A stretch of DNA of 64,000 bases. Origin: an uncultured bacterium. GTDB taxonomy: Bacteria > Krumholzibacteriota > Krumholzibacteriia > Krumholzibacteriales > Krumholzibacteriaceae. This document shows positions 1-64,000 of this stretch, one piece after another. The notes beneath the pieces are model-generated. The model was given only the letters and a program-made list of their open reading frames with translations, was not told the DNA's origin and searched no databases. The stretch lies in contig CAYRCK010000004.1 of the NCBI GenBank assembly GCA_964422745.1, positions 4,497 through 68,496 on the forward strand. Reading direction: 5' to 3'. Positions within the stretch are counted from its first letter, which is position 1. Every line of letters starts with the position of its first letter. The position numbers and the translations under genes are program-made.

Positions 1-1
1 C

Positions 2-457
2 GACGAGCTCGCACGCATCCGAAACAAGGAGATCGGCTTCGTATTCCAGACTTTCAACCTTCTTCCAAGGGCGACCGCGCTGCAGAACGTGGAGCTGCCT
101 CTCATTTACGGAGGCGTGTCCACGGATAAGAGGCGCAACATGGCCAAGCAGGCGCTGGAAGCCGTGGGCCTGGGTGATCGAGCCGTTCACAGGCCCAACG
201 AGCTGTCCGGGGGGCAGAGACAGAGGGTCGCAATAGCGAGGGCCCTCGTGAACAGGCCGTCGATTATTCTGGCGGACGAACCGACGGGGAACCTGGACAG
301 CCGCACCGGCGAGGAAATAATGAATATATTCAACGAGATTCATAAAGCCGGGAATACTATAGTAATTGTCACGCATGAGGAGTATATTGCGAAGAGAGCA
401 CAACGGATAATAAAACTGCGTGACGGATTGATCGAAAGCGATTTGAGAATAAATTAA
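2..457 (+). CDS. ABC transporter ATP-binding protein (MacB/LolD-type), 5' partial at window edge
   Basis: Frame continues from position 2. ABC signature [15 protein letters not shown], Walker [10 protein letters not shown]-loop VTHE. Followed by HlyD adaptor and FtsX permeases. Confidence 0.9.
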
Positions 458-532
458 AAAGGTTCGGATTCCCCGGACCTGAAATCAACGCAGTAAAGAT
501 ATTCCTGCTGGGTAAACCGTCAAGGGGGAAGA

Positions 533-1765
533 ATGAAGAAAAAGCACTGGATACTGATCGGGGCGGCCGTGCTGATCGTAGTGCTGATACTTGTAAACAT
601 CAAAGCTCGCAGAGGCAAGGCGCTCGCGGTTCAGGTAGAGGAGATAGAGAGGCGTGAGCTTTCGATGATCATCTCGGCATCCGGCAGCATCAAACCCAAG
701 AGGCATGTAGATATAAGCGCTAGCAGTATAGGTAAGGTGACGAAGGTGGCCGTCGAGGAGGGTGACTTCGTGGAGAAGGACCAGTTTCTTCTGCAGATAG
801 ATCCTATGGAGCTAGAATCCACGGTTTCCCGGATAGAGGCCGCGATTTCGGCTTCCATGGCCGCGGAGAGGCAGGCCACCGCCCAGGTGAAGCAGTCTGA
901 GAGGGACCTCGAAAGAACCAAAAGGCTTTACGAGCAGGGATACCTCACGGACCAGGAAGTCGACGCAGCCCAGACGAATTACGATGTCGCGGTCTCGCGG
1001 CACGACGCCACCCTCCACGATATAGAGCAGCAGAAAGCTCTACTCAAGAGTGCACGGCACAACCTCAAGGAAGTAACTATAGTATCGGAGATGAGCGGAG
1101 TGGTTACGCGGCTGAACGTGGAGGAAGGGGAAACCGCCATCATGGGAACGCTCAATAATCCCGGGACCGTTCTGATGGAGATAGCGGACCTTTCCACCAT
1201 CGAGACAGAGGTCGAGGTCGATGAGACCGAAGTGGTCCATATCAGCCTGGGGGATCGGTCCAATGTTACCCTGGATGCCTTCCCGGATACCACATATGCG
1301 GGTGAGGTCACGGAGATCGGGAACAGCCCCATCTATTCAGCCTCCTCATCGAGCCAGCAGGCCGTTGATTTCAAGGTTGTGATAACCATCACCGACACGA
1401 TCATGAACGTGAGACCGGGTCTCTCGGCCGATGCCGAGATTATCGTCGCTGAAAGGGATAGCGCGCTGGCGATTCCGATTCAAAGCCTGACCGTGAGGCG
1501 AAGAAGGGATCTGAAGGATAACGCAGCTGTGGATTCCACGGCTGCGGAGGGTGAAAGGGACGAGATCGAGGGTGTTTTCGTGGTGGAGGGGGGAAGGGCG
1601 GTTTTCAGGCCCTTGAATATCGGAATATCCAGCCAGAAGTACTTCGAGGTCCTGTCGGGGCTAAAAGTGGGTGACAAGGTCATAAGCGGCAATTATCAGG
1701 CTATCAGGAACCTCAAGGACGGGCAGATGGTCAAGGTCTCGAAGAGGGCGGACAAAAAGGAATAG
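533..1765 (+). CDS. Efflux transporter periplasmic adaptor subunit (HlyD/MacA membrane-fusion family)
   Basis: N-terminal TM anchor, long coiled-coil region, beta-barrel/lipoyl-like segments typical of MFPs. Sits between ABC ATPase and FtsX permeases. Confidence 0.85.
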   Translation: MKKKHWILIGAAVLIVVLILVNIKARRGKALAVQVEEIERRELSMIISASGSIKPKRHVDISASSIGKVTKVAVEEGDFVEKDQFLLQIDPMELESTVSRIEAAISASMAAERQATAQVKQSERDLERTKRLYEQGYLTDQEVDAAQTNYDVAVSRHDATLHDIEQQKALLKSARHNLKEVTIVSEMSGVVTRLNVEEGETAIMGTLNNPGTVLMEIADLSTIETEVEVDETEVVHISLGDRSNVTLDAFPDTTYAGEVTEIGNSPIYSASSSSQQAVDFKVVITITDTIMNVRPGLSADAEIIVAERDSALAIPIQSLTVRRRRDLKDNAAVDSTAAEGERDEIEGVFVVEGGRAVFRPLNIGISSQKYFEVLSGLKVGDKVISGNYQAIRNLKDGQMVKVSKRADKKE

Positions 1766-1814
1766 GCAGCGTTCAGTTGGTCATGCGGGATAACGATTCA
1801 GGCTGGTTGCGAAG

Positions 1815-3044
1815 ATGTTGATATTCGAAGGTGTCCGTATAGCGCTGCTCGCTTTGAAAGAGAACAAGCTTCGCACGTTTCTCACGTTACTTGGGAATAT
1901 AGTAGGCACCATGTCGGTCATAGCGGTCGTTTCGCTTATAGGTGGAGCGGACAACTATATCAGGGAGGAAGTGGCCGAGGAGGGGAGTAATGTCTTCACG
2001 GTCGAGAGGATAAATTTCCTCGAGGCGATAACCGATCTCGAATCTTTTCTCGAAGCGCTCGCCAGGAACAAGATTATCAGGCTCAGTGATGTGGATTACC
2101 TCAGGGAGAACGTGCCTTCGGCAACCTGCCTCTGCGCCGCCGTGAGTGGCCGCGACAGGATTTCATTCAGAAATTCGTGGGTGGACAACACGGAGATCAA
2201 GGGAAGGGGGGAGGAATACCCGGAGATAGAGCATACGGATCTTTTCATTGGAAGGCATATATCGCGTCCGGAAGTGATGCACAGCGATGCAGTGGCCTTG
2301 ATAGGATGGGATGTGTACGAGCACCTCTTCAAGGGCCGTGATCCGCTAGAAAGCAAGATAAAGATAGGGAAAAAGCATTTTCGCGTGATAGGTGTCGTCG
2401 AGAACCAGGGAACGTTGTTCGGGCAGACCAGGAACAGGTTCGTCTATATACCGGTTACTACTTATCTGAAAATGTACGGATCACGCAGCTCCATATCGAT
2501 CAAGGTGAAGGCCAACGATATCGCATTGATGCAGCAGGCGGTAGATGAAGCCACGATGGCCATGAGGATCAGGCACGGGCTCAGGCCGATGGATGACAAC
2601 GATTTCAGCGTCTCAACTTCCGAGCAGCTTGTCTCCCTCTGGGAGAGGATATCGGGTTCGATATTCAGCGCCCTCGTCTTTCTGGTATCGATATCGCTGG
2701 TCGTCGCCGGTATAGTGCTGATGAACGTAATGCTCGTCTCGGTCACGGAGAGGACCAGGGAGATAGGGCTGCGCAAGGCGCTTGGAGCCAGGAGGGCGAA
2801 CATAATCTGGCAGTTCATAGTCGAGTCGATCACGCTGTCACTGGTAGGTGGAATAGTGGGAATTACGATAGGCTTCACTATTGCCGCAGTAATATCGCTG
2901 CTATCCCCACTTCCATACATAATAGCTGGATGGTCGATAGCGGCGGGTTTGATAGTGACGTTTCTTATAGGTCTGATATTCGGAACTTACCCCGCGAGCA
3001 AGGCAGCCATGCTCGATCCGGTTGTCGCATTGCACCATGAGTAG
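1815..3044 (+). CDS. ABC transporter permease, MacB/FtsX family (MacB periplasmic domain plus FtsX 4-TM)
   Basis: N-terminal TM, large periplasmic domain, C-terminal FtsX-type TM bundle (LVSVTERTREIGLRKALGA motif). Confidence 0.85.
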   Translation: MLIFEGVRIALLALKENKLRTFLTLLGNIVGTMSVIAVVSLIGGADNYIREEVAEEGSNVFTVERINFLEAITDLESFLEALARNKIIRLSDVDYLRENVPSATCLCAAVSGRDRISFRNSWVDNTEIKGRGEEYPEIEHTDLFIGRHISRPEVMHSDAVALIGWDVYEHLFKGRDPLESKIKIGKKHFRVIGVVENQGTLFGQTRNRFVYIPVTTYLKMYGSRSSISIKVKANDIALMQQAVDEATMAMRIRHGLRPMDDNDFSVSTSEQLVSLWERISGSIFSALVFLVSISLVVAGIVLMNVMLVSVTERTREIGLRKALGARRANIIWQFIVESITLSLVGGIVGITIGFTIAAVISLLSPLPYIIAGWSIAAGLIVTFLIGLIFGTYPASKAAMLDPVVALHHE

Positions 3045-3149
3045 GTGGATCTTATGAATTCAGGTGGAGGGATCGCTGATATAGGGAACGCACGGGGGAT
3101 ACGCTCCGGAGGCGGGAAGCGTGAAGGACAGGTCTGGAAAGAGAATTTC

Positions 3150-4358
3150 ATGCAGGCCACCCAAGTGATCCGAACTCACAAGATGAGGTCAGGGCTGCTG
3201 ATCGTTGGGGTGGCCGTCGGTGTTATGACCGTCCTAGCCATTGTAACAGTGATGTCAGGGCTCAGTAAGAGGATCAGGGAGGATTTCGTGTCGGCAAACA
3301 GGCCCTACCTCGTTGTCACGAGGTTCGATCCCATGCAGGACGAGAGGGACAGGGCGGATGTTCTCCGCCGGAAAGAGCTCACCGCAGACGACGCCGATGC
3401 CATAGCAGGGGAAATCGACATAGTCGATCGTGTCGACTTCGAGATAGATCCGGGTGGCAGGATGTGGGTGCTCAGGTACAAGGGAGAACGGACGAATCTT
3501 ATTCAGATCGTAGGAGTCTCTTACAGTTTTTCACACTTGTTCAACATAGATATCGACGAGGGCAGGTCATTTACCGAATTCGAGCAGGATCGTAAAAGAC
3601 GTGTAATCGTGCTGGGTTATGGGCCCTCGAAGGACCTTTTCCCGAACACGGATCCGGTAGGTAAATTCATACGTATAGACAACCACGAATATGAGGTTGT
3701 CGGCACGTTCGAATCAAGAAAGCACATACTCGGGAGCCTTGGCGACAACTTCGCGATCATTCCGTATTCAACCTTCGAGAAGGATATGTCGGGCAGATTC
3801 GACGAGAATCAGATTATCGTGTCGTTGAAACCGGGATTCACGCTCGAGGAAGGGGAGGAAGAGATCACCGCTCTACTGAGGGCGAGGCGCGCCGTGGAAC
3901 CGGGAGAGGAAAACGACTTTCACATAATGACATCCGAGGCTTTCAAGGACCTGCTTTCGGATATAACGAGGAATATCGCCCTGATCCTTGTGATCATATC
4001 ATCTATAGGGCTGATGGTAGGAGGGATCGGAGTGATGAACATCATGCTCGTCTCTGTCACCGAGAGGACCAGGGAGGTCGGGGTCAGGATGGCGGTTGGA
4101 GCGAAGCGAAGTGACATAATGCAGCAGTTTCTCATTGAGGCAGCGACACTGACCGGCTCCGGCGGTACCATAGGCATTATACTGGGCTTACTGGCCGCAC
4201 GGGGGATAGCCCGCCTGATCAACTTCCCCTACTCGATCCCCGCAGTCTGGATTCTGGTCGCGTTCATATTCTCCGCTTCGATAGGATTCATCTTCGGGCT
4301 TTACCCGGCAAACAGAGCTGCCAGAATGGACCCGATAAAAGCCCTTCATTACGAGTAG
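3150..4358 (+). CDS. ABC transporter permease, MacB/FtsX family (second copy, LolC/LolE-like pairing)
   Basis: Same architecture as upstream permease (LVSVTERTREVGVRMAVGA). ORF opens at 3045, but alignment with the paralogue and a GGAAAGAG RBS favour ATG 3150. Confidence 0.8.
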   Translation: MQATQVIRTHKMRSGLLIVGVAVGVMTVLAIVTVMSGLSKRIREDFVSANRPYLVVTRFDPMQDERDRADVLRRKELTADDADAIAGEIDIVDRVDFEIDPGGRMWVLRYKGERTNLIQIVGVSYSFSHLFNIDIDEGRSFTEFEQDRKRRVIVLGYGPSKDLFPNTDPVGKFIRIDNHEYEVVGTFESRKHILGSLGDNFAIIPYSTFEKDMSGRFDENQIIVSLKPGFTLEEGEEEITALLRARRAVEPGEENDFHIMTSEAFKDLLSDITRNIALILVIISSIGLMVGGIGVMNIMLVSVTERTREVGVRMAVGAKRSDIMQQFLIEAATLTGSGGTIGIILGLLAARGIARLINFPYSIPAVWILVAFIFSASIGFIFGLYPANRAARMDPIKALHYE

Positions 4359-4452
4359 CGGCGATAACTGTTAATGTGTTGCCTTATACCCCACCTGACA
4401 TTATACTCTGATCGGAGAACGCATTTCGAGGTTTATCCCGGGTGCCTGGACG

Positions 4453-5778
4453 ATGAATAGACTTTCCATCCACATAAGAGCCTTCCTGGCATTCACGGCC
4501 CTTCCATCGATACTGGTTGCGCAGCCCCTCGGTAGGCCGTTCATGACACGGAGCGACGCCGCTTTCGAGCTGTCGTTAACCCAGAAGTACGACGATGAGG
4601 GATTGAGCCTGATCGTCGTGGAGACGGCCATACCGTATAGAAGGCTGGTTTTCTTCAAGAAGGAGGATTCCTACGAGGCACGTTACAGGATGTATATGGA
4701 GATAAAGGACGGCAAGGGCGGGTATATCAGCGGTGAGGTATGGGAGGAGCCCGTGAGGGTCTATAGCTACGGAGAAACGAGATTGAATACGGCCGTTTCC
4801 TCTTTGAGAAAGGTTCTCCCGATAGATCCGGGAAAGTACAGGATCAGGATGACACTGGAGATTGTAGATACGTCACTGCTATTTTACCGGGAGAAGGAAA
4901 TAGTCATCGTCGGTGGTGGAGAGGGGAAGCTGGTCCTTGGGGAACCTGTATTCTCGGTCCCCTCGGCCGGAGCGTCACGGCATAAGCCTTCACGGGGCGG
5001 CTTGACGCTCTCGTTGTGTGGGATGGCCGACGGGAACGATTTCAGGATGAGTTCGGATGGCATTTTCGCCGGATTCGACGGGTGGCTGCGGGTAACGATC
5101 AACATCGTGCTGCCCTCCGGGGGGAAAACGGGGGATGATCATATATTGGTTTCGAGCAGGATAAAGAATGCAAGCGGATCGCCTGTTCTCTATCACAGGG
5201 AAAGGGTGCGCACGCTGGATAAGAACTACGCGCACCTTTGCTATGATATCAATGTCGACGACATGAAGATAGGGCTATACGAGATATCAACGAACGTGGA
5301 AATGCCGAGCAGCGGGCAGAAAGCCGGCAGTAAGGCAGAATTCATAGTTCTCCTGAACAGGGGATTGCTGGAGGACAATTTCGAGGAAACACTGGGTATT
5401 CTATCCATTATCGCCGATAAGGACGAGCTCGACGATCTCAGGACATCAACCATGGATAACAGACACGCTGCATGGAGGCGTTTTTGGGAGTCGGGAGGCA
5501 ACTTCGCCGGCGGGGATTGGAAGGAGCGTGAGCTGTCCTTTCTGCGGCGGCTGAAGTACGTTTTGAGGTTTTTCTCGAGCTACGGACCGGGATGGAGGAC
5601 GGATAGGGGCAGAATCTACCTTAGAAACGGTCCTCCCGACAAGGTAGAGGAGAGCCAGGGCAGGCAAATGGGTGAGAGCCTAATATACTGGTTCTACTAT
5701 TCAAAGAATATCGTTTATATATTCAGTGATTCTATCGGAAGTGGCGAGTACAATCTGCTGACGACACAGCTGATATGA
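4453..5778 (+). CDS. Secreted GWxTD-domain protein
   Basis: Signal peptide (AFTALPSILVAQP). C-terminal GWRTDRGRIYLRNGPPDKVE...IYWFYY matches the GWxTD domain signature. Function unknown. Confidence 0.6.
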   Translation: MNRLSIHIRAFLAFTALPSILVAQPLGRPFMTRSDAAFELSLTQKYDDEGLSLIVVETAIPYRRLVFFKKEDSYEARYRMYMEIKDGKGGYISGEVWEEPVRVYSYGETRLNTAVSSLRKVLPIDPGKYRIRMTLEIVDTSLLFYREKEIVIVGGGEGKLVLGEPVFSVPSAGASRHKPSRGGLTLSLCGMADGNDFRMSSDGIFAGFDGWLRVTINIVLPSGGKTGDDHILVSSRIKNASGSPVLYHRERVRTLDKNYAHLCYDINVDDMKIGLYEISTNVEMPSSGQKAGSKAEFIVLLNRGLLEDNFEETLGILSIIADKDELDDLRTSTMDNRHAAWRRFWESGGNFAGGDWKERELSFLRRLKYVLRFFSSYGPGWRTDRGRIYLRNGPPDKVEESQGRQMGESLIYWFYYSKNIVYIFSDSIGSGEYNLLTTQLI

Positions 5779-5779
5779 A

Positions 5780-7339
5780 GTGCGTATGAACTTGTTTCGT
5801 TTGATACTCCCAACCATAGTCATCATAGTGCAGCTCCTGCTCTCCGGGTGTTCGCAGGAGGAGCGTACAGGATTGCTCAGACTCGCTTTACAGACCGAGC
5901 CCAGCACGCTAGATCCCGCCTATGCTGTCGACTATTCATCGGGGATGATCTCGTCCCTGATCCATTCAAATCTCGTGCGATTCGACCCGGAAGGAAAAAT
6001 TCTCGGTGATCTGGCCGAAGGTTGGGAGGTCTCCGAAGACGGCATGAAGTACACGTTCAGGCTAACGACTGCCCGTTTCTCCAGTGGGCGGAATGTGAAT
6101 GCCGAAGATGTCGTGTATTCGTTCAAGCGGCTCCTCGATCCGTCTACCATGTCTCCCAGGTGGTGGGTGCTCGAGCCGATCAGGGGTGCCGAAAATTTTC
6201 ACGGGGGTGGTTATTGGGATGAGACGGCGGTCCACGCACGGGATGATTCCACCCTCGTTCTATATCTGAACAGGCCTGCGGCTCACCTGTTGAGCCTGCT
6301 TACCATGCCTTCGGCGGGGATCGTATGCAGGGAGGAGATCGAAAGCTCCGGGGCCGATTACGGCAGGTCTCCCTGCGGTTGCGGTGCCTGGAAGCTCGTG
6401 GAATGGAGGGAGGGTGAGCGGTTGCTGCTGGAACGAAACAGTTTCTATACGGGGGCTGGACCTCATATCGACGGCATATCGATAAGGATAATACCCGAGT
6501 CCATGACGCGAATAGCAGAATACGAGGTGGGAAACCTGGATGTTCTCGAGATTCCGAGAGCCGAGCTTTCCAGGTGGAAGGAGTCCGGCGTACCGATTAT
6601 CCGAGAGCAGGAGCTCAGGATCGTATACATCGGTTTGAACAATGAGAAGCCGCCGTTCAACATCGCGGCCGTTCGCCGCGCGCTGAACATGGCAATCGAC
6701 GTGGATGCGATCATTTCGAGGGTGATATTCAGCGCCGGTATCGAGGCCAGGGGGATCATACCTCCGGCGCTGCGGTTGGAGCCTATACGGGGGAATGGAT
6801 ACGGCTATGATCCTCAGCAAGCTCGTAAGTTGTTGGCCGACGCGGGATATCCTGATGGATTCAGGATGGAGATTTGGCAGAGGGAAAATCCGGAGGGCGG
6901 GAGGATACTCGAAAGCGTGCAGGGCTACCTGTACGATATCGGAGTTGATGCAGAGCTCGTCACTCGTGAATGGAGCGCATTCAAGATGGCCGTGGATCGC
7001 GGTACACCGGATGCGTTCTACCTTGATTGGTTCGCAGACTATCCGGATGCCGAGAACTTCATGGCCCCGCTTTTCCATTCGGCGAACGCGGGCGGAGGAG
7101 GGAACAGGGCGAGGTATGCAAACAACAGGGTCGACTCGCTTTTCGATGCGGCGGCCCTCACACCCGATGCCGAGGCCAGGTGGAGGATGTACGAGGAAGC
7201 CGAATCGCTCGTCTATCACGATGCTCCGTGGATATTCCTTTGGTTTCCAACAAGATACGAGGCTGTCTCGGATAGGGTCGAAGGTTACCGGATCCCGGCT
7301 ATCTTCAACGCCCAGCGATACCTCGATGTCTCACTGTAA
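5780..7339 (+). CDS. Peptide/nickel ABC transporter substrate-binding lipoprotein (SBP family 5, DppA/OppA/MppA-like)
   Basis: Lipoprotein signal (LLLSGCS). Family-5 SBP fold, length about 519 aa. Followed by DppB/DppC-type permeases. Confidence 0.85.
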   Translation: MRMNLFRLILPTIVIIVQLLLSGCSQEERTGLLRLALQTEPSTLDPAYAVDYSSGMISSLIHSNLVRFDPEGKILGDLAEGWEVSEDGMKYTFRLTTARFSSGRNVNAEDVVYSFKRLLDPSTMSPRWWVLEPIRGAENFHGGGYWDETAVHARDDSTLVLYLNRPAAHLLSLLTMPSAGIVCREEIESSGADYGRSPCGCGAWKLVEWREGERLLLERNSFYTGAGPHIDGISIRIIPESMTRIAEYEVGNLDVLEIPRAELSRWKESGVPIIREQELRIVYIGLNNEKPPFNIAAVRRALNMAIDVDAIISRVIFSAGIEARGIIPPALRLEPIRGNGYGYDPQQARKLLADAGYPDGFRMEIWQRENPEGGRILESVQGYLYDIGVDAELVTREWSAFKMAVDRGTPDAFYLDWFADYPDAENFMAPLFHSANAGGGGNRARYANNRVDSLFDAAALTPDAEARWRMYEEAESLVYHDAPWIFLWFPTRYEAVSDRVEGYRIPAIFNAQRYLDVSL

Positions 7340-7381
7340 AGGTTCAAGGGACGGGATGTACTTAGTCAACCAAGCCGACGA

Positions 7382-8332
7382 ATGACATATGCTATGTTTA
7401 AATATACACTTAAAAGGATCCTGATCCTGATACCCGTCCTCTGGGGTGTCGTTACGATAACCTTTATCATCATGTACGTCGTGCCGGGAGATCCGGTTCT
7501 AGTTTTAGCGGGAGAGAGATACGACGAAAAGACGCTGGTCGAGATGCGCAGAGATCTCGGATTGGATAAGCCCCTGCATATGCAATACCTGGATTACCTC
7601 GGCCGGGTCGTGAGGCTGGATCTGGGGAGATCTTTCGTCACGAGAAGACCTGTAGCCGCGTCGATAGCGGAGAGATTTCCCAAAACGCTGGTTCTGGCGG
7701 CCAGCGCAATGGTCTTGGCGGTTGTAATAGGTGTCTCTATCGGAGGATTGGCGGTCTATAACCGTTTCGCATGGCTCGGCAACTCCCTGATGACCCTATC
7801 GCTGATCGGCGTGTCGATCCCGGTCTTCTGGCTGGGCCTGCTGCTCATAAATATCTTCTCCGTAAGGCTGTCACTGCTTCCGCCGTCGGGTTACGGTGGT
7901 GGTTCTCTTGCCCACCTTTTACTTCCGGCATTGACCCTATCGTTCGCCTCGATGGCTACGGTGGCCAGGGTGACCCGCTCGGGATTCATCGATGCGGCGG
8001 GAGAGGATTTCATCCGGACCGCCAGGGCAAAGGGGATGGGTGAGATCGTCATCATAGGGAAGCATGCATTCAGAAACGCCCTCATACCGGTGATAACCAT
8101 CGTTGGTACGGACTTCGGAAGCTATCTCAGCGGATCGGTGCTCACCGAGTCGATCTTCGGATGGCCGGGACTGGGAAGGCTGATAGTGCAGTCGATAATG
8201 AAAAGGGATTTCCCGGTCATCCAGGGAGCGGTGCTGTTCATGGCTGTTGTTTTTGTGGTCGTAAATCTTTTAGTGGATTTATGTTACGGAATAATTGATC
8301 CGAGGGTCCGGGTAGGTTCAGGAAGGAAGTAG
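7382..8332 (+). CDS. ABC transporter permease (DppB/OppB-type)
   Basis: 6-TM BPD_transp_1 permease with the EAA-like motif region; typical DppB N-terminus. Confidence 0.85.
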   Translation: MTYAMFKYTLKRILILIPVLWGVVTITFIIMYVVPGDPVLVLAGERYDEKTLVEMRRDLGLDKPLHMQYLDYLGRVVRLDLGRSFVTRRPVAASIAERFPKTLVLAASAMVLAVVIGVSIGGLAVYNRFAWLGNSLMTLSLIGVSIPVFWLGLLLINIFSVRLSLLPPSGYGGGSLAHLLLPALTLSFASMATVARVTRSGFIDAAGEDFIRTARAKGMGEIVIIGKHAFRNALIPVITIVGTDFGSYLSGSVLTESIFGWPGLGRLIVQSIMKRDFPVIQGAVLFMAVVFVVVNLLVDLCYGIIDPRVRVGSGRK

Positions 8333-8337
8333 GTGCA

Positions 8338-9231
8338 GTGGCGGGGATCTTGAAGAGGTTCGTACGGCTCAGGACCGCATCTGCCGGATTGGCGGTACTG
8401 ACAGCCGTTCTGTGTCTGACCATACTTACCCTTTTCCTCTCTCCGAACGGCAGGGGCGAGGTCAATCTGGAGAGGTCGTTGAGGCCGCCTTCACTCGGTC
8501 ATCCCTTCGGGACCGATCCCTTCGGAAGGGACGTATTCTACAGGGTTTTCCAAGGCGCGCGCCTTTCCCTCGGCGTATCCTTCCTCGCCAGGTCGATCTC
8601 CCTTCTCCTGGGTCTGGTGCTGGGAGCGGCCGCCGGGTACTTCGGGGGCAGGCTGGACTCCCTATTGATGCGTCTCGCCGACGTCACCTTTGCATTCCCG
8701 GCGCTTCTCCTCCTTATAGCGATAATGGCCGTCGTTTCGCCCGGATTCGTTTCGCTTTTCGTTGCGCTCGGCGTCGTGGGGTGGGCCTCGGTAGCGAGGC
8801 TCGTAAGGGCTCAGGTCCTCGCCGCAAGGGAAAGGGAGTACGTACAGGCGGCGAAGGCCTCGGGGGCCGGCAGTACGGGTGTGATATTGAGGCACATACT
8901 ACCGCAGTGCCTTTCACCGGTTCTGGTTATCTATACCCTCGGACTCGGTATGACGGTTATGGCCGAGGCGAGCTTGAGCTTTCTCGGATTGGGTGTTCAG
9001 CCGCCCGATCCGAGCTGGGGAAGGATGATATCCGACGGGATAGGATTCATGCGGACGGCCCCCTGGCTTACGTTCTTCCCTGGGCTTGTGTTGACGCTGA
9101 CGGTCTGTGCATTTAACATGGTTGGGGACGGCTTGAGGGAAGCGTTGGATCCGCTCTCGGATCGTAGCCGGAGCAGGGTGACCGGGGGCGGGGACGGCTT
9201 TGTCGGTAGGGATCGAGTGCAGGGGGGGTGA
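8338..9231 (+). CDS. ABC transporter permease (DppC/OppC-type)
   Basis: OppC_N-like N-terminus (LGTDPFGRDVFYRV) and permease core. GTG start with RBS. Confidence 0.85.
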   Translation: MAGILKRFVRLRTASAGLAVLTAVLCLTILTLFLSPNGRGEVNLERSLRPPSLGHPFGTDPFGRDVFYRVFQGARLSLGVSFLARSISLLLGLVLGAAAGYFGGRLDSLLMRLADVTFAFPALLLLIAIMAVVSPGFVSLFVALGVVGWASVARLVRAQVLAAREREYVQAAKASGAGSTGVILRHILPQCLSPVLVIYTLGLGMTVMAEASLSFLGLGVQPPDPSWGRMISDGIGFMRTAPWLTFFPGLVLTLTVCAFNMVGDGLREALDPLSDRSRSRVTGGGDGFVGRDRVQGG

Positions 9232-10304
9232 TATCGACGGAGATCACGGAACGTATAACCGATCTGATCCGAAGGGTGGAGCGGGATGCAGGGCTCGACC
9301 GGAGATTCAGCTATTTCAGGCTCAGGACATCGTCGGGTGGAATATTAGAAGTCGAGCTGAGCAGCGAGGAGGTCTTCGGGCGTCTATCCGCCGGTGCCGG
9401 AGGTTTCACCGGCACTATAGAGACTGACGGAACTGCTTTGCTTAGAAGCACATCCGGTGAGATCGCCAGGCTGATTCTTCTTGCATCCGGCGGAACCGAC
9501 CCCCTTTTGGCGGTTTCGAGCGTGGTGGATGTCAGAAAGGAAGCCACCCATTCCTCGGAGCTTTTGACCCAGATGATAATGGGAGAGGACGCGGAAGAGC
9601 TTGCCGCCGATGGAGATTGGTATCTCGTGAGGCTCAGCGACGGATATCACGGATGGGTGAGGTCCTGGTGCGTATCCGGGATCTCGAGGAAGGATATAGA
9701 GGCCTACAACGCGAGGACCAACGTACTCGTTGATGTGAACGTCGGGTCCGTCTATTCAAAACCGGATACGGCGAGCCTGCCGGTCGGGGATGTTGTCTGT
9801 GGAACCCGCCTGCTGGCAGGAGGATCCGAAGGGGGATTCCGGCGCGTAAACCTGCCGGGCGGCAGGGAAGGCTATATGTCTTCAGGCTCGCTGGTACAGC
9901 CACCGGTCGGTGGGCCGGACAGAACGCGCCTGATGGAAAGGGCAAAGCGGCATCTAGGCGTACCCTATATCTGGGGTGGGACATCCGCGAAGGGTTTCGA
10001 CTGCTCGGGATTCGTTTATCGGGTTTTTCTGCTCGAGGGGATCGAGCTTCCGCGCGATTCCGACCGCCAGGCCGCTTCCGGTGATCATATACCGGTGGAG
10101 AGGATAATAGATGATGCGAGGACCGGGGACCTGCTCTTCTTCGGAGATGCCGCCACGGTCAATCACGTGGCGATATATATCGGGGATGGTCTCTATATTC
10201 ACTCCTACGGGGATGTGAGGTTCAACAGCCTCGTGAGCGATGACGAGAGATACGAGCTCAAGCTGGGGAGAACCCTTCTGTTCGCACGTTCCGTCCTCGG
10301 ATGA
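9228..10304 (+). CDS. SH3b-domain NlpC/P60 (C40) peptidase, cytoplasmic, YkfC-like gamma-D-Glu-diamino acid endopeptidase
   Basis: C-terminal NlpC/P60 catalytic core (GVPYIWGG...FDCSGFVYRVF...NHVAIYIGDG). No signal peptide. N-terminal SH3b-like repeats. Overlaps upstream permease stop by 4 nt. Confidence 0.8.
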   Translation: MISTEITERITDLIRRVERDAGLDRRFSYFRLRTSSGGILEVELSSEEVFGRLSAGAGGFTGTIETDGTALLRSTSGEIARLILLASGGTDPLLAVSSVVDVRKEATHSSELLTQMIMGEDAEELAADGDWYLVRLSDGYHGWVRSWCVSGISRKDIEAYNARTNVLVDVNVGSVYSKPDTASLPVGDVVCGTRLLAGGSEGGFRRVNLPGGREGYMSSGSLVQPPVGGPDRTRLMERAKRHLGVPYIWGGTSAKGFDCSGFVYRVFLLEGIELPRDSDRQAASGDHIPVERIIDDARTGDLLFFGDAATVNHVAIYIGDGLYIHSYGDVRFNSLVSDDERYELKLGRTLLFARSVLG

Positions 10305-10354
10305 CGTTGATTCACGAAAGAGGCACCGAAATCATCCCGCCCGGTAACTGTAAT

Positions 10355-10410
10355 TGTGTTAAAAAAAAGTTTAAAAAAGTGTTGACAAGGATTTTAAGCT
10401 GCTTTACGGT
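10355..10410 (+). promoter_or_regulatory. Putative sigma-70 promoter with A-tract UP element for the downstream OMP gene
   Basis: A-rich UP-like tract (aaaaaaaagtttaaaaaag) followed by TTGACA (10382-10387), 17 nt, TACGGT (10405-10410). A roughly 300-nt 5' UTR precedes the start at 10722. Confidence 0.4.
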
Positions 10411-10721
10411 TTCGCCCAATAAAAAGCATATGTTTTTCGAGTACGCAGAAAGGGGGTTTACTCGAATAAAAGACCTACTAGGCAGCTTGTGGGTATAGAC
10501 TTTTTTGAGCGGACTTGCGGTGACGGCCGCACGTACCAATTTAGTGGGGATCAGGCCTGGAAGGAGGGATGCAGGAAACAGAGATTGTGGAGCGTCATCA
10601 GGCGCAGAATAGGTGACCAAGTAACTGGGACGAAATTCGCATGTTGATGCGGTGATATAGAATGGATGTTCCTGAAAGAACTTATCCTGATCAATGGAGA
10701 GTAACTTACAGGGGGAAAGTA

Positions 10722-11984
10722 ATGAAGAAACTATTTCTTTTGATGTTGACGATGGCCGTGGCGGTCTCATTCGCGATGCCGGCGATGGCTACCGATGCCA
10801 GGGTGATGGCTCTGGGCAACACTCAGAACTATCTCGAGGATGATTACAACATCTTCGCATGGCCTGCAACGCTGCCGAGCTACGCCAACCTGGTAATGAT
10901 CGGTCTCTGCGGAGACCCGGATTACTGCTGCGAGTACTACTACCCTTACTACGCTAACGGATGGGAAGGATACTACTGCCAGACCATCATGGGCGGAATC
11001 CTTGGCCTCGGCGAGGACAACAAGTACGGGGCGTTGGGAATGTTCTTCTTCGAGGGCACTCCCGGAATAAACCCCATTCCGTACAGTGAATTCTACGGCG
11101 CTTGGGAATTCGAGTACCTTTTCGCCAGCACAATCTACAACAAGTTCAACGTTCTCTGGGGATACGACATGGAGGGCCTGTCCTTCGGTTTCAACTTCGA
11201 GAGAGCAGACCAGATGTGGAAGGAAGAGAACGACGTAGAGTACGAGAATAAGCATGCCTATACCAAGTTCGCGGCCAGTGTCCGTTTCGATGTCGGCGAG
11301 GCCGGCTATGCGGACCTGGCCTTCAACGTGGCATTCGCCTCGATGACGGACACGCTTGATGGCTACGGTGAGAGGACCGAGGACGGCAACATGCTGTGGG
11401 GTGTCCAGGGCCGCATGTTCTACGAGTACAGCGAGATGTTCACATTCGTGCCGTACATCGGTGTGAGCATGTTCGACTTCTCCACGAAGGTGCAGCGCAA
11501 CAGCGAGGATTACGCGGATTACTACTACGGCGAGAAGGGCATGATGTTCAATACCGGCTTCGGTATCGACATGACGGTCAACGAGGACAACATGCTGCTC
11601 TTCGCCATCGAGCCCTATTCCTTCGGCAAGTTCGAGCCGTCGGAGCCGCCCGACGGAGTCGAGGCATGGGGCAAGGTCGTGTACTTCCCGCGTTTCCGCC
11701 TGGCTCTCGAGAGCGATGTCAAGGACTGGCTGACCTTCAGAGCCGGCTGCGTGAAGGAGCTCCAGAAGACGGAGGTCTTCTACAGCTATGAGGACGACGA
11801 GTCGACGTACACCGATACCTGTGGTGATTTCTACTACATGATGGGTCTCGGCTTCCACATCGGCGACTTCGACATCGACTGCGTAGTCAACAACGAGCTT
11901 CCATTCACGATGGGATACTGGCTGACCGGATTCGAGAACACGGAGCAGCCGATCTGGATGCTTACGGCGCTCTACCACTTCTAA
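10722..11984 (+). CDS. Outer-membrane beta-barrel protein, aromatic/acidic-rich, uncharacterised (probably abundant OMP)
   Basis: RBS GGGGGAAAG 4 nt before ATG 10722. Signal peptide MKKLFLLMLTMAVAVSFAMPAMA. C-terminal LYHF (terminal Phe typical of OM barrels). Strong bias to C/G-ending codons unlike neighbours. Promoter and strong terminator flank it. Confidence 0.55.
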   Translation: MKKLFLLMLTMAVAVSFAMPAMATDARVMALGNTQNYLEDDYNIFAWPATLPSYANLVMIGLCGDPDYCCEYYYPYYANGWEGYYCQTIMGGILGLGEDNKYGALGMFFFEGTPGINPIPYSEFYGAWEFEYLFASTIYNKFNVLWGYDMEGLSFGFNFERADQMWKEENDVEYENKHAYTKFAASVRFDVGEAGYADLAFNVAFASMTDTLDGYGERTEDGNMLWGVQGRMFYEYSEMFTFVPYIGVSMFDFSTKVQRNSEDYADYYYGEKGMMFNTGFGIDMTVNEDNMLLFAIEPYSFGKFEPSEPPDGVEAWGKVVYFPRFRLALESDVKDWLTFRAGCVKELQKTEVFYSYEDDESTYTDTCGDFYYMMGLGFHIGDFDIDCVVNNELPFTMGYWLTGFENTEQPIWMLTALYHF

Positions 11985-12010
11985 TCCGTATTAGTTTTGG
12001 TAAACCTCAC

Positions 12011-12047
12011 ACGGGGGGCTGTTGCACACGGTCCCCCGTATCTTTTT
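12011..12047 (+). terminator. Rho-independent terminator after the OMP gene
   Basis: Stem ACGGGGGGC/GTCCCCCGT (9 bp, one G-U) followed by ATCTTTTT. Confidence 0.7.
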
Positions 12048-12136
12048 CCTCCTCGTAGTCCATTTTTTACAACGATTTACCTTTCTGGTCTGTTAATTGC
12101 AATCTGAATTGCAGTAAGCGCATGTAGAGGAGAAAA

Positions 12137-13384
12137 TTGTATTTTTTCTATTACATCCCTGTCGGCCTGGACATCCGAGTAACGCGAAGAACCGCGATAA
12201 CATATTTTATGGCAAGCTCTTGCGTTGTCGTGTTTCTGGTTTCGAGATATATGCTCTCGGGCCCGTGGTGGAACTTCATGAACCTCGTCTTCTGGCCAGC
12301 CAATCCCTCGCTGTCTACCGCGGTTACGCATATCTTTATGCATACCAGCTACTTACACCTTATAGGCAATATCGTTTACATCCTTATCTTCGGTAGGGCC
12401 GTGGAGGACCGCTTCGGGCCGCTGAGGTTCACCTTGATCTTCGTTCTGTCCGCAGTAGCGGGTGCATATACGCATATGCTGTTCACCGCTCTCTTCTCGC
12501 CTCCGCTGCACGGATTGGGTGTCGTAGGCGCATCAGGAGCCACATCGGGGCTTCTTGGGGCTTTCCTCGTGCGATTCTACTTCAGCAGGGTACGCGTCGC
12601 CTATTGGGTGTTCATGCCCCTTCAGGGTGTGAATAGAGCCGGCAGGACCTATGCGCCGGTTGTATGCGCATTGCTCCTCTGGCTTCTATTTCAGGGCACA
12701 TATGCCGTTATACAGCTCGGGACGAATGGTTTTGGAATCGCGTATCTTGTTCATATCGGTGGATTTGGAACCGGAGTGCTTCTAGCAGTAGCGTTCGGAG
12801 CCAGGGGGGCGGCCGGTGCAGAGAGGCACCTCACAAAGGCCAGGTTGCACTTCACCGGGGCGAACTGGTTCGCATCGCAGGGGGAGTACCTCAACTACCT
12901 CTCCGTCCGGCCGGACGACGCCTCCGCCACAACGGAAGCGGCCAGGGCATTCGTTTGTACGCGTGACATGGGTCCGGCACGCGAACACTACCGGAAGGCC
13001 ATAGACCTCTGCATGAGAAGTGGCGCTCGCCAGGATGCCGAGGACATCTTCAAGGAGGCGATACGCTCCATAGAGGGTTTCGCTCTGCCACCGGAGCTTC
13101 ATCTCGATCTGGCCTTCATGATGGAGAGGACTTTGAAATTCCAATCGGCTGTAGCCGCGTACAGGAACTATCTCTCGACCTACCCGCGGTCTCAGGAAGC
13201 TCCTTTCATATTGCTCAGGATCGCCGGTATACTGGAGAAGAGGTTCCGGAAACCCGCGTTGTCCCTCTCGCTGCTGAAGAGGATACTCGGGGAGTACCAC
13301 GATGATGTTTGGGCTGATTACACGCGGTCCGAGGTAGAGAGGCTGGAGCGAGCCGGATGGGCGGCATCTACCGGCCCTGCTTGA
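12137..13384 (+). CDS. Rhomboid-family intramembrane serine protease with C-terminal TPR-like domain
   Basis: Rhomboid core with GASGATSG (catalytic Ser) and the downstream His in AYLVHIGGFG. About 170-aa helical TPR-like C-terminal extension. Start may be at a later Met. Confidence 0.75.
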   Translation: MYFFYYIPVGLDIRVTRRTAITYFMASSCVVVFLVSRYMLSGPWWNFMNLVFWPANPSLSTAVTHIFMHTSYLHLIGNIVYILIFGRAVEDRFGPLRFTLIFVLSAVAGAYTHMLFTALFSPPLHGLGVVGASGATSGLLGAFLVRFYFSRVRVAYWVFMPLQGVNRAGRTYAPVVCALLLWLLFQGTYAVIQLGTNGFGIAYLVHIGGFGTGVLLAVAFGARGAAGAERHLTKARLHFTGANWFASQGEYLNYLSVRPDDASATTEAARAFVCTRDMGPAREHYRKAIDLCMRSGARQDAEDIFKEAIRSIEGFALPPELHLDLAFMMERTLKFQSAVAAYRNYLSTYPRSQEAPFILLRIAGILEKRFRKPALSLSLLKRILGEYHDDVWADYTRSEVERLERAGWAASTGPA

Positions 13385-13510
13385 ATTTTACCGGCGCGGC
13401 GGGTACGAGTGAGTTAAAGAACCAATTCCCGGCTCTTTGCTCGTCTGATTGGAAGGCAGGATTAAAATATCTTGAATTGACACGGACGTTCTGCTAGATT
13501 CTGCGAGGAT

Positions 13511-14206
13511 GTGGGGTGGTGTGGTTTGCGAGGTTCAACAAAATCGCTGCTCGAAGTCCTGAGATCCAAGTGGTGCCTGAGAGGGTGCAATAGGCTGGGG
13601 GACAACGAGTTGCTGGCCTTGGTTCTCGGCAGTGCGAACCACAGGTCCGGAGGGGCAATCGCACAAGAACTTATGGATCACTACGGTGACCTGATGGAGA
13701 TCGGCAATGCCGGGGTGGATGAGCTCATGGGTTTCAGGGGTATCGGTAGAGCGGCGGCCCTCCGCTTGAAGGCTTCTATCGAACTCGGGAGGCGCTGTAT
13801 AATCTGCGGCAGGGAGCGCGTTTACACCAAGGTTTGTTCGCCCGAAGATGTTGCCGGTTTGATGATTCCCGAGATGAAAGGATTGGATAGGGAGCATTTC
13901 AAGGCAATTCTGCTGAACACCAAGAACCGCATCCTCAGGATCGTAACGGTCGCGGTGGGATCATTGAACGCGGCTCTCGTGCATCCCAGAGAGATATTCA
14001 AGGCGGCGGTTATCGCGAGCGCCGCCGGAATCATCATCGTGCACAACCATCCAACCGGCAATCCGGAGCCGAGCCGCGAGGATGAAGAGCTCACGGTGCG
14101 TTTCGCCAAATGCGGAGAGCTGATGGGCATAGATGTAGTGGATCACATCATCGTCGGGGACGGTCATTTCGTCAGCATGAGGGAAAGAGGTCTGCTCAGT
14201 ACATGA
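13511..14206 (+). CDS. radC: RadC-family JAB/MPN domain protein
   Basis: HhH-like N-terminus and JAMM motif HNHPTGNPEPS...D. Conserved radC-mreBCD synteny. Confidence 0.85.
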   Translation: MGWCGLRGSTKSLLEVLRSKWCLRGCNRLGDNELLALVLGSANHRSGGAIAQELMDHYGDLMEIGNAGVDELMGFRGIGRAAALRLKASIELGRRCIICGRERVYTKVCSPEDVAGLMIPEMKGLDREHFKAILLNTKNRILRIVTVAVGSLNAALVHPREIFKAAVIASAAGIIIVHNHPTGNPEPSREDEELTVRFAKCGELMGIDVVDHIIVGDGHFVSMRERGLLST

Positions 14207-14221
14207 AAGGAAGGAATAAAC

Positions 14222-15256
14222 TTGCTAGGTCGCATATCGACATACCTATCCAATGATATTGCGATAGATCTCGGGACCGCGAATACATTGATCTATCTCA
14301 AGGGCAGTGGAATTGTGATCAATGAGCCATCCGTCGTAGCCGTGGATCAAAAAACCAAGAAGGTCTACGCCGTTGGAGCGGATGCCAAATCGATGCTCGG
14401 GAAAACGCCGGATCACATCATTGCTGTCAGGCCCATGAAGGACGGCGTAATAGCGGATTTCGATATAACGGAGGTCATGCTCAGGGAGTTCATAAAGAGA
14501 TCCCAGAAGAGACGTTTCTTCATCAGGCCCAGGATCGTGATCAGCGTGCCTTCAGGGATAACCGAGGTAGAGCGGCGCGCCGTTGTCGACTCGGCCCAGA
14601 ATGCAGGTGCAAGAGAGGTATATCTCGTTGCGGAGCCTATAGCGGCGGCGATAGGGGTGGGATTGCCCGTTGACAAGCCGTCCGGTAACATGGTCATAGA
14701 CATCGGCGGAGGTACGACGGAGATCGCCGTCATTGCCCTTAACGGGATCGTGACGGATATATCCATTCGTGTCGGAGGGGATGAAATGGACGAAGTGATC
14801 ATCCAGCATGTCAAGAAGACTTATAATCTGCTGATCGGTGATCAGACCGCAGAGCATGTGAAGATGGTTATAGGATCCGCAACAAAGCTCAATCAGGAAG
14901 AAGAGATGGAAATAAAGGGCAGGGACCTGGTCTCCGGCATTCCAAAGATTCTCAGGATCTCGAGTGTTGAAATCCGGGAAGCGCTCACCGAACCGCTCAG
15001 TCAGATAGTAGCGGCGCTTAGGACAGCATTGGAGCAGACTCCGCCGGAGCTTGCCGCAGACATCGTGGAAAGAGGCATAGTCATGACGGGTGGAGGGTCG
15101 ATGCTCAAGGGTATGGATAATTTCCTCAAGGAGGAGACGAACCTGCCTATCAACGTCGTCGAGGATCCATTGACCTGCGTAGTGTTGGGAAGCGGAAAGA
15201 TCCTGGGATCACTGCACCTTTACGAGCGGATAATAATGAGAAGCTCCCGGTTGTAA
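14222..15256 (+). CDS. mreB: Rod shape-determining protein MreB
   Basis: Actin-like ATPase; N-terminus IAIDLGTANTLIY, 344 aa; followed by mreC and mreD. Confidence 0.95.
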   Translation: MLGRISTYLSNDIAIDLGTANTLIYLKGSGIVINEPSVVAVDQKTKKVYAVGADAKSMLGKTPDHIIAVRPMKDGVIADFDITEVMLREFIKRSQKRRFFIRPRIVISVPSGITEVERRAVVDSAQNAGAREVYLVAEPIAAAIGVGLPVDKPSGNMVIDIGGGTTEIAVIALNGIVTDISIRVGGDEMDEVIIQHVKKTYNLLIGDQTAEHVKMVIGSATKLNQEEEMEIKGRDLVSGIPKILRISSVEIREALTEPLSQIVAALRTALEQTPPELAADIVERGIVMTGGGSMLKGMDNFLKEETNLPINVVEDPLTCVVLGSGKILGSLHLYERIIMRSSRL

Positions 15257-15258
15257 GC

Positions 15259-16098
15259 ATGCAGATTCTTTCTTTCCTTTTCGATAAGCACATCGATAAA
15301 ACGGTTCTCGCTGTTGCTGTAGCGATGTCTCTTCTTCTGCTTACCCGAAGCGAGGAGAGCAAAGTCAGATCCGCCAGGGCCGTATCGGATGTTCTCCTCT
15401 ATCCCATACACAGCACGGAGAAATATTTCAGTGATATTGACGAGTTGAGGGAGGAGAACCGGAAACTAAGGAGATTATCGGCATCGCTCTATCATGAGAG
15501 GGAGAAACTGCTGCAGTTCAAGGATGAGAGAAACCGGTTACGGAGATTGGCAGGCCTCAGGGAGGACTCATTTTTCGATTTTCTGCCGTGCGAGGTTACC
15601 GCCCGTTCCTCGAACCGCTTTCACAACTCGGTTACCATTGACAGGGGCGGTTCCGACGGTGTCAGGGTCGGAATGGCGGTGGTCGGCTACCGGGGAGTCG
15701 TAGGGCGCGTGACACAGGTTTTCGGCAGCACGTCCAGGGTCTTGCTTCTTAACAACAAATCGATTTCCGTCAGCTGCCGTGATAAGCGCAGCCGTGTCGT
15801 AGGTATACTCGAATGGGACAAGGGGAACCTGTTTAAGCTGGAATTCATAGGTAAAGAGGAAGACGTGATCGTGGGGGACACCCTGTTGACGAGCGGTTTG
15901 GGTGAGCTTTTCCCCAAGGGTTTTCCGCTGGGCACGGTTTTTCATGTTACGGAGGAGAGGAGCGGCCTGTACAGAAACGTTGGGGTTGTCAGCATGGCCA
16001 ATCTCAAAACCCTGGAAGAGCTTTTCGTCGTGGTCGGCGGCAGGGACTGGGAAAATACCAGGATCTACGAGGAGCTCGAACAATCGCTCAAGGACTAG
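15259..16098 (+). CDS. mreC: Rod shape-determining protein MreC
   Basis: N-terminal TM, coiled coil, C-terminal beta domain. Position after mreB. Confidence 0.85.
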   Translation: MQILSFLFDKHIDKTVLAVAVAMSLLLLTRSEESKVRSARAVSDVLLYPIHSTEKYFSDIDELREENRKLRRLSASLYHEREKLLQFKDERNRLRRLAGLREDSFFDFLPCEVTARSSNRFHNSVTIDRGGSDGVRVGMAVVGYRGVVGRVTQVFGSTSRVLLLNNKSISVSCRDKRSRVVGILEWDKGNLFKLEFIGKEEDVIVGDTLLTSGLGELFPKGFPLGTVFHVTEERSGLYRNVGVVSMANLKTLEELFVVVGGRDWENTRIYEELEQSLKD

Positions 16099-16115
16099 CG
16101 GCGGGGGTGTGATCG

Positions 16116-16613
16116 TTGTATCTATTCCGTGTGATAATAGGATCGCTAATCGTATTCATCCTCCAGGTCACGATGGTGCCCCGCATGACCGTAGGAGGCA
16201 TATCGCCGGATCTGATGGTCATCCTGCTCGTGATCCTCGTCAAGGGCAAGAACGCGGTTTTCGCCGTCGTTGTGGGTTTTCTGCTTGGATTTCTGCAGGA
16301 CCTGGGTAACGCGTCCTATCTCGGAATGAACGCTCTGGCAAAATCGGTGGTTGGGTATGGCATATTCCAGGCCTGCGGGGGATTGTTTCCGGACAATGTG
16401 ATTTTCAGGGGACTTTTGATCCTCGGTGCATCGCTTGTCAACGATATTATAATTCTCACGATCACAACCTCTGTATCTCTCACAGATATCTTCTCGTGGT
16501 TCTTCAAGTTCTCCGTCTTGTCGGGTATCAGCACGGCCGTCATCGGTGTGATCGTGCTGGAAATCATCAATGCTGCTACGAGAAGGAGGACCAGGACCGA
16601 TGGCGGATTTTGA
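16116..16613 (+). CDS. mreD: Rod shape-determining protein MreD
   Basis: Small polytopic membrane protein (165 aa) between mreC and PBP2. Confidence 0.7.
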   Translation: MYLFRVIIGSLIVFILQVTMVPRMTVGGISPDLMVILLVILVKGKNAVFAVVVGFLLGFLQDLGNASYLGMNALAKSVVGYGIFQACGGLFPDNVIFRGLLILGASLVNDIIILTITTSVSLTDIFSWFFKFSVLSGISTAVIGVIVLEIINAATRRRTRTDGGF

Positions 16614-18564
16614 CAGGCAGGAAGGACCGGTCCTGATGCTCCGCAGGAGAAATCTCGTCGTCCTCCTGCTCGGAGCGATCGCCCTGCTGACGGGAAGACT
16701 TTTCTACCTGCAGGTGATCCGGCACGATTACTACAGCAGGCAGGCTTTTTTCAACAGGATTCAGAGAGAACGGATCGTGGCTCCAAGGGGCTTGATAAGG
16801 GCCAGGGACGGCTCGAAGCTTGTCGTGAACGTGCCGGTCTACCAGATATGCATCCTTCCCCATAGAGCCAGGAACGTGGAATCGAGTTTGGGGCTGGCAT
16901 GTGAGCTTCTATCGATAGATGAGGACAAGCTTCAGAGGGATATAGACTCCTGGATCGGCAAGTATCCCGACGGCAGAAGCATGACGGTGGTTCAAGCGGC
17001 GGACAAGAGACAGATATCCGTGTTGATGGAGAACCGAGCCCTATTCCCCTTCTTCAAGCTCGTCATGAAGCACAGGCGCCAGTATCCGGAAGATTCCCTC
17101 GCCGTGCATATGCTCGGTCAGGTGGGGGAAGTAACGGACCAGGAGCTAAAGGATTCGAAGAGCCTGCATCCCGGCGATATCGTGGGTCGTGCCGGTGTGG
17201 AGTATACATACGACGATTATCTAAAGGGAAAGGACGGGGTTAGGATAATCGAGATGAGCGCGGGTGGAGAGCGTATAGAGGAGCTGGAAGGGCTATTCAA
17301 GTATGAGGATCCCGAGGGTGTCGTGGGGGCTCGTCCGTCGATCCCCGGCAGTGATATATACCTGACGATAGACCTGGCTCTGCAGAGGGTTGTGGAAGGC
17401 GCGTTCAAATGGAACAAGGGTAGTGTTATAGCCATGGATCCATCGAACGGGGAAATTCTTGCGGCGGTCAGTCGGCCCGCTTTCGATCCGAACATCTCTC
17501 TCAGCGGAACGATGGGTGAGAAGTGGCAGGATCTCTACGAAAATCCCGATAAACCGTTGTTCAACAGGACGGTACAGGCCCTGTATCCGCCCGGCTCTAT
17601 ATTCAAGCTGATTACAGGCTATGCGGCCGTGGTGAACGGATTGGTCTCGATCGACGAACGACTGGAACCGTGCTTTGGAGGATACCAGTTCGGGAATCGG
17701 TTCTTCCGCTGCTGGCTGCCGGAGGGCCATGGTTCGCTGTCTCTCTCCGGCGCTTTGATATATTCCTGTGATACGTATTTCTATCAGATCGGAAAGGTTT
17801 TAAGCGCCGATCAATTCGCCGCGGCAGCACGGCTATTCGGACTGGGGGACGTGACCGGTGTGGATATACCGAGTGAGGCGGTGGGCATCATACCGGATCA
17901 CTCCTATTTCGACCGCAGGTTCGGCAAGAGAAAATGGACGAAGGGACACCTGCTGAACTACTCGATAGGCCAGGGTGAGGTGCTGATCACTCCCCTGCAG
18001 GCCTGTGTCATGGTTTCCGTATTTGCCAATGGAGGGAGGATGGTGCATCCGCACATAGTCAAACGAATTGTGGACGCCGATGGAATCGAGGTCTTCGAAG
18101 GCGAAGAGCGGGCCTATCCGATCCAGCGGATGAACCTGGATATCCTTCGCGTTATAAGGGATTTGATGGAAAGGGTGATTGCGGACGAGAGGGGTACGGG
18201 TAGATTCGCAGCGGTCAGGGGCTTGAGAGTAGCCGGGAAGACCGGGACCGCCCAGAATCCCCATGGTGAGGATCATGCCATCTTTGTTGCATTCGCGCCC
18301 GTTGAGTCGCCGGAGCTGGCACTGGCCATCGTGATGGAGAACGCAGGACACGGAGGTGTTATGGCCGCCCCGATAGCACGTGAGATATTTTCCAGCTACT
18401 GCGGCACGGTGGCGGGTTCGGGAACGGGAGGCGCACTTGCGGGATCGATGGTGCCGGTATGGAGCGATCGAGTTACACCGGATCGGCCGGGGTATCTGGG
18501 CGATCACGATGGTACGGTTGTGATCTCCCCGGATTCGAGAGTGAATCGCAGGGGATCGGAGTAG
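16600..18564 (+). CDS. mrdA: Penicillin-binding protein 2 (peptidoglycan D,D-transpeptidase MrdA)
   Basis: PBP dimerisation plus transpeptidase domains (SxxK, SxN, KTGT in AGKTGTAQ). Preceded by mreBCD and followed by rodA. ORF opens at 16570; ATG 16600 or 16636 plausible. Confidence 0.9.
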   Translation: MADFDRQEGPVLMLRRRNLVVLLLGAIALLTGRLFYLQVIRHDYYSRQAFFNRIQRERIVAPRGLIRARDGSKLVVNVPVYQICILPHRARNVESSLGLACELLSIDEDKLQRDIDSWIGKYPDGRSMTVVQAADKRQISVLMENRALFPFFKLVMKHRRQYPEDSLAVHMLGQVGEVTDQELKDSKSLHPGDIVGRAGVEYTYDDYLKGKDGVRIIEMSAGGERIEELEGLFKYEDPEGVVGARPSIPGSDIYLTIDLALQRVVEGAFKWNKGSVIAMDPSNGEILAAVSRPAFDPNISLSGTMGEKWQDLYENPDKPLFNRTVQALYPPGSIFKLITGYAAVVNGLVSIDERLEPCFGGYQFGNRFFRCWLPEGHGSLSLSGALIYSCDTYFYQIGKVLSADQFAAAARLFGLGDVTGVDIPSEAVGIIPDHSYFDRRFGKRKWTKGHLLNYSIGQGEVLITPLQACVMVSVFANGGRMVHPHIVKRIVDADGIEVFEGEERAYPIQRMNLDILRVIRDLMERVIADERGTGRFAAVRGLRVAGKTGTAQNPHGEDHAIFVAFAPVESPELALAIVMENAGHGGVMAAPIAREIFSSYCGTVAGSGTGGALAGSMVPVWSDRVTPDRPGYLGDHDGTVVISPDSRVNRRGSE

Positions 18565-18567
18565 AGC

Positions 18568-19854
18568 ATGAACAGCAGCATGAAGATGCCTACGAGGTAC
18601 TTCCAGGATTTCGACTGGCTGATCCTAATACCCGTTCTCGCCCTCATGCTCGTGGGCCTTCTAACACTCTACTCCGTCGGGCATGTGCCCGGCGAGCTCA
18701 GAGGTGCATTCCCGGAGGGAGAGACGCAATTTTTCCATAAGCAGGTCGTATGGAGCATTCTGGGAATTGCAGTAATGGTGATCACGTTTCTTCTGCCTTT
18801 CGGCTATTACGAGAGTACGGCGTTGTTCCTGTATCTCGCGGGAGCCCTGCTGCTGATCATCGTCCTGCTTCTCGAACCCTTCAAGGGGGCCAGCCGCTGG
18901 ATCGTGCTGGGAGGTTTCAGGTTCCAGCCGAGTGAATTCATGAAGATCGCAGTTATATTTCTGCTTGCCAGGTTTCTATCGGGAAAACGCAGCGACCCCA
19001 ACAGGCTCCGCGTTCTGGTCATAACATTCGCCGTAGTCGCGGTCCCGTTCCTGCTCGTCGTGAAGCAGCCCGATCTCGGCACATCCCTCGTGTTTCCTGC
19101 ACTTCTGTTTCCCGTCCTCTACTGGCGGGGGCTCAATGAGAGCATCTTGATGCTTTTTGTAACCCCGTTCATAAGCGCGTTCCTGACCATTTACAGCGAA
19201 TGCACGCTGGGGAGAGGATCTTATCCCTATCCGCTGCTTATCTTTTTCCTTATCATCCTGGCCATCGCGTACAAGAGGAGACACAGGTTCGTGCAGAGTG
19301 TGATGCTGGTTGTGCTGAACGTTGCCGTTATGCTGATAGTGCCAAACATATGGAGCAGGTTGCAGTTATATCAGCAGAAGAGGATTCTTGCCTTTCTGCG
19401 TCCGGAGTCAGATATTCTGGGCACCGGATGGCAGGTGTTCCAATCGAAGATATCCATCGGATCGGGCGGTTTCTTCGGCAAGCAGTTCCTGCACGGGACG
19501 CAGAAGCTGCTGGCCTTTCTGCCCGAGAGGCATTCTGATTTTGTTTATTCTGTTCTTTCGGAGGAACTCGGATTCATCGGCGCCTTTGCCGTGCTCATCC
19601 TGTTCACCGTCTTCATCGTTCGTATCCTGTATCTTACGACGAAGCTCAAGAATCGTTTCGCCTCGATCGCCTCGGTGGGCATATGTTCATATTTCACGTT
19701 TCACCTGTTCGTCAACGTTGGCATGACCATAGGACTGGCACCTGTGACCGGGCTGCCCCTGCCGTTTATAAGCTACGGGGGCAGTTCGATGATCGTGAAC
19801 TGTTTCATGGTGGGAGTGCTGCTCAATTTCAGCACCCATTTCTACGAGTATTGA
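18568..19854 (+). CDS. rodA: Rod shape-determining protein RodA (SEDS family glycosyltransferase)
   Basis: FtsW/RodA/SpoVE family 10-TM protein immediately after PBP2. Confidence 0.9.
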   Translation: MNSSMKMPTRYFQDFDWLILIPVLALMLVGLLTLYSVGHVPGELRGAFPEGETQFFHKQVVWSILGIAVMVITFLLPFGYYESTALFLYLAGALLLIIVLLLEPFKGASRWIVLGGFRFQPSEFMKIAVIFLLARFLSGKRSDPNRLRVLVITFAVVAVPFLLVVKQPDLGTSLVFPALLFPVLYWRGLNESILMLFVTPFISAFLTIYSECTLGRGSYPYPLLIFFLIILAIAYKRRHRFVQSVMLVVLNVAVMLIVPNIWSRLQLYQQKRILAFLRPESDILGTGWQVFQSKISIGSGGFFGKQFLHGTQKLLAFLPERHSDFVYSVLSEELGFIGAFAVLILFTVFIVRILYLTTKLKNRFASIASVGICSYFTFHLFVNVGMTIGLAPVTGLPLPFISYGGSSMIVNCFMVGVLLNFSTHFYEY

Positions 19855-19857
19855 GGA

Positions 19858-21195
19858 ATGATTGAATTGAGAAACATAGTCGATTTGGCGCTGCAGCTGG
19901 CAACGAAAGCGGGCGTGGAATGTGACGTGTACGGTGAAAGCAGGAGGATGCTGCAGATTCAAGTCCACGGTGGAGAACTGGAGTCAGTGGACGACGCGGT
20001 TGACGCCGGTATCGGAATAAGGGTGGTTGATGGAGGAAGGGTGGGATTCTCCTTCACCAGCGATCTGGAAGGACAGGGTGTGGAGGCGTGCATCGACGAG
20101 GCGTCCCGGAATGCATCGAACAGCTCGCCGATGGACGCCGATGTCCTGGCGGATCCGGAAAAGGGTGAGCCGCCGGGTGAGGCCTACCCGGCATATCCGC
20201 AGGATGGCGGGACCGAAGCAAAGGTGGAAAAGGCCATAGAGATGGAACGGGCCTGTCTGAAGTTCGATTCCTCCGTCGTTAATACGGAGGATGCCGTCTA
20301 CAGCGAGTATACGGGTGATGTCGTCGTCGCAGGTACGAGAGGATTTTTCCGCGGGGAGAGGCGTGGCTACTGCTGCTGTTCCGTATCCGCTATTGCTCGA
20401 AGGGGGGACGAAACCCGGAGCGGATGGTTTTACAGCCAGGCTCTACATCCGAAGGACATCGATTTTGCCGGAACGGGGCATCGGGCGGCGGTGCTTGCCG
20501 TTTCCCTGCTCGGTGGAGAAAAGGCCCGGACCAAACGTTATGCTGTTGTAGTAGACGGTGCTGCATTCACAAGCATAATCAGCTTCATGGAACGGATACT
20601 ATCCGCCGAGATGGTGGTGAAGGGAACGTCCGTTCTCTCCGGTATGCTCGGCGAGATGGTATCGGCCGATGGGGTGACCCTGATAGATGATCCGTTCATG
20701 GCTGGCGGGTGCTTCAACGCCTGTTTCGACGCCGAGGGAATGCTCACGAGAAAAAACACATTAATAGAGTCGGGTGTGTTGAGAGGTTATCTCAGCGATG
20801 CGTACTCGTCCAGAAAGCTCGGTATGCATCCGGGGGCGAACGCCGTGAGGGAATCTTTCAAAGCGAGGCTGGCGCCCGGCCCCACGAATTTGTACCTGGC
20901 CCCGGGTATCAGGTCGATCGATGACATCGTCGCGGATCTAGACGAGGGCATAATAGTCCGTGATATTATGGGAATGCATACATCGGATCCGATATCGGGC
21001 GACTTCTCGGTGGGATTCAACGGTCATACGGTTCGCGCGGGAGTCGTGTGCGGGCCGGTTTGCGAGATGACCATGAGCGGCAATATCATCGATCTTCTGG
21101 GGGGAATCAAGGAAGTGGCCGGCGATACAACATTCATCGGACCATACGGTTCTCCTGCGGTGCTTGTGGAAGGTTTGAGCCTGGGCGGGACGTAA
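19858..21195 (+). CDS. TldD/PmbA-family metallopeptidase
   Basis: PmbA_TldD family domain architecture, 445 aa. Confidence 0.8.
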   Translation: MIELRNIVDLALQLATKAGVECDVYGESRRMLQIQVHGGELESVDDAVDAGIGIRVVDGGRVGFSFTSDLEGQGVEACIDEASRNASNSSPMDADVLADPEKGEPPGEAYPAYPQDGGTEAKVEKAIEMERACLKFDSSVVNTEDAVYSEYTGDVVVAGTRGFFRGERRGYCCCSVSAIARRGDETRSGWFYSQALHPKDIDFAGTGHRAAVLAVSLLGGEKARTKRYAVVVDGAAFTSIISFMERILSAEMVVKGTSVLSGMLGEMVSADGVTLIDDPFMAGGCFNACFDAEGMLTRKNTLIESGVLRGYLSDAYSSRKLGMHPGANAVRESFKARLAPGPTNLYLAPGIRSIDDIVADLDEGIIVRDIMGMHTSDPISGDFSVGFNGHTVRAGVVCGPVCEMTMSGNIIDLLGGIKEVAGDTTFIGPYGSPAVLVEGLSLGGT

Positions 21196-21204
21196 GGAGG
21201 TTTT

Positions 21205-22002
21205 GTGCATCCGGTATTGATAGAAATCGGAAGGTTCAAGATATATTCATATGGATTTATGCTTGCCGTCAGTTTCCTGGTCGGCATATGGTTCGCCGGG
21301 AAACGGGCACGCAGATATGGAATTCCGGAGAACAGCATGTACGACCTCAGTATAGTGCTGATACTGAGCGCCGTCCTGGGTTCCAGGCTTCTCTACATAT
21401 TCACGCATATAGACCACTACAGAAGCATCCTGGACGTGATAGCCCTTTGGCAGGGGGGTGCGACATTCTACGGGGGGCTAGTGCTGGCAGCAATCGGTGC
21501 GGTGGTCTTTCTCCGGATAAAGAGGATACCGTTCTTCAAGGTGGCGGATGTATGTTCGCCTTCGATCGGGCTAGGCATATTCCTTACACGCATAGGGTGC
21601 TTCCTGAGCGGTTGCTGCTTCGGTTTGCCCACTTCGTGTCCGTTCGGGCTCGTTTTTCCACCTGATTCTCCGGCCGGTTACGCCTACCAGGGAATCCGGA
21701 TCCACCCGACGCAGCTCTACTCGTCATTCTACGGGATCCTGATATTCATCCTCATCATGCTCATCGAGCGCAGGAAGAGATTTGACGGGTTTACATTCGC
21801 CTGGCTGTGCATACTGTATGGAATGTCGAGATTCATTGTCGATTTTTTCAGATACTACGAGAAGATCTCGATGTTCTGGGATGCCCTATCGGTGAATCAG
21901 CTTCTAAGCCTGGGACTCGTAATTGCCGGTGTCCTGCTTCTTGTCCTTCTGCGTCGCAGAACCGCCCCCGCCCTGGCTGTTCAGGATAAAGACCGCGCGT
22001 AG
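21205..22002 (+). CDS. lgt: Prolipoprotein diacylglyceryl transferase
   Basis: GTG start after AAGGAGG. Typical Lgt N-terminus (IGRFKIYSYGFMLAVSFLVGIWFAGKRARRYG) and the conserved Lgt glycine-rich motif region (GGATFYGGLV). Confidence 0.9.
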   Translation: MHPVLIEIGRFKIYSYGFMLAVSFLVGIWFAGKRARRYGIPENSMYDLSIVLILSAVLGSRLLYIFTHIDHYRSILDVIALWQGGATFYGGLVLAAIGAVVFLRIKRIPFFKVADVCSPSIGLGIFLTRIGCFLSGCCFGLPTSCPFGLVFPPDSPAGYAYQGIRIHPTQLYSSFYGILIFILIMLIERRKRFDGFTFAWLCILYGMSRFIVDFFRYYEKISMFWDALSVNQLLSLGLVIAGVLLLVLLRRRTAPALAVQDKDRA

Positions 22003-22029
22003 CGCCCGAAGCGTTCGTCGGCCTCATGG

Positions 22030-22914
22030 ATGTGTGGAGGGGTTGTAGTGAGGGGTCTCTTTATCTTTGTGCTGGAGACGCTGTTCCCGGAAAGCTGTAT
22101 AAACTGCGGCTGCACGATCCCACCGGGATCGCTTCAGGTGCCGTCGGTGATACCGGCCGGCTGGCCTGATTTCACCCTGGATTTCTTCGAGGCCGATATC
22201 TATAGGGAGCTCTTCGGATCGATCCGAGTACCGGCAAGGATCATGTGCCCGAGGTGCTGGATCGGGATATCTCCGGGTTTCACGGATGATCTTCTCGGGA
22301 GCACTGGATCCGATGAAGGGGAATTCTGCGACAGGTCGGATGATCTGAAGTGTTGCTCCTTCGCGGACCTAACCACAGGACGAGTGCCTCTGGTAACCCC
22401 CTTTTTCACAGATGAAATTCTGCTGGAACTTATTCATTTTCTTAAGTTTTCGGGTGGCAGGGCGGCTGTGGAGCCTCTCTCGTGGTGGATGGCGAAGGCT
22501 CTCGAAGCACATTTCACCACAACGGTATCAGGGTGGCCAGCATCGCCCATCCTCGTTCCCGTCCCACTCCATCGGTCGAGGGAACGCAGGAGGGGATACA
22601 ACCAGGCGGCGCTTCTGGCCGCCCGTGTCGCATCCAGGCTCGGACTTGCGACGGTAGGCTCACCCCTCGTAAGGGATAGAAAGACATCCCCCCAGTCGGC
22701 TCTCGATCGTCCGATGCGTGCGGATAACGTGTATCGTGCCTTCCGCCTCACAGGGGCAGAACTGATTGCAAATAAAGATATTATTCTAATAGACGATCTG
22801 GTGACGACGGGTGCGACGGCATTATCGTGCATCTCCGCCCTCTTAGAGGGTGGACCCTCGACGGTGACGGTGCTGGCTGCGGGGAGGGCCGGTGCGGCTA
22901 GATATCGTGTATGA
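22030..22914 (+). CDS. ComF-family protein (zinc-ribbon plus phosphoribosyltransferase domain)
   Basis: N-terminal Cys pairs (CINCGC...CPRCW). C-terminal PRTase motif ILIDDLVTTGATA. Confidence 0.7.
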   Translation: MCGGVVVRGLFIFVLETLFPESCINCGCTIPPGSLQVPSVIPAGWPDFTLDFFEADIYRELFGSIRVPARIMCPRCWIGISPGFTDDLLGSTGSDEGEFCDRSDDLKCCSFADLTTGRVPLVTPFFTDEILLELIHFLKFSGGRAAVEPLSWWMAKALEAHFTTTVSGWPASPILVPVPLHRSRERRRGYNQAALLAARVASRLGLATVGSPLVRDRKTSPQSALDRPMRADNVYRAFRLTGAELIANKDIILIDDLVTTGATALSCISALLEGGPSTVTVLAAGRAGAARYRV

Positions 22915-23018
22915 ACGGCTTATTGCCGGGTGTGGAAACGCTAGAAATCCGGTATTTCTTGACATTGATAATAATGGTATGTAACCATCACGGCAGAAGT
23001 TATAAGTCAAGGGAGGGA

Positions 23019-23945
23019 ATGGTGCTGAAAACGAACAGGGAACTGCTGAACGCGGCCAAGGATGGAGGGTATGCAGTCGGGGCTTTCAACGTGAACAATA
23101 TGGAGTTCGTCCAGGCGATCACCGAGGCCGCCGCCGAACTGGAAAGCCCGGCGATCATAGCGGTCTCTCAGGGAGCTATTAAGTACGCGGGATTGGGCAA
23201 TCTTGTCTCTATGGCGACGTTGGCAGCTCAAGAGAAGGGTGTATCCATTTCCCTTCACCTCGATCACGGTAAGGATATGGATGTTATCGAAAGATGCATT
23301 GATGGAGGTTTTACATCGGTGATGATAGATGGATCGCATCTCGGCTTCGAGGAGAACGCGGAGGTAACACGGAGGGTTGTAGAGATGGCTAAACCCGCCG
23401 GGATCTCGGTGGAAGGTGAACTTGGACGGCTGGCCGGAGTGGAGGATAACGTTTCCGTCGAGGAGCAGGACGCTCTGTTCACAGATCCCGCCGAAGCCGA
23501 AGAGTTCGTGCGGAAGACCGGTGTTGATTCGTTGGCCGTTGCGGTCGGAACATCTCACGGAGCCTACAAGTTCAAGGGCGAGGCCAGGCTTGCGATGGAC
23601 AGGCTCAGGATGATAGCATCGAGGGTCGATGTGCCTCTCGTTCTGCATGGCGCTTCGGGCGTAAACCAGGAGCACGTGGAGATCGCGAACAATTTCGGCG
23701 CTCGGCTGAGGGGTACAAAGGGGGTTCCTGACGAGGCTATCGCCGAAGCCGTGAAGCTCGGCATTTGCAAGGTGAATATCGATACGGACATGAGGATAGC
23801 CTTTACCGCGTATCTGAGAAAGAGCCTATCCGAAAGCTCCGATGTATTCGATCCGAGGAAATACTTGGGTGCGGCGAGGGAAGCGGTGAAGGAGACCGTC
23901 ATAAGAAAGATGAAGCTGTTCGGAAGCGATGGCAAGGCTTCCTGA
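23019..23945 (+). CDS. fba: Fructose-bisphosphate aldolase, class II
   Basis: RBS AAGGGAGGG before ATG 23019. MVLKTNRELLNAAKDGGYAVGAFNVNN...HLDHG class II FBA motifs. The 22911 ORF extension is probably not translated. Confidence 0.9.
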   Translation: MVLKTNRELLNAAKDGGYAVGAFNVNNMEFVQAITEAAAELESPAIIAVSQGAIKYAGLGNLVSMATLAAQEKGVSISLHLDHGKDMDVIERCIDGGFTSVMIDGSHLGFEENAEVTRRVVEMAKPAGISVEGELGRLAGVEDNVSVEEQDALFTDPAEAEEFVRKTGVDSLAVAVGTSHGAYKFKGEARLAMDRLRMIASRVDVPLVLHGASGVNQEHVEIANNFGARLRGTKGVPDEAIAEAVKLGICKVNIDTDMRIAFTAYLRKSLSESSDVFDPRKYLGAAREAVKETVIRKMKLFGSDGKAS

Positions 23946-23974
23946 ACGGGCGAGGCATGCAAAAGGAGGAAACG

Positions 23975-24976
23975 ATGGCTATAAATGTCGCAATCAACGG
24001 ATTCGGAAGGATAGGCAGGCTGGTATTTCGTCATGCGATTCAGGACAGGCGGTTCAACATGTTGGCCGTGAATGACCTTACCGACACGAAAACACTGGCC
24101 CACCTGCTCAAGTACGATTCGGTTCACGGTGGATTCCCCGGGACGGTCACAGCCAGAAATGACGGTTCACTATCGGTCAAGGGTAGAAGGATAAAGGTCC
24201 TTGCCGAAAAGGATCCTGCCGCCCTTCCGTGGGAAAAGCTAGGCGTGGATGTAGTGATAGAGTCGACAGGGCGCTTCCGGAAGCGTAAGGATGCGGCATT
24301 GCATCTTGGAGCGGGTGCGAAGAAGGTTATCATATCGGCGCCGTCGCCGGACCCGGACATAATGATCGTGATGGGCGTGAACGACAAGCTCTACAGGAAG
24401 AGGAAGCACCATATCGTCTCGACGGCTTCCTGCACTACGAACTGCCTCGCACCGATCGCAAAGATACTCAATGACGAGTTTGGCATTGCGAATGGGCTGA
24501 TGACTACCGTTCACGCGTACACGAACGACCAGAATGTGCTCGATTCTCCGCACAAGGACCTCCGGCGGTCACGGGCATGCGCCGTATCGATGATACCGAC
24601 GACTACCGGTGCCGCGGCCGCCGTTGGAGTTGTCATGCCCGAGCTCAAGGGCAAGCTCAACGGGATGGCCGTGCGCGTGCCCACTGCGGACGGCTCTCTC
24701 GTAGATCTCGTTGTCACTCTCAAGAAGGGAACGACGGTAGAGGCTTTGAATGAGGCGGTCCGCAAGGCCTCGGTCAGATCGATGAAGGGGATTGTGGAGT
24801 ACTGCGTGGATCCGATCGTTTCATGCGATATCATCGGGAATCCCAATTCGTCCATATTCGACAGCCTGGCGACCATGCAGATCACGCCGAGGGTGTTCAA
24901 GGTGCTATCTTGGTATGACAACGAATATGGATACGCGCTCAGGATGGTTGACATGATGAGGCTCTTGATCAAGTAG
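23975..24976 (+). CDS. gap: Glyceraldehyde-3-phosphate dehydrogenase
   Basis: RBS AAAGGAGGA before ATG 23975. MAINVAINGFGRIGR NAD-binding start, ASCTTNCLAP active-site Cys, 334 aa. Confidence 0.95.
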   Translation: MAINVAINGFGRIGRLVFRHAIQDRRFNMLAVNDLTDTKTLAHLLKYDSVHGGFPGTVTARNDGSLSVKGRRIKVLAEKDPAALPWEKLGVDVVIESTGRFRKRKDAALHLGAGAKKVIISAPSPDPDIMIVMGVNDKLYRKRKHHIVSTASCTTNCLAPIAKILNDEFGIANGLMTTVHAYTNDQNVLDSPHKDLRRSRACAVSMIPTTTGAAAAVGVVMPELKGKLNGMAVRVPTADGSLVDLVVTLKKGTTVEALNEAVRKASVRSMKGIVEYCVDPIVSCDIIGNPNSSIFDSLATMQITPRVFKVLSWYDNEYGYALRMVDMMRLLIK

Positions 24977-25012
24977 CGCGTCCGGTCGGAACAATACAAG
25001 GGAGGATGACAT

Positions 25013-26230
25013 TTGACGAAGAAGACACTCAAGGATGTCGACTTGAAGGGTCGGAAGCTGTTGATGAGGGTCGATTTCAACGTGCCGCTGTCGAAAGACG
25101 GCTTCGTCGCCGATGACACGAGGATCAAGGCCGCACTGCCCAGCATCGATTACGCGGCCCGGAAAGGGGCGTCTGTCGTGCTTCTATCGCATCTGGGCAG
25201 ACCAAAGGGCAAGATAGATCCTGCATCGAGCCTGAAGGTTGTAGCTCATCACCTGGCAGAGCTCACGAATTACCCCGTGAAATTCATTGATGATTGTGTC
25301 GGCGCCAAGGTCGAGAGTAAAGTTGCATCTCTAAATCCCGGTGAGATCCTGCTTCTTGAGAACGTGAGGTTTTATCCGGAGGAGACGGAGAACTCGCCTG
25401 AGTTCTCTGAGCAGCTATCCCGTATAGGTGATCTATACGCGAACGACGCATTCGGGACGGCTCACCGTTCTCATTCCTCTACGGAGGGAGTAACAAGGTA
25501 CTTCGGAGAGAAGGTAGCCGGTTTCCTGATGGAAAAGGAGCTCGATATCCTCGGAGGTCTTCTCGATAAGCCCCAGCGGCCTTTTGTAGCGATACTCGGC
25601 GGTGCGAAGGTCTCGACCAAGATAGGAGTGGTACGCAACCTGCTCGAGCGTGTGGACCGGATTCTGATAGGAGGCGGGATGGCCTTCACCTTCTTCAAAG
25701 CGGCCGGGCTGGATATCGGGAATTCGCTTGTCGACGACGAGTTTGTCCCCCTCTGCCGCGAGCTGATGGAAACGTCGAGCAGGGAAGGTACGAAGAGGAT
25801 ATTCCTGCCGGTAGACATAATAGTGGCCGAAAACATGGATAACGACGCCGCACACAGGCAGGTTTCTGTGGGGGACATACCCGAAGACTGGCTCGGTGTG
25901 GATATAGGTGTTAAGACGCTTGATCTGTTCGCAAAAGAGCTCGAAAACGCCAGGACCATATTCTGGAACGGTCCCATGGGTGTGTTTGAGATGCCGAACT
26001 TCGCCGAAGGCACGAAGAGGATCGCCAGGATGGTAGCCGATGCAACGGAACGCGGGGCTTCAACGATCATCGGTGGGGGGGACAGTGTGGCGGCGGTAAA
26101 CAGCATGAACCTGACGGACAAGGTTACGCATATATCGACGGGGGGCGGTGCGGCGCTCGAATATCTGGAGGGCAGGGAGCTGCCGGGGGTAGCCGTCCTT
26201 AGTGACAGGGACGTATCGATGAGGGTATGA
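25013..26230 (+). CDS. pgk: Phosphoglycerate kinase
   Basis: TTG start after GGGAGGA. RVDFNVP motif, hinge and C-domain motifs; 405 aa. Confidence 0.95.
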   Translation: MTKKTLKDVDLKGRKLLMRVDFNVPLSKDGFVADDTRIKAALPSIDYAARKGASVVLLSHLGRPKGKIDPASSLKVVAHHLAELTNYPVKFIDDCVGAKVESKVASLNPGEILLLENVRFYPEETENSPEFSEQLSRIGDLYANDAFGTAHRSHSSTEGVTRYFGEKVAGFLMEKELDILGGLLDKPQRPFVAILGGAKVSTKIGVVRNLLERVDRILIGGGMAFTFFKAAGLDIGNSLVDDEFVPLCRELMETSSREGTKRIFLPVDIIVAENMDNDAAHRQVSVGDIPEDWLGVDIGVKTLDLFAKELENARTIFWNGPMGVFEMPNFAEGTKRIARMVADATERGASTIIGGGDSVAAVNSMNLTDKVTHISTGGGAALEYLEGRELPGVAVLSDRDVSMRV

Positions 26231-26327
26231 AATCTTTTGATGGTCGTCCGCTCGTCATTCAGAAAAGCGAATGGCTCCGGGCGTTGATTCGTGCTCAGAC
26301 CTGCCTTCCGGCACCCTGAAAGGAACG

Positions 26328-27101
26328 GTGCGTAAAGTGAAGAAAAAGATCATAGCCGGTAATTGGAAGATGAATATGGACCACATCGAAGGAGCCGCGC
26401 TCGCGGGTGGGATCCTCTCACTGCTCGAGCAAAGGGAGAGCACAGCAGAACTCGTTGTGATCCCCCCTTATACAACGCTTCCATCGGTGGCGGAAGAGCT
26501 GAAGGACTCCGATGTGAAGCTGGGAGGGCAGGACGTATATTACGAGGTGGAGGGGGCGTTTACCGGGGAGATTTCCGGGAAGATGCTGCGCGCTCTGGGC
26601 TGCACGTATGTCCTCGTCGGTCATTCCGAGAGAAGGCATGTCATCGGTGAAAGCGGCGGGTTACTCTCTAAGAAGCTCAGAGCGGCGCTGGCGGCCGAGC
26701 TGCTGCCCATCTTCTGTGTTGGAGAGACCCTGGATGAGAGGGAGGGGGGACGCGCTTCGGACATCGTCAACAAGCAGGTCGGGGAGGTGCTCGAGGGATT
26801 GGGAGGCGGCGACATAGGGAGGATCGTCCTGGCGTACGAACCCGTTTGGGCTATAGGTACGGGCATTACCGCAACACCGCAGGATGCTTCCCATATGCAC
26901 GGTGTGATTAGAGAAATTATGGGCGAACTATTCGGAGGCAGTGTGGCCGAAGGTGTCCGGATCCTTTACGGAGGCAGCGTAAAACCCTCCAACGCGGCGG
27001 ATCTTCTGGGAGCGGCGGGCGTGGACGGGGTTCTTGTGGGAGGGGCTTCACTCGAGGCGGAGTCCTTCATGGGGATCGCCTATGCCCTCGAGCCTTCATA
27101 A
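26328..27101 (+). CDS. tpiA: Triosephosphate isomerase
   Basis: IIAGNWKMN start motif, HSERR, catalytic Glu in YEPVWAIGTG. Exact GTG start (26328 or 26337) uncertain; the upstream extension to 26271 is unlikely. Confidence 0.9.
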   Translation: MRKVKKKIIAGNWKMNMDHIEGAALAGGILSLLEQRESTAELVVIPPYTTLPSVAEELKDSDVKLGGQDVYYEVEGAFTGEISGKMLRALGCTYVLVGHSERRHVIGESGGLLSKKLRAALAAELLPIFCVGETLDEREGGRASDIVNKQVGEVLEGLGGGDIGRIVLAYEPVWAIGTGITATPQDASHMHGVIREIMGELFGGSVAEGVRILYGGSVKPSNAADLLGAAGVDGVLVGGASLEAESFMGIAYALEPS

Positions 27102-27161
27102 ACCATTTGACTGAAGCTTATTATTTCATTAAACTAATCATTTAAAGGGTGGAGCACAGGT

Positions 27162-27572
27162 ATGCTTTTTGATGTTTTTGTAGGAATACACATAGTAACT
27201 TGCATTCTACTGATAGTCGTTGTTCTGATGCAGTCTAGCAAGGGGGGCGGTCTATCCGGCGCGTTCGGAGGTGCCGGTGCCGGGCAGATGCTGGGAGGGC
27301 GTGAAGCGGCAACGTTCCTGAGCAGAGCGACCACCTATCTGGCTGTTATATTTATGCTTACTTCCCTTTCACTCGCTTTCATCTCCGCAGGCAGGGGGGG
27401 GGAGGAGCAGGAGAGTGTTCTGAGGCGTGCAGCTGAGAGAGAGGAATGGGGATCGATCATTCCCGAGGAGCAGACCGATATAGACGAAGTGCTGGGGAAC
27501 GTTCCGGAACCCACCGAGGCAGGAGGGGACACCGGGGGGACCGGTTCCCGGGATGCCGAGCCGGAGGAATAA
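27162..27572 (+). CDS. secG: Preprotein translocase subunit SecG
   Basis: Two TM helices, LMQSSKGGGLSGAFGG motif. tpiA-secG-tRNA-Leu synteny. Confidence 0.85.
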   Translation: MLFDVFVGIHIVTCILLIVVVLMQSSKGGGLSGAFGGAGAGQMLGGREAATFLSRATTYLAVIFMLTSLSLAFISAGRGGEEQESVLRRAAEREEWGSIIPEEQTDIDEVLGNVPEPTEAGGDTGGTGSRDAEPEE

Positions 27573-27599
27573 TTCGATACAATCGATAAGGATTCTTTT

Positions 27600-27683
27600 G
27601 CCGGGATGGTGGAACTGGTAGACACGCTACCTTGAGGAGGTAGTGGGCCAACGCCTGTGCGGGTTCGAGTCCCGCTTCCGGCA
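27600..27683 (+). tRNA. tRNA-Leu (anticodon GAG), class II with long variable arm
   Basis: Acceptor GCCGGGA/TCCCGGC. Anticodon stem CTACC/GGTAG with loop TTGAGGA. Long variable arm. T-arm GCGGGTTCGAGTCCCGC. Discriminator A; CCA not encoded. Confidence 0.85.
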
Positions 27684-27694
27684 TTTTTTTCACG

Positions 27695-27719
27695 GCGGGA
27701 CCTCGAGTCCCGCTTTTTT
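27695..27719 (+). terminator. Rho-independent terminator after tRNA-Leu
   Basis: Stem GCGGGAC/GTCCCGC with loop CTCGA followed by TTTTTT. Confidence 0.75.
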
Positions 27720-27865
27720 CGCGAATAACGAGAATCGGGGCTCTTCCGTATTATCACGAGCCGGCCGGCCGTGAAGAAATCCCTTTACATCAAGTGTAAG
27801 AATGGATTACCTTCTATTCCTATCAGCGCGACGCGGATTCTTGAACATGTGCCGGAAGGAGTTGG

Positions 27866-28348
27866 ATGGAGCTCGGGAACGTATTGCTATACGTATCACT
27901 GGGATCGGCTGTAATAGCTCTATTGGCGATCCTCTACCTCTTCAGGGAGATCAGGAGATTGAAGAGGCCGTTCCGGTCGATGGCCGAGATCTACGAGAAC
28001 CAGGGGGCCGAACAGTCAATCGAGGAGCTTTTCAAGGGCATTGACGAGAATCGCGAGTTCCTCCGCGCTCACTCAGACGAGCTGCAGAAGATCCTGGGCA
28101 GGGTGGATAGGTGCTACAGCGGTATGGGGATCGTCAAATACAACGCCTTCGAGGACATCGGGGGCATGCAGAGTTACTCCTTGTGCCTTCTGACAAGCGA
28201 GAGGAACGGATTGATAGTAACCAACCTGGTGGGCAGGAATTCGGCGCGTGGCTACGCCCTCGAGGTTGATGACGGGAAGCCCTCCCGCGAGCTCAGCGAA
28301 GAGGAATCGCAGGCCCTCGAAGCCGCCGTGCGTTATCTGTCTGCTTGA
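27866..28348 (+). CDS. DUF4446-like small membrane-anchored protein
   Basis: N-terminal TM, charged linker, C-terminal segment GIVKYNAFEDIGGMQSYSLCLL...LSEEESQALEAA matching the DUF4446 pattern as I recall it. Confidence 0.5.
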   Translation: MELGNVLLYVSLGSAVIALLAILYLFREIRRLKRPFRSMAEIYENQGAEQSIEELFKGIDENREFLRAHSDELQKILGRVDRCYSGMGIVKYNAFEDIGGMQSYSLCLLTSERNGLIVTNLVGRNSARGYALEVDDGKPSRELSEEESQALEAAVRYLSA

Positions 28349-28462
28349 AACAGCCCTGCCGATCTTACCATATGGCTGAGAAAGCCTTATCTCCGTTCAT
28401 AGGCTTTTGTCTCTCTGACGGGATTTTCAATAGTAAATGTGAGGAGCTCCGCACGAGGCGGA

Positions 28463-29449
28463 TCAATTCTTCTCTCTGTCCCTGGAGTAGTTATCCAGGA
28501 TCCTCTTCTCTGTCTCGGTCAGGTTGTCGTACCCTTTCGATGATATCTTGTCCAGGATGGAATCGATCTTGTCGGATTCACTCGATCGGCTGTTTTCCCC
28601 GTCCTGCACATTCCCCTTCCCTCCGTCGAAATGCACCTTCAGGGGGAACCGGCTCCAGATACTGCGCAGCTTGTTATGGAATTTCCAAGCCCTGTGGTCC
28701 GTTCTCATATAGATCAGTCCCGCCGCCATGCCTCCCAGGTGGGCGAAATGCGCAATCCCCGTTCCACCGCTGATCCCTCTAAGAAACTCTATTATGGCGA
28801 GCACTATTACCAGGGTTCTTGCACGAACGGGGAAGATCCCCCATACGTAGATCTGGTTATATGGGAATAGTACGGCGTATGCCAGCAGTATGCCGTAGCC
28901 CGCACCGGATGCTCCCAACACGACCGAGTTGTATGAGAAGATGAAGCTGGCCAGGGCTCCACCCAGGCCGCATACGAAATAGAACTTGAGGAAACGCTGG
29001 CTGCCCCATGTACGTTCCAGGGCTGAACCGAACATCCAGATGATGAGCATGTTGAGTGCGATGTGTGCCAGGTCCCCGTGGAGGAACATATACGTCACCA
29101 GCTGCCATATATATCCCCTGGTCACCACGAGTCTCGGGAACAGCGCGAAGAACGCCAGGAAGGATGTCCCCGAGAGCAGCAGCTGGAGTATGAAGACGAG
29201 CACGTTGGCCGCCACCATCTTTCTCACTACGCTTCCGTGAAAGAAATCCAACACTGGATTCGAAGAGTTCCTTCCATAGCCGTTGTACATAAACCGGTCA
29301 CTCCCGAAATAAGATTCAGATTGATAATAACGGATTTGCTGAAAATGGGCAACCATAGAACTCCGCGCCCGGTGGGTGATATACGGACTGAGAGCCGGCA
29401 AGCCAAGGACAAAAATGGGCTCGACTGTCGAGGTTGAGTTGTAGTACAC
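28463..29449 (-). CDS. Rhomboid-family intramembrane serine protease (GlpG-like)
   Basis: GASGAGYG catalytic Ser motif and AHLGGMAAG His motif, with 6-TM core. ORF opens at 29449, but the likely start is an internal Met (29356 or 29290). Confidence 0.75.
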   Translation of the reverse strand: MYYNSTSTVEPIFVLGLPALSPYITHRARSSMVAHFQQIRYYQSESYFGSDRFMYNGYGRNSSNPVLDFFHGSVVRKMVAANVLVFILQLLLSGTSFLAFFALFPRLVVTRGYIWQLVTYMFLHGDLAHIALNMLIIWMFGSALERTWGSQRFLKFYFVCGLGGALASFIFSYNSVVLGASGAGYGILLAYAVLFPYNQIYVWGIFPVRARTLVIVLAIIEFLRGISGGTGIAHFAHLGGMAAGLIYMRTDHRAWKFHNKLRSIWSRFPLKVHFDGGKGNVQDGENSRSSESDKIDSILDKISSKGYDNLTETEKRILDNYSRDREKN

Positions 29450-29469
29450 TCGCTATGAGGTGATGTAGA

Positions 29470-30354
29470 GTGAGCAGATTATACGTGATTGGATTATTGG
29501 TTGTGATCGCGGCGGCGCCCGCGTTCGGCACGAACTGGTTTCTGAATCCGGACGGTAGCGGAGATGCACCTACGATCGCTGCGGCTATCGATTCCGCTGA
29601 ATCGGGGGACTGGATTATGCTGAACGGCGGCATTTACTACGAAGAGGATATCCTGCTGGATGGGAAGGATGTATCCTTCAGCTACAATCTCGGTATACCT
29701 TACATCCAGGCGGCTGTCCCCGGGACGGGGACGGGGATCACGATCAGGAACGTCTCGAACTCGAGCACGTTTTTTGGAATTAATTTCAATTTTTTCGACC
29801 AGGCCATGATTGTAGAAGATGGAGCGCCGAACATATGGTTCGTGAATTTCAATGGCTGCGGTTCATGCATAAATGTCAGCGGGGGCTCCTCAGCGCCGGA
29901 AATGGCCAACATGCTCGTGGATTCATGCACGGTTGGATTCGAGATTGCAGGGGGCAGCGGCACAGAGATAATAAACTGCACTCTGGTCAAAACGGGCAAA
30001 TGCATACTGATGTCGGGAGGTTCTGCAAGCGTATTGCGAAATATCTTTTTCCTGTCCGATACGGGCATCGAATGTATTTCCGGCTCCGCAACGCTCGACT
30101 GTAACGACTTCTGGAGAAACGATGTTAATTACGCAGGCTGTTCCGCAGGCGTCACGGACATATACGAGGATCCCATGTTCTGTATATTCAGCATCTCTTC
30201 ACCGGGCCTTTATTACCTCAACGAACTGTCTCCATGCTGGGCGGAGAACAATGCCTGCAATGTGGATATCGGAGCCTACACGACTATTGCCGGTTGCGAT
30301 ACTACTGATGTGGAGGATAGTAGCTGGGGATTCATAAAGAACATTCACCGTTGA
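29470..30354 (+). CDS. Secreted right-handed beta-helix repeat protein (pectate-lyase-like fold), function unknown
   Basis: Signal peptide (VVIAAAPAFG). Repeated short G/N/I-rich beta-helix rungs (GITIRNVSNS, NCTLVKTGKCILMSGG). Confidence 0.5.
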   Translation: MSRLYVIGLLVVIAAAPAFGTNWFLNPDGSGDAPTIAAAIDSAESGDWIMLNGGIYYEEDILLDGKDVSFSYNLGIPYIQAAVPGTGTGITIRNVSNSSTFFGINFNFFDQAMIVEDGAPNIWFVNFNGCGSCINVSGGSSAPEMANMLVDSCTVGFEIAGGSGTEIINCTLVKTGKCILMSGGSASVLRNIFFLSDTGIECISGSATLDCNDFWRNDVNYAGCSAGVTDIYEDPMFCIFSISSPGLYYLNELSPCWAENNACNVDIGAYTTIAGCDTTDVEDSSWGFIKNIHR

Positions 30355-30400
30355 TCTTTTACGGTTGCATACTCTAACTCACCTCAATAAGGAGTCGATC

Positions 30401-32134
30401 GTGAAGATGACCATTGCGCTCGTACGTGTACTGCTGTGCGTTACAATCGTAACTGTAGTACTTTTTTCCGGCTTCGACCGTTTGGAGACCGCCGGGGAAG
30501 GAGCAAGAACAGCCGTGGAAGCAGCCTTTATAAACGGAAAGATCTACACTATGGATGTGGACAGGCCCGAGGCCGAAGCTGTCGCCTTGGGTGGAGGCAG
30601 GATCCTGTTCGTAGGTGAATCGCGGGACATAATCGCCAAATGCGGTCCTGGAACCAGGAAATACGACCTGGAAGGCCGCACGGTTATCCCCGGGCTGATA
30701 GATGCCCACGCTCATTTTCTTGGGTATGCACTGGGAAGGGCTAATATAGACCTGGTCGGGACCGGGTCTTTCGGGGAAGTTCTGGAGAAGGTGACAGAAC
30801 GTGTCGGGGAATCGGGTGAGGGAGAGTGGATCATCGGCAGGGGGTGGGATCAGAACGACTGGGCCGATTCACGCTATCCAGACAGGTGGATGCTGGATCA
30901 GGCGGCTCCCGAGAATCCGGTATGCCTGACCAGGGTTTGCGGGCACGCTGTTGTCGTAAATTCCAGCGCCATGAGATTCGCCGGTATAACTAAATCGACT
31001 CCGGATCCTCCCGGCGGCAAAATTATGCATGATGAGAGCGGAGAGCCAACCGGGATACTCATAGATGAAGCCAAAAGGCTCGTGACGGAGGTTATACCGC
31101 CGGTTGGGAGGGAGAGGAAGAAAGCACTGCTCAGGGAAGCCGCTAACCTTTGCCTGGCATCCGGGCTCGTTGGCGTTCATGAGATGGGGATATCGGGCGA
31201 GACGGCTTCCATATACAGGGAGCTTTTCGGGGATGAGAGGCTTCCGTTTCGCATCACAGCTTACTTCGACGTCGATGATAAAGGTCTCGACAGCCTATTA
31301 TCCGAGGGCCCCATGAGGGGATTTGCAGACGGCCGATTTTCTGTGATCGGGGTCAAGATGTTCGCCGACGGATCACTTGGTGCTAGAAGTGCGGCCCTCA
31401 TAGACGACTACTCCGACGATCCCGGCAACAGGGGGATCCTGGTTACGGACCCGAAGGTCCTTGACGCAAAGGCCGAGCTATGTCACGAGGCAGGTTTCCA
31501 AGTGGCGGTTCATGCCATCGGGGATCGCGCGAACCGCATCGTACTCGATATTTATGAAAGGATTCTCGATGGTGGGCGGGGGGAGGACAGAAGACACAGG
31601 ATAGAGCACGCTCAGGTCGTATCTCCCGAAGATATAATCAGGTTCAGCGCTCTCGGCGTGATTCCATCGATGCAGTTCACGCACTGCACATCCGATATGC
31701 CGTGGGCGGGTGACCGTCTGGGACCTGAGCGGATCAGGGGGGCCTATGCATGGCGGTCGCTGCTCGATACAGGTTGCAGGATACCCGGAGGCTCCGATTT
31801 CCCGGTCGAGTCGATCGATCCGCTGCTGGGGATATACGCCGCCGTGACGAGGAGGGATCTCGGGGGCGGGCCGGAAAGCGGCTGGATGAGCGAACAGTGC
31901 CTCACTGTGCACGAGGCCGTCAGGTCCTTCACGCTGGATGCGGCCTATGCCGTTCATGCCGAGGACCGTACGGGATCGCTCGAACCCGGGAAGTATGCTG
32001 ATCTCATAGTACTCTCCGACAACATAATGGAAATCGATCCGGTCGACATTCCGGGCATAGAGATCGAGGCCACTGTGCTGGGCGGAGAGATAGCCTGGCG
32101 GCGCGATGGATACGAGCTGTCGATCCTAGATTAA
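30401..32134 (+). CDS. Amidohydrolase-family metal-dependent hydrolase (Amidohydro_3-like), probably exported
   Basis: RBS AAGGAG 6 nt before GTG 30401; hydrophobic N-terminus; metal-binding VIPGLIDAHAHF and C-terminal HA/D motifs. Confidence 0.8.
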   Translation: MKMTIALVRVLLCVTIVTVVLFSGFDRLETAGEGARTAVEAAFINGKIYTMDVDRPEAEAVALGGGRILFVGESRDIIAKCGPGTRKYDLEGRTVIPGLIDAHAHFLGYALGRANIDLVGTGSFGEVLEKVTERVGESGEGEWIIGRGWDQNDWADSRYPDRWMLDQAAPENPVCLTRVCGHAVVVNSSAMRFAGITKSTPDPPGGKIMHDESGEPTGILIDEAKRLVTEVIPPVGRERKKALLREAANLCLASGLVGVHEMGISGETASIYRELFGDERLPFRITAYFDVDDKGLDSLLSEGPMRGFADGRFSVIGVKMFADGSLGARSAALIDDYSDDPGNRGILVTDPKVLDAKAELCHEAGFQVAVHAIGDRANRIVLDIYERILDGGRGEDRRHRIEHAQVVSPEDIIRFSALGVIPSMQFTHCTSDMPWAGDRLGPERIRGAYAWRSLLDTGCRIPGGSDFPVESIDPLLGIYAAVTRRDLGGGPESGWMSEQCLTVHEAVRSFTLDAAYAVHAEDRTGSLEPGKYADLIVLSDNIMEIDPVDIPGIEIEATVLGGEIAWRRDGYELSILD

Positions 32135-32165
32135 GCCGGCTGCCCCTTCGATCGTTCGCGCTACC

Positions 32166-33890
32166 TCAATCTTCCGGTATCCTGTCCTCTATGAATGAAA
32201 GGGGGAGGCCTATATTCTCGATCATCAGCTCCCGTACTCTTGTGTTCGTTCTTCCCAGTCCCCTCCTCGTGCCCTTGAATCCTTCTGCAATATCATCGTT
32301 CATAATTATCGCGATGCCGGGATATGCTATAGAGGGGGAGATCGAGGCGAGGAGCACGTCCTTCCTTGCCTGCTCGGGTGTAAGTCCCGTGTTTTCCTCA
32401 AGGTAAAGTGCTGCGGTATTCGACGTGAATGAGCCTGCATGCAGCCGGATAACGACAACCATGCGACAGAGAGCATGGATCATTTCCTCGAGTAGAAGTG
32501 ATCTCAGTTCGAGTTTCTCGGCGGGCCACTGCTCGAGGATTTCCTGAATGCTCAAAAGCCACCATCCATTCCTGAATGATTCTGATGTTAGAAGAGGCCT
32601 GATCCCGCCTCCTTTCCTGCACAGACGCGTATCTACATCCATCAATGGCCCCGCCGCCTTGATCATGCAGTACAGCAAACGGCTATGGCTGTAACCGGCT
32701 GCTGTACTTGGAACAACGATGTAAGGTCTACAGGGCCGATTCGATAGGGGGGACGTGATAAAAGGATCTACATTGCAGGGCTCGTGGGGCGGTACCGTAA
32801 GGTATGGATTGGTTGGAATCTCCTCTATGCAGAGGTGATCATCCCTGACAACCAGTTCAGGCTCCATTTGCTCGATTCTACCGAAGGCTCCACCGCTCCC
32901 AGGCAGATCGAGCACACATGCGAGAAGAGAATCCGCCATTTTGAACAGTCCGCCCGAATCCGGAGACGAAGGATCGCGACCGGTCCCTCTGCCGTCGTCC
33001 GTCGATGCTCCGGTCTCTCTGTTATTCAGACTGTACGCTGCTGAATCGAGATGCCTCTTCAATGTGCGGATCTTCTTGTCGGCCTTATCCGTCATGGAAT
33101 TGGGAACGATCTCCAAGAAATCATCGTAGAGGAATATGGCCGCAAGATTCTCGGTCCCCAGCAGCAGCCTGCCGTGTGAGTGAGGCGCTAGGTTATTTTC
33201 CAGGTGATCCCTGAACCGGATTATCGATTCTCTCGCCGTATCGAGCGAATGGATCCCGGTCCCGTACCTTTCCAGTGCCAGTGACTCGATTGCGTCGATT
33301 TCATCGAGGATATGCGAGAGTCTTAGCACGGCTTCTCTAACATGGGCTTCGGCGGGTTTCTCCAGCAGTAGCGAGGCGTTGTCCATAAGCAGGGGGAGCC
33401 GTGTCAACCTTTTCCCGTATGCTTCCAGCTCGCCGCTGTAAGGAGCGGTGAGCCGTGAGGGTATTCCGTACAGTGCCTCCCCCGCCATCCAGCAGAAGAG
33501 AAGAGGATTCTTTTTATGGTTCTGAAGCTTCTCCAAGGCGAAAAGTTCCCCTTTCACCCATTGTATCATGATCAGGGAATCGTCTAAGTCTCGCGGTTCG
33601 AGGTGCGATGCTTCCAGAGCCGAAAGCCTGGCCGAGTAATCTCTGAGTTCCCTTAAGGAGGACTTGATTTCCTCGTCGGAGAATGTAAAAAGCAGGGAAT
33701 CGAATTTCCGTATCCCGAGCCGTGAAGCCCTGAGTGGATGAAGCTTGCAGTAGAGGGTGCTGAACTCATCGCGAAGCTGAGAGAACTTGCTCCTGGTTTC
33801 CAATTGCTCACCGTCATCTCCGCAGCCGTTTAACGAAAGCGCAAACGTGAAGGCTATCAGTGTTATCTTGATGAAGAGTTTCGAACTCAT
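32166..33890 (-). CDS. Lipoprotein of unknown function, DUF885-like
   Basis: Lipobox LSLNGC. N-terminal region (FSTLYCKLHPLRASRLGIRKFDSLLFTFSDEEIKSSLRELRDYSARLSALEASHLEPRDLDDSL) resembles the DUF885 pattern. Assignment from memory only. Confidence 0.45.
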   Translation of the reverse strand: MSSKLFIKITLIAFTFALSLNGCGDDGEQLETRSKFSQLRDEFSTLYCKLHPLRASRLGIRKFDSLLFTFSDEEIKSSLRELRDYSARLSALEASHLEPRDLDDSLIMIQWVKGELFALEKLQNHKKNPLLFCWMAGEALYGIPSRLTAPYSGELEAYGKRLTRLPLLMDNASLLLEKPAEAHVREAVLRLSHILDEIDAIESLALERYGTGIHSLDTARESIIRFRDHLENNLAPHSHGRLLLGTENLAAIFLYDDFLEIVPNSMTDKADKKIRTLKRHLDSAAYSLNNRETGASTDDGRGTGRDPSSPDSGGLFKMADSLLACVLDLPGSGGAFGRIEQMEPELVVRDDHLCIEEIPTNPYLTVPPHEPCNVDPFITSPLSNRPCRPYIVVPSTAAGYSHSRLLYCMIKAAGPLMDVDTRLCRKGGGIRPLLTSESFRNGWWLLSIQEILEQWPAEKLELRSLLLEEMIHALCRMVVVIRLHAGSFTSNTAALYLEENTGLTPEQARKDVLLASISPSIAYPGIAIIMNDDIAEGFKGTRRGLGRTNTRVRELMIENIGLPLSFIEDRIPED

Positions 33891-34012
33891 AGGTGTCCGG
33901 GTTCAAGGTTATTCCAATAATAGTCAGGAGCTGTATGGTGCCCGGGAAGATACCATGAAACCTATATAATCCCTCATCGCTTATATGTAAACACTTTCTT
34001 TAAAGAGTTATC

Positions 34013-34042
34013 TTGAAACATGGGAGAATAAATGTATAGAAT
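34013..34042 (+). promoter_or_regulatory. Putative sigma-70 promoter for ccsB/resB
   Basis: TTGAAA (34013-18), 18 nt, TAGAAT (34037-42), about 20 nt upstream of the 34064 start, in an AT-rich divergent intergenic region. Confidence 0.3.
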
Positions 34043-34063
34043 GCTTAACCGGATCATATTGGA

Positions 34064-35539
34064 ATGATGATCGATGCAATGAAAAATACGGTAGACAGGC
34101 TCACCTCCCACAGTTTCGCGGTCACTATTATCTCACTCATGCTTGCCGCGAGCGCGGCCGGGTGGATTTTTTCGGAACTGATTCCACCGGATATGCCCCA
34201 TAGGGCCGGGATGTATGAATTGAAGTGGGGGCGTTCGACCGTGCGGATAGTCGAGTTCTTCAGACTCTACGATCCATTCCATTCATTCTGGTATAGTGGG
34301 ATACTCGCGCTGTTCTCCGTGATACTGATGCTGTGTCTGATCAGAAGGTGGAAGGGGCTCATAGCGGCTTCGTTGCGAATAGATCCGCCGGGCGACGGCG
34401 GGGATCTGTCCGGGATGAAGCACAGGTTTGAAGCCGGGTGGGGCGAATTCACAGGGGACCGGACCCACGCTGCGGATCCGTTGGCTTTCTTCGAGAGGCG
34501 GTATGCACGGGATCAGATCTTGAGGGAGGATGCATTGGACCTTGTCTTTGGCCGAATATCAAAGCTCCTGGGAAGGATGGGATACAGGATGGCCTCGGAT
34601 AGAAAGGGGAAAAGGATTGCCTTCGCGGCGGCGGCGGGAAGATGGCAGGTGTCAGGAGGATTCATCTTCCACCTGGGATTACTGGTAATAGTCACCGGCG
34701 GTGTACTGGGCAGCTTTCTGGGAAGTACGGAGATCCTCTACGGGCGTCCCGGTGATGTCATACCGCTTCAGGGCGGTGATCTTTCACTCGTCGTGGAGGA
34801 TTTCAAGATACTGATGACACCAAGGGGTGAGGTCGAGGATTACGTCTCCAGCTTATCGGTCAGCGGCAGGGGGGGTGACTCGCTCGTAGTTGCGGATATA
34901 GAGGTTAATCATCCGCTGACCTTCGGGGGTTACAGTATCTATCAAAGCTCTTACTCCGTGGACGAGTCGGAATATCAGTGGGCCGTTGTGGGTGTATCGC
35001 TGGAGGGCTATCCCGGTGAGAAACGGGTGCGTTTGATGCCCGGCGAAAGTGCAGTTATCGATGCCGGACTGACTATCGAGGGCGGCAGGTTCATCCCCGA
35101 TTTCAGGGTGGCGAGCTCCGGTCCATATTCCGCGAGTTCGAGCATGTCCAATCCGGCGCTCGAGGTAGAAATTCTCGGAAAAAACGGACCCGAGAGGGGG
35201 TGGCTCTTCCTGCACCATCCGGCGTTCAGCAAGCGCTTCGAATATCCACTGCGCTTGAGGTTGATCGGAGTCGAGCCGGTATATTACACTGGACTTCAGG
35301 TCAGCACAAATCCCGGAGCTCCCGTATTCATGACGGGACTTCTACTATCGACTCTGGGGCTGCTGTTCGCATTTTTCACCGATCGCCGTATGGTCAAGGG
35401 AGTCGTATCCGTCGAGAGGTTGGTAATTGCCGGCACGAGATTCAAACGGGGCGGCGGCTTCGCACGTGAACTGGAAAGGATTGAAACCGGGATCAGGAAA
35501 GAGTTATACGATATGATCGGATCATCGATGGTTACCTGA
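34064..35539 (+). CDS. Cytochrome c biogenesis protein CcsB/ResB (system II)
   Basis: N-terminal TM, large periplasmic domain, C-terminal TM pair (YYTGLQVSTNPGAPVFMTGLLLSTLGLLFAFF). Followed by ccsA. Confidence 0.75.
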   Translation: MMIDAMKNTVDRLTSHSFAVTIISLMLAASAAGWIFSELIPPDMPHRAGMYELKWGRSTVRIVEFFRLYDPFHSFWYSGILALFSVILMLCLIRRWKGLIAASLRIDPPGDGGDLSGMKHRFEAGWGEFTGDRTHAADPLAFFERRYARDQILREDALDLVFGRISKLLGRMGYRMASDRKGKRIAFAAAAGRWQVSGGFIFHLGLLVIVTGGVLGSFLGSTEILYGRPGDVIPLQGGDLSLVVEDFKILMTPRGEVEDYVSSLSVSGRGGDSLVVADIEVNHPLTFGGYSIYQSSYSVDESEYQWAVVGVSLEGYPGEKRVRLMPGESAVIDAGLTIEGGRFIPDFRVASSGPYSASSSMSNPALEVEILGKNGPERGWLFLHHPAFSKRFEYPLRLRLIGVEPVYYTGLQVSTNPGAPVFMTGLLLSTLGLLFAFFTDRRMVKGVVSVERLVIAGTRFKRGGGFARELERIETGIRKELYDMIGSSMVT

Positions 35540-35571
35540 TCCGCCGGAGGTAGGTTTCCGGGAGAGGCATC

Positions 35572-36384
35572 ATGAACGCGACTTTGGATATCGATCTGTT
35601 CTGGATGGGATTCTGGCTTTTTCTGCTCTCGTTCCTGCTGTATGTTGTGTACGCCGCAGTAAGGGGTAGATGGGCGGGATTGGCGGCCACCGCCGCCTTT
35701 TTTGCGGCATTCGCATTCCTTACCGCCGGGTTGGTGTTCAGATGGACGATAAGCACTCACCCTCCCCTGTCGAACATGTACGAGTACTCGATAACTATGT
35801 CATGGATCGTAGCCCTTTTCTTCATCCTGATCCTGATAAAGTACAGGCGGATGATACTCGGAGTAGTCGTGTCGCCGCTCCTGGTTATGGTACTCGTCAT
35901 GACCTCGCTTCTTCCCAAGGAGATCTCCAGGCAACTCATGCCGGCCCTGCAAAGCTACTGGTTCTACATTCACGTATCGCTAGCAGCCGTCTCCGAGGGT
36001 GCCTTCATAGTTGCTGCGGGCGGTGGACTGGTTTATCTGGTGAGGGGGAGAAAAAAGGAAGAGGAAGACCTTTTCCCGACGACGGATTTTCTGGAGGAGC
36101 TGATCTCGCGATCCATAAGGATAGGTTATCCCCTCTTCACCGTAGGAGCCCTATTCGCCGGGGCTGTTTGGGCGAAGTCCGCATGGGGATCCTTCTGGAG
36201 CTGGGATCCGAAAGAGACCGGATCGCTGGTTGTATGGCTCTTTTATACGCTCATCCTTCATCAGGAAATCAGAGGCAGGTGGAAGGGAAAGAAACTCGCG
36301 GTACTTTCGTTGGCCGGCTTCTTACTGATAATCATATCATTCTTGGGCAATCTCTTCTTGGGCGGCCTTCACGCCTATATATAA
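35572..36384 (+). CDS. ccsA: Cytochrome c biogenesis protein CcsA/ResC (system II haem handling)
   Basis: Trp-rich WWD motif (AVWAKSAWGSFWSWDPKETGSLVVW) and conserved His residues. Confidence 0.85.
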   Translation: MNATLDIDLFWMGFWLFLLSFLLYVVYAAVRGRWAGLAATAAFFAAFAFLTAGLVFRWTISTHPPLSNMYEYSITMSWIVALFFILILIKYRRMILGVVVSPLLVMVLVMTSLLPKEISRQLMPALQSYWFYIHVSLAAVSEGAFIVAAGGGLVYLVRGRKKEEEDLFPTTDFLEELISRSIRIGYPLFTVGALFAGAVWAKSAWGSFWSWDPKETGSLVVWLFYTLILHQEIRGRWKGKKLAVLSLAGFLLIIISFLGNLFLGGLHAYI

Positions 36385-36551
36385 AGCAAAGCATATAGTT
36401 ACGAAGATCCGTCGCGGCTATGGAAGGCTTGCGGCGACCGGTCGGCCCGGGCTATCGGGAATATTTCAGACGGGAGACGATAGTCCTGGCATACTGAATG
36501 CTTGCTAAACCCTCTGTACGCAATCAATTCCTATATAGGCAGGAGGATTAC

Positions 36552-38249
36552 ATGCAAACTGGCCGTAATATCCTGGTTTGCCTGCTCATTCTAGTGATTT
36601 CCGCAGTGGGGTGCGGTAACGATGGTGACGGCGGTGGTGGAAAGGCCGGAGCCGGAGAGCACAGTGCTCGATCCGGGCTCGGTTCGGCTGATATGGAGCC
36701 CGGCTACGGAGGCCGCCTCGTTATCGGAATGCAGCAGGAACCCGAGATTCTCAATGAAGCCGTAAACAGCATGGTCAGCATCGTCTATGTATGCAATTTC
36801 ATATTCAGCAAATTTGTCAAGCACAACGACCGGATGGAACTGGTTCCCGACCTTATCACGGAGATTCCGGCTATCGAGAACGGAGGAATTTCTGATGATT
36901 ACCTGAGGTATACCTATCATCTCAGAAAGGATGCCCGGTGGCATGACGGAGCTCCCGTTACATCGGCTGACGTGCGTTTCACGTATAACCTGATGATCCA
37001 TCCGCAGGTGAACGTGGAGACACGCCAGGGGTGGGATATCATAGAGAGCGTCGAAACACCGGATCCCCATACCGTGATTTTCAACCTGTCCGAGGCATAT
37101 TCCAACTTCACGGGTGACTGTTTCTACGATGAATCCGTGCTTCCGGCCCACCTTCTGGAAGGCGAGGTCGGTCCGAATTTCCAGGGTGCGCCGTTTCACC
37201 GGCACCCCGTGGGCTCGGGACCGTTCATCTTCAAGGAGTGGGTGGCGGGTTCGCATATAACACTCACCGCCAACGAGGATTACTACGGTGATGGTCCGTA
37301 CCTGGACGAGGTCGAGATAAGGTTCATACCCGACGGGAACGCTCTGGTCATTCAGCTCGAAACCGGCGCTATAATGGGAATCGACAACGCCCCGATCGCT
37401 CTACTGGATGTGGTTGCTTCGCTCCCGGAAATCGAGGTTTTCAGAAACCCTGCGTTGTTCAACGAGCATATCGATCTGAACTGCGACAATCCGATACTCG
37501 GAGATAAACGCGTCAGAAGGGCTTTGTCGCTGGCAGCCGATCGTAACGAGCTTTCGGAGAAGATCTACGAGGGGGTGTGGATCCCGGCGTACAGCGATGA
37601 TCATCCCAATTCTCCCTATCACACGGAAACCGGGAAGATAATGAATTCTTATAATCCCGGAGAGGCCGGGAGGCTTTTGGACGATGTGGGATGGATCGAC
37701 AATGACGGCGACGGTATAAGGGAAAAGGACGGGCAGGAGCTGCAGCTTGTGATTTCCACGACCGCCGGAAGGTTGAACAGGGAGCGGACAGAACTCGTTC
37801 TGAGAGAACAGTATGGAAAGGTGGGTATAGACCTGCAGATAAAGAACTATCACCCGACGGTCATGTTCGGCAGCTACGATGAGGGTGGCATCCTGAAAAA
37901 CGGCGACTTCGACATGGCCCTCTATGCCTTTCTCACTCCTCCCGATCCCTCCACGAAGGAGGGCAGCTATTCGGCGAGGTTCGTCCCCCCGGCGGGTCAA
38001 AATTATTCCAGACTGAAGATCGATCGGCTGACCCGCCTGCTAAGCGAAGGCAGCCGGGAGATCGTGTTCGAGAGGAGAAAGGGTATATACGACGAGGTCG
38101 CTGTCATCTTGGCCGAGGAGGCGCCCATCATCCCGCTGCTATGGGTAGTTCAGCTCGATGCCATGCCTCGTTCATTGAACGGCTACAGACCAAATCCGAC
38201 CCAGTCCGGTGATAGCTGGAACGCGAACGAATGGTGGTTTTCGAAGTAG
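36552..38249 (+). CDS. Peptide/nickel ABC transporter substrate-binding lipoprotein (SBP family 5)
   Basis: RBS AGGAGGA before ATG 36552. Lipobox LVISAVGCGN. Family-5 SBP fold. Confidence 0.85.
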   Translation: MQTGRNILVCLLILVISAVGCGNDGDGGGGKAGAGEHSARSGLGSADMEPGYGGRLVIGMQQEPEILNEAVNSMVSIVYVCNFIFSKFVKHNDRMELVPDLITEIPAIENGGISDDYLRYTYHLRKDARWHDGAPVTSADVRFTYNLMIHPQVNVETRQGWDIIESVETPDPHTVIFNLSEAYSNFTGDCFYDESVLPAHLLEGEVGPNFQGAPFHRHPVGSGPFIFKEWVAGSHITLTANEDYYGDGPYLDEVEIRFIPDGNALVIQLETGAIMGIDNAPIALLDVVASLPEIEVFRNPALFNEHIDLNCDNPILGDKRVRRALSLAADRNELSEKIYEGVWIPAYSDDHPNSPYHTETGKIMNSYNPGEAGRLLDDVGWIDNDGDGIREKDGQELQLVISTTAGRLNRERTELVLREQYGKVGIDLQIKNYHPTVMFGSYDEGGILKNGDFDMALYAFLTPPDPSTKEGSYSARFVPPAGQNYSRLKIDRLTRLLSEGSREIVFERRKGIYDEVAVILAEEAPIIPLLWVVQLDAMPRSLNGYRPNPTQSGDSWNANEWWFSK

Positions 38250-38262
38250 AGATCGTCCGGGG

Positions 38263-38278
38263 GCACCCTACGGGGTGC
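38263..38278 (+). promoter_or_regulatory. Stable stem-loop immediately downstream of the SBP gene (possible partial terminator or mRNA stabiliser)
   Basis: GCACCC-tacg-GGGTGC perfect 6-bp GC-rich stem, 13 nt after the SBP stop, no U-tract. Confidence 0.3.
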
Positions 38279-38368
38279 AGTGTGTCGATCGGCCGGCGGT
38301 CCCGTGCAAAATCCGGATGCGTTACTCCTATTCCGATGCCGGGGTCGAGCCCTTTGGACCGGCCGTAA

Positions 38369-39922
38369 TTGATTATGAACACTAGAAGACTGGTGCCTAT
38401 CCTGATCCTTGCCCTGGGGCCGGCCTTCCTGTTCCGTGGATATTTCACCGGACGGGTTCAAGGCGAGCCGGTTTTGTGCTTTTGCGGAGGCGCGAGAGAG
38501 GTAGGAGGATCCTGTCTCCTGGTAGAATGCGGTAAGGAGAGGTTCATAGTGGATTGTGGAGACTTGGGGGCTGCAGGAAAGGGAATTATCCCTCCCGATC
38601 CTTCCAGCCTTTCCTTCGCCCTTGTCACCCATGCGCACCTGGATCACTGCGGGCTGCTTCCGGAGCTTTATGGGGCCGGTTTCCGTGGAATCGTGTACTG
38701 CACGGAACCAACCGCCGAACTCATCCCTATCATGCTGGGAATGAGAATCGGGATGTCCAGGGAAAAGAGCGCAAGTGCTTCATTGGACAGTGTTGCCGGT
38801 GGACTGGTCCCTGTTCCCTATGGTGAGACTGTAGATATTGGAAGCATTTCGTTCAGGTTTGGTAGGGCGGAGCACCTCCTCGGTGCCGCGTTTGTGGAGA
38901 TATGGTTCGATAATGATACGAAGCTCATCGTTTCCGGGGACCTTGGTTCGGGAAATTCCATGCTCCTGCCGCCGCTCGAGTCTCCTGAGCGGGCCGATTA
39001 TGTCGTGATGGAATCCACATACGGAGGTATCACCAGGGAAGGGCGCCCCGGCGGCCTGCACTACAGATTCGCGGAATCCGTCGGAGAGGCCTTGAGCAGA
39101 GGGGGGGATGTCCTTGTACCGGCATTCACCCTGGGAAGAACCCAGGAAGTTCTGGCTGCGCTCCAGAGTTACAGTAGGGCGGGGGTCATTCCGCAAGGAG
39201 TGGAGATCTTTGTGGACAGCCCCACGGCAAGGAAGATCAATGGTGTATTCAGGAACTTCAGGGAGGAACTGTCATCGTGGGCGAGGGGATTCTACGGCGC
39301 GGATGTCCTCTGGTCGGGCGGACTCCGTGAGGTGAGGAGTAGGACCGCCCTGAAGCAGCATTCGAGAACGCACAATCCCACTGTATTCATTTCGTCGAGC
39401 GGAGACCTGGAACATGCGAATTCTCCGAAGCACTTCATGCGGATGTACGGGGATACGGTGAACCTCCTCTGCGTTGTAGGATGGCAGAGGGACGGTTCCC
39501 TGTGTGACCGCCTTCTCGATGGCGAGGATCCTGTGCTGGTGCGGTACAGGTCGGCTGGGGGATTCAGGGAGGAGTGGATTTGTCCCGCCCTCGAGGTCCA
39601 GAGGTTCGATTCATTCTCAGCGCACGCCGATCAGAACGGCTTGCTGGGATGGTTAAATGGAATAGGTGGTGTAAGGGATGTATTCCTCGTGCATGGAGAA
39701 TTGGATCAGGCCAGAGCCCTGGCCCGTGCCATAGGGGACCGTATGCACGTCTGCGTGCGGATACCTGAACCGGGGGAATGGATCGTTCTCCGGCGAGCCC
39801 CGGACGCCGGGCTTGCTTACGTTCGGGATGAGGCCGGGGAGTACGGTGGAGGCGTATCAGCCGGGGATGGATGCAGCGGGGCTGCTAGTATGAAGGAAGA
39901 GGAGATTTACACCGGCAGGTAG
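38369..39922 (+). CDS. MBL-fold metallo-hydrolase of the beta-CASP family (RNA/DNA-metabolising type)
   Basis: HxHxDH motif (ALVTHAHLDHCG), beta-CASP-type downstream motifs, C-terminal domain. Hydrophobic N-terminus may be an artefact of an early start; a TTG near 38465 is possible. Confidence 0.75.
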   Translation: MIMNTRRLVPILILALGPAFLFRGYFTGRVQGEPVLCFCGGAREVGGSCLLVECGKERFIVDCGDLGAAGKGIIPPDPSSLSFALVTHAHLDHCGLLPELYGAGFRGIVYCTEPTAELIPIMLGMRIGMSREKSASASLDSVAGGLVPVPYGETVDIGSISFRFGRAEHLLGAAFVEIWFDNDTKLIVSGDLGSGNSMLLPPLESPERADYVVMESTYGGITREGRPGGLHYRFAESVGEALSRGGDVLVPAFTLGRTQEVLAALQSYSRAGVIPQGVEIFVDSPTARKINGVFRNFREELSSWARGFYGADVLWSGGLREVRSRTALKQHSRTHNPTVFISSSGDLEHANSPKHFMRMYGDTVNLLCVVGWQRDGSLCDRLLDGEDPVLVRYRSAGGFREEWICPALEVQRFDSFSAHADQNGLLGWLNGIGGVRDVFLVHGELDQARALARAIGDRMHVCVRIPEPGEWIVLRRAPDAGLAYVRDEAGEYGGGVSAGDGCSGAASMKEEEIYTGR

Positions 39923-39926
39923 CTAC

Positions 39927-40901
39927 ATGAGGGAAAAGCGTTTTGTCTTGAATAGGATAGCGCGGGTGGTTCCGCTGGTCGTCATCATATCCATCATCAC
40001 GTTCAGCCTGTTGCACCTCGCACCGGGGGGACCTGTCGGAGTAATATCGCACAATCCCAAGATCACGGGAGACGATCTTGATAGGATAAGGGATATCTAC
40101 GGATTGAACAGAACGTTACCGGTGCAGTATCTGTGCTGGTTCCGTCAGGTTTTTCTACGCTTCGATTTCGGTGCAAGCTATGCAAGCGGACGACCCGTTT
40201 CCGAGATGATAGCTGAACGGCTCCCCGCGACACTGGAACTTATGGGGCTGGCATTTATCGTTGCCCTCGTGGCGGGGATAGGATTAGGCGTTGCATCCGC
40301 ACTGGACAGGGGAGGGACGGTCGATCAGCTGCTCTCCCTCGTTTCAACAGCCGGTATGTCGATGCCGGTGTTCTGGATAGGATTAATGGCCATAGCGCTC
40401 TTTTCCCTGAAGCTAGGCATACTGCCGGCTGGTGGCAGGGGCGTAGTGGGTGAATCCGCCTCTTTCACGGTTCATGTCAAGCACCTGGTTCTTCCCGTTT
40501 TAGTGTTGGCATTCGGTTACTTGGCCTCGTTCAGCCGGTATATGAAAGCCGGGATGGACGAGGCGATAAGAGGGGAGTATATAAGGACAGCCCGTGCGAA
40601 AGGTCTCCGGGAGCGTGTGGTTATATTCAAGCATGCTTTCCGAAACGCCGTTCTGCCGGTGATAACAATCGTGGCTATGCAGATCCCCACCCTTTTCACG
40701 GGGGCCGTTATAACAGAGACGGTTTTCTCCTGGCCCGGGATGGGGAGGCTGTTCTACGAAGGACTTCAAAGACATGATTACACGAGAATCCTCGGTATAG
40801 TCGTCATATCCTCTCTGCTCATAATACTGTTCAATTTTGTCGGGGATATTCTAAGCATACTGGCGGATCCGAGGATGTATCCTCAGGCGGAACCGGATTA
40901 G
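39927..40901 (+). CDS. ABC transporter permease (DppB/OppB-type)
   Basis: 6-TM BPD_transp_1 permease; paralogue of the 7382 gene. Confidence 0.85.
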   Translation: MREKRFVLNRIARVVPLVVIISIITFSLLHLAPGGPVGVISHNPKITGDDLDRIRDIYGLNRTLPVQYLCWFRQVFLRFDFGASYASGRPVSEMIAERLPATLELMGLAFIVALVAGIGLGVASALDRGGTVDQLLSLVSTAGMSMPVFWIGLMAIALFSLKLGILPAGGRGVVGESASFTVHVKHLVLPVLVLAFGYLASFSRYMKAGMDEAIRGEYIRTARAKGLRERVVIFKHAFRNAVLPVITIVAMQIPTLFTGAVITETVFSWPGMGRLFYEGLQRHDYTRILGIVVISSLLIILFNFVGDILSILADPRMYPQAEPD

Positions 40902-40916
40902 AAGCGCGGCAAGTAG

Positions 40917-41858
40917 GTGCAGCCTATGGCGGTGAAGGTATCAGAGGGAAGAAAAACACGTGGTGACGGCCCGGATGTGCGCACCCTGATGAAGGCGCAC
41001 GTATCGTGGAAGAAGCCTCCCAAAGGCGCGAGCCCGGCCGGATTGCTGAAGGTGAAAACCTCAGGTCCGGCCCCTGCCGGATTCGCTGCGGTATGTATTC
41101 TTCTCATTATTGTCGTAACGCTGTTGGCCCCCCTTTTCGCACCGGCCGGCAGGGATTCGATAGACCTCGATAATATTCTGTCCGGACCTTCCCCAAGGCA
41201 TATTCTCGGCACCGATGAGCTGGGCAGGGATATCCTGACCCGTCTTATCTACGGCGGGCGTTTCACGCTGCTGGTCGCATTCCTGTCGGTATCGATCTCC
41301 TTGGTCATTGGTATCACCCTCGGTTGCATAGCCGGAAGGATCGGTGGGGGCGCCGACCTGGCGGTAATGGCTCTAGTGAATGTATTTCTCTCCGTTCCGG
41401 TATTCCTCGTTCTTCTTACCGCCGCTTCCCTGTTCGGCGGCAATTTCTGGACTGTGCCGCTGGTGATAGGATGCACTTCCTGGATGGAGATTGCCCGTAT
41501 GGTCAGGGCCGAGCTCTTACGCTCCGGGAGTGAGGAATACGTTGCAGCCGCCCATTCGCTGGGATTGCCGGATTCGATGATCGTTTTGAAACACATGCTC
41601 CCTCAAGCCCTTCCGGCGGTGGTTGTCGCCGCGACCATTGGTTTCTCACAGGCGATGCTGGTCGAAAGCTCTCTGAGCTTTCTGGGTTTCGGTATCCAGC
41701 CCCCGCTACCGACCTGGGGGAACATGCTGTACAATGCCAATACACTTCTACGCCGGGCCCCCGTTGCGGCATTCGCCCCCGGATTCACGATCTTCATCTC
41801 ATGTCTCTGCTTTAATCTCGTCGGGAACGGCTTCAAACGGCTTCTTGCTAACAGGTAA
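40917..41858 (+). CDS. ABC transporter permease (DppC/OppC-type)
   Basis: OppC_N-like segment (LGTDELGRDILTRL) and permease core. Start may be a later Met (about 40989). Confidence 0.8.
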   Translation: MQPMAVKVSEGRKTRGDGPDVRTLMKAHVSWKKPPKGASPAGLLKVKTSGPAPAGFAAVCILLIIVVTLLAPLFAPAGRDSIDLDNILSGPSPRHILGTDELGRDILTRLIYGGRFTLLVAFLSVSISLVIGITLGCIAGRIGGGADLAVMALVNVFLSVPVFLVLLTAASLFGGNFWTVPLVIGCTSWMEIARMVRAELLRSGSEEYVAAAHSLGLPDSMIVLKHMLPQALPAVVVAATIGFSQAMLVESSLSFLGFGIQPPLPTWGNMLYNANTLLRRAPVAAFAPGFTIFISCLCFNLVGNGFKRLLANR

Positions 41859-41895
41859 CGATACTGGTAACTTTACATTCCAGTGCGCACATGCC

Positions 41896-42966
41896 GTCAT
41901 GTGCTTCTTGAGTATGGACGGGGGAGCCGATTTGCGAAGAGGGATAAAGGCCATTGGATTGGTTTCCGGAGGGCTTGACAGCATTCTAGCCGTGTCCGTC
42001 ATCAGTCGGCAGGGGATAGAAGTTCAGGGCGTTCACTTCTTCAACGGCTTCTCTCCCGGTTATCATAAGCGCCGGATGCTGGGGGGCTCGATAGATAATG
42101 AACTCGAGATGGAAGCATCCGCGATTTCGGAAGCCCTGAGTGTTCCTGTGGATTCGATCGATATAACCCAAGAGTTCATCAGTATACTTGTCAAACCCAA
42201 GCACGGGTACGGAGCCAATATGAATCCGTGCATCGATTGCAGGGCGTTCATGCTGGACATGACCGGCGGGCTCATGAAGGACTACGGCGCCGATTTCGTG
42301 TTCACCGGTGAGGTTCTAGGTCAGCGTCCCATGTCACAGAACAGGCGCGCCATGGATATCGTGGAACGAGAGAGCGGGCTGGGGGGGTTGCTGCTACGCC
42401 CGCTGAGCGCCAAGCTCCTTCCCGCCACGCTTCCGGAAAAGAATGGATGGGTTAGAAGGGAGGACCTTCTCGATATACAGGGGCGTTCACGAAAACGGCA
42501 GATGAAGCTCGCCGCTGAATTAGGAATAGTCGACTATATCCAGCCGGCCGGAGGATGCACGCTGACGGATGAGAACTACGCCAGGAAATTAAGGGATCTG
42601 CTAGCGGCTTCGGAAACGGCTCAGCTTTCCGTAGAGGAGACCGTACTTCTCTCGGTAGGCAGGCACTTCCGGATTTCGGGCGGCGTCAAGATAGTAGTGG
42701 GGAGAAATCAAGCCGAGAACTCCTATATCGAAAGGCACTGGGGAGGACATTGGCTGGCTTCACCGGTGGAAATACCCGGTCCTACGACTCTCATTCAGGG
42801 GGAAGCTGATGGGGAAACGTTGAGAGAGGCAGCTTCGATTACGGCCCGTTACAGTGACGGCAAGAACTCACCGGTTGTCAGCATCAGGTTCAAGAGGGAC
42901 GGCAGCGTTGTTGTAATCGATGCAGCGCCCGCCGCCGATGATCTTATCGAGCAAAAGCGCATCTGA
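41896..42966 (+). CDS. PP-loop superfamily ATP pyrophosphatase, MnmA/ThiI-like (putative tRNA thiolation enzyme)
   Basis: SGGxDS PP-loop (GLVSGGLDS). NPCIDCRAFML resembles the MnmA NPDILCN active-site Cys region; second Cys region AGGCTL. The 41734 ORF extension overlaps the upstream permease, so start is placed at ATG 41896 (or 41914). Confidence 0.5.
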   Translation, partial: VMCFLSMDGGADLRRGIKAIGLVSGGLDSILAVSVISRQGIEVQGVHFFNGFSPGYHKRRMLGGSIDNELEMEASAISEALSVPVDSIDITQEFISILVKPKHGYGANMNPCIDCRAFMLDMTGGLMKDYGADFVFTGEVLGQRPMSQNRRAMDIVERESGLGGLLLRPLSAKLLPATLPEKNGWVRREDLLDIQGRSRKRQMKLAAELGIVDYIQPAGGCTLTDENYARKLRDLLAASETAQLSVEETVLLSVGRHFRISGGVKIVVGRNQAENSYIERHWGGHWLASPVEIPGPTTLIQGEADGETLREAASITARYSDGKNSPVVSIRFKRDGSVVVIDAAPAADDLIEQKRI

Positions 42967-43005
42967 CGGTCCGCCGAAGAGGATGGCAGCTTTGTCGGTC
43001 GGCGT

Positions 43006-43512
43006 CTATCCGTTCGTATTCATGTGCTTCTCTATCAAGCATCTGTGGCTGCCGAATGCGAGAGGAGGAAGTTCGCCGGTCGCGAAGAAGCTTGCTTCAT
43101 CGGCGTCATCTCCCGCACTGATGGATCCCTCGAATCTGGCAAAGTGGTATCCTATTATGAGTAGGGATGTCCCGTAGAATTTACTTTCCTCGAATATTAT
43201 ATCTATCAATGTCGGATCGCATGCCTTGATCCCTGTTTCCTCCTCGATTTCCCTTCTGGCCGCGTCGATCGGGTTCTCTCCCGATTCCACGAAGCCTCCG
43301 GGCAATCCCCAGAGCGCCTTGCCGGGTTCGCGGTTCCTGAGGACTAGGAGTATGCGTCCGGATTCATCGCATATAAGACCGGTTGAAGCCGGTATCGGAT
43401 TCTCGTAGACGAAGCGCTCCTCCTCACTGCAGTAAAGCCTCGACCGACCCTCATTATCCATCGTGGTAAGGGGTTTCCCGCAAAAAGGGCAAAATTTCTT
43501 TTCTGTATTCAA
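43006..43512 (-). CDS. NUDIX hydrolase with N-terminal zinc-ribbon
   Basis: Nudix box GGFVESGENPIDAARREIEEETG. N-terminal CPFCG...YC zinc-ribbon-like segment (NudC-like). Confidence 0.8.
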   Translation of the reverse strand: MNTEKKFCPFCGKPLTTMDNEGRSRLYCSEEERFVYENPIPASTGLICDESGRILLVLRNREPGKALWGLPGGFVESGENPIDAARREIEEETGIKACDPTLIDIIFEESKFYGTSLLIIGYHFARFEGSISAGDDADEASFFATGELPPLAFGSHRCLIEKHMNTNG

Positions 43513-43643
43513 ACGCTTTCCTCTATTGGATATCCAGCGAGCGATGGACCCGGGAGCTTACATATAACATCCTCTCTCGGCTCAGGGATAAGATAATTAA
43601 ACGATCCTCAAGCTTCAAGTCCTTCGAGAGATCTCGTGTTTGT

Positions 43644-45371
43644 TTGAAGTTGCATGATATGCGGGTTTCATGTAGCATGGAACGACAATACGGAGCGCGA
43701 TGGGGGTATGCCGTGAATTCTGTCGTTATAGCCCTGGTAACGATCATAGCCTACATAATAGCATACAGGTACTACGCCGGATTCATCGCTGATCGTGTTC
43801 TTTCACTCGATCCTGTCAGAAAAACCCCTTCGGTGGAGTTCGAAGACGGCGTAGACTTCGTTCCCACTAGCAGAATTATTCTCTTCGGGCATCATTTCGC
43901 CTCTATCGCCGGTCTGGGACCCATACTCGGACCTGCCATCGCAGTGATCTGGGGTTGGCTTCCCGCAGTGCTGTGGATCCTGTTCGGGTCGGTCTTTCTC
44001 GGTGCCGTGCACGACTTCACCACTCTCTTCGTGTCGATTCGCAAGGGCGGCAGATCGATCGGCGATATCGCCGAATCTCTGATCGGACCAAGGGCCAGGA
44101 TTCTCTTCCTGGTTCTAATATTCTTCACGTTATCCCTTGCAATGGGGACATTTGTACAGATAATAGCCACGTTGTTCTCTCCTCAGTACCATCCCGAAGC
44201 CGTTCTTCCCGTTGTTTCACTGATCTTCCTGGCCGTGGCGGTGGGGATGCTCGTTTACAGGTGGGGGTGCAGGATTGCCCCGGCAACAGCGGCTGCCATC
44301 GTTGTCATGTTTTTCATGGTCTGGATCGGCATCAAGTATCCGGTCGGTGGTGTGAGCAAGACGGGGTGGACATACTTGCTGATAGCGTATGCATATGTCG
44401 CATCCGTACTTCCAGTTTGGCTGCTCCTGCAACCCAGGGATTATCTTAACGCATACCAGCTCGTGATAGGTATGGTCCTCATGTATGCCGGATTGTTCGT
44501 ATTCCGCCCGATGATCGCCGCTCCGACGGTAAACACCAGCCCTCAGGGCGCTCCGTCCCTTTTTCCTTTTCTTTTCATCACTATTGCTTGCGGGGCGATC
44601 TCGGGTTTCCACAATCTGGTTTCCAGCGGAACGACATCCAAACAGCTCGAGAGAGAACCCCAGGCTCGGTTGATCGGGTACGGGGGCATGCTGGCGGAGG
44701 GAGCTCTCGCCATCATAGTCGTGCTTTCCTGCGTCGCGGGCATATCGAAGGCGGATTGGCACGCCCATTACTCGTCCTGGCAGGAGGCATCGGGCCTTGC
44801 TGCGAAAATGGAGGCTTTCGTATTCGGTGCGGGTGAATTCATATCCAGGATCGGAATTCCGGTGGAACTGGCTAGGAGCTTTATAGTCGTTATGGCAGTG
44901 GGATTCGCAATGACGACGCTCGACTCGGGGACGAGGCTTCTACGATACAACCTCGAGGAACTCGGCGGCGGCCTTGGCATCAGGTTCATGAAGAACAGGT
45001 TCTTGGCGGCATTCATAGCCGTTCTGGGTATAGGATATTTCGGCCTCATGAAGGTGGATGGAAAAGCGGTCGGGCTGGCGCTTTGGGAGCTATTCGGGAC
45101 AACTAACCAGATCCTGGCCGCACTCGGACTCCTGACCGTCTCGCTGTTCCTGTATCGCTTGCGCAAACCGATAATATATACATTGATACCGATGGTCTGT
45201 ATGATGGGTATGACCGTTACGGCAATGGTCATAAAGCTGTCGATAAATTTCTCCGCCGGACGCTGGTCCCTGTTCTCGGTAGGCATGGTCATACTCGTCC
45301 TTGTGCTGTGGCTGGTGGTGGAGGCGGCTCTTTCGTTCAAGCGGCACATAAGGAACGGGCCGGCACAATAA
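43644..45371 (+). CDS. cstA: Carbon starvation protein CstA family transporter
   Basis: CstA N-terminal core (IAYRYYAGFIADRVL...FGHHFASIAGLGPILGPAIA), polytopic, 575 aa. Start may be the internal Met at about 43677. Confidence 0.85.
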   Translation: MKLHDMRVSCSMERQYGARWGYAVNSVVIALVTIIAYIIAYRYYAGFIADRVLSLDPVRKTPSVEFEDGVDFVPTSRIILFGHHFASIAGLGPILGPAIAVIWGWLPAVLWILFGSVFLGAVHDFTTLFVSIRKGGRSIGDIAESLIGPRARILFLVLIFFTLSLAMGTFVQIIATLFSPQYHPEAVLPVVSLIFLAVAVGMLVYRWGCRIAPATAAAIVVMFFMVWIGIKYPVGGVSKTGWTYLLIAYAYVASVLPVWLLLQPRDYLNAYQLVIGMVLMYAGLFVFRPMIAAPTVNTSPQGAPSLFPFLFITIACGAISGFHNLVSSGTTSKQLEREPQARLIGYGGMLAEGALAIIVVLSCVAGISKADWHAHYSSWQEASGLAAKMEAFVFGAGEFISRIGIPVELARSFIVVMAVGFAMTTLDSGTRLLRYNLEELGGGLGIRFMKNRFLAAFIAVLGIGYFGLMKVDGKAVGLALWELFGTTNQILAALGLLTVSLFLYRLRKPIIYTLIPMVCMMGMTVTAMVIKLSINFSAGRWSLFSVGMVILVLVLWLVVEAALSFKRHIRNGPAQ

Positions 45372-46312
45372 TGCGTGAAACTGATGGAAGGGGATTCGAC
45401 GTGGTCGGGGTTGGTTATACGGCCCTCGATTATCTCGGGATGATTCCTTCATTCCCTCGAGAAAACCATAAGCTGGAAATGCGGGAATTCACAGTACAGG
45501 GGGGTGGTCCCTGCGCCACCGCCATGGTCACGGCGAGCAGGCTGGGTCTGTCGACGTCGTTTGTCGGCAAGGTCGGCGACGATTATTTCGGTGATTGCAT
45601 GCTCGACGAGCTGAGAAGGGAGGGGGTTGATATATCTTCGGTCACCGTGCAGGCCGGGAAAACATCGCAGTTCGCGTTCATCATGGTCGATGAGCGGTCG
45701 GCGGCGCGGACGATCCTGTGGTCACGCGGGAGCGTGGACGGGATCGGCCCCGCTGACATAGACGCGGATCTAATATCGGGATCCGGCGTCCTTCTCGTGG
45801 ACAGTATGGAGCCGTTCGGCGGAGCCGAGGCCGCCCGTATAGCGAGGGAAAATTCGGTGCCTGTCGTGTTCGACGCAGGAACGCTGCGTGAGGGTGTGAA
45901 GGAATTGCTTCCTCTGTGTGATTATATAATAGCCAGCGAGGTTTTCGCCGATCAGATATCGGGGGGAGGAGACGTGGAAGAAGCCCTCGATGCCATATAC
46001 TCGTATTCGGGCGAAGCTGCGGTAATAACGTTGGGGGAGAGGGGGTGTGTGGCTCTTTCCAGCGGTGGGATGATGAGCGAAAAGGGTTTCGAACTCGATG
46101 CCGTGGACACGACAGGGGCCGGTGACGTGTTCCACGGGGCGTTTCTCTATGCGATTCTTGCCGGCTGGGACCTGAGGAAGGCGTGTATTTTCTCCAACGC
46201 CGTTGCGGGGCTCAAGTGCCTTCACCTGGGAGGAAGGGCCGGCATTCCAGGGATAGAAGAGGTGATGTCCTTTCTCGAAAGGCAGAGGCCCGAGATAGAA
46301 TTCGGCAACTAA
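45371..46312 (+). CDS. PfkB-family carbohydrate/nucleoside kinase (ribokinase-like)
   Basis: ATG overlaps the cstA TAA stop (TAATG). N-terminal GG motif and C-terminal GAGDVFHGAF anion-hole motif. Confidence 0.85.
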   Translation: MRETDGRGFDVVGVGYTALDYLGMIPSFPRENHKLEMREFTVQGGGPCATAMVTASRLGLSTSFVGKVGDDYFGDCMLDELRREGVDISSVTVQAGKTSQFAFIMVDERSAARTILWSRGSVDGIGPADIDADLISGSGVLLVDSMEPFGGAEAARIARENSVPVVFDAGTLREGVKELLPLCDYIIASEVFADQISGGGDVEEALDAIYSYSGEAAVITLGERGCVALSSGGMMSEKGFELDAVDTTGAGDVFHGAFLYAILAGWDLRKACIFSNAVAGLKCLHLGGRAGIPGIEEVMSFLERQRPEIEFGN

Positions 46313-46315
46313 CCG

Positions 46316-46807
46316 CTACTTGAGATCGAAATTCTTGTATTTCCCCGAAGCCAGATCGAAAAGCATCCAGCCGGGTTGTTCTCTCAACCCCATAAGCTCA
46401 CCCGGATTCACCAACCACGTGCCGCCTATCCTCTCTACTTTACGTAAGTGTGTGTGCCCGTAGAATACAGCCGTGTATTGTCCCGTGCTGGCAAGTCCCC
46501 GGGCGAATTCCGGCCTGTGCGTGAATGCGACGGTTCCGTATTCCGTTTCCAGAAATCCAACATCTCCATGTATTGTGATATTGGGATACTTCATCGAAAC
46601 CTTCTCGATCGTGTAACGGTCACCCTCGTTGTTTCCAAAGACGATATCGACCGGGCCTTCGAATCCTGCGATCCGGTCTATGACGAATGGAGAGCAGAGA
46701 TCACCGCAATGAATGATCGATCCGGCTTCCGACATGTTGATTTGCCCGAGTGCACTTTCGAGATTATTCAGGTGGTCGTGAGTGTCGCTGATAACCGCAA
46801 TTTTCAT
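46316..46807 (-). CDS. Metallophosphoesterase (YfcE/MJ0936-like phosphodiesterase)
   Basis: MKIAVISDTHDHL, GDLCSP, GNNEGD, GHTHL motifs of calcineurin-like phosphoesterases. Confidence 0.8.
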   Translation of the reverse strand: MKIAVISDTHDHLNNLESALGQINMSEAGSIIHCGDLCSPFVIDRIAGFEGPVDIVFGNNEGDRYTIEKVSMKYPNITIHGDVGFLETEYGTVAFTHRPEFARGLASTGQYTAVFYGHTHLRKVERIGGTWLVNPGELMGLREQPGWMLFDLASGKYKNFDLK

Positions 46808-47217
46808 GGCAGCCCTCCATTTGCGTGCATCTTGATACGGCCGGACGCCGAGAGGATGATCTATCGGGAGATGATATCAACTTTATCACAGTTTTGACAG
46901 CGGATAAGAAGTGGAACATTTTTCCGCTGACAACTTTCATCTGTCCTCCCGGACTGAAAAGATATGCGGGCAAGCCGCGTATCGTGTGCTGTATCCGATC
47001 ACCGGGAACTCTGTAATATACTATCATCCATACACTTCGTGCTTCGGAATCCGGGCAGATGTGAGTCCGTGCCGCTCATGGCATGCCTTTTGATCGATGT
47101 ACGATCTACGTGCAGGCGGGAAGCGTATCCTGGATTCCGGATGTACGATTTGAAACGGCATGGCTCCGGCCGTGCTTGGCAGGATATGGATCAATCCGAT
47201 AGGAAAGGTGAAATCTC

Positions 47218-48270
47218 GTGTCCATGAATGTCGGCGTAACGGATTGCTCCGAATACGTAAGAGCCTTTAATGAAGCCGAAGAGTTGCTTGGATCCGGCAA
47301 CGACTGCGAAGCAGAACCTATTCTGCTCAACCTCATCGGGATCACCGGTATCGCCTCCATCGCCTGTTTCCGGTTGGGGGAGATCTACAACAGGGGGGCG
47401 AAACCTATTAAATCAATCGAATATCACACGAAAGCTTTCGAGCTCGATCCGCGTCTGGCCTGTCGGATAACATCCAAGGAACATGTCCACAACGGATATA
47501 TCTTCAAGAAGGTGGACCAGAAACATGTCTCGTGCTGCCCCCTTTGCGACGGCCCCGGCAGGGAGCACTGGGTGTTCAATATGATAACGAATAACGATTT
47601 CAACGAGGGTTTTCATCCAATCCGGATCTGGATGTACTGTGATTCGTGCCATCACATATTCGCAAATAACTATCCATCAGAACTCGGGCGTGTTTTGAAG
47701 GGATCCGAGAACGATCAATACGAGAAGCCGAACACGGCGCTCCTCCACATTGTAGGTGAGATAGTATCGTCTATATCACTCAGATCGTCCGGTAATAGGC
47801 TGCTAGAAGTAGGTGTGGGGGCGGGGGAGATGTCGGCGGTGGCTAAGGAGTTCGGGTTCGACGTTACCGGCGTCGAGATAAGGCCCGCCCATGCGAAGAT
47901 GGTTTCGGACATGCTGGGAATCGAAGTCGTTCAATCAGACTTCATGGAGATGGAGACTTGCAGCCGGTACGATGTCATCTGCATGGGCGACGTCATCGAA
48001 CATATGCCGGATCCCGCGATCGCCTTGAGAAAAGCACGCTCCATGCTGGATCCAGGGGGGATCTTATGGATATCGACACCAAATTTCGATAGCGCTTTTT
48101 CAGTGATAACCGGTGATCTGGATCCCATGAAGAGGGTGTGCGAACATCTTAATTATTTCTCGAAGGTATCGATTGAAGGACTGCTGCAACGTACAGGTTT
48201 CAAGGTAGTCGACTATCGAGTATCCGGTCATTACAACGGTTCGATGGAAGTGCTGGCCGAGACGAGTTGA
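47218..48270 (+). CDS. Class I SAM-dependent methyltransferase with N-terminal helical (TPR-like) segment and CxxC...CxxC zinc-ribbon
   Basis: SAM motif I LEVGVGAGEM, motif post-I DVTGVEI, motif II/III (DVICMGDVIEHMPDP, GGILWISTPN). Cys pairs CCPLCDG and CDSCHH upstream of the MT core. Confidence 0.7.
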   Translation: MSMNVGVTDCSEYVRAFNEAEELLGSGNDCEAEPILLNLIGITGIASIACFRLGEIYNRGAKPIKSIEYHTKAFELDPRLACRITSKEHVHNGYIFKKVDQKHVSCCPLCDGPGREHWVFNMITNNDFNEGFHPIRIWMYCDSCHHIFANNYPSELGRVLKGSENDQYEKPNTALLHIVGEIVSSISLRSSGNRLLEVGVGAGEMSAVAKEFGFDVTGVEIRPAHAKMVSDMLGIEVVQSDFMEMETCSRYDVICMGDVIEHMPDPAIALRKARSMLDPGGILWISTPNFDSAFSVITGDLDPMKRVCEHLNYFSKVSIEGLLQRTGFKVVDYRVSGHYNGSMEVLAETS

Positions 48271-48588
48271 TCCAGGCAAGGATAAATTCCACAGGGCTGA
48301 TAGGAAAGATTTTACCTGTTTCACATCTCGGTGGAAGGATTTCGACCCTCCCGCATATATCCACGTCCGTAATCACATCCCAGCTCCGAAGACTTAACGG
48401 TGCCTTAACTCGTTTAACCAAAGAAAGTTCAAGGAGGACCGGTTTTATTTGTGCCCGGTCCGGATAGATAACCGAATGCAGGGCATGCTTCTTGATCCTT
48501 TCAAGTTTCGTTCTTCAGGCCGTGGGAATTGATTCCGCTTCGAAAGGGGATTTTTGTGGCGAATGACCGTGAGGCTGGGATTATCGAT

Positions 48589-50433
48589 ATGCATGACATC
48601 CTGATCAGAAACAAGGGGACGATCAGCTGCTGCATGATAGCCCGCAATGAAGAGGAGTTTATAGCAAGTGCCATCGGGAGCGTGAAGGATCTTGCAGATG
48701 AGATAATCGTGGTGGACACAGGTTCGGATGATCGTACTGCTTCTGTAGCTAGGGCATGCGGGGCCAAGGTATACCATGCACTGTGGACGGATGATTTCAG
48801 CGCAGCGAGAAATGCTTCTCTTGCCGGAGCGACAAAGGAATGGATACTGATACTTGATGCAGACGAATCCATAGCGAGTGATGATCACGGCAGAATAAGA
48901 GAGTTGATAGCCAGGTATCCCGATTCCGCATTCCTGTTCGAGCAGAGGACATACTCGAACAATTCTTCGATTTTCGGCTGGAAGCGGATAGATGAAGAAA
49001 GCGATGTGAATCATGGCGCTCTCGGGTATTTTTCCAACCGGCAGGTTCGCCTCTTCAGAAACGATGGCGCGATCCGTTACCGCGGTCATGTTCACGAAAA
49101 TGTGGAGCACGATCTTCGGGATAACGGCATAAGTATGTCCAATGTCGATATAGTTGTTCATCATTATGGAAGACTGGAAGCATCGGATAGGGTCAGCAGG
49201 AAATCCATGCTGTATCTGTCGCTCGGCAAGGATAAACTCAGCCACGATCCGGAAAACACAAAGTACATCTATGAAATTGCCAGCCAGTTGCTGGAGATCG
49301 GACACGCGGAAGAGGCTGCAGAGCATATAGAGAAGGTGTTGCAAACCGGTCTCCGATCATGGGAGTTCAACAACCTGCTGGGGCTCGCATATATGAAGCT
49401 TGGAAGGAAGGATGATGCCGTCGTGTGCCTTCGCGCGGCCGTCGATATCGAGAGTAATAATCCCGATTTACACAACAATCTAGGAGTCGCGTTGATGGAA
49501 GACGGAAAAGCCGGCCGGGCGCTCGATTCCTACAGGGAGGGATTGCTGATCGACGGAGACAACGCGAACCTTCTCAGAAATGCGGCATCGGCGTGCTGTT
49601 CACTCGGGATGATATCCGAAGCCGACGACTATATCCGCCAATCCCTTGCGATCGATCCGTTCATGCCCCAATCTCATGCGATCCAGGCGGAAGTGCTGTT
49701 TCGTAAAGGTGATTTCGCCGGGGCGGATTCCGCTTTGAAGAAGATTAGATTTCTGCCCGGCACACTGCTCAAGGTGTATCTGAAATCACTTCATCTCTAC
49801 GTACAGATGGGTATGATCGAGGAATCGGAGATGGTTTTGGAGAACGCGATTCGTGATTACCCGGAAAATGAAGGGTTGCTTTACCTTTCAGGAAAGATAT
49901 TCGAGTTGAAGGGAGATGATGAAAAGGCGATGGCCGCCTTGCACGGCCTGATTGCCTCAGGATCTCCCAACAGCGATGTCTTGAATAGCCTCGGGTGCAT
50001 ATACGAGAGGAGAGGAGAGTTCGGGAAAGCCCTCGAGTACTTCAGTGAATCGCACAGGCTTTCCCCCTCGAATGTTCAGATCTCAGTGAACCTGGGTATA
50101 ATAAAGGGAAAGGCGGGGATGAATGATGAAGCCGAATCGCATCTGAGGCAAGTTATCGCCGAGCACGAGAGTTGCGGTGCTGCTTACAATGCCTTGGGGT
50201 GCATTCTGGCATCCACGGGGCGGTTCGGTGAGGCTATGGAGTTTCTCGTCAAGGCGGTAGAGCTTGAACCCGGTAAATCTGAGTACTACCTGAATGTCGG
50301 CCTGGCCTGCGAAAAGCTCAACCTGTTCTCGAAGGCGATTGAATTCTACGAATGCATGGTCCGGGTCGATCCCAAGATGGCGGCGGCGGCGAAAGAGAGA
50401 CTGGGAAGGCTTCTGGCACCTGCATCGAGTTGA
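48589..50433 (+). CDS. Family 2 glycosyltransferase fused to C-terminal TPR repeats
   Basis: GT2 motifs (ISCCMIARNEEE, VVDTGSDDRT, DADE). More than 8 TPR-like repeats in the C-terminal 400 aa. ORF opens at 48529; ATG 48589 preferred. Confidence 0.8.
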   Translation: MHDILIRNKGTISCCMIARNEEEFIASAIGSVKDLADEIIVVDTGSDDRTASVARACGAKVYHALWTDDFSAARNASLAGATKEWILILDADESIASDDHGRIRELIARYPDSAFLFEQRTYSNNSSIFGWKRIDEESDVNHGALGYFSNRQVRLFRNDGAIRYRGHVHENVEHDLRDNGISMSNVDIVVHHYGRLEASDRVSRKSMLYLSLGKDKLSHDPENTKYIYEIASQLLEIGHAEEAAEHIEKVLQTGLRSWEFNNLLGLAYMKLGRKDDAVVCLRAAVDIESNNPDLHNNLGVALMEDGKAGRALDSYREGLLIDGDNANLLRNAASACCSLGMISEADDYIRQSLAIDPFMPQSHAIQAEVLFRKGDFAGADSALKKIRFLPGTLLKVYLKSLHLYVQMGMIEESEMVLENAIRDYPENEGLLYLSGKIFELKGDDEKAMAALHGLIASGSPNSDVLNSLGCIYERRGEFGKALEYFSESHRLSPSNVQISVNLGIIKGKAGMNDEAESHLRQVIAEHESCGAAYNALGCILASTGRFGEAMEFLVKAVELEPGKSEYYLNVGLACEKLNLFSKAIEFYECMVRVDPKMAAAAKERLGRLLAPASS

Positions 50434-50514
50434 TATCATTCTCCAACACGGCTAAAGTTCCAATACATTTCGGACGAACATCTATGGATGAGACGGTTCA
50501 TGGAGGTTTGATAA

Positions 50515-52005
50515 ATGAGAGACAGAGCAGTTATCCTGGTTGTCGACGACTCCAACAGTATTAGATACCGGATGAATGAAATACTCACCAATAACGGCTA
50601 TGAGGTGATACTAAGGGAAAACGGCGAGGCGGGCGTGCTCGCGGCACTCGAATTTTCTCCGGACCTCATAATAATGGATATCAATATGCCCAAGATGAAC
50701 GGATATCAGGCTTGCAGGATGCTGAAGTCATATCCTCAGACAAAGATCATCCCAGTGGCCGTTTTCACGACCGAGAATGAAACCAGTGAGAAGGTGAAGC
50801 TCTTCGATATCGGCGTGGAAGATTTTATCATCAAGGATGCGGATGAAGAGGAAGTGATAGCCAGGGTCAGCGGCCTTCTCCGCTGGAAAAATAACAGGGA
50901 CAAGATAATCAGGGACAAGAACAAACTCGGAAGCCTTCTGGATAGCCTAAGTGATTCGGTTATCATCGCCGACAACTCCGGCAGGCTTGTCTACTTCAAT
51001 CGCTCGGCCGCGCAGAGGTTCGGGCTTATCCCCGAGCTGATAAAGGATAAATTAGTGCGGGAACTGCTGCCCGCGAACGATAGGGTCGTTGAAATGTTCT
51101 CGCGGATAGAGAATCGCCATGAATTGGATGATTACGAATTAACGATCGAGATCGATGGAGAAGAAAAGATATTCAACGCGGGCACGAGCAGGGTTTTCGT
51201 CGATACCAGCGAAGATGTCGGTAGTGCTGTTATCCTGAAGGATATAACCGCGGAGAGGGTGGCGGAAAAGCTAAAATCTGAATTCTATTCCATGATCGCT
51301 CACGAGCTCAGAACGCCGATAAGTGTTGTTCTGGGTTACTCACGGTTGATACTGGAGGGGAAAGCGGGTGAGGTGACCGAGCTTCAGAGGGATTTCCTGA
51401 AGGCGGTCGAGGAGCGGGGAAAGATCCTGATGAAGCTCGTGAATGATTTTCTCGAGGTATCGAGGCTCGAGAACAATTTTGTCAATTTGAAAATAGATGA
51501 GTTCGATATATCGGAGCTCGTCGTTAGCGTGGTGGACGGGTTGAAACTTCTCGCCGATAACAAAAACATAAAGCTCACTTTCGATGGCGGCGGCAAGCCT
51601 CTGAGCATAGACGGTGACAGGGACAAGATGGAGCATGTCTTAGTCAACCTGATCGAGAACGGGATCAAGTATACCGAGGAGGGAGGCAGGGTGGCGGTAT
51701 CGTGCATGCATGATGATGATGGGATTCGAGTGGAGGTCTCGGATACCGGAATAGGGATGGACGAGGATGAGCAAAAATTCATATTCGACAGATTCAAAAG
51801 ACTTTCAAAGGCGGAGAAGAAGAAGATCAAGGGAACGGGTCTGGGATTGGCGATAGTGAAGGATATCGTCGATGCCCACGGGGGCAGAATACACGTGGAA
51901 AGCAAAGAAGGCGAGGGAAGCACATTCCGTGTGTGGTTGCCCGGGAGATTGGAATCGCCGGAGGATCAGGCCATCGGCACCGGGAAGGAGAAAACCTTGG
52001 TTTGA
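50515..52005 (+). CDS. Hybrid sensor histidine kinase (REC-PAS-HisKA-HATPase_c), cytoplasmic
   Basis: N-terminal receiver with DD...D...K (VVDDSNS, IIMDINMPKMNG), PAS-like middle, H-box MIAHELRTPIS, N/G1/G2 boxes (GTGLGLAIVKDIV). Confidence 0.85.
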   Translation: MRDRAVILVVDDSNSIRYRMNEILTNNGYEVILRENGEAGVLAALEFSPDLIIMDINMPKMNGYQACRMLKSYPQTKIIPVAVFTTENETSEKVKLFDIGVEDFIIKDADEEEVIARVSGLLRWKNNRDKIIRDKNKLGSLLDSLSDSVIIADNSGRLVYFNRSAAQRFGLIPELIKDKLVRELLPANDRVVEMFSRIENRHELDDYELTIEIDGEEKIFNAGTSRVFVDTSEDVGSAVILKDITAERVAEKLKSEFYSMIAHELRTPISVVLGYSRLILEGKAGEVTELQRDFLKAVEERGKILMKLVNDFLEVSRLENNFVNLKIDEFDISELVVSVVDGLKLLADNKNIKLTFDGGGKPLSIDGDRDKMEHVLVNLIENGIKYTEEGGRVAVSCMHDDDGIRVEVSDTGIGMDEDEQKFIFDRFKRLSKAEKKKIKGTGLGLAIVKDIVDAHGGRIHVESKEGEGSTFRVWLPGRLESPEDQAIGTGKEKTLV

Positions 52006-52186
52006 GGTTTTTATATTAAAGAATTAGAGGTGAAGAAATTTTCCTCCCAGCACTGAAAATAATTCCTTTAAGGTTGATGCATACCCAGTCCTGCTAGCCG
52101 GTTCGGTACAGGAACCAATCCATTAAGTACCCAATAATCAATTGCTTAACCATCCTAGAATAGCTTCCCTGGGACTAATGTCCCAC

Positions 52187-52201
52187 GGGCACGTCTCTTG
52201 C
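52187..52201 (+). promoter_or_regulatory. Putative sigma-54 (RpoN) promoter upstream of flgF
   Basis: GGCAC-N5-TTGC (gGGCACgtctcTTGCc) with exact -24 GG / -12 GC spacing, about 33 nt upstream of the flgF ATG; preceded by a GGGAC-taat-GTCCC inverted repeat. Confidence 0.45.
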
Positions 52202-52233
52202 CGTCCGGAAACCCGTCAGAGGGAGGTATCGGC

Positions 52234-52947
52234 ATGATAAAGGGTATATCGATGGCCGCCAGGGCGATGAAGAACCAGGTGGTTCGCAACGATGTCATCG
52301 CCAATAACCTGGCGAATGTGAATACGGTGGCGTTCAAAAAGGATGTCCCCGCATTTCAACTGGAGGAATCCGGCGGCGGCATCGAAACTCGAGTGCTGGT
52401 TGCCGTCTCTCACGCCCAGGGTCCCCTTACGCGTACCGACCGTCCGCTCGATGTCGCCATAGAAGGTGATGGGTACTTCGTCGTCGAAACGGATGAGGGC
52501 GAGGCGTATACGAGGCGTGGTTCTTTTATCAGGGATGAGGATGGATACGTAATCACCTCCGAAGGGCACAGGGTCGTTTCCTCCGGCGGCGCCCTTCAGA
52601 TCGGGACTGGAGATATAAGCATCTCGAGAGAGGGAATCATTGAGGTTGATGGAGATGAGATCGGTAGATTGAGGATCGTACGTTTCGAGGATAAGACCGG
52701 GCTAATCAAAACGGGATCCTCGTTGTTCACGCCGGCGGGCGGAGAGGTTCCCGAGGATCTCACGGAGGAAGAGGTTTCGGTTCTTTCCGGGTTCATCGAA
52801 GAGAGCAACGTTGAAGTCGTGAGCGAAATGACGAAGATGATCAAGGCCCTCAAGGCCTACGAGATAGCCCAAAAAGCTCTGAAAGCCCAGGATGAGGTGC
52901 TCCAGCTTACCGTAGGGAAAGTGGGGAGCACTTCGGGCTCTTCGTAG
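52234..52947 (+). CDS. flgF: Flagellar basal-body rod protein FlgF
   Basis: RBS GAGGGAGG before ATG 52234. Flg_bb_rod N-terminal motif (ANNLANVNTVAFKKD) and Flg_bbr_C. Precedes flgG. Confidence 0.8.
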   Translation: MIKGISMAARAMKNQVVRNDVIANNLANVNTVAFKKDVPAFQLEESGGGIETRVLVAVSHAQGPLTRTDRPLDVAIEGDGYFVVETDEGEAYTRRGSFIRDEDGYVITSEGHRVVSSGGALQIGTGDISISREGIIEVDGDEIGRLRIVRFEDKTGLIKTGSSLFTPAGGEVPEDLTEEEVSVLSGFIEESNVEVVSEMTKMIKALKAYEIAQKALKAQDEVLQLTVGKVGSTSGSS

Positions 52948-53018
52948 ATGGAGCTCTTTGCATATGAAGAGCCGCAGGGAGAAGTTTGAATGGAAATATC
53001 AACTAGGAGTGGATTGTC

Positions 53019-53807
53019 ATGATTAGAGCTCTTTCGACGGCATCGTCGGGTATGCAGTGCCAGCAGATATTTATCGACAATATCTCGAACAACCTGGCCA
53101 ACGTGAATACGCCGGGCTTCAAGAAAACAAGGGTGGAGTTCCAAGACCTATTGTATGAATCAGTCAGGCCGGTAGGGGCGTCGCGTCTTACAGGAAGCGG
53201 CGAACCAAACTTCAACCAGGTCGGTCATGGAGTGAGGCTTTCCGCAACAACCAGGATTTTCAGCCAGGGATCATCTCAGTCCACGGATAATCCTCTCGAT
53301 ATGATGATCGACGGAGATGGGTTCTTCCAGATCCTTCTTCCGGACGGTACGTACGCATACAGCCGTGACGGCACTTTCAAGATCGATTCCGATGGGAATA
53401 TGGTGACATCTGCCGGGTTCAGGATGGAGCCGGCTATGACCCTTCCGAATGAGGCGGAGGAACTGCTCATCGCCGGGGACGGGTCTGTTTCCGTCTTGAT
53501 GCAGGCGCAGGACGAGCCAACCGAGCTCGGCCGGCTGGAACTTGTCAGGTTTCAGAATCCGAATGGACTCAAAAGCATAGGACATAACCTCTACAAACCG
53601 ACCGCGACCAGCGGGCCGCCGCTGATATCCAGTCCGGGGGAGGAGGGGATAGGTACGGTGCAGATGGGTTACCTTGAGATGAGTAACGTAAGCGTGATAG
53701 AGGAAATGATCGGGATGATCACGGCGCAGAGAGCGTACGAGATCAATTCCAAGGCGGTCAAGACCGCCGAGGAGATGCTCGATGTGGCGGCGAACCTCAA
53801 GAGGTAG
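53019..53807 (+). CDS. flgG: Flagellar basal-body rod protein FlgG (distal rod)
   Basis: MIRALSTASSGM...SNNLANVNTPGFKK rod motif. C-terminal YLEMSNVSVIEEMIGMITAQRAYEINSK. 262 aa. Confidence 0.9.
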   Translation: MIRALSTASSGMQCQQIFIDNISNNLANVNTPGFKKTRVEFQDLLYESVRPVGASRLTGSGEPNFNQVGHGVRLSATTRIFSQGSSQSTDNPLDMMIDGDGFFQILLPDGTYAYSRDGTFKIDSDGNMVTSAGFRMEPAMTLPNEAEELLIAGDGSVSVLMQAQDEPTELGRLELVRFQNPNGLKSIGHNLYKPTATSGPPLISSPGEEGIGTVQMGYLEMSNVSVIEEMIGMITAQRAYEINSKAVKTAEEMLDVAANLKR

Positions 53808-53813
53808 GTAACG

Positions 53814-54782
53814 GTGACGACAGGTATGGGCAAGAAGCTGCTGATAACGGTTCAACTGGGCCTTATTCTATCGGGATCCGGTTTCAATGCGGCGAGATGT
53901 GAAGGCGCCCTTACGCTTAATTCTCGTGTCGACATAGAAAAGGAGAAGATATTTCTGTCCGACATAGTAAGGGAGCCGTTGGGTGTGATGGCTGACCGGT
54001 TCATCGCAAACAGCCCTCGATGGGGCTCGGAGAAGGTGCTGACCGGCAATTTCGTTCGTGACCTCATCAACGGCTGTGATGTTTCACTGGGAGGGGCCTC
54101 ACGTATCGTTGTATCGCGGAAGATGCATGATAGAACCGCTGAAGTTCGCAGAGAGTTCGAGAGCGCTCTGAAGGCCGGATACAGGGAAACAGAATGGGGT
54201 ATGCGCGGTTATCCACTTGTGATAGATATTCGTAAGTTCCCGGATTCAATCAAACTGCCGCCCGGTGATTTTACCGTTAAGTGTGATTTTCCGAAAAATA
54301 TCTACAGATACCGGCCGGTTTCTTTCACCGTTCTGACCGATGTAGGCTATAAGAGGCGATATTCCGCCGGATGCAGGCTCAGAGTGAGAGCGGTGTGCGC
54401 CTTTACCACCCGTGACATGACAAAGGGTGAAACGGTTGGTATGGAGGATATCGTTTGGCGCCGTGTCGATATGTCCGATCTGTACGATAAGCCCGTCACC
54501 AAGGAAATTGATATCATCGGCCTGAGACTCAAGCGCTTCATGAGGAAAGGGATGGTCATAGAGCTGAAATCCGTGGAGAGGTCTCCTGAAGTAAGGAGGG
54601 GGGAAGAGGTCTTCGTTGAAATCATAAGGGGATGCCTGGTCGTGCAGGCAACCGGAAAATCGCTGGAGGACGGTTGGATCGGAGACCTGGTGCTCGTGCG
54701 CAATATGGCGAGCGGTAAAATCGAGAGGTACACGGTCATCGATAAGGGAAGGGTGTCGCCTTCATCGAGGGAGGGGAAATGA
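53814..54782 (+). CDS. flgA: Flagellar basal-body P-ring formation protein FlgA
   Basis: Signal peptide. C-terminal SAF/FlgA domain (GDLVLVRNMASGKIERYTVIDKGRV). Located between flgG and flgH. Confidence 0.7.
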   Translation: MTTGMGKKLLITVQLGLILSGSGFNAARCEGALTLNSRVDIEKEKIFLSDIVREPLGVMADRFIANSPRWGSEKVLTGNFVRDLINGCDVSLGGASRIVVSRKMHDRTAEVRREFESALKAGYRETEWGMRGYPLVIDIRKFPDSIKLPPGDFTVKCDFPKNIYRYRPVSFTVLTDVGYKRRYSAGCRLRVRAVCAFTTRDMTKGETVGMEDIVWRRVDMSDLYDKPVTKEIDIIGLRLKRFMRKGMVIELKSVERSPEVRRGEEVFVEIIRGCLVVQATGKSLEDGWIGDLVLVRNMASGKIERYTVIDKGRVSPSSREGK

Positions 54783-55354
54783 GAACCATCAAAGTTGCAC
54801 TAATTGTCATTGCTGTATTGTTCCCGGCGATTGTAACCGCACAGAGCCCACTCTGGGATGAAGGCTCGGGTTCTCTGTATTCAAACTTGAAGGCATATAG
54901 GGTGGGGGATGTAGTTACAGTCATCATACAGGAACAGTCGATAGCATCGAGTAAAGCCAAAACCGATACCAAGGTTAAAAACGAAGCTGGGGGAGGACCG
55001 GGTGTCGGAACTCTGGACTTTGTCTCCCTCTGGGGGCTTGACAGTGAGAACAATTACAAGGGGGATGCCAAGACGGAGAGGAGCGGACAGCTCCAGGCGA
55101 AGATATCGGTGCAGATAATAGAGATTCTCGACAACGGAGATTTCCGCGTAGAGGGGCAGCGTGAGGTCAATATCAACGGTGAGAGGGAAAGGATCAAGCT
55201 CAGTGGAATAATCCGTCCCCGTGATATCACACCGGACAATACGATTCTTTCTACTTATGTTGCGGACGCCATGATCATGTACGATGGAAAAGGGATCATA
55301 GATGCAGGACATGAACCCGGCATCATGACAAAGATATTGAACTGGATTCTCTAG
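54779..55354 (+). CDS. flgH: Flagellar L-ring protein FlgH
   Basis: FlgH family motif LYSNLKAYRVGDVVTVIIQE..., 191 aa, signal peptide. Confidence 0.85.
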   Translation: MRTIKVALIVIAVLFPAIVTAQSPLWDEGSGSLYSNLKAYRVGDVVTVIIQEQSIASSKAKTDTKVKNEAGGGPGVGTLDFVSLWGLDSENNYKGDAKTERSGQLQAKISVQIIEILDNGDFRVEGQREVNINGERERIKLSGIIRPRDITPDNTILSTYVADAMIMYDGKGIIDAGHEPGIMTKILNWIL

Positions 55355-55466
55355 TGCAGCGAAGGATTGCCGCCTGAACCGGCAATAGGATCCGCACAGG
55401 GTGGCTTGGATGCTCATTGCAAGAGCATAGAGGCAAATTCGTCATATACGGGAGGAGCTGGACACT

Positions 55467-56597
55467 GTGAAACATTCATTTGAAAGACGATCGATTCTTG
55501 CTGTCTGTGCGGCCATTTCTCTGATTGCATCTCTCGGTGCGGCGGCCCCGCTGCATTGTAAGGTGAGGATCAAGGACGTGACGAGCGTGGCCGGAATGGA
55601 CGGCAAACAGCTTATCGGTTATGGATTGATAGTTGGTCTGAACGGTACGGGAGATGGCAGCAAGAGTGTTTTCACAGTCAACTCCATTGTGAGTATGCTG
55701 GAGAAGTTGGGCATTACGGTATCTCCTTCGGAAATAAAGGTAAAGAATGTCGCCGCGGTGGTTGCTACTGCCGAGATTCCCCCATTTACGCCTCTGGGCA
55801 CCAGGGTCGACGTTACAGTCTCCTCATTGGGAGATGCGTCTAGTCTGGAGGGGGGGCAGCTGCTGCTTACACCTCTGCGTGGAGCGGACGGTATAACACA
55901 CGCTATAGCGCAGGGTGCGGTTTCTATCGGGGGCTTCAACATAAGCGCGGGTGCGGGGAATGTCGTGCGCAAAAATCATGCTACGGTGGGTCACATCCCG
56001 GAAGGCGCGTTGATAAAGGAAGGATTGGGAGGACAGCTGGCGAGCGGGAATAAATTCGTTCTCGTTCTGGACGATCCCGACTTTCAGTCGGCGACCAACA
56101 TAACAAACAGTATCAACAAGAGATACAGGATGAAACTCGCGTCTTCGATGAACTCCAGAATGATAGAGGTCAGGGTTCATCCGACGTTCGAGAAGAATCC
56201 GGTTTCCTTTATCGCCGAGGTCGGCGGGATGGAAGTTCTGCTGGACAAGGCCGCCAGGGTTGTGATCAACGAGAGAACCGGCACGGTGGTAGTTGGTGGA
56301 AATGTCTCGATAGACAAGGTGGCGATAGCCCATGGGAATATCAAGGTTGAGATAAGGGCGAGCTACGGGGTCAGCCAGCCATGGGCGTTTTCGGAAGGTC
56401 AATCGCTAGTTGTACCGGAAATCGAAACCAAGGTGGAAGACAAGGTGGCACGTCTTTTTGCGATAAGGGAATCGAATACGGTAAGCGATATAGCTTCGGC
56501 CCTCAATGAACTCGGGATCACACCCAGGGATATGATTGCGATCTTTCAGGCCCTTAAACGGGCGGGTGCGCTCAAAGCGGACCTGGTCATCATGTAG
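55467..56597 (+). CDS. flgI: Flagellar P-ring protein FlgI
   Basis: GTG start after GGGAGGAG. RIKDVTSVAGMDGKQLIGYGLIVGLNGTGD FlgI signature. 376 aa. Confidence 0.9.
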   Translation: MKHSFERRSILAVCAAISLIASLGAAAPLHCKVRIKDVTSVAGMDGKQLIGYGLIVGLNGTGDGSKSVFTVNSIVSMLEKLGITVSPSEIKVKNVAAVVATAEIPPFTPLGTRVDVTVSSLGDASSLEGGQLLLTPLRGADGITHAIAQGAVSIGGFNISAGAGNVVRKNHATVGHIPEGALIKEGLGGQLASGNKFVLVLDDPDFQSATNITNSINKRYRMKLASSMNSRMIEVRVHPTFEKNPVSFIAEVGGMEVLLDKAARVVINERTGTVVVGGNVSIDKVAIAHGNIKVEIRASYGVSQPWAFSEGQSLVVPEIETKVEDKVARLFAIRESNTVSDIASALNELGITPRDMIAIFQALKRAGALKADLVIM

Positions 56598-56605
56598 GTG
56601 ACGGT

Positions 56606-57088
56606 ATGGACACTCTAGAGGGAATAACACGGCTGAACGGCGCCGGGAAACAAAAATCCATCGGGGATGAGTCCGGTAAACTGGAAGAGGTATCTAGGGA
56701 TTTCGAAGGGATATTGATCGGTCAGTTCTTCCGTCTAATGAGCTCCACCATAGGGGAGGGTGGCATCATAGAGAAATCTTTCCAGAGAAGCATCTACGAG
56801 GATATGCTGCAGAATGAGTTCGCGAGGGTATTTTCACGCAGGGGTGGATTCAGGCTCCACGAGATCCTGGTTAAGAGGCTCGGTGCAAGATCGAATAATG
56901 ATCTCAGGCCGACGGAAGCATGTGATGTTAACGGTGAGGCCGCGGATGATGGCCTGAAGCTCAAGCGTCTAAACAGGAGATTCATGAAAATAGAAGATGT
57001 GTACCGTGAATCGGGCATTGCCGGTCCGGATGAAGGCGCCGCGAATTCACATCGGTTGGATGATCCCGAAAGGAAAAGAGGGGTGTAA
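56606..57088 (+). CDS. flgJ: Flagellar rod-binding protein (FlgJ N-terminal Rod_binding domain only; no muramidase domain)
   Basis: FEGILIGQFFRLM...YEDMLQNEFARVFSRRGGFRLHEILVKRL matches the rod-binding domain. 160 aa. Confidence 0.7.
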   Translation: MDTLEGITRLNGAGKQKSIGDESGKLEEVSRDFEGILIGQFFRLMSSTIGEGGIIEKSFQRSIYEDMLQNEFARVFSRRGGFRLHEILVKRLGARSNNDLRPTEACDVNGEAADDGLKLKRLNRRFMKIEDVYRESGIAGPDEGAANSHRLDDPERKRGV

Positions 57089-57090
57089 AG

Positions 57091-57639
57091 ATGTTGTCCC
57101 GAAAGAAGGAAGTATTCGATGCCGACGGGAGTGACGGTATGAAGGGCAAGATATCGTCGCTATGCAGGCTGATGCGTGAAGAGACGGGCCAGTGCAGGGA
57201 GCTTCTCAAGCTTGCCAAATCCGAACAGGACCTGTTGATGGGAAATGATATCGATGGGCTTTCCAGGAATACGGAGCTAATGAACGAGAATATAAGGACC
57301 CTAAAGAGCTGCCAGATAAGCAGGCGGAGGCTCATAAGGGAAATAGGTGGAGATCTGGGGATCGAACCTCAGGCCATTTCGATAGGCACTATAGGGAAGG
57401 AAGTCGATACGGATCTCCTCGAGGAGCTGGAAAAAACGAGTAAAGATCTTGTGGAAACAGGCGAAAAATTATACAGGGTGAACCATAATACTATCTATTT
57501 AATAGGTTTTTCGCTTGATTTGCTCGAGCAGCAAAGCCGGTTGTGGACTGAGATAGCAACCGAGGAAGAAGGTTACTGCGAAGAGGGGAAAAGGGTCAAG
57601 GGATCGGCCAGCCCGCTATTTATCGAAAAGAAAGCATAA
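57091..57639 (+). CDS. flgN: Flagellar export chaperone FlgN-like protein
   Basis: Helical Q/L/E-rich 182-aa protein immediately upstream of flgK-flgL (same order as B. subtilis yvyG/flgN-flgK-flgL). Confidence 0.5.
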   Translation: MLSRKKEVFDADGSDGMKGKISSLCRLMREETGQCRELLKLAKSEQDLLMGNDIDGLSRNTELMNENIRTLKSCQISRRRLIREIGGDLGIEPQAISIGTIGKEVDTDLLEELEKTSKDLVETGEKLYRVNHNTIYLIGFSLDLLEQQSRLWTEIATEEEGYCEEGKRVKGSASPLFIEKKA

Positions 57640-57662
57640 TCCATCCTGAAAGGATATGACGA

Positions 57663-59045
57663 ATGGTAACACTATTCGGTATGCTCGAACTTAACAGGCG
57701 CAGCCTTTTGAGTTCACAGTACGCCCTTCAGACGATAAATCACAATATTGCCAATGTCAACACCGCCGGCTATTCGCGCCAACAGGTAAACATGCACACC
57801 AGCTATCCCATTAAAACGTCTTTCGGCGTTCTGGGGACGGGTGTTTCAGCGGTAAGCGTGCAGAGGGCCACGGCGGAGTTCTATACGAGACAGATGAGGA
57901 ACGAGAACTCCACTTTGGGCGGATGGGATGCGACATGCTCTGTGCTGTCGGAGATCGAGATGATTGTCAACGAACCGAGCGACACGGGATTGGCAAGCGC
58001 GCTCGATGCCTTCTTCAGTGCTTGGAACGATCTGGCTTCTGATCCGGAAAGCAGTGCGTTGAGGGTGGGAGTCGTGGAGTCGGCCAAGACGCTGTGTGAA
58101 ACGATGCACGAGATGGATCATTCATTGCAGAAAACCGGCGATAACATAGAGAGCCAGATAAAATACAATGTGGATCAATTCAACAAACTCCTGACAATGA
58201 TATCGGAGCTGAATGGAAAGATCGTTGCCACCGAATCATCCGGTGTTTCCGCCAGCGACCTTCGCGATGAACGTGACCGATTGATTCTGGAAGCGTCTAG
58301 GATCGCCAGGATAGATGTGAAGGAGGACCGTTATGGAGCTGTAGACGTTTTTCTGGGCGGCACGAATGTGGTTCACCGTTCTGAGGCGAGATATCTCGAT
58401 ACAAGCCTGGAATCGCTGTCGGGCAACAACTGGGTGGAGGTCGTGGCTGAAAACAACGGTGAGACGATAAGGGTCGAGGATGGAGAGCTGGCGGGGCTGT
58501 TGGAGGTTCGAGCCGAAAACCTCGATCAGGTGAGAAATTCCCTGGACAATATAGCGAGCATCCTGATCGCGAAGGTCAACGAGATCCACAGCCGTGGAAT
58601 GACTTCCCAGGGAAGCGGCTTTGATTTCTTCGTAGGCGAGGGGGCGGGGGATATTTCTATATCGCTGCCTATAGAGCAAAACGCGGATCTGGTAGCCACG
58701 TCCTATGACGGCACTATCGGTGACAACACGCTCGCCAACGATATCTGCACTCTGTCGGAAACCATTATTTCGGAAGATGAGCCGCTGACGATAAACGGGC
58801 TGTACGAATCGCTTGTCGCAGAGGTCGGGATCTACAGCAGGAACGCCAGGAATATGATGAGCAACCAGACGCTGATTCTGGATAATATCGAATTGAGAAA
58901 AGAGAGTATCACCGGTGTCAATCTAGATGAGGAACTCATCCAGCTGACGAAGTTCGAGCAGTCTTACGAAGCGGCAGCCAGGGTTCTGAAGACAGTTGAG
59001 GAATTGACAGATACAATTCTCGATCTCGTACAGGGGATATACTAA
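57663..59045 (+). CDS. flgK: Flagellar hook-associated protein 1 FlgK
   Basis: N-terminal rod/hook motif (LQTINHNIANVNTAGYSRQQV) and FlgK C-terminal helical domain. 460 aa. Confidence 0.85.
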   Translation: MVTLFGMLELNRRSLLSSQYALQTINHNIANVNTAGYSRQQVNMHTSYPIKTSFGVLGTGVSAVSVQRATAEFYTRQMRNENSTLGGWDATCSVLSEIEMIVNEPSDTGLASALDAFFSAWNDLASDPESSALRVGVVESAKTLCETMHEMDHSLQKTGDNIESQIKYNVDQFNKLLTMISELNGKIVATESSGVSASDLRDERDRLILEASRIARIDVKEDRYGAVDVFLGGTNVVHRSEARYLDTSLESLSGNNWVEVVAENNGETIRVEDGELAGLLEVRAENLDQVRNSLDNIASILIAKVNEIHSRGMTSQGSGFDFFVGEGAGDISISLPIEQNADLVATSYDGTIGDNTLANDICTLSETIISEDEPLTINGLYESLVAEVGIYSRNARNMMSNQTLILDNIELRKESITGVNLDEELIQLTKFEQSYEAAARVLKTVEELTDTILDLVQGIY

Positions 59046-60616
59046 TGCGGATTTCCTTCAGAATGATAAGCCGGCAGCCTTTGAAGGCGATTTTTGAAAA
59101 TCTGGAGCGCCTGACGGACCTCCAGGCGAAGGCCAGTACGATGAAGAAGTACAGCAAACCGTCCGACGATCCTCAGGCGGTAATGAAAAGCATGGGATTC
59201 AATACCCTGCTCAAGCAGAACGAGATGTACAGGACAAACGTCGGGAACGCCAGCGTATATCTGAAGATGGTTGATTCCACTCTTATTTCGGTCAAGGAAC
59301 AGCTGGATTCGGCCAAGAGGATAGCGCTCGAGCAGCGTAACGATGTATCGTCTGCCGAGATGCGCCGGGCTGCATCCATCGAAGTTCAGGGAATTATTTC
59401 AGCGGTTCAGGATCTCATGAACACGAAATTCCACGGAAAGTACCTGTTCGCCGGGCATGAGACACAGACGGTGCCGTTCCAGGAAATGAGCGGGGCTATC
59501 AGATATATGGGTGACGATGGACTCATACAGTTTCGGGTCGGAGCGGCCAGGCTGATCGATGTCACCGTGCCCGGTTCCAGGTTCGAATCTCTGGGTGGGA
59601 GCCATAGCATCGATTCTTTCACGATGATAACGTCCTTGAGCTCGGCAACCCGGCTCGAGACGCTGAACGAAGGACTTGGTGTCAGTCCCGGAAGGATAAG
59701 GTTGGAGGTGGATTCGGGTGTTTTTGTGGATATCGATCTTTCTGGAGCCGAGACGATCGAAGATATGGTCGACATGATCAACAACGGGGCCAGAGGCGCC
59801 GTACCGCCCATAAATATAATAACCGGCATCAATCCGTCATCACGTAACAGTATAGTTATTCAGCACATGGGGAGCGGCGAGATTACGGTGTCGGAGCTCG
59901 ACGGAGGCACTACGGGGGAGGATCTGGGGATTATCGGCACTAGCGTCTCGGGGATTCTGAGGGGGGCGCCTCTGGATCCGATCATGACCCTGGATACGAG
60001 GATTACGGATGTCCAGCCGATCAACAGGACTATTCTACAGCAGATAAGAGTTGTTATGGGCGAAGATAGCCACGAGGTGGATTTTTTCAGCCCAGCCTAT
60101 CCGGTGACCGTCGGGGATATGCTTTCGAGGATCATGGATTCCGTTCCGGGGCTTGAAGCGGAGATCAATGCGAGCAATGACGGAATAGTGTTCACGGCCG
60201 ATACGTCATTCAGCATCGAGGAGGTGGGTGCCGGAACCACCGCCGCCGATCTGGGTATCCTCGGAGCATCAGAGCCGTATGGTCCGTTCTCGCTTTTCGC
60301 CGCCCTCGAGACGCTTGAACAGGCACTGATACAGAATGACGGCGATGCCATCGGTCGATCCCTGGCTGAAATGGAGGAGTTGATCAACCTGATGCTGGAA
60401 GTGGAGGCGGAAATCGGCGCCAGGGGTGAACAGGTCGATATTCTCGATATCCGTCTTCAGGATTCCGACACGAGGCTTCAGGAAAACCTATCCCTGGTCG
60501 AGGACATCGATATAACCGAAGTATTGACCGAACTCTCGGAGGCCCAGCTCGCATACGAGGCCGCCCTTCAAACTGCGTCCACGCTATATAACCTGAGCCT
60601 TCTGAAATACTACTGA
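59045..60616 (+). CDS. flgL: Flagellar hook-associated protein 3 FlgL (flagellin-like)
   Basis: Flagellin-N-like start (MRISFRMI...SDDPQAVMKSM), flagellin-C-like end; long (523 aa) with large central insertion. Confidence 0.8.
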   Translation: MRISFRMISRQPLKAIFENLERLTDLQAKASTMKKYSKPSDDPQAVMKSMGFNTLLKQNEMYRTNVGNASVYLKMVDSTLISVKEQLDSAKRIALEQRNDVSSAEMRRAASIEVQGIISAVQDLMNTKFHGKYLFAGHETQTVPFQEMSGAIRYMGDDGLIQFRVGAARLIDVTVPGSRFESLGGSHSIDSFTMITSLSSATRLETLNEGLGVSPGRIRLEVDSGVFVDIDLSGAETIEDMVDMINNGARGAVPPINIITGINPSSRNSIVIQHMGSGEITVSELDGGTTGEDLGIIGTSVSGILRGAPLDPIMTLDTRITDVQPINRTILQQIRVVMGEDSHEVDFFSPAYPVTVGDMLSRIMDSVPGLEAEINASNDGIVFTADTSFSIEEVGAGTTAADLGILGASEPYGPFSLFAALETLEQALIQNDGDAIGRSLAEMEELINLMLEVEAEIGARGEQVDILDIRLQDSDTRLQENLSLVEDIDITEVLTELSEAQLAYEAALQTASTLYNLSLLKYY

Positions 60617-60641
60617 TGACCGGATTACGGAGGTATTTGCA

Positions 60642-61112
60642 ATGAAAATAGGGTCGTCCCGCTTCGACGAGGTTGAGATTGATGACAAGGACGTAATGAA
60701 CTTCGAGAGAGGTATCATAGGATTTCCAAGCCTCAAGAGATTCGTGTTGATGGATTTCTCGGACTCGTCCCCATTTCACTGGTTGCAGTCGATTGATGAG
60801 CCGGAGGTCGGCTTCGTCGTCTCAGATCCCGGTGTTTTTATCGAGAATTATGTCGTGAACATAGATGATGATACGAAACAACTGCTTTGAGTGGATAAAG
60901 ACAGTGAGATGGTTGTGATGATCGTTGTAACCGTTAAGGATGGAGGCAGGGATGTCTCGGGCAACCTTATGGGCCCTATTATAGTGAATGCGGATAAGCG
61001 CTTGGGCTGCCAGGTAGTGATCAATACGCCGGATTACAACACGAGAACCCCAATGAAGAATGACGCCGGCATCGGGCGATCGAGCAAGGCAAACATCGGC
61101 GTCGCGGTTTAA
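60642..61112 (+). pseudogene. fliW: Flagellar assembly factor FliW interrupted by an in-frame TGA (60888-60890); two halves in the same frame
   Basis: Residues 1-82 (GFPSLKRFVLMDFSDSSPFHWLQSIDEPEVGFVVSDPGVFIENY) plus residues after the stop (VVMIVVTVKDGGRDVSGNLMGPIIVNADKRLGCQVV) align colinearly with FliW. TGA terminates many other genes here. Confidence 0.7.
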
Positions 61113-61120
61113 GGGGAAAG

Positions 61121-61366
61121 ATGCTGGTACTCACGAGAAAGATCAACGAGAAGATCGTTATCTCGGCCGATATAGTGGTTACCGTCCTCACTGTAGACGG
61201 GGATCAGGTCAGGCTCGGTATAGAAGCGCCGTCCGATATCAGTGTCCACAGGCAGGAAGTGTTCGATGAGATAATCAGGTCGAACCGGCAGGCCATTCAA
61301 AAGAGCAACAACAGGGCGGATATTCTCCAATCGATCCTGAGCGGCAGAAGCAAGGGAAACGGCTGA
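61121..61366 (+). CDS. csrA: Carbon storage regulator CsrA (flagellin translation repressor)
   Basis: [51 protein letters not shown] canonical CsrA. fliW-csrA-flagellin synteny. Confidence 0.9.
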
Positions 61367-61447
61367 TCCCCCCGCTGTTCGCGAAAACCATTCCAGAAAA
61401 ATACAGCACATATCTCCATAATACGCAGCGATCCCGAAAAATTTCAC

Positions 61448-61475
61448 TAAAGATCACATTCATTCCATCCGATAG
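61448..61475 (+). promoter_or_regulatory. Putative sigma-28 (FliA/SigD) promoter for flagellin
   Basis: TAAA (61448-51), 16 nt, tCCGATAg (61468-75) versus consensus TAAA-N15-GCCGATAA; about 140 nt upstream of the fliC ATG. Confidence 0.45.
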
Positions 61476-61555
61476 ATGTGGATGAAGATGGGGGAACCTT
61501 TCCGAATCCGGACCGGCGCACCGTTTGTAAGGTATTAGAAGTGTGCCGGTGCGGT

Positions 61556-61606
61556 AACAAGGAAGCCGGAAAGGTGAGAGTGAGGTCCTACGTCCAAGGA
61601 AGGAGG
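61556..61606 (+). promoter_or_regulatory. Putative CsrA-binding GGA motifs in the flagellin leader (one overlapping the Shine-Dalgarno)
   Basis: AACAAGGAAGC (61556-66) flanked by CCGG...CCGG able to present GGA in a loop. Second site CCAAGGAAGGAGG (61594-606) is the SD, 8 nt before ATG 61614. Confidence 0.4.
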
Positions 61607-61613
61607 TCGTTAA

Positions 61614-63002
61614 ATGGGCTTCAGAATCAACCACAATATCAGCAGTATCAACGCGCTGAGAAACCTGGCTCTGACCGAGTCCAGCGTCGCGAAATCTCTC
61701 GAGAGGTTGAGCTCGGGACTTCGCGTAAACAGGGGTGCCGATGATCCGGCGGGTCTCGTGATCTCCGAGAACATGAGATCTCAGATATCCGGAATCCAGC
61801 AGGCCATCGAGAACGCCGAGACCGCAACGGCGATGATACAGACCGCGGAGGGAGCGATGACAGAGATCCACACGCTCCTAAACAATATCCGCGAGCTGGC
61901 CATCCATGCCGCCAACACCGGTGCCAACGATTCCGTGATGCTGGCAGCGGATCAGGACGAGATCACGAACGCGATCGCGACCATCGACAGGATAGCCAGC
62001 CAGACACAGTTCGGCGTTAAGAAGCTGCTCGACGGTTCGAGCGGTGTGACCGGAACGTCCAACGACAGCGATGTGACGTTCCTGTCCGCATCGGAGAATA
62101 CGATTGCCGGTTCCTACGCTGTAGATATCACTACCCAGGCGGAGCAGGCTATATCGACGGCAGGTACCAACCAGACGGCCGCTCTCGGTGCCGCCGAGAC
62201 CCTGACGATTCAGGGGGTTGCGATCAACCTGACGGCCGGTATGACTCAGGCCCAGGTCGTAACCACGATCAACAACTACAACGCGTCGACAGGTGTTACG
62301 GCGTCCGTCGTCGGTGGCGCGCTGACTCTTACGACCGATATGTACGGCAGCAATGTCGACATATCCGTCGTATCGAACGTCGCGGCCGCCACGACCAGCA
62401 CAGGTGTCGGTACGACTCCGATCACGGACAGCGGAGTCGATATCGCCGGTACTCTCGGCGGGCTGGCCGCCACGGGTAACGGAAAGGTCCTGACCGGTGA
62501 CGATGGATTGGCCGTCGAGGGTCTCTCGATCGAGTCGATCGCTACTGGTGCCCAGGGAGCGATTACGATTGTCAACAATTCGCTCGTGTTCCAGGTTGGG
62601 CCCAATGCCAACCAGACGGTCGAGATCGCGCTCAACGCCATGAGCTCGACGACCCTAGGCGCCGGCGTCTCAGGCAATCTGTTCAATAACTTGAGCGAGA
62701 TCGACGTCACGACTGCCGAAAACGCCCAGGATTCGATCCTGCTGATCGACGACGCAATTCAGGATGTCTCGGCCAAGCGAGGCGAGCTCGGTGCGTTCCA
62801 GAAGAACACTCTGGAGAGCAATACGAGAAACCTCGCCATCGCCGAGGAGAACCTCGTAGCGGCGGAATCGGTGATACGTGATACCGATTTCGCAAAGGAA
62901 ATGGCCCAGATGACAAAGAGCCAGATCCTGCTACAGTCCGGCACCGCCATGTTGGTGCAGGCGAACCAGATTCCTCAGGTTGTGCTGCAGCTGCTGCAGT
63001 AA
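61614..63002 (+). CDS. fliC: Flagellin
   Basis: MGFRINHNISSINALRNL...GLRVNRGADDPAGLVISE N-terminal D0/D1. C-terminal VIRDTDFAKEMAQMTKSQILLQSGTAMLVQANQIPQ. S/T/G/A-rich central variable domain. 462 aa. Confidence 0.95.
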   Translation: MGFRINHNISSINALRNLALTESSVAKSLERLSSGLRVNRGADDPAGLVISENMRSQISGIQQAIENAETATAMIQTAEGAMTEIHTLLNNIRELAIHAANTGANDSVMLAADQDEITNAIATIDRIASQTQFGVKKLLDGSSGVTGTSNDSDVTFLSASENTIAGSYAVDITTQAEQAISTAGTNQTAALGAAETLTIQGVAINLTAGMTQAQVVTTINNYNASTGVTASVVGGALTLTTDMYGSNVDISVVSNVAAATTSTGVGTTPITDSGVDIAGTLGGLAATGNGKVLTGDDGLAVEGLSIESIATGAQGAITIVNNSLVFQVGPNANQTVEIALNAMSSTTLGAGVSGNLFNNLSEIDVTTAENAQDSILLIDDAIQDVSAKRGELGAFQKNTLESNTRNLAIAEENLVAAESVIRDTDFAKEMAQMTKSQILLQSGTAMLVQANQIPQVVLQLLQ

Positions 63003-63021
63003 TGAGGAGATGAAAATCCCG

Positions 63022-63051
63022 GTCCTCCCCGGCCGTCCGGCCGGGGAGGAC
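63022..63051 (+). terminator. Strong hairpin downstream of flagellin (intrinsic terminator, no U-tract)
   Basis: Perfect 13-bp stem GTCCTCCCCGGCC / GGCCGGGGAGGAC with 4-nt loop GTCC, 20 nt after the fliC stop. Confidence 0.6.
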
Positions 63052-63075
63052 TGATGAGTGCACGGGAGAACCGCC

Positions 63076-63468
63076 ATGAGGATCGGCAACATAGAAAGCC
63101 AGCTCCAAGAGCTCCGGGCTGATAATCGATCCCCCGCTGAATCAATGGTATCAGGGAAAGGTGATGGGGCGGGAAGGGCCGGGGGACCGAATGAGGCCGG
63201 GCGCTCGGAGGACATTCATCCAATGCGACCGGATCGGGGAAATTCGCAGCATATCATCATGGATTCGAGAGACTGTAATTTGGATCCGGATAAGTACCGA
63301 AGGAATCTCGATTACACTAAACACAGTGGCACGGGCAAGTATTTCGTGAGGGTTATTGATTCCTCGAGCGGTGAGGTGATACGGGAAGTGCCCCCTGAAG
63401 GCCAACTGGATCGAATGGCAAGGATCAGAGATCTTATTCGGAAAGCCTATAGTGTGAGCGACTATTGA
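63076..63468 (+). CDS. flaG: Flagellar protein FlaG
   Basis: C-terminal KYFVRVIDSSSGEVIREVPPEGQLD matches the FlaG family motif; located between fliC and fliD. ORF opens at 63058; ATG 63076 preferred. Confidence 0.65.
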   Translation: MRIGNIESQLQELRADNRSPAESMVSGKGDGAGRAGGPNEAGRSEDIHPMRPDRGNSQHIIMDSRDCNLDPDKYRRNLDYTKHSGTGKYFVRVIDSSSGEVIREVPPEGQLDRMARIRDLIRKAYSVSDY

Positions 63469-63631
63469 TGGAGCCTTTCTCTCTGCAAAGATAGCCGCCG
63501 CGTGATCATCCGATAGGCATAATTTTCCCATATGGAATTTTACTTAAAGAAGTTACATCGTTATGCCGATAGTAATTATATATAGGTATCGTCTCACGTA
63601 TGGGACCGGTTTGAAAGGAGACTAGTTAGCG

Positions 63632-64000
63632 ATGGCTGGTGTCGGCGGAATAGATGGTTTGATTTCAGGACTGGATACCACTGCATTAATCGATGCGATC
63701 CTGGAAATAGAGAACAGACCGATTCTCGCACTCCAGGAAAGAATCGTGAATCTCACGAATACGAGATCCGCATATGAAACTCTCGAGGCCAAGCTCATTT
63801 CATTGAAACTCAAAGCCCATGCCCTGTACCGCCGTGACCGTTTTATGGCATTCAGCGTGGCCTCGTCCAGCGAGGATATCATCACGGCGAGGGCCGGTTC
63901 GGACGCGGTCGAGGGTATATACACGGTCAGCGTTTCACAGCTGGCGCAAAGCCATCAAGTGGCGTCCGACACGTTTTCGGACAGGGATACAACGTCAATA
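63632..64000 (+). CDS. fliD: Flagellar filament capping protein FliD (hook-associated protein 2), 3' partial at window edge
   Basis: RBS GAAAGGAGA before ATG 63632. MAGVGGIDGLISGLDTTALIDAILEIENRPILALQERI matches the FliD N-terminus. Not in the ORF track because it runs off the window; the listed minus-strand ORF 63622-63924 is its antisense shadow. Confidence 0.8.
   Translation, partial: MAGVGGIDGLISGLDTTALIDAILEIENRPILALQERIVNLTNTRSAYETLEAKLISLKLKAHALYRRDRFMAFSVASSSEDIITARAGSDAVEGIYTVSVSQLAQSHQVASDTFSDRDTTSI

Follow-up and report, generated by a model that had tools for sequence, protein, structure and literature searches.

The gene described here, which we call popA-like, lies in a stretch of 64,000 nucleotides of DNA from an uncultured Krumholzibacteriota bacterium (the window), and encodes a protein of 420 aa. 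Over 60 loci of Krumholzibacteriota and Latescibacterota have the gene as a single copy in a fixed gene order: NlpC/P60, popA-like gene, rhomboid, RadC and MreB. It can be regarded as a single-copy core gene within an envelope and cell-shape neighbourhood of Krumholzibacteriota. The true start is ATG 10722; some database calls begin at an upstream ATG (10662) and give a 440-aa version, which we judge to be an artefact of gene calling. The elements of the transcription unit are as follows.

10361..10378, + strand: UP-element-like A-tracts (A8, GTTT, A6; the tracts at 10361-10368 and 10373-10378) just 5' of the -35 hexamer, recognised from sequence
10382..10387, + strand: -35 hexamer TTGACA
10405..10410, + strand: -10 hexamer TACGGT after a 17-nt spacer, aligned position conserved
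10411..10417, + strand: GC-rich block TTCGCCC between the -10 hexamer and the presumed start site
10418..10721, + strand: conserved 5' leader of about 304 nt, delimited with nhmmer, its 5' end inferred from promoter geometry
10709..10716, + strand: ribosome-binding site CAGGGGGA, 6 nt before ATG 10722
10722..11984, + strand: coding sequence, 420 aa, PopA-superfamily outer-membrane beta-barrel
12011..12046, + strand: intrinsic terminator from a terminator scan, with a 12-bp stem (12011-12039; 8 GC), a 5-nt loop and a T-run

Promoter, terminator and codon usage

The sequence features that a first-pass annotation listed for this gene are all present where it placed them, and most are conserved in orthologous loci. 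Since such conservation outweighs chance in one sequence, we regard them as real. In particular, the proposed promoter some 300 nt upstream, consisting of an A-tract and TTGACA-N17-TACGGT, has its A-tract and its -35 hexamer invariant in all 25 aligned loci, including the five A's immediately before TGTTGACA. TTGACA is found 282-347 nt 5' of the ATG in 42/42 close loci, and 21 of the 22 distant (Latescibacterota-type) loci have an A-tract and TTGACA promoter before a leader of 221-380 nt. The -10 hexamer of orthologous loci is TAATTT, TACTTT or TAGTTT, with the family consensus TAnnTT. The TACGGT of the window fails the -10 rule of the consensus scan, which is why this promoter is absent from the scan listing. 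The pattern TTGACA-N16-18-TANNTT has no other match in the window, whose own -10 hexamer is TACGGT. The CGCCC of the GC-rich block is present in about 90% of leaders; given a start site placed by promoter geometry, the block would either be discriminator-like or make up the beginning of the transcript. Inside the leader, 60-85 nt before the ATG, there is also a weak promoter-like match, TTCGCA-16-TAGAAT.

The ribosome-binding site described as strong has the core ACAGGrGG, which is invariant in the family and stands 6-8 nt before the ATG. The proposed GC-stem and U-tract terminator likewise has an equivalent in 34 of 35 orthologous loci, located 20-75 nt (mostly 20-30) past the stop codon. This supports a transcription unit that stands alone and has a long leader. 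Such a clean and deeply conserved combination of strong promoter, long structured leader and terminator around a probable major outer-membrane protein (OMP) gene is of value as an example outside Proteobacteria.

The GC3 of the popA-like gene is 0.81, the highest among the 58 ORFs of the window, and GC3 is above the mean of the neighbours in 36/42 loci. C-ending codons make up 0.81 of F/Y/D/N/H codons and AAG 0.93 of Lys codons, while ATA is limited to 0.08 of Ile codons (neighbours typically 0.3-0.7) and AGR to 0.44 of Arg codons (neighbours about 0.55-0.75). The codon bias toward C/G endings, unlike that of the neighbours, is therefore as first noted, and the closest codon profile is that of flagellin (61614-63002). 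The further claim of high expression receives indirect support from the promoter architecture, the flagellin-like codon bias, the strong terminator and the precedent of the PopA family, relatives of PopA being major or highly expressed OMPs (PMC12228718). Most likely, the product is the principal and very abundant OMP of this Krumholzibacteriota-type bacterium, and its role is most likely structural or surface-related rather than general diffusion. A likely dominant surface protein is relevant to phage receptors and adhesion, to low-LPS surfaces and to the design of markers or antigens.

The encoded protein

The following features can be assigned to the protein.

10722..10790, + strand: Sec signal peptide, aa 1-23, MKKLFLLMLTMAVAVSFAMPAMA, recognised from sequence
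10791..10889, + strand: putative N-terminal plug region, aa 24-56, with helices at 25-30 and 48-54, from the AlphaFold model and the PopA-profile alignment
10905..10979, + strand: hypervariable Tyr/Cys-rich surface loop, aa 62-86, CGDPDYCCEYYYPYYANGWEGYYC, with low pLDDT at residues 69-84
11889..11951, + strand: loop 8, aa 390-410, the 21 residues between strands 15 and 16, with a helix at 393-400; presumed oligomerisation and lipid-chamber element
11952..11981, + strand: C-terminal strand (411-419) and beta-signal (...PIWMLTALYHF)

The protein had been described as an aromatic-rich outer-membrane barrel with a signal peptide and a C-terminal LYHF signature, and each of these points is retained. 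The signal peptide (MKK...AMA|TD) has a cleavage context, A-x-A|T, that is conserved across the family, with A23 invariant. At the C-terminus, Y418 is invariant and F420 is present in at least 90% of the family. The mature protein contains 20.6% F+W+Y, 15.9% D+E and 5.3% K+R. The Cys pairs noted in DYCCEYYYPYY are also present, this loop holding four (C63, C69, C70 and C86) of the seven Cys of the protein, but they are lineage-specific and not a family feature: the loop is hypervariable, and its length and Cys content vary widely across homologues. The N-terminal region, by comparison, covers positions 1-60 in the alignment with the PopA profile and carries the family invariants R27, D40, T50, L51 and Y54 within aa 24-56. 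The best-conserved motif of the family, LPFxxGYWLTG, is located in loop 8.

The AlphaFold model (AF2; pLDDT 87) contains N-terminal helices and, according to DSSP, 16 strands (57-63 through 411-419). The modelled strands are of 7, 9, 7 and 13 residues, then 17-22 (ten strands), then 7 and 9, so that the predicted barrel is uneven in height as in the PopA superfamily, with strands 1-3 and 15-16 short and strands 5-14 tall. The top fold matches of the model are all outer-membrane barrels, and its closest structural neighbour is PopA (Bd0427), the pentameric outer membrane protein A of Bdellovibrio bacteriovorus (PDB 9ga1, 9gf0; Parr et al., Nat Commun 2025; PMC12228718), not another OMP class.

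Profile comparison points the same way. The sole NCBIfam match is NF053618 PopA (58.4 bits, E 8e-16; 6e-10 without the signal peptide), which is matched by 59/64 family members with a best E-value of 7.7e-21. Ten more distant profile matches were all found to match NF053618 alone, at 34-83 bits. The curated cut-off of this model, named 'PopA family porin-like outer membrane protein', is 150 bits and is reached neither by the popA-like protein nor by the ten distant relatives; the protein is thus a relative outside the curated subfamily. A Pfam scan of the protein gives no family even at E<=10, and sequence searches of the PDB, with the single protein or with a profile of 64 sequences, return nothing relevant, so that homology to PopA rests on the fold and the sub-threshold HMM match. 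On these grounds the earlier statement that no named family applies can be revised: the protein is assignable to the PopA superfamily, described in 2025. Judged by profile and model together, the gene encodes a PopA-superfamily OMP, and members of that family are described as 'porin-like', not as diffusion porins. Two uncultured phyla thereby get a name for one of their conserved 'hypothetical proteins', and the superfamily is extended to Krumholzibacteriota, a phylum with no member in the table of the PopA paper (PMC12228718).

Members of the superfamily have a tight N-terminal helical plug, a barrel with a short inward edge and a tall outer wall, and a conserved hydrophobic loop 8 by which the oligomer is organised and the chamber lined; they form tetramers, pentamers or hexamers with a continuous outer wall around a central lipid chamber (PMC12228718). 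The solved PopA is a plugged barrel that passes only glycine and alanine, while some models of the superfamily have an open channel (PMC12228718). By analogy, the popA-like protein would be exported by Sec, cleaved and folded into a 16-stranded barrel, whose lumen is probably filled by the conserved helical plug. Given short strands 1-3 and 15-16 beside tall strands 5-14, several copies are proposed to join edge-to-edge around loop 8 as in the solved PopA. Together they would form a radial oligomer in the shape of a bowl, with a patch of lipid from the inner leaflet enclosed in it. In Table S3 of the PopA paper a loop 8 of 18-32 aa goes with hexamers (PMC12228718); the loop 8 of the popA-like protein, with 21 aa and a helix, fits this class, and extrapolation from its length and helix suggests a hexamer.

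Alternatively, the protein might be a FadL/TodX-like monomeric channel for hydrophobic substrates, in which an N-terminal hatch gates lateral diffusion and the likeness to PopA reflects a shared plugged-barrel ancestry. We consider this improbable: the FadL/TodX family is monomeric, with a 14-stranded barrel and an N-terminal hatch, and the popA-like protein has 16 predicted strands and no Pfam match, FadL/Toluene_X (PF03349) included. Still less credible is an ordinary trimeric open-channel general-diffusion porin too diverged for sequence models; classical porins are open 16- or 18-strand trimers with a loop 3 constriction, and none of their profiles (Pfam Porin_1, Porin_4, OprD-type and so on) matches the protein.

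The conserved leader

The elements recognised in the leader are listed below.

10436..10466, + strand: hairpin H1 (UUCGAGUA/UACUCGAA), from sequence and MFE fold
10448-10456, + strand: SD-like box 1, GAAAGGGGG, in the loop of H1
10511..10537, + strand: hairpin H3 (GGACUUGCGG...CCGCACGUACC), from compensatory changes
10556..10575, + strand: short hairpin (CCUG/CAGG) presenting SD-like box 2
10559-10569, + strand: SD-like box 2, GGAAGGAGGGA, from complementarity to an assumed 16S 3' tail
10592..10605, + strand: hairpin H5 (GCGUC/GGCGC), from compensatory changes
10637..10652, + strand: hairpin H6 (UCGCAU GUUG AUGCGG), from covariation
10651..10662, + strand: invariant unpaired block GGUGAUAUAGAA, the most conserved leader segment
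10669..10674, + strand: UUCCUG, complementary to CAGGrG of the ribosome-binding site, a possible anti-SD, from the pairing count
10682..10701, + strand: hairpin H7 (a pyrimidine-rich arm and a GGGAG-type arm), from covariation

The long 5' UTR of the first-pass annotation corresponds to a leader of about 300 nt that is retained in front of popA-like genes of two phyla. Its length is conserved, and so, for the most part, are its sequence and its structure. An nhmmer search finds exactly one copy per locus, always adjoining the popA-like ATG, and one copy in the window. Among matches to its pattern in metagenomes, 21 of 30 have a popA-like ORF downstream and the other nine do not. For more distant PopA relatives there are three short contigs, each of 1.3-2 kb, in which the upstream gaps measure about 200 and 360 nt. 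Rfam 15 has no relevant match at E<=1 within 10200-12200 of the window; at the gathering threshold there is none in 15 orthologous loci, and the whole window has one tRNA only.

Compensatory changes are present in at least four of the leader hairpins. Two pairs of H3 are counted as UA:21/CG:16/UG:4 and GC:23/AU:7/GU:5, and two of H5 as GC:28/UA:8 and CG:31/UA:6/GC:1. For H3 and H5 together, 90.8% of cells pair, as against 33-42% with the partners slid, and double-change cells number 42, compared with 14.1±4.7 in shuffles (0/500). In H6, 94.9% of cells are paired and the double changes include CCAC/GUGG and CCGU/ACGG, and in H7 double changes occur at four of the six pairs (UA:18/CG:9/UG:7 among them). 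The stem of H1 also differs between clades, for example as CCGGG/CCCGG. Over the leader helices, G·U outnumbers A·C by 101 to 42, which favours an RNA of the + strand. We take the leader to be a cis-acting RNA that is both conserved and folded. The block GGUGAUAUAGAA, at 10651..10662, overlaps the weak promoter-like match mentioned above.

A difficulty arises when the whole leader is folded at once: RNAalifold on full-length MAFFT alignments yields a sparse structure, owing to register shifts in those alignments, and segment-wise and L-INS-i alignments were used instead. A covariance model of the central leader domain (R1) recovers held-out leaders of the close clade (L022 and L013) but fails to recover those of the distant clade, apart from one marginal match (L062, E 0.02). 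A pairing of the 5' CGCCC with the GGGGG of box 1 was rejected; it shows no covariation and is broken where the box is GGAGG, and CGCCC may be a promoter discriminator rather than a partner of box 1. The 47 aligned leaders can be used directly to seed a new RNA family.

The SD-like boxes were scored against an assumed 16S 3' tail, not that of this organism, as the window contains no rRNA. On this scale box 2 is the strongest site in the leader of the window, at -17.7 kcal/mol as against -9.4 for the real SD. The same holds for the clade medians, which under the assumed tail are -16.2 (internal box) and -11.7 kcal/mol (real SD) in the close clade, and -18.6 and -13.4 kcal/mol in the distant clade, where the internal box is AAGGAGGUGAUG. 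A box is present at the equivalent place in 66/66 leaders, and box 1 is located at about nt 32-38 in 44 of the 46 close-clade leaders scored. Because the leaders are purine-rich, the internal box is stronger than all 20 shuffles in only 37/66 leaders. No conserved start codon or uORF follows box 2 across the leaders; a uORF is absent in 37/46 close leaders and inconsistent in length elsewhere, and was rejected. CsrA-type GGA sites were judged unlikely by inspection, the boxes being GGGGG, not GGA, in most clades.

From these sequence patterns, the role of the leader is most likely the docking of 30S subunits at the boxes. One or two boxes that can pair with the 16S rRNA 3' tail, the internal features of the leader with the deepest conservation, would dock 30S subunits, as a STAB-SD or a standby site, and the docked subunits would protect the mRNA, feed the real start site, or both. 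The stabilising role of the ompA type that had been suggested for the UTR is plausible, although the conserved features suggest internal boxes complementary to the anti-SD more than a likeness to ompA.

The leader might instead be a regulatory switch and not a stabiliser, that is, a riboswitch, an RNA thermometer or an operator for an RNA-binding protein or sRNA, with UUCCUG shutting the SD until a signal arrives. UUCCUG and the CAGGrG of the SD, including the preceding CA, are complementary and nearly invariant, with 95.4% of cells pairing, yet covariation is lacking in this helix, where both sides are almost invariant and the changes are confined to U-A to U-G. For the SD, the predicted probability of being unpaired has a median of 0.21-0.25, compared with 0.42 over the whole leader, but this occlusion is barely above that of dinucleotide shuffles (0.25 vs 0.31), of which a median of 45% are as low. 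A ligand or a protein might bind at the invariant unpaired block GGUnAUAUAGAA; no known riboswitch or thermometer family in Rfam is matched by the leader. A competing partner for UUCCUG could be the CAGGAA/GGGAAC segment upstream of it, with 70% of cells pairing, but this alternative helix loses its pairing without compensation in one clade (L026/L030/L050) and was rejected. An attenuator-type terminator is not evident in the leader sequence or in the predicted folds. Overall, we consider a switch unlikely.

It is much less probable still that the upstream conservation reflects DNA-level sites of a regulator, a separate small RNA gene under the TTGACA promoter or a short ORF, the OMP gene using a proximal promoter. 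The start site of the TTGACA promoter is a matter of inference, and TTCGCA-16-TAGAAT would serve as the proximal promoter; no conserved hexamer is seen at its -35 region, however, which falls within a hairpin that covaries. The leader helices stay paired by way of compensatory and G·U changes, which act on the RNA and speak against the DNA-site reading. Conservation is continuous from the promoter through the SD, and nothing like a terminator is found between the leader and the coding sequence. As for a short ORF, gene callers place one of 65 aa at 10301-10498, but it overlaps the TTGACA promoter itself and the alignment contains non-triplet indels; we judge it an artefact.

A PopA-superfamily barrel made from a solitary transcription unit, under a cis-acting leader with 30S-docking boxes, is accordingly the joint reading that we prefer and regard as probable. 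A bolder extension, which we put forward only tentatively and think rather doubtful, is that the leader is an undescribed class of cis-acting RNA, kept throughout the history of Krumholzibacteriota and Latescibacterota, whose internal 'super-Shine-Dalgarno' box docks 30S subunits away from start codons and so stabilises the mRNA, loads it, or both. If true, this would be a STAB-SD-like mechanism in a diderm lineage of the FCB group, coupled to an rrn-like promoter. In any case, the internal boxes provide a testable hypothesis, namely that docked ribosomes stabilise an mRNA in a diderm.

Comparison with known systems

Promoters of the rrnB P1 type are strong and growth-rate-regulated, with an UP element, a near-consensus -35 hexamer and a GC-rich discriminator. 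The popA-like promoter is similar in its A-tract UP-like element, its perfect TTGACA and the CGCCC after the -10 hexamer, but differs in a weak -10 hexamer (TAnnTT; TACGGT in the window) and a 17-nt spacer. The 5' UTR of E. coli ompA is a 133-nt mRNA-stabilising leader of a major OMP. Both are long untranslated leaders with hairpins on a monocistronic OMP mRNA, abundant in E. coli and presumably here; the popA-like leader is longer, at about 300 nt, has no sequence or Rfam similarity to that of ompA and contains internal SD-like boxes.

The STAB-SD of cry3A was reportedly described by Agaisse and Lereclus in 1996. In the cry3A mRNA of Bacillus thuringiensis, which is very highly expressed, it is a non-initiating SD-like sequence in a long 5' UTR, with complementarity to the 16S 3' end (PMC4113751). 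The popA-like leader similarly has SD-like boxes that are complementary to the (assumed) 16S 3' end and lack a conserved start codon after them. The STAB-SD, on the other hand, acts against RNase J1 in a Gram-positive, whereas the popA-like host is a diderm of the FCB group; the close clade has two boxes, one of them mid-leader on a hairpin, and binding and stabilisation are here predicted. On promoters or leaders of the predicted hexameric members of the superfamily the PopA paper is silent, the words 'UTR', 'untranslated' and 'promoter' being absent from its main text (PMC12228718).

PopA (Bd0427) itself shares only 13-15% identity with the popA-like protein and has 353 aa as against 420. 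Its loop 8 is of 16 aa, whereas that of the popA-like protein has 21 aa and a helix, which would fit a hexamer better than a pentamer. The popA-like protein further differs in its large hypervariable Tyr/Cys-rich first loop, and its host shows no sign of a predatory lifestyle. Closer counterparts are the predicted hexameric members of the superfamily, which include Fibrobacter FSU_2404, Ignavibacteriales IPM56_03505, Latescibacterota C4574_01495 and a Zixibacteria member from the FCB group, as well as Treponema TDE_2508, and relatives among them are reported to be highly expressed (PMC12228718). C4574_01495 may well be an orthologue of the popA-like family. Although the predicted hexamers are defined by multimer models and the popA-like protein by a monomer model, they agree in a length of about 390-430 aa, an FCB-group host and a helical loop 8 of 18-32 aa.

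The gene, its promoter and its neighbourhood

Window positions 10355-12047 hold one free-standing gene, here called popA-like, whose coding sequence (10722-11984, +) specifies 420 amino acids. The start is placed at ATG 10722 because CAGGGGGA lies 6 bases upstream and all homologues align from the MKK... start. A 440-aa frame from ATG 10662, found in the ORF list and in some public calls, was rejected as the coding sequence; it falls in the same protein cluster as the 420-aa product. A public 65-aa ORF call (10301-10498, +) covers the promoter and the early part of the leader, that is, the 5' UTR between promoter and ATG. Since the promoter, leader and RBS are conserved, both this call and the 10662 start look like annotation artefacts. 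The promoter parts, terminator, signal peptide and C-terminus described in the first-pass annotation were all recovered:

10361-10378 (+), A-tracts
10382-10387 (+), -35 element TTGACA
10405-10410 (+), -10 element TACGGT, separated from the -35 by a 17-nt spacer
Start of the 420-aa product, Sec signal peptide MKKLFLLMLTMAVAVSFAMPAMA, followed by TD of the mature chain
12011-12039 (+), intrinsic terminator, a 12-bp stem with 8 GC pairs and then a T-run

The mature chain consists of 20.6% Phe+Trp+Tyr, 15.9% Asp+Glu and 5.3% Lys+Arg, and the product contains 7 Cys and ends in ...TALYHF.

The A-tract and TGTTGACA are invariant in 25 of 25 aligned loci; 17 nt after the invariant TTGACA, the aligned loci have TAnnTT and then a conserved TTCGCCC block. 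Promoters of the rrn-P1 type combine a UP element, a strong -35 and a GC-rich block following the -10. With its UP-like A-tracts, perfect -35 and GC-rich block after the -10, the popA-like promoter would appear to resemble this type.

A scan of one genome per species gave 63 related loci, labelled almost entirely Krumholzibacteriota or Latescibacterota. An Opp-like ABC transporter and an NlpC/P60-SH3 peptidase lie upstream and rhomboid, RadC, MreB and MreC genes downstream; the order SBP5, permease, permease, NlpC/P60-SH3, popA-like, rhomboid, RadC, MreB(-MreC) is kept in essentially all of the 60+ loci (window 5780-16098, +; L002-L064). A diverged second peptide-type ABC transporter set lies at 36711-41846, its SBP5 paralogue being 24% and its two permease paralogues ~38% identical to the set upstream of the popA-like gene.

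The popA-like gene itself is single-copy within the 64-kb window and is the fastest-diverging of the set, with 25-50% identity across loci against 74-90% for MreB, as expected of a surface-exposed protein. In two loci the frame seems interrupted: in L035 (~4990-5430) the C-terminus is out of frame, and in L050 (4001-5298) the match is limited to the last third. These could be assembly errors or genuine disruptions.

Family, assembly and expression of the product

A Pfam scan of the protein gave no family, even at E<=10, and PDB sequence searches returned nothing relevant. The single NCBIfam match is NF053618, "PopA family porin-like outer membrane protein" (E 8e-16; 58 bits, under the 150-bit cut-off). 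It is kept without the signal peptide (E 6e-10), is common to 59 of 64 homologues, and is the sole match for 10 more distant relatives, taken from the 1,428 proteins found at E<=1e-3 when 1.84 billion representatives were searched with a profile.

With a 64-sequence alignment as input, AlphaFold2 gives a model (pLDDT 87.1, pTM 0.84) in which two short N-terminal helices (residues 25-30 and 48-54) precede 16 strands. Strand lengths are uneven: 7-9 residues in the short strands 1-3 and 15-16, 13 in the intermediate strand 4, and 17-22 in the long strands 5-14. PopA (Bd0427) of Bdellovibrio bacteriovorus is reported as a 16-stranded barrel with a helical plug and a "flattened edge", its tall outer wall being built by strands 5-14 (Parr et al. 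2025, PMC12228718). The model shares this architecture in its strand number, N-terminal helices, short edge strands and tall strands 5-14. In a Foldseek search of the PDB the four best-ranked chains are all PopA (E 2.7e-10 to 5.4e-10, target TM 0.69-0.72), and the class ranked after them is at E 1.8e-6. The outer-membrane barrel proposed in the first-pass annotation is thus upheld by structure prediction; its reading of the protein as one without a place in a named porin family, and the connotation of a porin, are not. On the strength of the NF053618 matches, the model architecture and the Foldseek ranking, we assign the protein to the PopA superfamily, though not to the narrow NCBIfam subfamily, as a probable new member of this recently described kind.

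At the centre of the PopA oligomer stands loop 8, which connects strands 15 and 16 and lines a chamber trapping inner-leaflet lipid; the length of this loop is reported to predict the symmetry, with 5-9 aa for a tetramer, 9-19 for a pentamer, and 18-32 with helical content for a hexamer (PMC12228718). The modelled popA-like loop 8 spans residues 390-410 (21 aa), of which 393-400 are helical, and its motif LPFxxGYWLTG is the best-conserved stretch across the family. By the PopA length rule, the most likely assembly would therefore be a hexamer with a central lipid chamber. The superfamily table of the PopA paper includes a 410-aa hexamer-type member from Latescibacterota and none from Krumholzibacteriota (PMC12228718). 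The Tyr/Cys-rich segment at aa 62-86 is a hypervariable first loop of low model confidence, and its four Cys are lineage-specific: a different C...P...C pair occurs in some relatives, and none in many others.

The GC3 of the popA-like gene (0.81) is the highest of the 58 ORFs in the window. C-ending codons make up 0.81 of F/Y/D/N/H, and AAG 0.93 of Lys; ATA is used for 0.08 of Ile (neighbours, ~0.3-0.7) and AGR for 0.44 of Arg (neighbours, ~0.55-0.75). Orthologues exceed the mean GC3 of their neighbours in 36 of 42 loci, and 34 of 35 loci carry a strong terminator behind the stop codon. Among outer-membrane proteins, PopA and its relatives are described as major or highly expressed (PMC12228718). 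Codon bias, terminator and the PopA precedent are together consistent with the high expression proposed in the first-pass annotation. The closest codon profile in the window is that of a flagellin gene (Flagellin_N + Flagellin_C; 61614-63002, +; GC3 0.75, C-ending two-fold codons 0.77), which can be used as an internal "highly expressed" reference and from which the organism is probably motile. A DUF4446 gene (27866-28348, +) has the second-highest GC3 (0.76) and the highest C-ending share (0.85) in the window, and may be another highly expressed gene.

Conservation and folding of the leader

The remaining interest of the locus lies in the mechanism of the leader. With the start site placed ~7 nt past the -10, the leader spans ~304 nt in the window (10418-10721). 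The non-coding gap upstream of the gene is ~340-450 nt in nearly all loci, and a TTGACA precedes the ATG by 282-347 nt in 42 of 42 loci of the close clade. With an nhmmer profile built from 47 distinct leaders, every locus yields a single copy, in each case directly adjoining the ATG, and the 64-kb window likewise contains one copy only. This agrees with the long 5' UTR of the first-pass annotation. An exact pattern from the 3' part of the leader has 30 metagenome matches, 21 of them directly before a popA-like ORF; the other 9 have no such ORF after them and look like chance matches.

Four leader hairpins (H3, H5, H6 and H7) stay paired via compensatory changes. For H3 and H5 together, 90.8% of cells are paired, against 33-42% with the partners slid, and 42 cells are double changes, against 14.1±4.7 in shuffles (0 of 500 reach 42). 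H6 is 94.9% paired, with double changes at 3 of 5 pairs, and H7 79.4%, with double changes at 4 of 6. G·U exceeds A·C in the covarying helices (101 against 42), in keeping with folding of the + strand RNA. An unpaired block, GGUnAUAUAGAA (10651-10662), is invariant among leaders. Rfam gave no match for the popA-like region at E<=1 and none in 15 orthologous loci at the gathering threshold. The sole Rfam/ARAGORN RNA gene in the whole window is a tRNA-Leu (anticodon GAG; 27599-27684, +). In sum, the leader is a genuine cis-element, conserved and structured, that has no counterpart in Rfam.

A covariance model of the central leader domain recovers held-out leaders of the close clade, but not those of the distant, Latescibacterota-type clade (L051-L063). 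The distant loci have the same A-run and TTGACA promoter with leaders of 221-380 nt, and these leaders, ~300-380 nt upstream of the ATG, form conserved hairpins of their own and contain AAGGAGGUGAUGG...UUGAUCG as an invariant segment. Therefore, the features common to both phyla are the promoter, the leader length and an internal box.

Internal boxes complementary to the anti-SD

Besides the promoter and the true Shine-Dalgarno (SD) sequence, this box, complementary to the usual 16S 3' tail, is the most deeply conserved feature of the leader. The close clade has two:

10448-10456 (+), box 1, GAAAGGGGG, ~32-38 nt from the presumed 5' end, in the loop of hairpin H1
10559-10569 (+), box 2, GGAAGGAGGGA, ~120-165 nt from the presumed 5' end, in a short hairpin

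The distant clade has a single mid-leader box, typically AAGGAGGUGAUG. As the window holds no rRNA, the usual 16S tail was assumed, and on this assumption the best internal box is predicted to bind the anti-SD as strongly as, or more strongly than, the genuine SD in 66 of 66 leaders (medians for close and distant clades: boxes, -16.2 and -18.6 kcal/mol; SD, -11.7 and -13.4). The box beats all 20 shuffles in 37 of 66 leaders, a moderate per-leader significance. No conserved start codon or uORF follows the boxes across leaders; in several L051-L063 leaders an AUG within the box opens a 5-codon frame (MDSGF/MGSGN), which is not kept in all.

Docking of 30S subunits at the boxes would stabilise the popA-like mRNA in a STAB-SD-like manner; use of the boxes as a standby site is an equally compatible reading. 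A rival reading is a translational switch, with the SD possibly masked by UUCCUG (10669-10674), which is invariant. It draws on the complementarity of the two in 95% of cells and on predictions in which the SD is mostly paired, but their helix has no covariation, and the predicted occlusion of the SD barely differs from that in shuffled controls (0.25 against 0.31). As for stabilisation by docked 30S subunits, in the STAB-SD of Bacillus thuringiensis cry3A mRNA decay in the 5'-3' direction is blocked by a 30S subunit that occupies the 5' UTR (PMC4113751). The popA-like boxes share with it, as a likeness of sequence, its defining feature at that level: complementarity to the anti-SD without a conserved start codon behind it.

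Follow-up and report, generated by a model that had tools for sequence, protein, structure and literature searches.

Textbook accounts of Campylobacterota, Vibrio, Pseudomonas, and others describe a hierarchy in which sigma-54 serves the middle and sigma-28 the late flagellar genes. Vibrio cholerae and Pseudomonas aeruginosa run it through four tiers, from FlrA/FleQ through FlrBC/FleSR to FliA. The activator FlgR, which with the kinase FlgS forms the corresponding pair in Helicobacter pylori and Campylobacter jejuni, reportedly has no DNA-binding domain and acts independently of an enhancer. In Helicobacter and Campylobacter, RpoN drives the rod and hook genes together with flagellin-glycosylation genes, and the kinase involved is soluble (PMC3930126, a review). 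For Krumholzibacteriota, the literature mentions flagella and does not mention their regulation. To our knowledge, this FCB-related candidate phylum has no cultured member, and no such hierarchy has been described in it. The locus analyzed here, from an uncultured member of Krumholzibacteriota, probably follows this known control scheme, now in a new phylum. A first-pass annotation of the DNA had read it as two-tier flagellar control resembling the Campylobacter, Helicobacter, and Vibrio hierarchies. Our computational analysis supported that reading, as sigma-54-type sites were found at several flagellar operons and sigma-28-like sites at late genes, alongside a predicted soluble kinase.

We refer to the whole stretch of DNA analyzed, 64 kb in length, as the window; feature coordinates are collected in Table 1. 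The candidate promoter of the flgF rod/ring operon is a core GGCAC-N5-TTGC within an extended element, gGGCACgtctcTTGCc, at 52187-52202. It is intergenic and on the coding strand, with 32-33 nt from its -12 C to the flgF start codon, an ATG at 52234 served by a ribosome-binding site (AGGGAGG) at 52220-52226. The flgF transcription start is predicted at about 52212-52214. The ORF list had placed the flgF start at a TTG at 52198, an artefact that falls within the -12 element. Agreement with the sigma-54 core consensus extends to nine of nine bases, GG and GC are exactly 10 nt apart, and the base 5′ of the GG is G where the consensus has T. The match to the RpoN -24/-12 consensus, its spacing, and its distance of about 33 nt from flgF had all been claimed on first reading; letters and coordinates were as described, and the element was kept in seven of seven relatives.

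Table 1. Coordinates of promoter-like, regulatory, and coding features, in window numbering unless a locus is named.
Feature	Position	Strand	Sequence and remarks
Predicted sigma-54-type -24/-12 promoter element, flgF operon	52188..52201	+	GGCACgtctcTTGC
Inverted repeat GGGAC-taat-GTCCC, putative operator	52171..52184	.	GGGACtaatGTCCC; 3 nt before GG; about -42 to -29 from predicted start
Distal palindrome GAA-N5-TTC (site 2), candidate upstream activating sequence (enhancer)	52054..52066	.	TGAAAATAATTCC; 133 nt upstream of GG
Second, weaker GAA-N5-TTTC / AATTTYCC element	52031..52045	.	identity 0.60; precedes site 2 by 21-23 nt, or about two helical turns
A/T-rich part of the enhancer-promoter spacer, possible bending site	52124..52148	.	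invariant TAA at -64 to -62 from GG
Palindrome GGAA-N5-TTCC, candidate enhancer	46913..46925	.	GGAACATTTTTCC; 166 nt upstream of 47080 promoter
Second sigma-54-like promoter, methyltransferase / GT2-TPR glycosyltransferase / kinase operon	47080..47093	+	GGCATgccttTTGA; -12 C not kept
Third sigma-54-like match, methyltransferase/GT2-TPR spacer	48482..48495	+	GGCATgcttcTTGA; window only
-12 GC positions of two further predicted sigma-54-type promoters	L025 7194-7195, 15179-15180
Soluble REC-PAS-HisKA-HATPase histidine kinase	50515..52005	+	domain matches; gene before flgF in 8/8 loci
Operon served by the flgF promoter	52234..61366	+	flgF, flgG, flgA, flgH, flgI, rod-binding FlgJ-like, flgN, flgK, flgL, fliW, csrA
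Sigma-28-like site, flagellin	61448..61475	+	TAAA-N16-TCCGATAG; 139 nt before flagellin gene 61614-63002
Sigma-28-like site, fliD	63545..63572	+	TAAA-N16-GCCGATAG; about 60 nt before fliD start 63632
Sigma-28-type site inside the putative hook-operon enhancer-promoter loop, pointing backwards	L025 15077-15104	-	perfectly conserved

Within the window, the 52188 site is the sole exact match to GGCA[CT]-N5-TTGC. When the window was shuffled 100 times, the mean was 0.72 matches and at least one match arose in 55 of the 100 shuffles; judged on the window alone, the match is within chance expectation. We take it to be more than chance because of its position, orientation, and conservation, and 52188-52201 is very probably a genuine RpoN (sigma-54) promoter of the flgF rod/ring operon, whose genes were assigned by Pfam matches, gene calls, and conserved order in relatives. 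A sigma-28 reading of the same block (TAAT...GCCG) was rejected, its 20-nt spacer being too long.

Conservation was assessed in seven related loci with the same gene order and FlgF proteins 53-60% identical, making eight loci with the window. Each relative carried GGCA[CT]-N5-TTGC once per locus of ~20 kb, every time at the flgF spot. When the loci were aligned on the GG without gaps, pairwise identity was 0.87 in the -24/-12 block; the 104-nt spacer reached 0.29, and the DNA farther upstream 0.25. A one-genome-per-species scan with FlgF returned no close relatives, only matches 30-38% identical from proteobacteria or planctomycetes, and a metagenome scan with a FliF alignment yielded four short contigs of no use for promoter comparison.

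This conservation bears on whether flgF might be transcribed mostly by read-through from the kinase gene, beginning at 47080 or at an internal sigma-70 promoter, with the 52188 motif as a minor contributor. The genes from 47218 to 61366 all lie on the same strand with short gaps, and no terminator-like hairpin follows the kinase stop codon. Our search of the kinase-flgF spacer (52006-52233) found neither a terminator nor a sigma-70-like site. A functionless site, moreover, would not be expected to hold 87% identity and an unchanging distance to another conserved element in an otherwise randomized 228-nt spacer, and that spacer is itself kept in eight of eight loci, with lengths of about 200-670 nt. 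We therefore consider predominant read-through to be quite improbable.

The sigma-54 reading gains from the other operons. The first-pass annotation had proposed scanning the upstream regions of other flagellar operons, and doing so revealed further sites with identical spacing, on this contig and in relatives. In 84 kb of stitched sequence (the window plus 20 kb downstream) from the 146.9-kb source contig, GGCAY-N5-TTG matched 11 times. Six of these matches are intergenic, on the plus strand, and ahead of flagellar-cluster genes; the other five equal random expectation (4.8), and none fell in 46 kb of housekeeping genes. Across loci, we collected 23 instances before six operon classes, of which four are conserved operon classes, with GGCA and TTG invariant, identical spacing, and a lineage consensus of (T/G)GGCA(T/C)-N5-TTG(C/a/t). 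The generic sigma-54 promoter consensus is TGGCAC-N5-TTGCW (PMC12316311). As in generic sigma-54 promoters, GG and GC(TG) are here exactly one helical turn apart and 20-60 nt before the start codon, accompanied by a palindrome upstream and a spacer rich in A/T; unlike in the generic consensus, GGCAT is preferred over GGCAC (17/23), TTGA or TTGT occurs at -12 in one operon class, and the flgF class has G or A before the GG. Barrios et al. in 1999 reportedly gave the sigma-54 consensus in the same form, TGGCAC-N5-TTGCW.

The TTGA/TTGT class is that of the methyltransferase operon, where TGGCAY-N5-TTG[A/T], lacking the canonical C at -12, lies upstream in all seven loci having that region. Sites at the flgB and fliK operons were kept in L030 and L031. 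The case for the match at 48482 is weaker because relatives have no spacer there. By its sequence, the predicted 52188 promoter is a member of a small regulon sharing one rigid geometry. The other three putative member operons are methyltransferase/GT2-TPR glycosyltransferase/soluble kinase, flgB-flgC-fliE-fliF...fliJ, and flbB-like-fliK-flgD-flgE-motA. The genes fliF-fliJ likewise appear to be sigma-54-dependent, a difference from H. pylori and C. jejuni.

Could the conserved block instead be the site of some other factor, either a conventional operator or a promoter recognized by a lineage-specific sigma factor, with its -24/-12 likeness a coincidence? Conservation at the flgF sites does reach past the canonical positions, as CG follows TTGC in all of them and the N5 spacer is biased to (C/T)CT(C/T); the inverted repeat directly beside the block is itself a second conserved motif; and the evidence for rpoN comes from another genome of the phylum. 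Yet GG, CA, and TTG, the positions that never vary, coincide exactly with the sigma-54 consensus, the 10-nt GG-to-G spacing holds in 23 of 23 sites over four conserved operon classes with differing flanks, and the -24/-12 element persists where the inverted repeat is missing, in L020 and at every other promoter. We also know of no other sigma family with -24/-12 geometry, which counts further against this alternative, and we judge it unlikely.

If the -24/-12 element is a sigma-54 promoter, the inverted repeat beside it calls for a separate account. First-pass annotation had placed such a repeat directly before the promoter, and we confirmed it at 52171-52184; it is present in seven of the eight loci, and a search of the contig's other promoters found none. 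It is probably an operator for an additional, flgF-specific DNA-binding regulator. Alternatively, the repeat and the sequence downstream of it might form an RNA element, such as a 5′-leader hairpin or a processing site, and the outer pair varies solely by a C-to-T change in L021 and L022 that would keep a G-U pair on the plus strand. No pair showed a two-sided change, however, with a covariation score equal to the shuffled value; folding energy was ordinary (z = -1.1), Rfam gave no match, and the repeat would lie upstream of the transcript if the sigma-54 start is right. Since compensatory changes were absent and folding energy was not unusual, an RNA hairpin finds no support here, and we think it very improbable.

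Farther upstream, the palindrome GAA-N5-TTC precedes three of the sigma-54-type operons, and its density upstream of these operons is raised about 7-fold (4.0 vs 0.57 per kb). The copy ahead of flgF has an identity of 0.83 and lies exactly 133 nt from the promoter in seven of eight loci and 135 nt in the eighth. Conservation of a distal palindrome at so constant a spacing would imply activation through an enhancer, and the palindrome looks like one. The copy ahead of the methyltransferase operon was kept in six of seven loci, 166-176 nt upstream, and that of the flgB operon lies 36-37 nt from the -24 element, which is unusually close for an enhancer, as upstream activator sites are expected at about 80-200 nt. 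Between palindrome and promoter at flgF, AATCAAttgcTTA (52136-52148) fits the IHF consensus WATCAA-N4-TTR, a match not conserved as such in relatives; the A/T-rich spacer is possibly a site of DNA bending.

We then considered which regulators might act at these sites. A cytoplasmic REC-PAS histidine kinase had been noted directly upstream of flgF, and this proved correct: domain matches give REC-PAS-HisKA-HATPase, and the gene is the flgF neighbor in eight of eight loci. We consider the kinase soluble, since no hydrophobic segment is present (the Kyte-Doolittle mean over 19 residues peaks at 1.18). Its gene sits behind the sigma-54-like promoter of the methyltransferase operon, and against NCBIfam it gave generic kinase matches, all below cut-off (best PnpS, 268 bits vs 400). 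From its sequence and neighborhood, we infer a role in flagellar control. Just as the annotation had stated that the window has no enhancer-binding protein gene, no sizeable ORF in it carries a Sigma54_activat or RpoN domain. Over the 84 kb of contig, including the 20 kb downstream, we found neither rpoN nor Sigma54_activat/enhancer-binding protein genes, nor fliA. The 20 kb downstream of the window contains flaG, fliD, fliS, a flgM-like gene, and flgB to motA. In a different genome of the phylum, Krumholzibacteriota bin 3.1, the KO table lists rpoN (K03092 = 1) and fliA (K02405 = 1) (PMC10936416, Table S2c), and the FlrA/FleQ and FlrC KOs stand at 0 (PMC10936416). NtrC-family KOs are not among the entries of the supplementary tables of that paper (PMC10936416).

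Set against the FlgS-FlgR regulon of H. pylori and C. jejuni, the locus is alike in having predicted sigma-54-type promoters at rod, ring, hook, hook-associated, and flagellin-modification genes, a kinase that is soluble and not membrane-bound, and major late genes tentatively assigned to sigma-28 with FlgM. FlgS lacks the N-terminal REC domain of the present kinase, an architectural difference. The kinase here, with its N-terminal receiver and PAS domains, has no NCBIfam equivalog above cut-off; the 84 kb of contig yielded no FlgR-like activator; and the conserved palindrome at a fixed distance is likewise unlike FlgR. With Vibrio and Pseudomonas, the locus shares early and middle operons of predicted sigma-54 type, late genes tentatively of sigma-28 type, and upstream activator sites, here candidates. 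Unlike theirs, its gene order is Bacillus- or spirochaete-like (flgB...fliJ and flbB-like-fliK-flgDE-flbD-motAB) with fliW-csrA, and the cluster is without flrA/flrBC.

The sigma-28 side of the hierarchy is uneven. A sigma-28-like promoter had been proposed for flagellin, and a site is indeed present in the window; it is a moderate match to TAAA-N15-GCCGATAA, with six of eight -10 bases and a spacer one base over consensus. A similar site with the same spacing precedes flagellin in L020, and another precedes the second flagellin of L030. In five of the seven relatives, none was recognizable before flagellin, and the claim is weaker because the site is seen in a minority of relatives only. The sigma-28-like site at fliD is more convincing by its sequence, and in L030 the fliD site is a perfect TAAA-N15-GCCGATAA. 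A FlgM-like gene (L025 4318-4626) gave a weak Pfam match and an NCBIfam score of 32 vs a cut-off of 40.75.

Together, sequences, conservation, fixed spacing, and gene content argue for sigma-54 dependence of the flgF operon, and we regard the following explanation as a whole as likely. A sigma-54 holoenzyme would wait in a closed complex at the -24/-12 element. The GAA-N5-TTC palindrome or palindromes, which precede the -24 GG by about 133-157 nt and the predicted start by roughly 160-180 nt, would be bound by an AAA+ enhancer-binding protein whose gene would lie elsewhere in the genome, and looping of the DNA over the A/T-rich, possibly bent spacer would bring this protein to the polymerase for open-complex formation. 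An extra regulator at the abutting inverted repeat would gate the flgF operon alone, and flagellin and fliD would be transcribed from sigma-28-like promoters restrained by FlgM. The footprint provides a map of the putative regulon, with its four conserved promoters, one candidate enhancer motif, an operator peculiar to one promoter, and sigma-28 sites, which can aid genome annotation and the hunt for the missing activator. The result favors sigma-54 flagellar control as ancient and widespread, and it changes no concept.

More tentatively, and with some doubt on our part, Krumholzibacteriota may have an undescribed variant of the sigma-54/sigma-28 flagellar hierarchy, distinguished by four features jointly. 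A single activator may work through the GAA-N5-TTC enhancer, either at a fixed 133 nt or nearly touching the promoter (37 nt); the extra GGGAC-N4-GTCCC operator may be confined to the rod/ring operon, abutting its -24 element; and the soluble REC-PAS kinase may be under a sigma-54 promoter together with flagellin-modifying enzymes. Fourth, a backward sigma-28 promoter may lie within the enhancer-promoter loop of the hook operon. If this is true, released FliA acting at the backward promoter could silence early and middle genes, through antisense transcription or by blocking the loop.

A further layer may act on translation. The sigma-54-type flgF operon ends with the genes for the FliW-CsrA pair, which would further govern flagellin translation, and their position as last in that operon would couple a translational checkpoint to the middle tier. 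FliW-CsrA also occurs in the Helicobacter/Campylobacter lineage. The arrangement is like the FliW-CsrA-Hag switch of Bacillus subtilis (PMC13443453) in having fliW and csrA directly upstream of flagellin and GGA motifs in the leader, and unlike it in that fliW-csrA here end a sigma-54-type operon. In the flagellin leader, the GGA motifs overlap the Shine-Dalgarno sequence.

Read directly in the window sequence (...cctGGGACtaatGTCCCacgGGCACgtctcTTGCcgtccggaaacccgtcagAGGGAGGtatcggcATG...), the region upstream of flgF bears out the promoter sequence reported in the first-pass annotation, including its coordinates and its distance from flgF, and the GG/GC −24/−12 motif is kept in 7 of 7 relatives. 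The TTG at 52198, given as the flgF start in an ORF listing, was rejected: it falls within the −12 element and is an artefact. Taking C52201 as −12, flgF transcription is predicted to start at ~52213, with a leader of ~21 nt. The window contains a single GGCA[CT]-N5-TTGC; shuffled windows gave a mean of 0.72 matches, with at least one match in 55 of 100 shuffles. Judged on the window alone, the match is real, yet statistically unremarkable.

The window lies on a 146.9-kb metagenome contig (ENA ERZ27256778 k141_1006497), and its first 46 kb are housekeeping genes, including MacB-type and Opp transporters, mreBC-pbp2-rodA, gap-pgk-tpi, and cytochrome c maturation. The sole Rfam match in the window is a tRNA gene (27600-27683) downstream of secG. 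The flagellar genes that follow, assigned by Pfam, are tabulated below. As annotated, a cytoplasmic REC-PAS kinase lies directly upstream of flgF, its domains recognized by Pfam and its sequence containing no hydrophobic segment. In all relatives, the GT2-TPR gene and a class I methyltransferase gene are co-located with this flagellar kinase. The fusion of GT2 to TPR resembles the architecture of the Listeria GmaR flagellin glycosyltransferase, and both enzymes are likely to modify flagellin.

Features of the flagellar cluster and sigma-54-like sites (window positions unless marked L025, which is the same contig beyond the window end)
Feature	Position	Remark
Site	47080(-47093)	before methyltransferase
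Methyltransferase	47218-48270	upstream of flgF
Site	48482	before GT2-TPR
GT2-TPR glycosyltransferase	48529-50433	upstream of flgF
REC-PAS-HisKA-HATPase kinase	50515-52005	upstream of flgF
Inverted repeat	52171-52184	abuts −24 element of flgF promoter
Core GGCAC-N5-TTGC	52188-52201	site 52188, before flgF
Shine-Dalgarno sequence	52220-52226	
flgF ATG	52234	
FlgF	52234-52947	
FlgG	53019-53807	
FlgA	53814-54782	
FlgH	54779-55354	
FlgI	55467-56597	
FlgJ-like rod-binding protein	56606-57088	
FlgN	57091-57639	
FlgK	57663-59045	
FlgL	59045-60616	
FliW	60642-61112	
CsrA	61121-61366	
Flagellin	61614-63002	
FlaG	63058-63468	
Site	L025 4852(-4865)	before 691-residue beta-propeller protein with T9SS sorting domain
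Site	L025 7182	before 319-aa/134-aa/flgB/flgC/fliE/fliF...fliJ operon
Site	L025 15167	before flbB-like/fliK/flgD/flgE/flbD/motA

The nearest FlgF and FliF proteins (53-73% identical) come from MAGs, several labelled Candidatus Krumholzibacteriota; these labels are the basis for assigning the phylum. We compared seven relatives (loci L017-L023, each ~16-21 kb), all with the gene order (methyltransferase)-GT2/TPR-kinase-flgF...flagellin. L022 (GCA_019038625.1, protein P0014) carries the NCBI label 'Bacteroidales bacterium'; its FlgF is ~56% identical and its synteny with the Krumholzibacteriota loci is complete. The genome has probably been assigned to the wrong taxon. Each locus contains exactly one GGCA[CT]-N5-TTGC, always 25-30 nt before the flgF ribosome-binding site. 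Since a distal palindromic motif lies at a constant distance from the promoter, seven loci could validly be aligned without gaps, anchored on the −24 GG. Pairwise identity averaged 0.87 in the −24/−12 block, 1.00 in the CG following TTGC, 0.83 in the distal palindrome, and 0.59 in the inverted repeat; it was essentially random in the 104-nt spacer (0.29) and further upstream (0.25). This pattern is a clear phylogenetic footprint. In an unrelated proteobacterial genome (L008, 179-192), GGCAY-N5-TTGC also stands ~57 nt before a flgF match, illustrating how common the arrangement is.

With the contig extended 20 kb past the window (L024 and L025; 84 kb in total) and the pattern relaxed to GGCAY-N5-TTG, 11 matches were found against 4.8 expected. 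Six are intergenic and on the coding strand ahead of flagellar-cluster genes, and sites of the same spacing precede several operons of the cluster; the other five, a number equal to chance expectation, lie within genes or run antisense. Upstream of the methyltransferase operon, all seven loci that cover the region (47080-47093 and its L017-L022 equivalents) have the site, with TTGA or TTGT, not TTGC, at −12, a non-canonical form kept as a class. The flgB- and fliK-operon sites are kept in L030 and L031, two relatives carrying that region. All 23 instances share GGCA, TTG, and a single spacing, giving the consensus (T/G)GGCA(T/C)RYCTYTTG(C/a/t), whose geometry is that of sigma-54 promoters (TGGCAC-N5-TTGCW; PMC12316311). 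The flgF site is one of a putative regulon, not isolated, and very probably a functional sigma-54 promoter. The 691-residue protein (L025 4862-6937), between flgM and the flgB operon, combines beta-propeller repeats with a C-terminal T9SS sorting domain; the TTG of its own sigma-54-like site had been mis-called as its start codon, and neither L030 nor L031 has the gene.

The inverted repeat noted directly before the −24/−12 element was also confirmed. Seven of the eight flgF promoters, all but that of L020, have GGGACTnnnGTCC(C/T) adjoining the −24 element, and it was found at no other promoter; it showed no compensatory substitutions, unusual folding energy, or Rfam match. We read it as a candidate operator at which a dimeric DNA-binding protein would act on the rod/ring operon specifically. 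Centred near −35, it would touch or compete with bound holoenzyme.

Farther upstream of flgF, all eight loci carry AATTTYCC-N10-GAAAAWWTTTCC, a candidate enhancer whose core is the palindrome GAA-N5-TTC, 133 nt from the GG in seven loci and 135 in the eighth. The palindrome recurs 166-176 nt from the GG at the methyltransferase operon (6/7 loci) and 36-37 nt from it at the flgB operon (3/3), while a variant, GGTAAWTWTTTCC, lies ~132 nt before the fliK-operon promoter (3/3). GAA-N5-TTC is ~7-fold enriched in these upstream regions. Because the distance at flgF is constant across otherwise randomised DNA, as face-of-helix-dependent looping predicts, we infer such looping between an activator and the sigma-54 holoenzyme. 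In A/T-rich DNA midway between enhancer and promoter, TAA at 52124-52126 (62-64 nt upstream of the GG) is invariant in seven loci; AATCAAttgcTTA at 52136-52148 fits the IHF consensus in the window only.

As the first-pass annotation stated, the window holds no enhancer-binding protein gene: Pfam found no Sigma54_activat or RpoN domain there, and neither rpoN nor an enhancer-binding protein gene is in the 84 kb of contig read. Among the genomes in Table S2c of PMC10936416, Krumholzibacteriota sp. bin 3.1 alone is flagellated; there, rpoN (K03092) and fliA (K02405) are each scored 1 and the flrA/fleQ and flrC KOs 0; the tables of that paper include no NtrC-family KOs.

The proposed sigma-28-like promoter of flagellin was only partly upheld. 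TAAA-N16-TCCGATAG lies 139 nt before flagellin, with a similarly spaced site in L020 and another before the second flagellin of L030, but the csrA-flagellin spacer of five relatives has none. A better site, TAAA-N16-GCCGATAG, lies at 63545 before fliD, with a perfect one before fliD in L030, and a FlgM-like gene is downstream of fliS. These sites and this gene make a sigma-28 tier plausible, the flagellin site being the weakest part of the finding. A perfect sigma-28 consensus, TAAA-N16-GCCGATAA, occurs on the minus strand at L025 15077-15104 (~13.5 kb past the window end) and is conserved in three genomes (also L030 ~15071-15098, L031 ~15127-15154). It lies in the stretch separating the candidate enhancer of the flbB-like/fliK/flgD/flgE operon from the operon's sigma-54-like promoter. 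Transcription from it would run backwards into fliJ/fliI; with FliA active, it could yield antisense RNA or obstruct the enhancer loop. In every relative, fliW and csrA (60642-61366) end the flgF operon directly before flagellin, whose leader (61476-61613) contains multiple GGA motifs, including one that overlaps the Shine-Dalgarno sequence; this arrangement suggests a Bacillus-type FliW-CsrA-flagellin translational checkpoint.

Overall, strong comparative evidence supports, as a probable reading, the two-tier flagellar control proposed in the annotation. Its closest analogue is the Helicobacter/Campylobacter scheme, in which rod, hook, and flagellin-glycosylation genes are transcribed with RpoN under control of the soluble kinase FlgS, and the major flagellin depends on sigma-28 (PMC3930126). 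Here, in contrast, the kinase has an N-terminal receiver domain and a PAS domain with no specific NCBIfam equivalog match, the conserved distal palindromes point to an activator that binds DNA, sigma-54 dependence seems to extend to the fliF-fliJ operon, and the sigma-54 operon ends with fliW-csrA. Sigma-54 flagellar control is already documented across many phyla (PMC3162934, PMC12316311); the flgF promoter adds to this known scheme, the Krumholzibacteriota instance being new. Within the operon, the FlgJ-like protein has only 160 residues, comprising a rod-binding domain without a muramidase domain; rod penetration must use a separate peptidoglycan hydrolase.

Follow-up and report, generated by a model that had tools for sequence, protein, structure and literature searches.

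The in-frame stop codon that divides fliW in this stretch of DNA is a private CGA-to-TGA transition, which is either a recent null allele or a consensus error. By our reading, one C-to-T transition at position 60888 of the window, i.e., of the whole stretch of 64,000 bases that was analysed, would have changed the Arg83 codon CGA into TGA in an otherwise ordinary fliW. Nothing sets this stop apart from ordinary strain-private nonsense SNPs, a known class, or from a consensus error, and the fliW-csrA-flagellin module in which it lies is canonical.

The Interrupted fliW Frame

Inspection of the open reading frames revealed that positions 60642-61112 form a single FliW frame, broken by an in-frame TGA at 60888-60890 (Table 1). 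The preliminary description of this DNA had reported two small ORFs that are contiguous in one frame and colinear with FliW, and this is indeed the case: the joined halves match the Pfam FliW profile PF02623 over positions 2-121 of 122 with 126.5 bits (cut-off 25), and each half matches its own part of the profile. As had also been described, the TGA stands in for exactly one residue, which is Arg in the conspecific contigs and Lys or Glu in relatives, a GTG follows directly on the stop (TGAGTG), and both partner genes, csrA and the flagellin gene, are whole. This assembly itself does not carry a working fliW frame, with the TGA at codon 83, whereas the frame is uninterrupted in the seven sister accessions that cover the site.

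TABLE 1. Features of the flagellin control region and variable sites in the window.
Feature	Position	Strand	Remarks
Variable site	25756		Synonymous in pgk; two samples differ
Variable site	27396		SecG G79W; one sample differs (JGI 3300029258)
Variable site	46339		Y157H in a metallophosphatase; one assembly differs (ERZ27256778)
Third sigma-28-type match	46862-46885	-	Pattern search
Variable site	48354		Intergenic; window alone differs
fliW, 5' part, ending in the premature TGA	60642-60890	+	82 codons; Pfam FliW 2-65
Variable site	60888		FliW R83*; window alone differs
Premature stop TGA	60888-60890	+	T at 60888 here; C (CGA, Arg83) in 7/7 other accessions covering the site
fliW, 3' part, GTG as first codon	60891-61112	+	73 codons; Pfam FliW 68-121; carries N108, G122, Q124
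fliW stop TAA overlapping the csrA Shine-Dalgarno sequence (TAAGGGG), 8-nt spacer to ATG	61110-61120	+	Sequence
csrA, intact, 81 aa	61121-61366	+	Pfam CsrA PF02599, 83 bits; N55, long C-terminal tail
Sigma-28-like promoter TAAAG-N16-CCGATA, upstream of flagellin	61448-61474	+	Consensus match only
Two CAAGGAAG motifs, flagellin leader	61558-61565, 61595-61602	+	Candidate CsrA sites; putative CsrA binding
Flagellin, intact, 462 aa	61614-63002	+	Pfam Flagellin_N and Flagellin_C recorded on identical product
Sigma-28-type match ahead of the fliD region	63545-63571		Pattern search

Sister Assemblies and the Private Allele

Sister contigs were gathered by exact look-ups of the CsrA, the FlgL, and four other proteins of the window, and derive from eight other accessions (ENA ERZ27256778 and ERZ27256770; JGI 3300017989, 3300029258, and 3300029267; Logan SRR6963479, SRR6963311, and SRR14699969). 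Together they leave no part of the 64,000 bases uncovered, with 3.8 accessions per position on average. A SNP census by alignment of the window with these contigs yielded 5 variable sites in 64 kb (Table 1). With this small number of variable sites in nine assemblies, the population is almost clonal.

At position 60888, a C is present in ERZ27256778, ERZ27256770, JGI 3300017989, 3300029258, and 3300029267, SRR6963479, and SRR14699969; several of these seven accessions may re-assemble overlapping read sets and they do not represent seven independent samples. Around this position, over up to 7.5 kb, they are otherwise identical to the window, and for the 5' part of fliW base 60888 is the sole difference from the other assemblies. 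On the sister contigs the CGA allele results in a called, unbroken FliW of 156 aa. In the protein collection this intact protein comes from contigs of JGI and ENA with a length of approximately 146.9 kb, whereas the split products, a half of 82 aa and a 64-aa call for the other half, are recorded from a single NCBI contig only (146,547 bp), evidently the origin of the window. An exact pattern of 46 nt, in which the variable base was given as Y, recovered neither allele from genome_contigs or metagenome_contigs. The preliminary description had considered a sense codon at the position of the stop as evidence against a genuine split of the gene. CGA is indeed found there in the seven near-clonal assemblies, a result that concerns these assemblies and not the source sample's own reads.

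These data also fit a sequencing, consensus, or assembly error, in which case the source organism has CGA and the T is an artefact. All other assemblies covering 60888 have a C and no second assembly has the T, the window is otherwise virtually identical to its sisters (one other private difference in 64 kb), C-to-T is the usual direction of damage and error, and contig ends clustered within fliW hint at an awkward assembly. Such an artefact could have arisen if the assembler followed a minor-allele path, during polishing, or through damage by deamination of cytosine. However, the consensus of short reads is seldom wrong at covered positions, and the single private allele in each of two other assemblies, in the parts fetched, suits natural micro-diversity equally well. 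An error is, therefore, a possible but somewhat doubtful explanation of the T.

We infer instead that the T probably represents a real nonsense allele of very recent origin, within an environmental population that is near-clonal. The substitution itself, its uniqueness, the intact genes of conspecifics and relatives, and the positions of the residues that contact CsrA (see below) are established. Private variants are normal in this population, since other assemblies, i.e., ERZ27256778 (46339) and JGI 3300029258 (27396), also carry one each in the parts fetched, and for the same reason the two private sites of the window in 64 kb do not seem exceptional. Furthermore, three out of four coding variants (FliW R83*, SecG G79W, and Y157H at 46339) alter the protein, as would be expected in a clonal bloom with young mutations that have not yet been purged. 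The allele is in this respect like ordinary strain-private pseudogenes and nonsense polymorphisms in MAGs, as it concerns a single base, is absent from sisters and relatives, and is accompanied by no recoding signal.

Contigs of several assemblies (seven loci) have ends that bunch within fliW, at 60660-60887. Three assemblies have a contig that starts at 60660 exactly, one has a start at 60790, and one contig ends at 60678. The start of another sister contig, at 60887, immediately precedes the variable site. An inverted repeat of 5 bp (TCGTC...GACGA) lies across 60654-60670. The contig ends may reflect a second haplotype or strain heterogeneity, a structural variant, or plain low coverage.

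More Distant FliW Relatives

The closest other FliW proteins show 46-56% identity; some belong to MAGs that carry the label Candidatus Latescibacteria or Candidatus Krumholzibacteriota, others to unnamed bins. In all of these distant relatives, of which those from Latescibacteria/Krumholzibacteriota MAGs show 46-53% identity, fliW is uninterrupted, with Lys or Glu aligned to the stop. Neither Cys nor Trp occurs at this column in any homolog of the FliW alignment, and neither two half-genes nor a TGA at this column occurs in any of the relative lineages compared. The comparison of orthologous genes that the preliminary description had proposed thus finds one unbroken gene in every relative.

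Stop Codon Usage and Recoding

Stop codon usage was examined with 48 genes called on the sister contigs and mapped onto the window. TGA terminates 20 of these genes, TAA 15, and TAG 13, and internal TGA, TAA, or TAG codons are absent from the other 47 mapped genes, in agreement with the earlier observation that TGA is a true stop elsewhere in this DNA. If TGA were reassigned throughout the genome (genetic code 4 or 25), the lone in-frame TGA would be accounted for, but this reading finds no support otherwise; it is contradicted by the many genes that end in TGA and by the lack of internal stops in the remaining genes, and the gene callers applied to the sister contigs yield equal gene lengths with Pfam domains. 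We consider it hardly conceivable, and genome-wide recoding of TGA was rejected on the basis of this census.

A more local form of recoding would be a maintained one, in which the UGA is read through (as Trp or Sec), or termination is followed by a restart at the GTG, so that a full-length FliW or two assembling halves are produced. The sequence TGAGTG does place a start codon straight after the stop, and in E. coli a G after the UGA does not provide the strongest context for termination. However, the arrangement is not conserved, with CGA in the conspecifics and a single unbroken gene with Lys or Glu in the relatives, and no homolog has Cys or Trp at this column. The predicted fold of the 63 nt that start at the UGA is no better than that of shuffled sequences (z = -0.39), in agreement with the earlier remark that no SECIS-like hairpin is obvious by eye; Rfam gave no match in 60000-62000, and inspection of the sequence revealed no Shine-Dalgarno sequence ahead of the GTG at 60891. 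Moreover, FliW and the CsrA dimer act in a ratio of roughly 1:1 (PMC6529632), for which trace readthrough would be insufficient. Maintained recoding or a two-part gene is, therefore, highly improbable.

Selenocysteine was considered separately and rejected, as there is no downstream SECIS hairpin and the homologous position is Arg in conspecifics and Lys or Glu in relatives but never Cys or Sec. No tRNA-Sec is present in the window, where a tRNA-Leu is the sole tRNA. Taken together, selenocysteine, programmed readthrough, a conserved two-part gene, and maintained termination-restart are all very unlikely. Of the four options raised in the preliminary description, the CGA in the seven sister assemblies backs two, a recent null mutation and an error of sequencing or assembly; conserved readthrough and two half-genes are not supported, with uninterrupted relatives and no hairpin.

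The fliW-csrA-Flagellin Module

The FliW-CsrA-flagellin partner switch is known from B. subtilis, where the flagellin is Hag, and also from Campylobacter jejuni, Clostridioides difficile, Borrelia, Helicobacter, and Geobacter. The region studied here resembles the B. subtilis FliW-CsrA-Hag module in its gene order (flgN-flgK-flgL-fliW-csrA, then flagellin), in the presence of N108, G122, and Q124 in FliW and of a C-terminal tail and N55 in CsrA, in the start of csrA just past the fliW stop, and in a flagellin leader with two GGA motifs, one of which lies over the Shine-Dalgarno sequence, and a sigma-28-like promoter. The Asn at residue 55 of CsrA was identified by ungapped alignment to B. subtilis CsrA (1T3O), and the protein has 81 aa, compared to 61 residues in the CsrA chain 1Y00.

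There are also differences. The fliW and csrA frames are separated by an 8-nt spacer and do not overlap, whereas those of B. subtilis overlap (PMC6529632). Position 123 of FliW is Cys and not Lys as in the Bacillales and, consequently, the Bacillales-type K123-D41 salt bridge is absent. Finally, the B. subtilis module lacks the premature fliW stop that is found here, in one assembly.

A pattern search for sigma-28-type promoters resulted in 3 matches in the window, compared to 0.35 expected (Table 1); the two ahead of flagellin and of the fliD region have the form TAAAG-N16-[C/G]CGATA. The flagellin leader (61484-61613) folds far below its shuffles (MFE -54.7 kcal/mol, z = -3.75). In the predicted structure the second CAAGGAAG motif, which overlaps the Shine-Dalgarno sequence GGAGG, sits in a hairpin loop and the other motif in an unpaired stretch; as modelled, the two look like a CsrA-binding pair.

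Just upstream of fliW, positions 59045-60616 encode a long FlgL-like hook-filament junction protein of 523 aa, in which Flagellin_N is the sole recognised domain and approximately 300 central residues are unassigned. Elsewhere in the window, PBP2, rodA, and pmbA/tldD (16600-21195) share one reading frame, with a stop codon plus 3 nt between the genes. This tight packing suggests, from the sequence, translational coupling along the mreBCD-pbp2-rodA cluster. For two sizeable genes, at 10662-11984 (440 aa) and 29470-30354 (294 aa), the precomputed annotations of identical sister contigs list no Pfam hit.

Consequences for FliW

If the allele is real, it would affect FliW itself. The FliW of the window aligns without shift to the Geobacillus FliW of the FliW-CsrA complex (PDB 5DMB; E = 1e-27). 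The contact residues were placed by means of this alignment since an AlphaFold2 model was poor (mean pLDDT 42.8; 4-sequence alignment). Asn108, Gly122, and Gln124, the numbering of which is colinear with that of 5DMB, are invariant in the alignment of relatives. In B. subtilis, FliW alleles that abolish the inhibition of CsrA affect N108, A122, K123, and Q124 (bioRxiv 10.1101/2020.07.02.184341). All CsrA-contact positions are encoded 3' of codon 83 and are missing from the 82-aa product, and because of this position the fragment should be unable to antagonise CsrA. The truncated FliW, without its C-terminal half (N108, G122, Q124), would thus have lost its function save for trace UGA readthrough. 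With a FliW:CsrA dimer stoichiometry of about 1:1 (PMC6529632), however, such trace readthrough would not rescue FliW.

Consequences for CsrA and Flagellin

The preliminary description predicted that loss of FliW with CsrA intact should lock flagellin translation off. This prediction goes too far. When a stop (E71*) was engineered midway along the fliW of B. subtilis, both FliW and CsrA were lost via translational coupling (Oshiro et al., 2019; PMC6529632), and the fliW E71* strain resembled a fliW csrA double deletion, which is motile. CsrA was abundant and unopposed only with an in-frame fliW deletion that keeps the coupling (PMC6529632). The allele studied here is like fliW E71* in being a nonsense codon in the middle of fliW with csrA closely downstream. 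It differs from this laboratory-made allele in being natural or an artefact, and in the GTG directly after the stop.

Coupling of csrA translation to fliW is plausible in this genome too, by analogy, because the csrA Shine-Dalgarno sequence overlaps the fliW stop and this layout of stop, 8 nt, and ATG is kept in four Latescibacteria/Krumholzibacteriota relatives. However, the two frames do not overlap, and the predicted pairing of this Shine-Dalgarno sequence with the upstream coding sequence is not significant (z = -0.26). If the coupling known from B. subtilis also holds here, CsrA would fall too and flagellin would be made without homeostatic control. If, in contrast, csrA uses its own Shine-Dalgarno sequence, or ribosomes restart at the GTG at 60891 and continue to the fliW stop, free CsrA would repress flagellin translation. 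A locked-off flagellin is, therefore, just one of two possible outcomes, and both phenotypes are predictions by analogy.

It may also be asked whether the T allele, besides being real, forms the majority in the sample and represents a naturally selected loss of function in the flagellin homeostasis switch. We regard this as unlikely. If true, the filament protein would be either shut off, with CsrA active via the GTG restart, or deregulated, and the selective pressure could be a flagellum-targeting phage or a sessile niche. It would then provide a field example of motility switched off through fliW in an uncultured Latescibacteria/Krumholzibacteriota-like bacterium, an affinity drawn from its FliW relatives.

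Implications

The biological weight of this single stop codon is small. It does call for caution: sister assemblies should be consulted before a lone in-frame stop in a MAG is taken as a sign of recoding or loss of regulation. Likewise, the observation that csrA is intact is insufficient to predict the effect of a fliW nonsense codon, since the expression of csrA can depend on the translation of fliW. A real allele would be a minor case of micro-diversity, deleterious or adaptive, that affects a flagellar regulator in an uncultured lineage.

Follow-up and report, generated by a model that had tools for sequence, protein, structure and literature searches.

Partner switching among Hag, FliW and CsrA controls flagellin synthesis in B. 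subtilis (Yakhnin 2007; Mukherjee 2011; reviewed in PMC7652899; see also PMC6529632), where the hag leader carries two CsrA sites, one of them lying over the Shine-Dalgarno (SD) sequence (PMC7652899), and where flgM, flgN, flgK, flgL and yviE are adjacent (PMC4054197). In C. jejuni, FliW is an antagonist of CsrA, and the 45-nt flaA leader forms two adjacent hairpins, SL1 and SL2, which present ANGGA loops at a 21-nt spacing, with CANGGANG as the high-affinity motif (PMC4894983). Two sites have also been predicted in C. difficile, BS1 (TGACAAGGATGT) and BS2 (CTAAGGAGGG), and deletion of fliW lowers FliC 10.4-fold in this species (PMC8523840).

The locus described here lies in a window of 64,000 nt, the whole stretch of DNA that was analysed, and shows the gene order flgN-flgK-flgL-fliW-csrA-flagellin-flaG-fliD (the identity of fliD being taken from the window gene table). 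The order from flgN to the flagellin gene is that of B. subtilis, except that in B. subtilis yviE stands between flgL and the fliW, csrA and flagellin genes. The features to which the text refers are the following:

60642-61112, + strand: fliW (Pfam PF02623, 6e-37 with the internal stop masked)
61121-61366, + strand: csrA, 81 aa (Pfam PF02599, 1.4e-23)
61433-61476, + strand: putative sigma-28-type promoter of the flagellin gene (pattern match and conservation)
61496-61575, + strand: predicted structured part of the leader (MFE fold)
61558-61565, + strand: predicted CsrA site 1 (BS1), CAAGGAAG, a match to CANGGANG with GGA at 61561-61563
61595-61602, + strand: predicted CsrA site 2 (BS2), CAAGGAAG, with GGA at 61598-61600
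61614-63002, + strand: flagellin gene (fliC/hag type), 462 aa (Pfam Flagellin_N 1.7e-36, Flagellin_C 6e-23, and Flagellin_IN)
63020-63053, + strand: perfect 15-bp GC-rich hairpin with no U tract (-38 kcal/mol, z -5.5)
63545-63571, + strand: second putative sigma-28-type promoter, TAAAG-N16-GCCGATAG, upstream of fliD (pattern match, sequence)

The Pfam identities and the coordinates agree with the original prediction in placing csrA directly between fliW and the flagellin gene. The locus is a clear if unremarkable instance of the already known FliW-CsrA-flagellin feedback switch, and we consider it probable that the flagellin leader is driven by sigma-28, bears two CsrA sites and belongs to a loop of the Hag-FliW-CsrA type, of which fliW carries a nonsense codon in this assembly. 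Among solved structures, FliW comes closest to the FliW that was co-crystallised with CsrA in 5DMB (residues 2-136, chain A, 1e-27). For CsrA, the PDB search returned as top match 1T3O, deposited under the title 'Carbon storage regulator' and which we take to be the B. subtilis protein, aligned over residues 1-65, and the CsrA chain of 5DMB (D) was matched as well. Apart from the 5DMB complex, alignments to other CsrA/RsmE chains end at residues 44-55, whereas that to 1T3O reaches 65; the window CsrA thus shares with the B. subtilis protein, to which it is most similar, a C-terminal tail extending past the RNA-binding core (~55-60 residues), as in CsrA of the FliW type. A gap of 8 nt separates fliW and csrA, and 247 nt lie between the end of csrA and the flagellin ATG; adjacency of fliW and csrA is also found in the fliW-csrA-fliC arrangement of C. 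difficile (PMC8523840, PMC11898703), a Gram-positive in which the two genes overlap by 10 bp. Unlike B. subtilis, the host is a diderm, with flgH (L-ring) and flgI (P-ring) encoded in the window, and it belongs to an uncultured Latescibacteria/Krumholzibacteriota-like lineage; for flagellin relatives sharing 60-79% identity, the source records give the names Latescibacteria or Krumholzibacteriota.

The octamer CAAGGAAG, a fit to the high-affinity CsrA/RsmE motif CANGGANG, makes up both predicted CsrA sites. BS1 lies 53 nt upstream of the flagellin ATG (61614), BS2 overlaps the SD (GGAGG, 61602-61606), and the two GGA cores are 37 nt apart; in extended form the sites read AACAAGGAAGC (GGA 61561-61563) and CCAAGGAAGGAGG (GGA 61598-61600). 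Two CANGGANG octamers in the 247-nt intergenic region compare with 0.086 expected, and CCANGGAAGGAGG occurs in a single exact copy in the window. The arrangement of two GGA sites with one over the SD is that of B. subtilis hag, in which the leader is shorter and site 1 stands at about -38 rather than -53 (PMC13443453). It also recalls C. jejuni flaA, with two ANGGA sites that resemble CANGGANG hexaloops, the second over the ribosome-binding site, behind a sigma-28-type flagellin promoter, although the window leader is about 130 nt long, has the wider 37-nt spacing and is predicted to form a long-range helix. In sequence, BS1 and BS2 of C. difficile are very near to those of this leader and of related ones (for instance AACAAGGAAGC in the window and TACAGGGATGT in the leader L100). 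The short reading frames downstream of site 1, considered as a possible leader peptide, were rejected on reading the sequences, as those of the window and of L090 are not conserved.

The comparison with relatives covered 13 flagellin leaders (11 distinct) from loci linked to fliW-csrA, with csrA and fliW immediately upstream in every case. Exactly two CANGGANG octamers were present in each of the 13, against 0.02-0.11 expected per leader; in 12 of them the SD-proximal octamer overlaps the SD 14-17 nt before the ATG and the upstream octamer lies at 42-55 nt, the variant being L102a, with octamers at -131 and -45. Likewise, CCA-N-GGAAGGAG(G) is retained at site 2 in 12 of the 13 (L102a has AGGAAAGGAG; that of L107a ends in GGAGC), in leaders that show little conservation elsewhere (mean column identity 46%, taken across the entire alignment with its flanks). 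L105 and L108, two related flagellin loci that lack an adjacent fliW-csrA, contain no CANGGANG octamer and keep GGAGG SDs. Among wider searches, a metagenome scan with the FliW alignment gave four loci, one of them new but distant, and the FliW protein search gave three matches. Overall, since sites and promoter recur in place while the rest has diverged, conservation supports well the reading of the leader as a CsrA target, and the two CsrA-consensus-like GGA motifs of the original prediction, one at the SD, are borne out by the sequence and by the relatives. The same elements could be read as translation signals only, with no role for CsrA at the leader, site 2 being a long strong SD and site 1 serving for ribosome standby or as an enhancer: taken alone, AAGGAAGGAGG makes a good SD, a purine-rich GGA near a start codon also resembles a strong SD, the unlinked L105 and L108 still have their GGAGG SDs, and ACANGGAWG is not enriched across the whole window (3 vs. 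3.8 expected). Conservation, however, extends beyond the purine run and takes in the full CANGGANG octamer with its flanking C and G, the closing pair of the CsrA/RsmE hexaloop, and the octamer occurs exactly twice, at fixed distances, in all linked loci, with csrA and fliW immediately upstream, and is missing from the two unlinked ones. We therefore hold a purely translational role of these elements to be very improbable.

Transcription of the flagellin gene may start within the intergenic region. The original prediction had named a sigma-28-like promoter, TAAA-N16-tCCGATAg, and pattern matching, shuffled sequences and conservation in relatives all uphold it, as a match to the sigma-28/SigD type that serves flagellin in B. 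subtilis. It comprises a -35 element TAAAG (61448-61452), a -10 element CCGATAGA (61469-61476) and an A/T-rich block CCCGAAAAATTTCAC (61433-61447). From TAAA (61448-61451) to CCGATA (61469-61474) the spacer is 17 nt, one base above the sigma-28 consensus of E. coli and B. subtilis. TAAA-N14-18-CCGATA occurs three times in the window against 0.56 expected, a count reached in 2 of 100 shuffles, and the box upstream of fliD has a spacing identical to that of the flagellin promoter. Seven other long leaders (L090, L100, L102b, L103b, L104b, L107b, and L105) share the layout: an A/T block, GAAAAATTTC, is followed by (T)cAAGT or TAAAG and, after 16-17 nt, by CGATA or CGAAA. From these positions we infer a transcription start near 61481-61484 and a leader of about 130 nt. 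No sigma-70-like site was found by the site scan on the + strand of the csrA-flagellin intergenic region, and fliA is absent among the approximately 28 annotated ORFs of the window.

In the csrA-flagellin interval, the terminator scan likewise found no terminator-like site on the + strand, as would be expected if the flagellin gene shared most of its transcripts with fliW-csrA, starting from a promoter further upstream, the sigma-28-like match being incidental and the "leader" an internal intergenic stretch of a longer mRNA. Relatives with tandem flagellins, in which the first copy follows csrA by 116-159 nt without a recognisable sigma-28 box, point the same way. Such an account appears improbable to us, as the -35 and -10 elements, their spacing and the A/T block are kept in seven long leaders across lineages, L105 keeps the promoter although no csrA lies upstream of it, and the same box recurs upstream of fliD. 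Read-through and initiation at the gene's own promoter could both occur, and control by CsrA would work either way.

With a start at the putative sigma-28-type promoter, the leader is predicted to fold into an outer helix, P1 (61496-61504 paired with 61567-61575), that encloses a hairpin, P2 (61508-61554), together with 12 unpaired nucleotides (61555-61566) on which site 1 lies. The fold of 61480-61630 has an MFE of -54.7 kcal/mol (z -3.75), that of 61482-61616 a z of -2.5, and the predicted unpaired probability is 0.88 for BS1 and 0.97 for BS2. The first GGA had been proposed to be presented in a hairpin loop by its flanking CCGG/CCGG; the folding leaves site 1 unpaired but sets it between the long-range helix and the inner hairpin, with the upstream CCGG in the 3' arm of P2 and the downstream CCGG in the 3' arm of P1, and a CCGG/CCGG hairpin is not what the folding favours. 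When the BS1 segment is folded alone, a local CGGU/GCCG hairpin can form with the GGA in a 9-nt loop (-9.2 kcal/mol), and site 1 is thus predicted to be exposed in full-leader and local folds alike. In this respect the window differs from B. subtilis, since the fold places site 1 on an internal unpaired strand flanked by two helices instead of in an apical loop. BS2 is predicted to form a weak 3-bp hairpin, UCC/AAGGAA/GGA, with a C-G closing pair (-5.4 kcal/mol, z -0.6), and a CC/AAGGAA/GG of this kind would resemble the RsmE/CsrA hexaloop (CANGGANG, PMC4894983). BS1, with the same CAAGGAAG, departs from that hexaloop in having no flanking complementarity for a stem in the window; L090, L100, L088 and L104a keep ACA...UGU around site 1, so that a hexaloop stem could form there.

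The same layout, built from other helix sequences, is predicted in L090, L100, L102b and L107a. It was found in 5 of the 11 distinct leaders, the window counted, against 0-11% of shuffles per leader, and the resulting P = 3e-4 is only suggestive, the criteria having been set after the window fold was seen. Support for structure is uneven, with z close to 0 for several relatives' leaders. RNAalifold on MAFFT alignments recovered only a 6-pair SD hairpin in the four closest leaders and no pairs in 28 leaders from other phyla; because the helices are too divergent in sequence for MAFFT to keep register, per-sequence folds and the layout test were used. Rfam returned only a tRNA over the whole window and, for 61367-61660 at up to E=10, a sole, spurious lncRNA match (12 bits). 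An analogous form, GGGG..hairpin..AAACGGAUUGAA..CCCC..CAUGGAGG, occurs in Riflebacteria, Ozemobacteraceae and other lineages (names from records). The P1(P2 + site 1)-site 2 arrangement might be an ancient, uncatalogued element of flagellin 5'-UTRs, co-inherited with fliW-csrA across phyla, and the fliW nonsense codon a real antagonist-null variant; taken together, these two propositions seem to us doubtful.

The module had been described as complete, which does not hold for the window as read, since fliW carries an in-frame TGA at 60888-60890, codon 83 of 156, that splits it into an 82-aa and a 73-aa ORF. In this, too, the window differs from B. subtilis, and the full loop is not encoded here. 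An alternative genetic code was ruled out as an explanation, as flgL and csrA end in TGA and the sibling assemblies read CGA. In seven independent assemblies position 60888 is a C, the codon is CGA (Arg) and fliW is intact, this being the sole difference from sequences otherwise identical over up to 5880 bp. Both forms are on public record: an 82-aa FliW fragment and a 64-aa downstream fragment, each from deposited NCBI sequence (a contig of 146,547 bp for the former), and an intact 156-aa FliW from JGI/ENA contigs.

Should this base call be genuine, CsrA would have no antagonist, and translation of flagellin would for the most part be shut off. The module would then be a decaying remnant in this genome, its feedback loop defunct, and the lineage would have flagellin locked off or be heading towards loss of motility. 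The position of the TGA at codon 83 within a fold that covers residues 2-136, the truncated 82-aa and 64-aa downstream fragments on record from deposited NCBI sequence, and the approximately 10-fold reduction of FliC on fliW deletion in C. difficile (PMC8523840) are all compatible with decay. The lesion nevertheless amounts to a single base, read as CGA in seven assemblies of the same population that show 100% identity elsewhere over up to 5.9 kb, the other flagellar genes checked in the window are all intact, and the TGA is no less likely to be an error of consensus or polishing, or a minor allele. Decay is hence plausible but, in our judgement, somewhat improbable, and the stop is an annotation caveat for any inference of motility from this MAG.

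By homology with B. subtilis, C. jejuni and C. difficile, regulation through the probable Hag-FliW-CsrA-type loop would proceed as follows. A CsrA dimer, encoded just upstream, would bridge both sites and block the 30S subunit, thereby repressing flagellin translation; the long-range helix and the inner hairpin would keep site 1 unpaired and its distance to site 2 constant, and P1 may set the geometry for this bridging. In an intact system, free FliW would bind CsrA and lift the repression, and cytoplasmic flagellin would bind FliW, giving a homeostatic loop. Of the original prediction that CsrA occludes the flagellin SD and FliW relieves it, occlusion gains support from conservation, whereas the relief arm is unworkable as encoded in the window, where fliW breaks off at codon 83 of 156. 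Sibling assemblies encode an intact FliW.

On the evidence of sequence, the known post-transcriptional circuit is extended to an uncultured diderm lineage in which genetics is impossible, and the locus agrees with the suggestion of an ancestral control of flagellin by FliW and CsrA. A 2026 screen predicted few Krumholzibacteriota CsrAs to repress the B. subtilis hag leader (PMC13443453); as the native leaders carry canonical sites of the high-affinity type, this prediction can be tested on native targets.

Directly 3' of the flagellin stop codon, the hairpin at 63020-63053 was missed in the terminator scan because it is not followed by a T run; it is likely to be a transcript-end or stabilising structure.

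The csrA and flagellin genes lie within a run of flagellar genes, identified by Pfam matches:

56606-57088, rod-binding (FlgJ-like) protein
57091-57639, FlgN
57663-59045, FlgK
59045-60616, FlgL
60642-61112, FliW (PF02623, 6e-37)
61121-61366, CsrA (PF02599, 1.4e-23)
61614-63002, flagellin (Flagellin_N, Flagellin_IN and Flagellin_C)
63076-63468, FlaG

In the gene table fliD comes next after flaG, while flgF, flgG, flgA, flgH and flgI are present upstream of the run, and the host is therefore a diderm. Among solved structures CsrA was closest to PDB 1T3O, B. subtilis CsrA, with the alignment extending through residue 65, and it also matched CsrA in the FliW-CsrA complex 5DMB, to whose FliW chain the window's FliW aligned over residues 2-136 (1e-27). 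The nearest relatives of the flagellin share 60-79% identity and come from records assigned to Candidatus Latescibacteria or Krumholzibacteriota.

The best-supported reading of this locus is the Hag-FliW-CsrA partner switch, known to combine a CsrA block, FliW antagonism and FliW sequestration (PMC7652899, PMC6529632) and shown with the same logic in C. jejuni (PMC4894983) and C. difficile (PMC8523840). Here, CsrA bound to two leader sites, one covering the Shine-Dalgarno sequence (SD), would block ribosome binding, FliW would antagonise CsrA, and flagellin would sequester FliW. The window differs from the known systems in its host lineage, its longer leader and a predicted long-range helix, and its two sites are 37 nt apart, as against 21 nt in C. 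jejuni. The original observation of a complete FliW-CsrA-flagellin module is confirmed in part and its interpretation supported in part: its sequence elements exist and are conserved, but the module is incomplete at fliW, and folding favours another structure over the proposed hairpin.

Both GGA sites of the leader consist of the identical octamer CAAGGAAG and match CANGGANG, the high-affinity CsrA/RsmE motif (PMC4894983). Predicted site 1 (61558-61565) has its GGA 53 nt 5' of the ATG, and predicted site 2 (61595-61602), with its GGA 16 nt 5' of the ATG, overlaps the SD GGAGG (61602-61606); two CsrA-consensus-like motifs, one of them at the SD, are thus found where they had been proposed, and the pair is conserved in the leaders of relatives. 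The 247-nt csrA-flagellin spacer holds two such octamers vs. 0.086 expected, and the looser motif ACANGGAWG showed no enrichment window-wide (3 vs. 3.8 expected). The case for the predicted CsrA sites is one of position and conservation, not of count.

Related loci (L-numbers, with a and b for the first and second flagellin gene of a tandem pair) were gathered by looking up exact protein matches and by searching for flagellin homologues. Seven sibling assemblies of the same population have a leader identical to that of the window and hence carry no comparative information, whereas more distant relatives share ~50-56% identity in FliW and 66-79% in flagellin. The order flgL-fliW-csrA-flagellin(-flagellin)-flaG-fliD is kept in most relatives (no flaG was called in L107), and their leaders are difficult to align beyond a few blocks. 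Every one of the 13 flagellin leaders with fliW-csrA linkage, a set of 11 distinct sequences to which tandem pairs contribute both their genes, has exactly two CANGGANG octamers (0.02-0.11 expected per leader), one located 14-17 nt and the other 42-55 nt before the ATG, or 45 and 131 nt before it in the variant leader L102a. Site 1 reads AACAAGGAAG in the window, AACATGGATGT in L090, TACAGGGATGT in L100 and L104a, and TACACGGATGT in L088, all similar to the E. coli SELEX consensus RUACARGGAUGU. These sequences also resemble the predicted BS1 of C. difficile, TGACAAGGATGT (PMC8523840). Site 2 has the form CCA-N-GGAAGGAG(G) in 12 of the 13 linked leaders. In L105/L106 and L108, which have related flagellin genes and no fliW-csrA in the flgL-to-flagellin interval (the absence of csrA refers to that interval only), the leaders lack the CANGGANG octamer and the SD is a plain GGAGG. 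Considering this conservation together with the gene linkage, the two leader octamers are quite likely CsrA sites. A 2026 Swarm-seq model predicted hag-repressing CsrAs to be infrequent in Krumholzibacteriota (PMC13443453), in contrast to the two canonical CANGGANG sites in the native flagellin leaders of the clade (L090-L107).

Tandem flagellin pairs are present in L102, L103, L104 and L107, where the first gene starts 116-159 nt after csrA and lacks a recognisable sigma-28 box, and a sigma-28-type promoter of its own precedes the second. Both leaders retain a pair of CANGGANG sites, and L103b, L104b and L107b, which are longer, contain an additional upstream GGAAAGGAG(G) block. The L091 flagellin gene was called as two pieces (311 aa and 172 aa), pointing to either a frameshift or an assembly error.

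The module is not complete in that fliW carries an in-frame TGA at 60888-60890 (codon 83 of 156), which removes about half of the FliW fold. Both flgL and csrA terminate with TGA, so the codon acts as an ordinary stop here. Along stretches of up to 5880 bp, the single base that creates this stop is all that distinguishes the window from seven independent assemblies, each with CGA (Arg) at the position. An 82-aa fragment of FliW and a 64-aa fragment downstream of it were recorded from an NCBI contig of 146,547 bp, and the intact 156-aa FliW from JGI and ENA contigs; the stop therefore belongs to a deposited assembly, and may just as well reflect a consensus error or a minor allele. Were it real, CsrA would be unopposed and a lower flagellin output would be expected; in C. 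difficile, fliW deletion reduced FliC 10.4-fold (PMC8523840). A GTG at 60891, directly after the TGA, starts a 73-aa ORF spanning the C-terminal half of FliW.

The proposed sigma-28-like promoter was recovered before the flagellin gene, with the -35 TAAA at 61448-61451 and the -10 CCGATA at 61469-61474. A second TAAA/CCGATA copy with identical spacing precedes fliD (63545-63571). On both strands of the 64 kb, TAAA-N14-18-CCGATA occurs three times vs. 0.56 expected (at least three in 2/100 shuffles). The third match (TAAA-N14-CCGATA, 46862-46885, minus strand), ~55 nt 5' of a metallophosphoesterase gene (46316-46807, minus strand), may be due to chance, because its spacer is shorter than in both flagellar copies. 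On the plus strand of the csrA-flagellin spacer neither a sigma-70-like nor a terminator-like site was found. The promoter layout, namely an A/T-rich block GAAAAATTTC, (T)cAAGT or TAAAG, 16-17 nt, and CGATA or CGAAA, is kept in L090, L100, L102b, L103b, L104b, L107b and L105. In two 4484_7-lineage assemblies (L092:3592-3886 and L095:2306-2600) a 14-nt sequence (GATAGATTTCTGAT) is tandemly duplicated in the spacer 5' of the promoter.

Folding of the leader, as originally suggested, gave a predicted structure of -54.7 kcal/mol for 61480-61630, well below shuffled controls (z -3.75; -2.5 for 61482-61616). In it an outer helix, P1, pairs ACCUUUCCG (61496-61504) with CGGAAAGGU (61567-61575) and encloses an inner hairpin, P2 (61508-61554), and site 1 is predicted to lie within the unpaired 12-nt strand separating the two; the unpaired probabilities of the GGA cores of sites 1 and 2 are 0.88 and 0.97. 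The CCGG/CCGG hairpin proposed around site 1 is not the favoured structure, the two CCGG copies being divided between P2 and P1. Folded by itself, the segment can form a local CGGU/GCCG hairpin whose loop holds the GGA, and either way site 1 is predicted to be exposed. The same layout was predicted independently in L090, L100, L102b and L107a with unrelated helix sequences (P1 arms ACCCCC/GGGGGU in L090, GGCCCCGU/AUGGGGCU in L100 and AGUCUCC/GGAGGCU in L102b). It appears in 5/11 distinct leaders vs. 0-11% of shuffles per leader (Poisson-binomial P ~3e-4), a statistic that is suggestive only, because the layout criteria were fixed after the fold of the window was seen, several relatives' leaders fold no better than shuffles, and RNAalifold on sequence-based alignments of the leaders found almost no structure. 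No Rfam family matched the leader.

The csrA-adjacent flagellin leaders of L015-L076 (e.g., L034:4347-4434), L013, L020 and L023, from loci recorded under Riflebacteria, Ozemobacteraceae and other lineages, share one arrangement: a sigma-28 -10 box TCCGATG, GGGG, a small hairpin (AGCUUCGAAGCU, GGCCAGGAAGGCC or GGCUAUUUCAGCC), an A-rich AAACGGAUUGAA, CCCC, and CAUGGAGG at the SD. This matches the outer helix, hairpin and single-stranded GGA predicted for the window, with helix sequences varying by subgroup.

Elsewhere in the window, a perfect 15-bp GC-rich hairpin without a U tract (63020-63053; -38 kcal/mol, z -5.5) immediately follows the flagellin stop, with flaG next. The window also contains cstA (carbon starvation protein A, 43644-45371); in E. 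coli this gene is a classical target of CsrA (PMC7652899). Immediately 5' of flgF, the genes at 47218-52005 encode a methyltransferase, a glycosyltransferase-TPR protein and a hybrid response-regulator/PAS/histidine kinase, and may be linked to flagellin modification or flagellar regulation.
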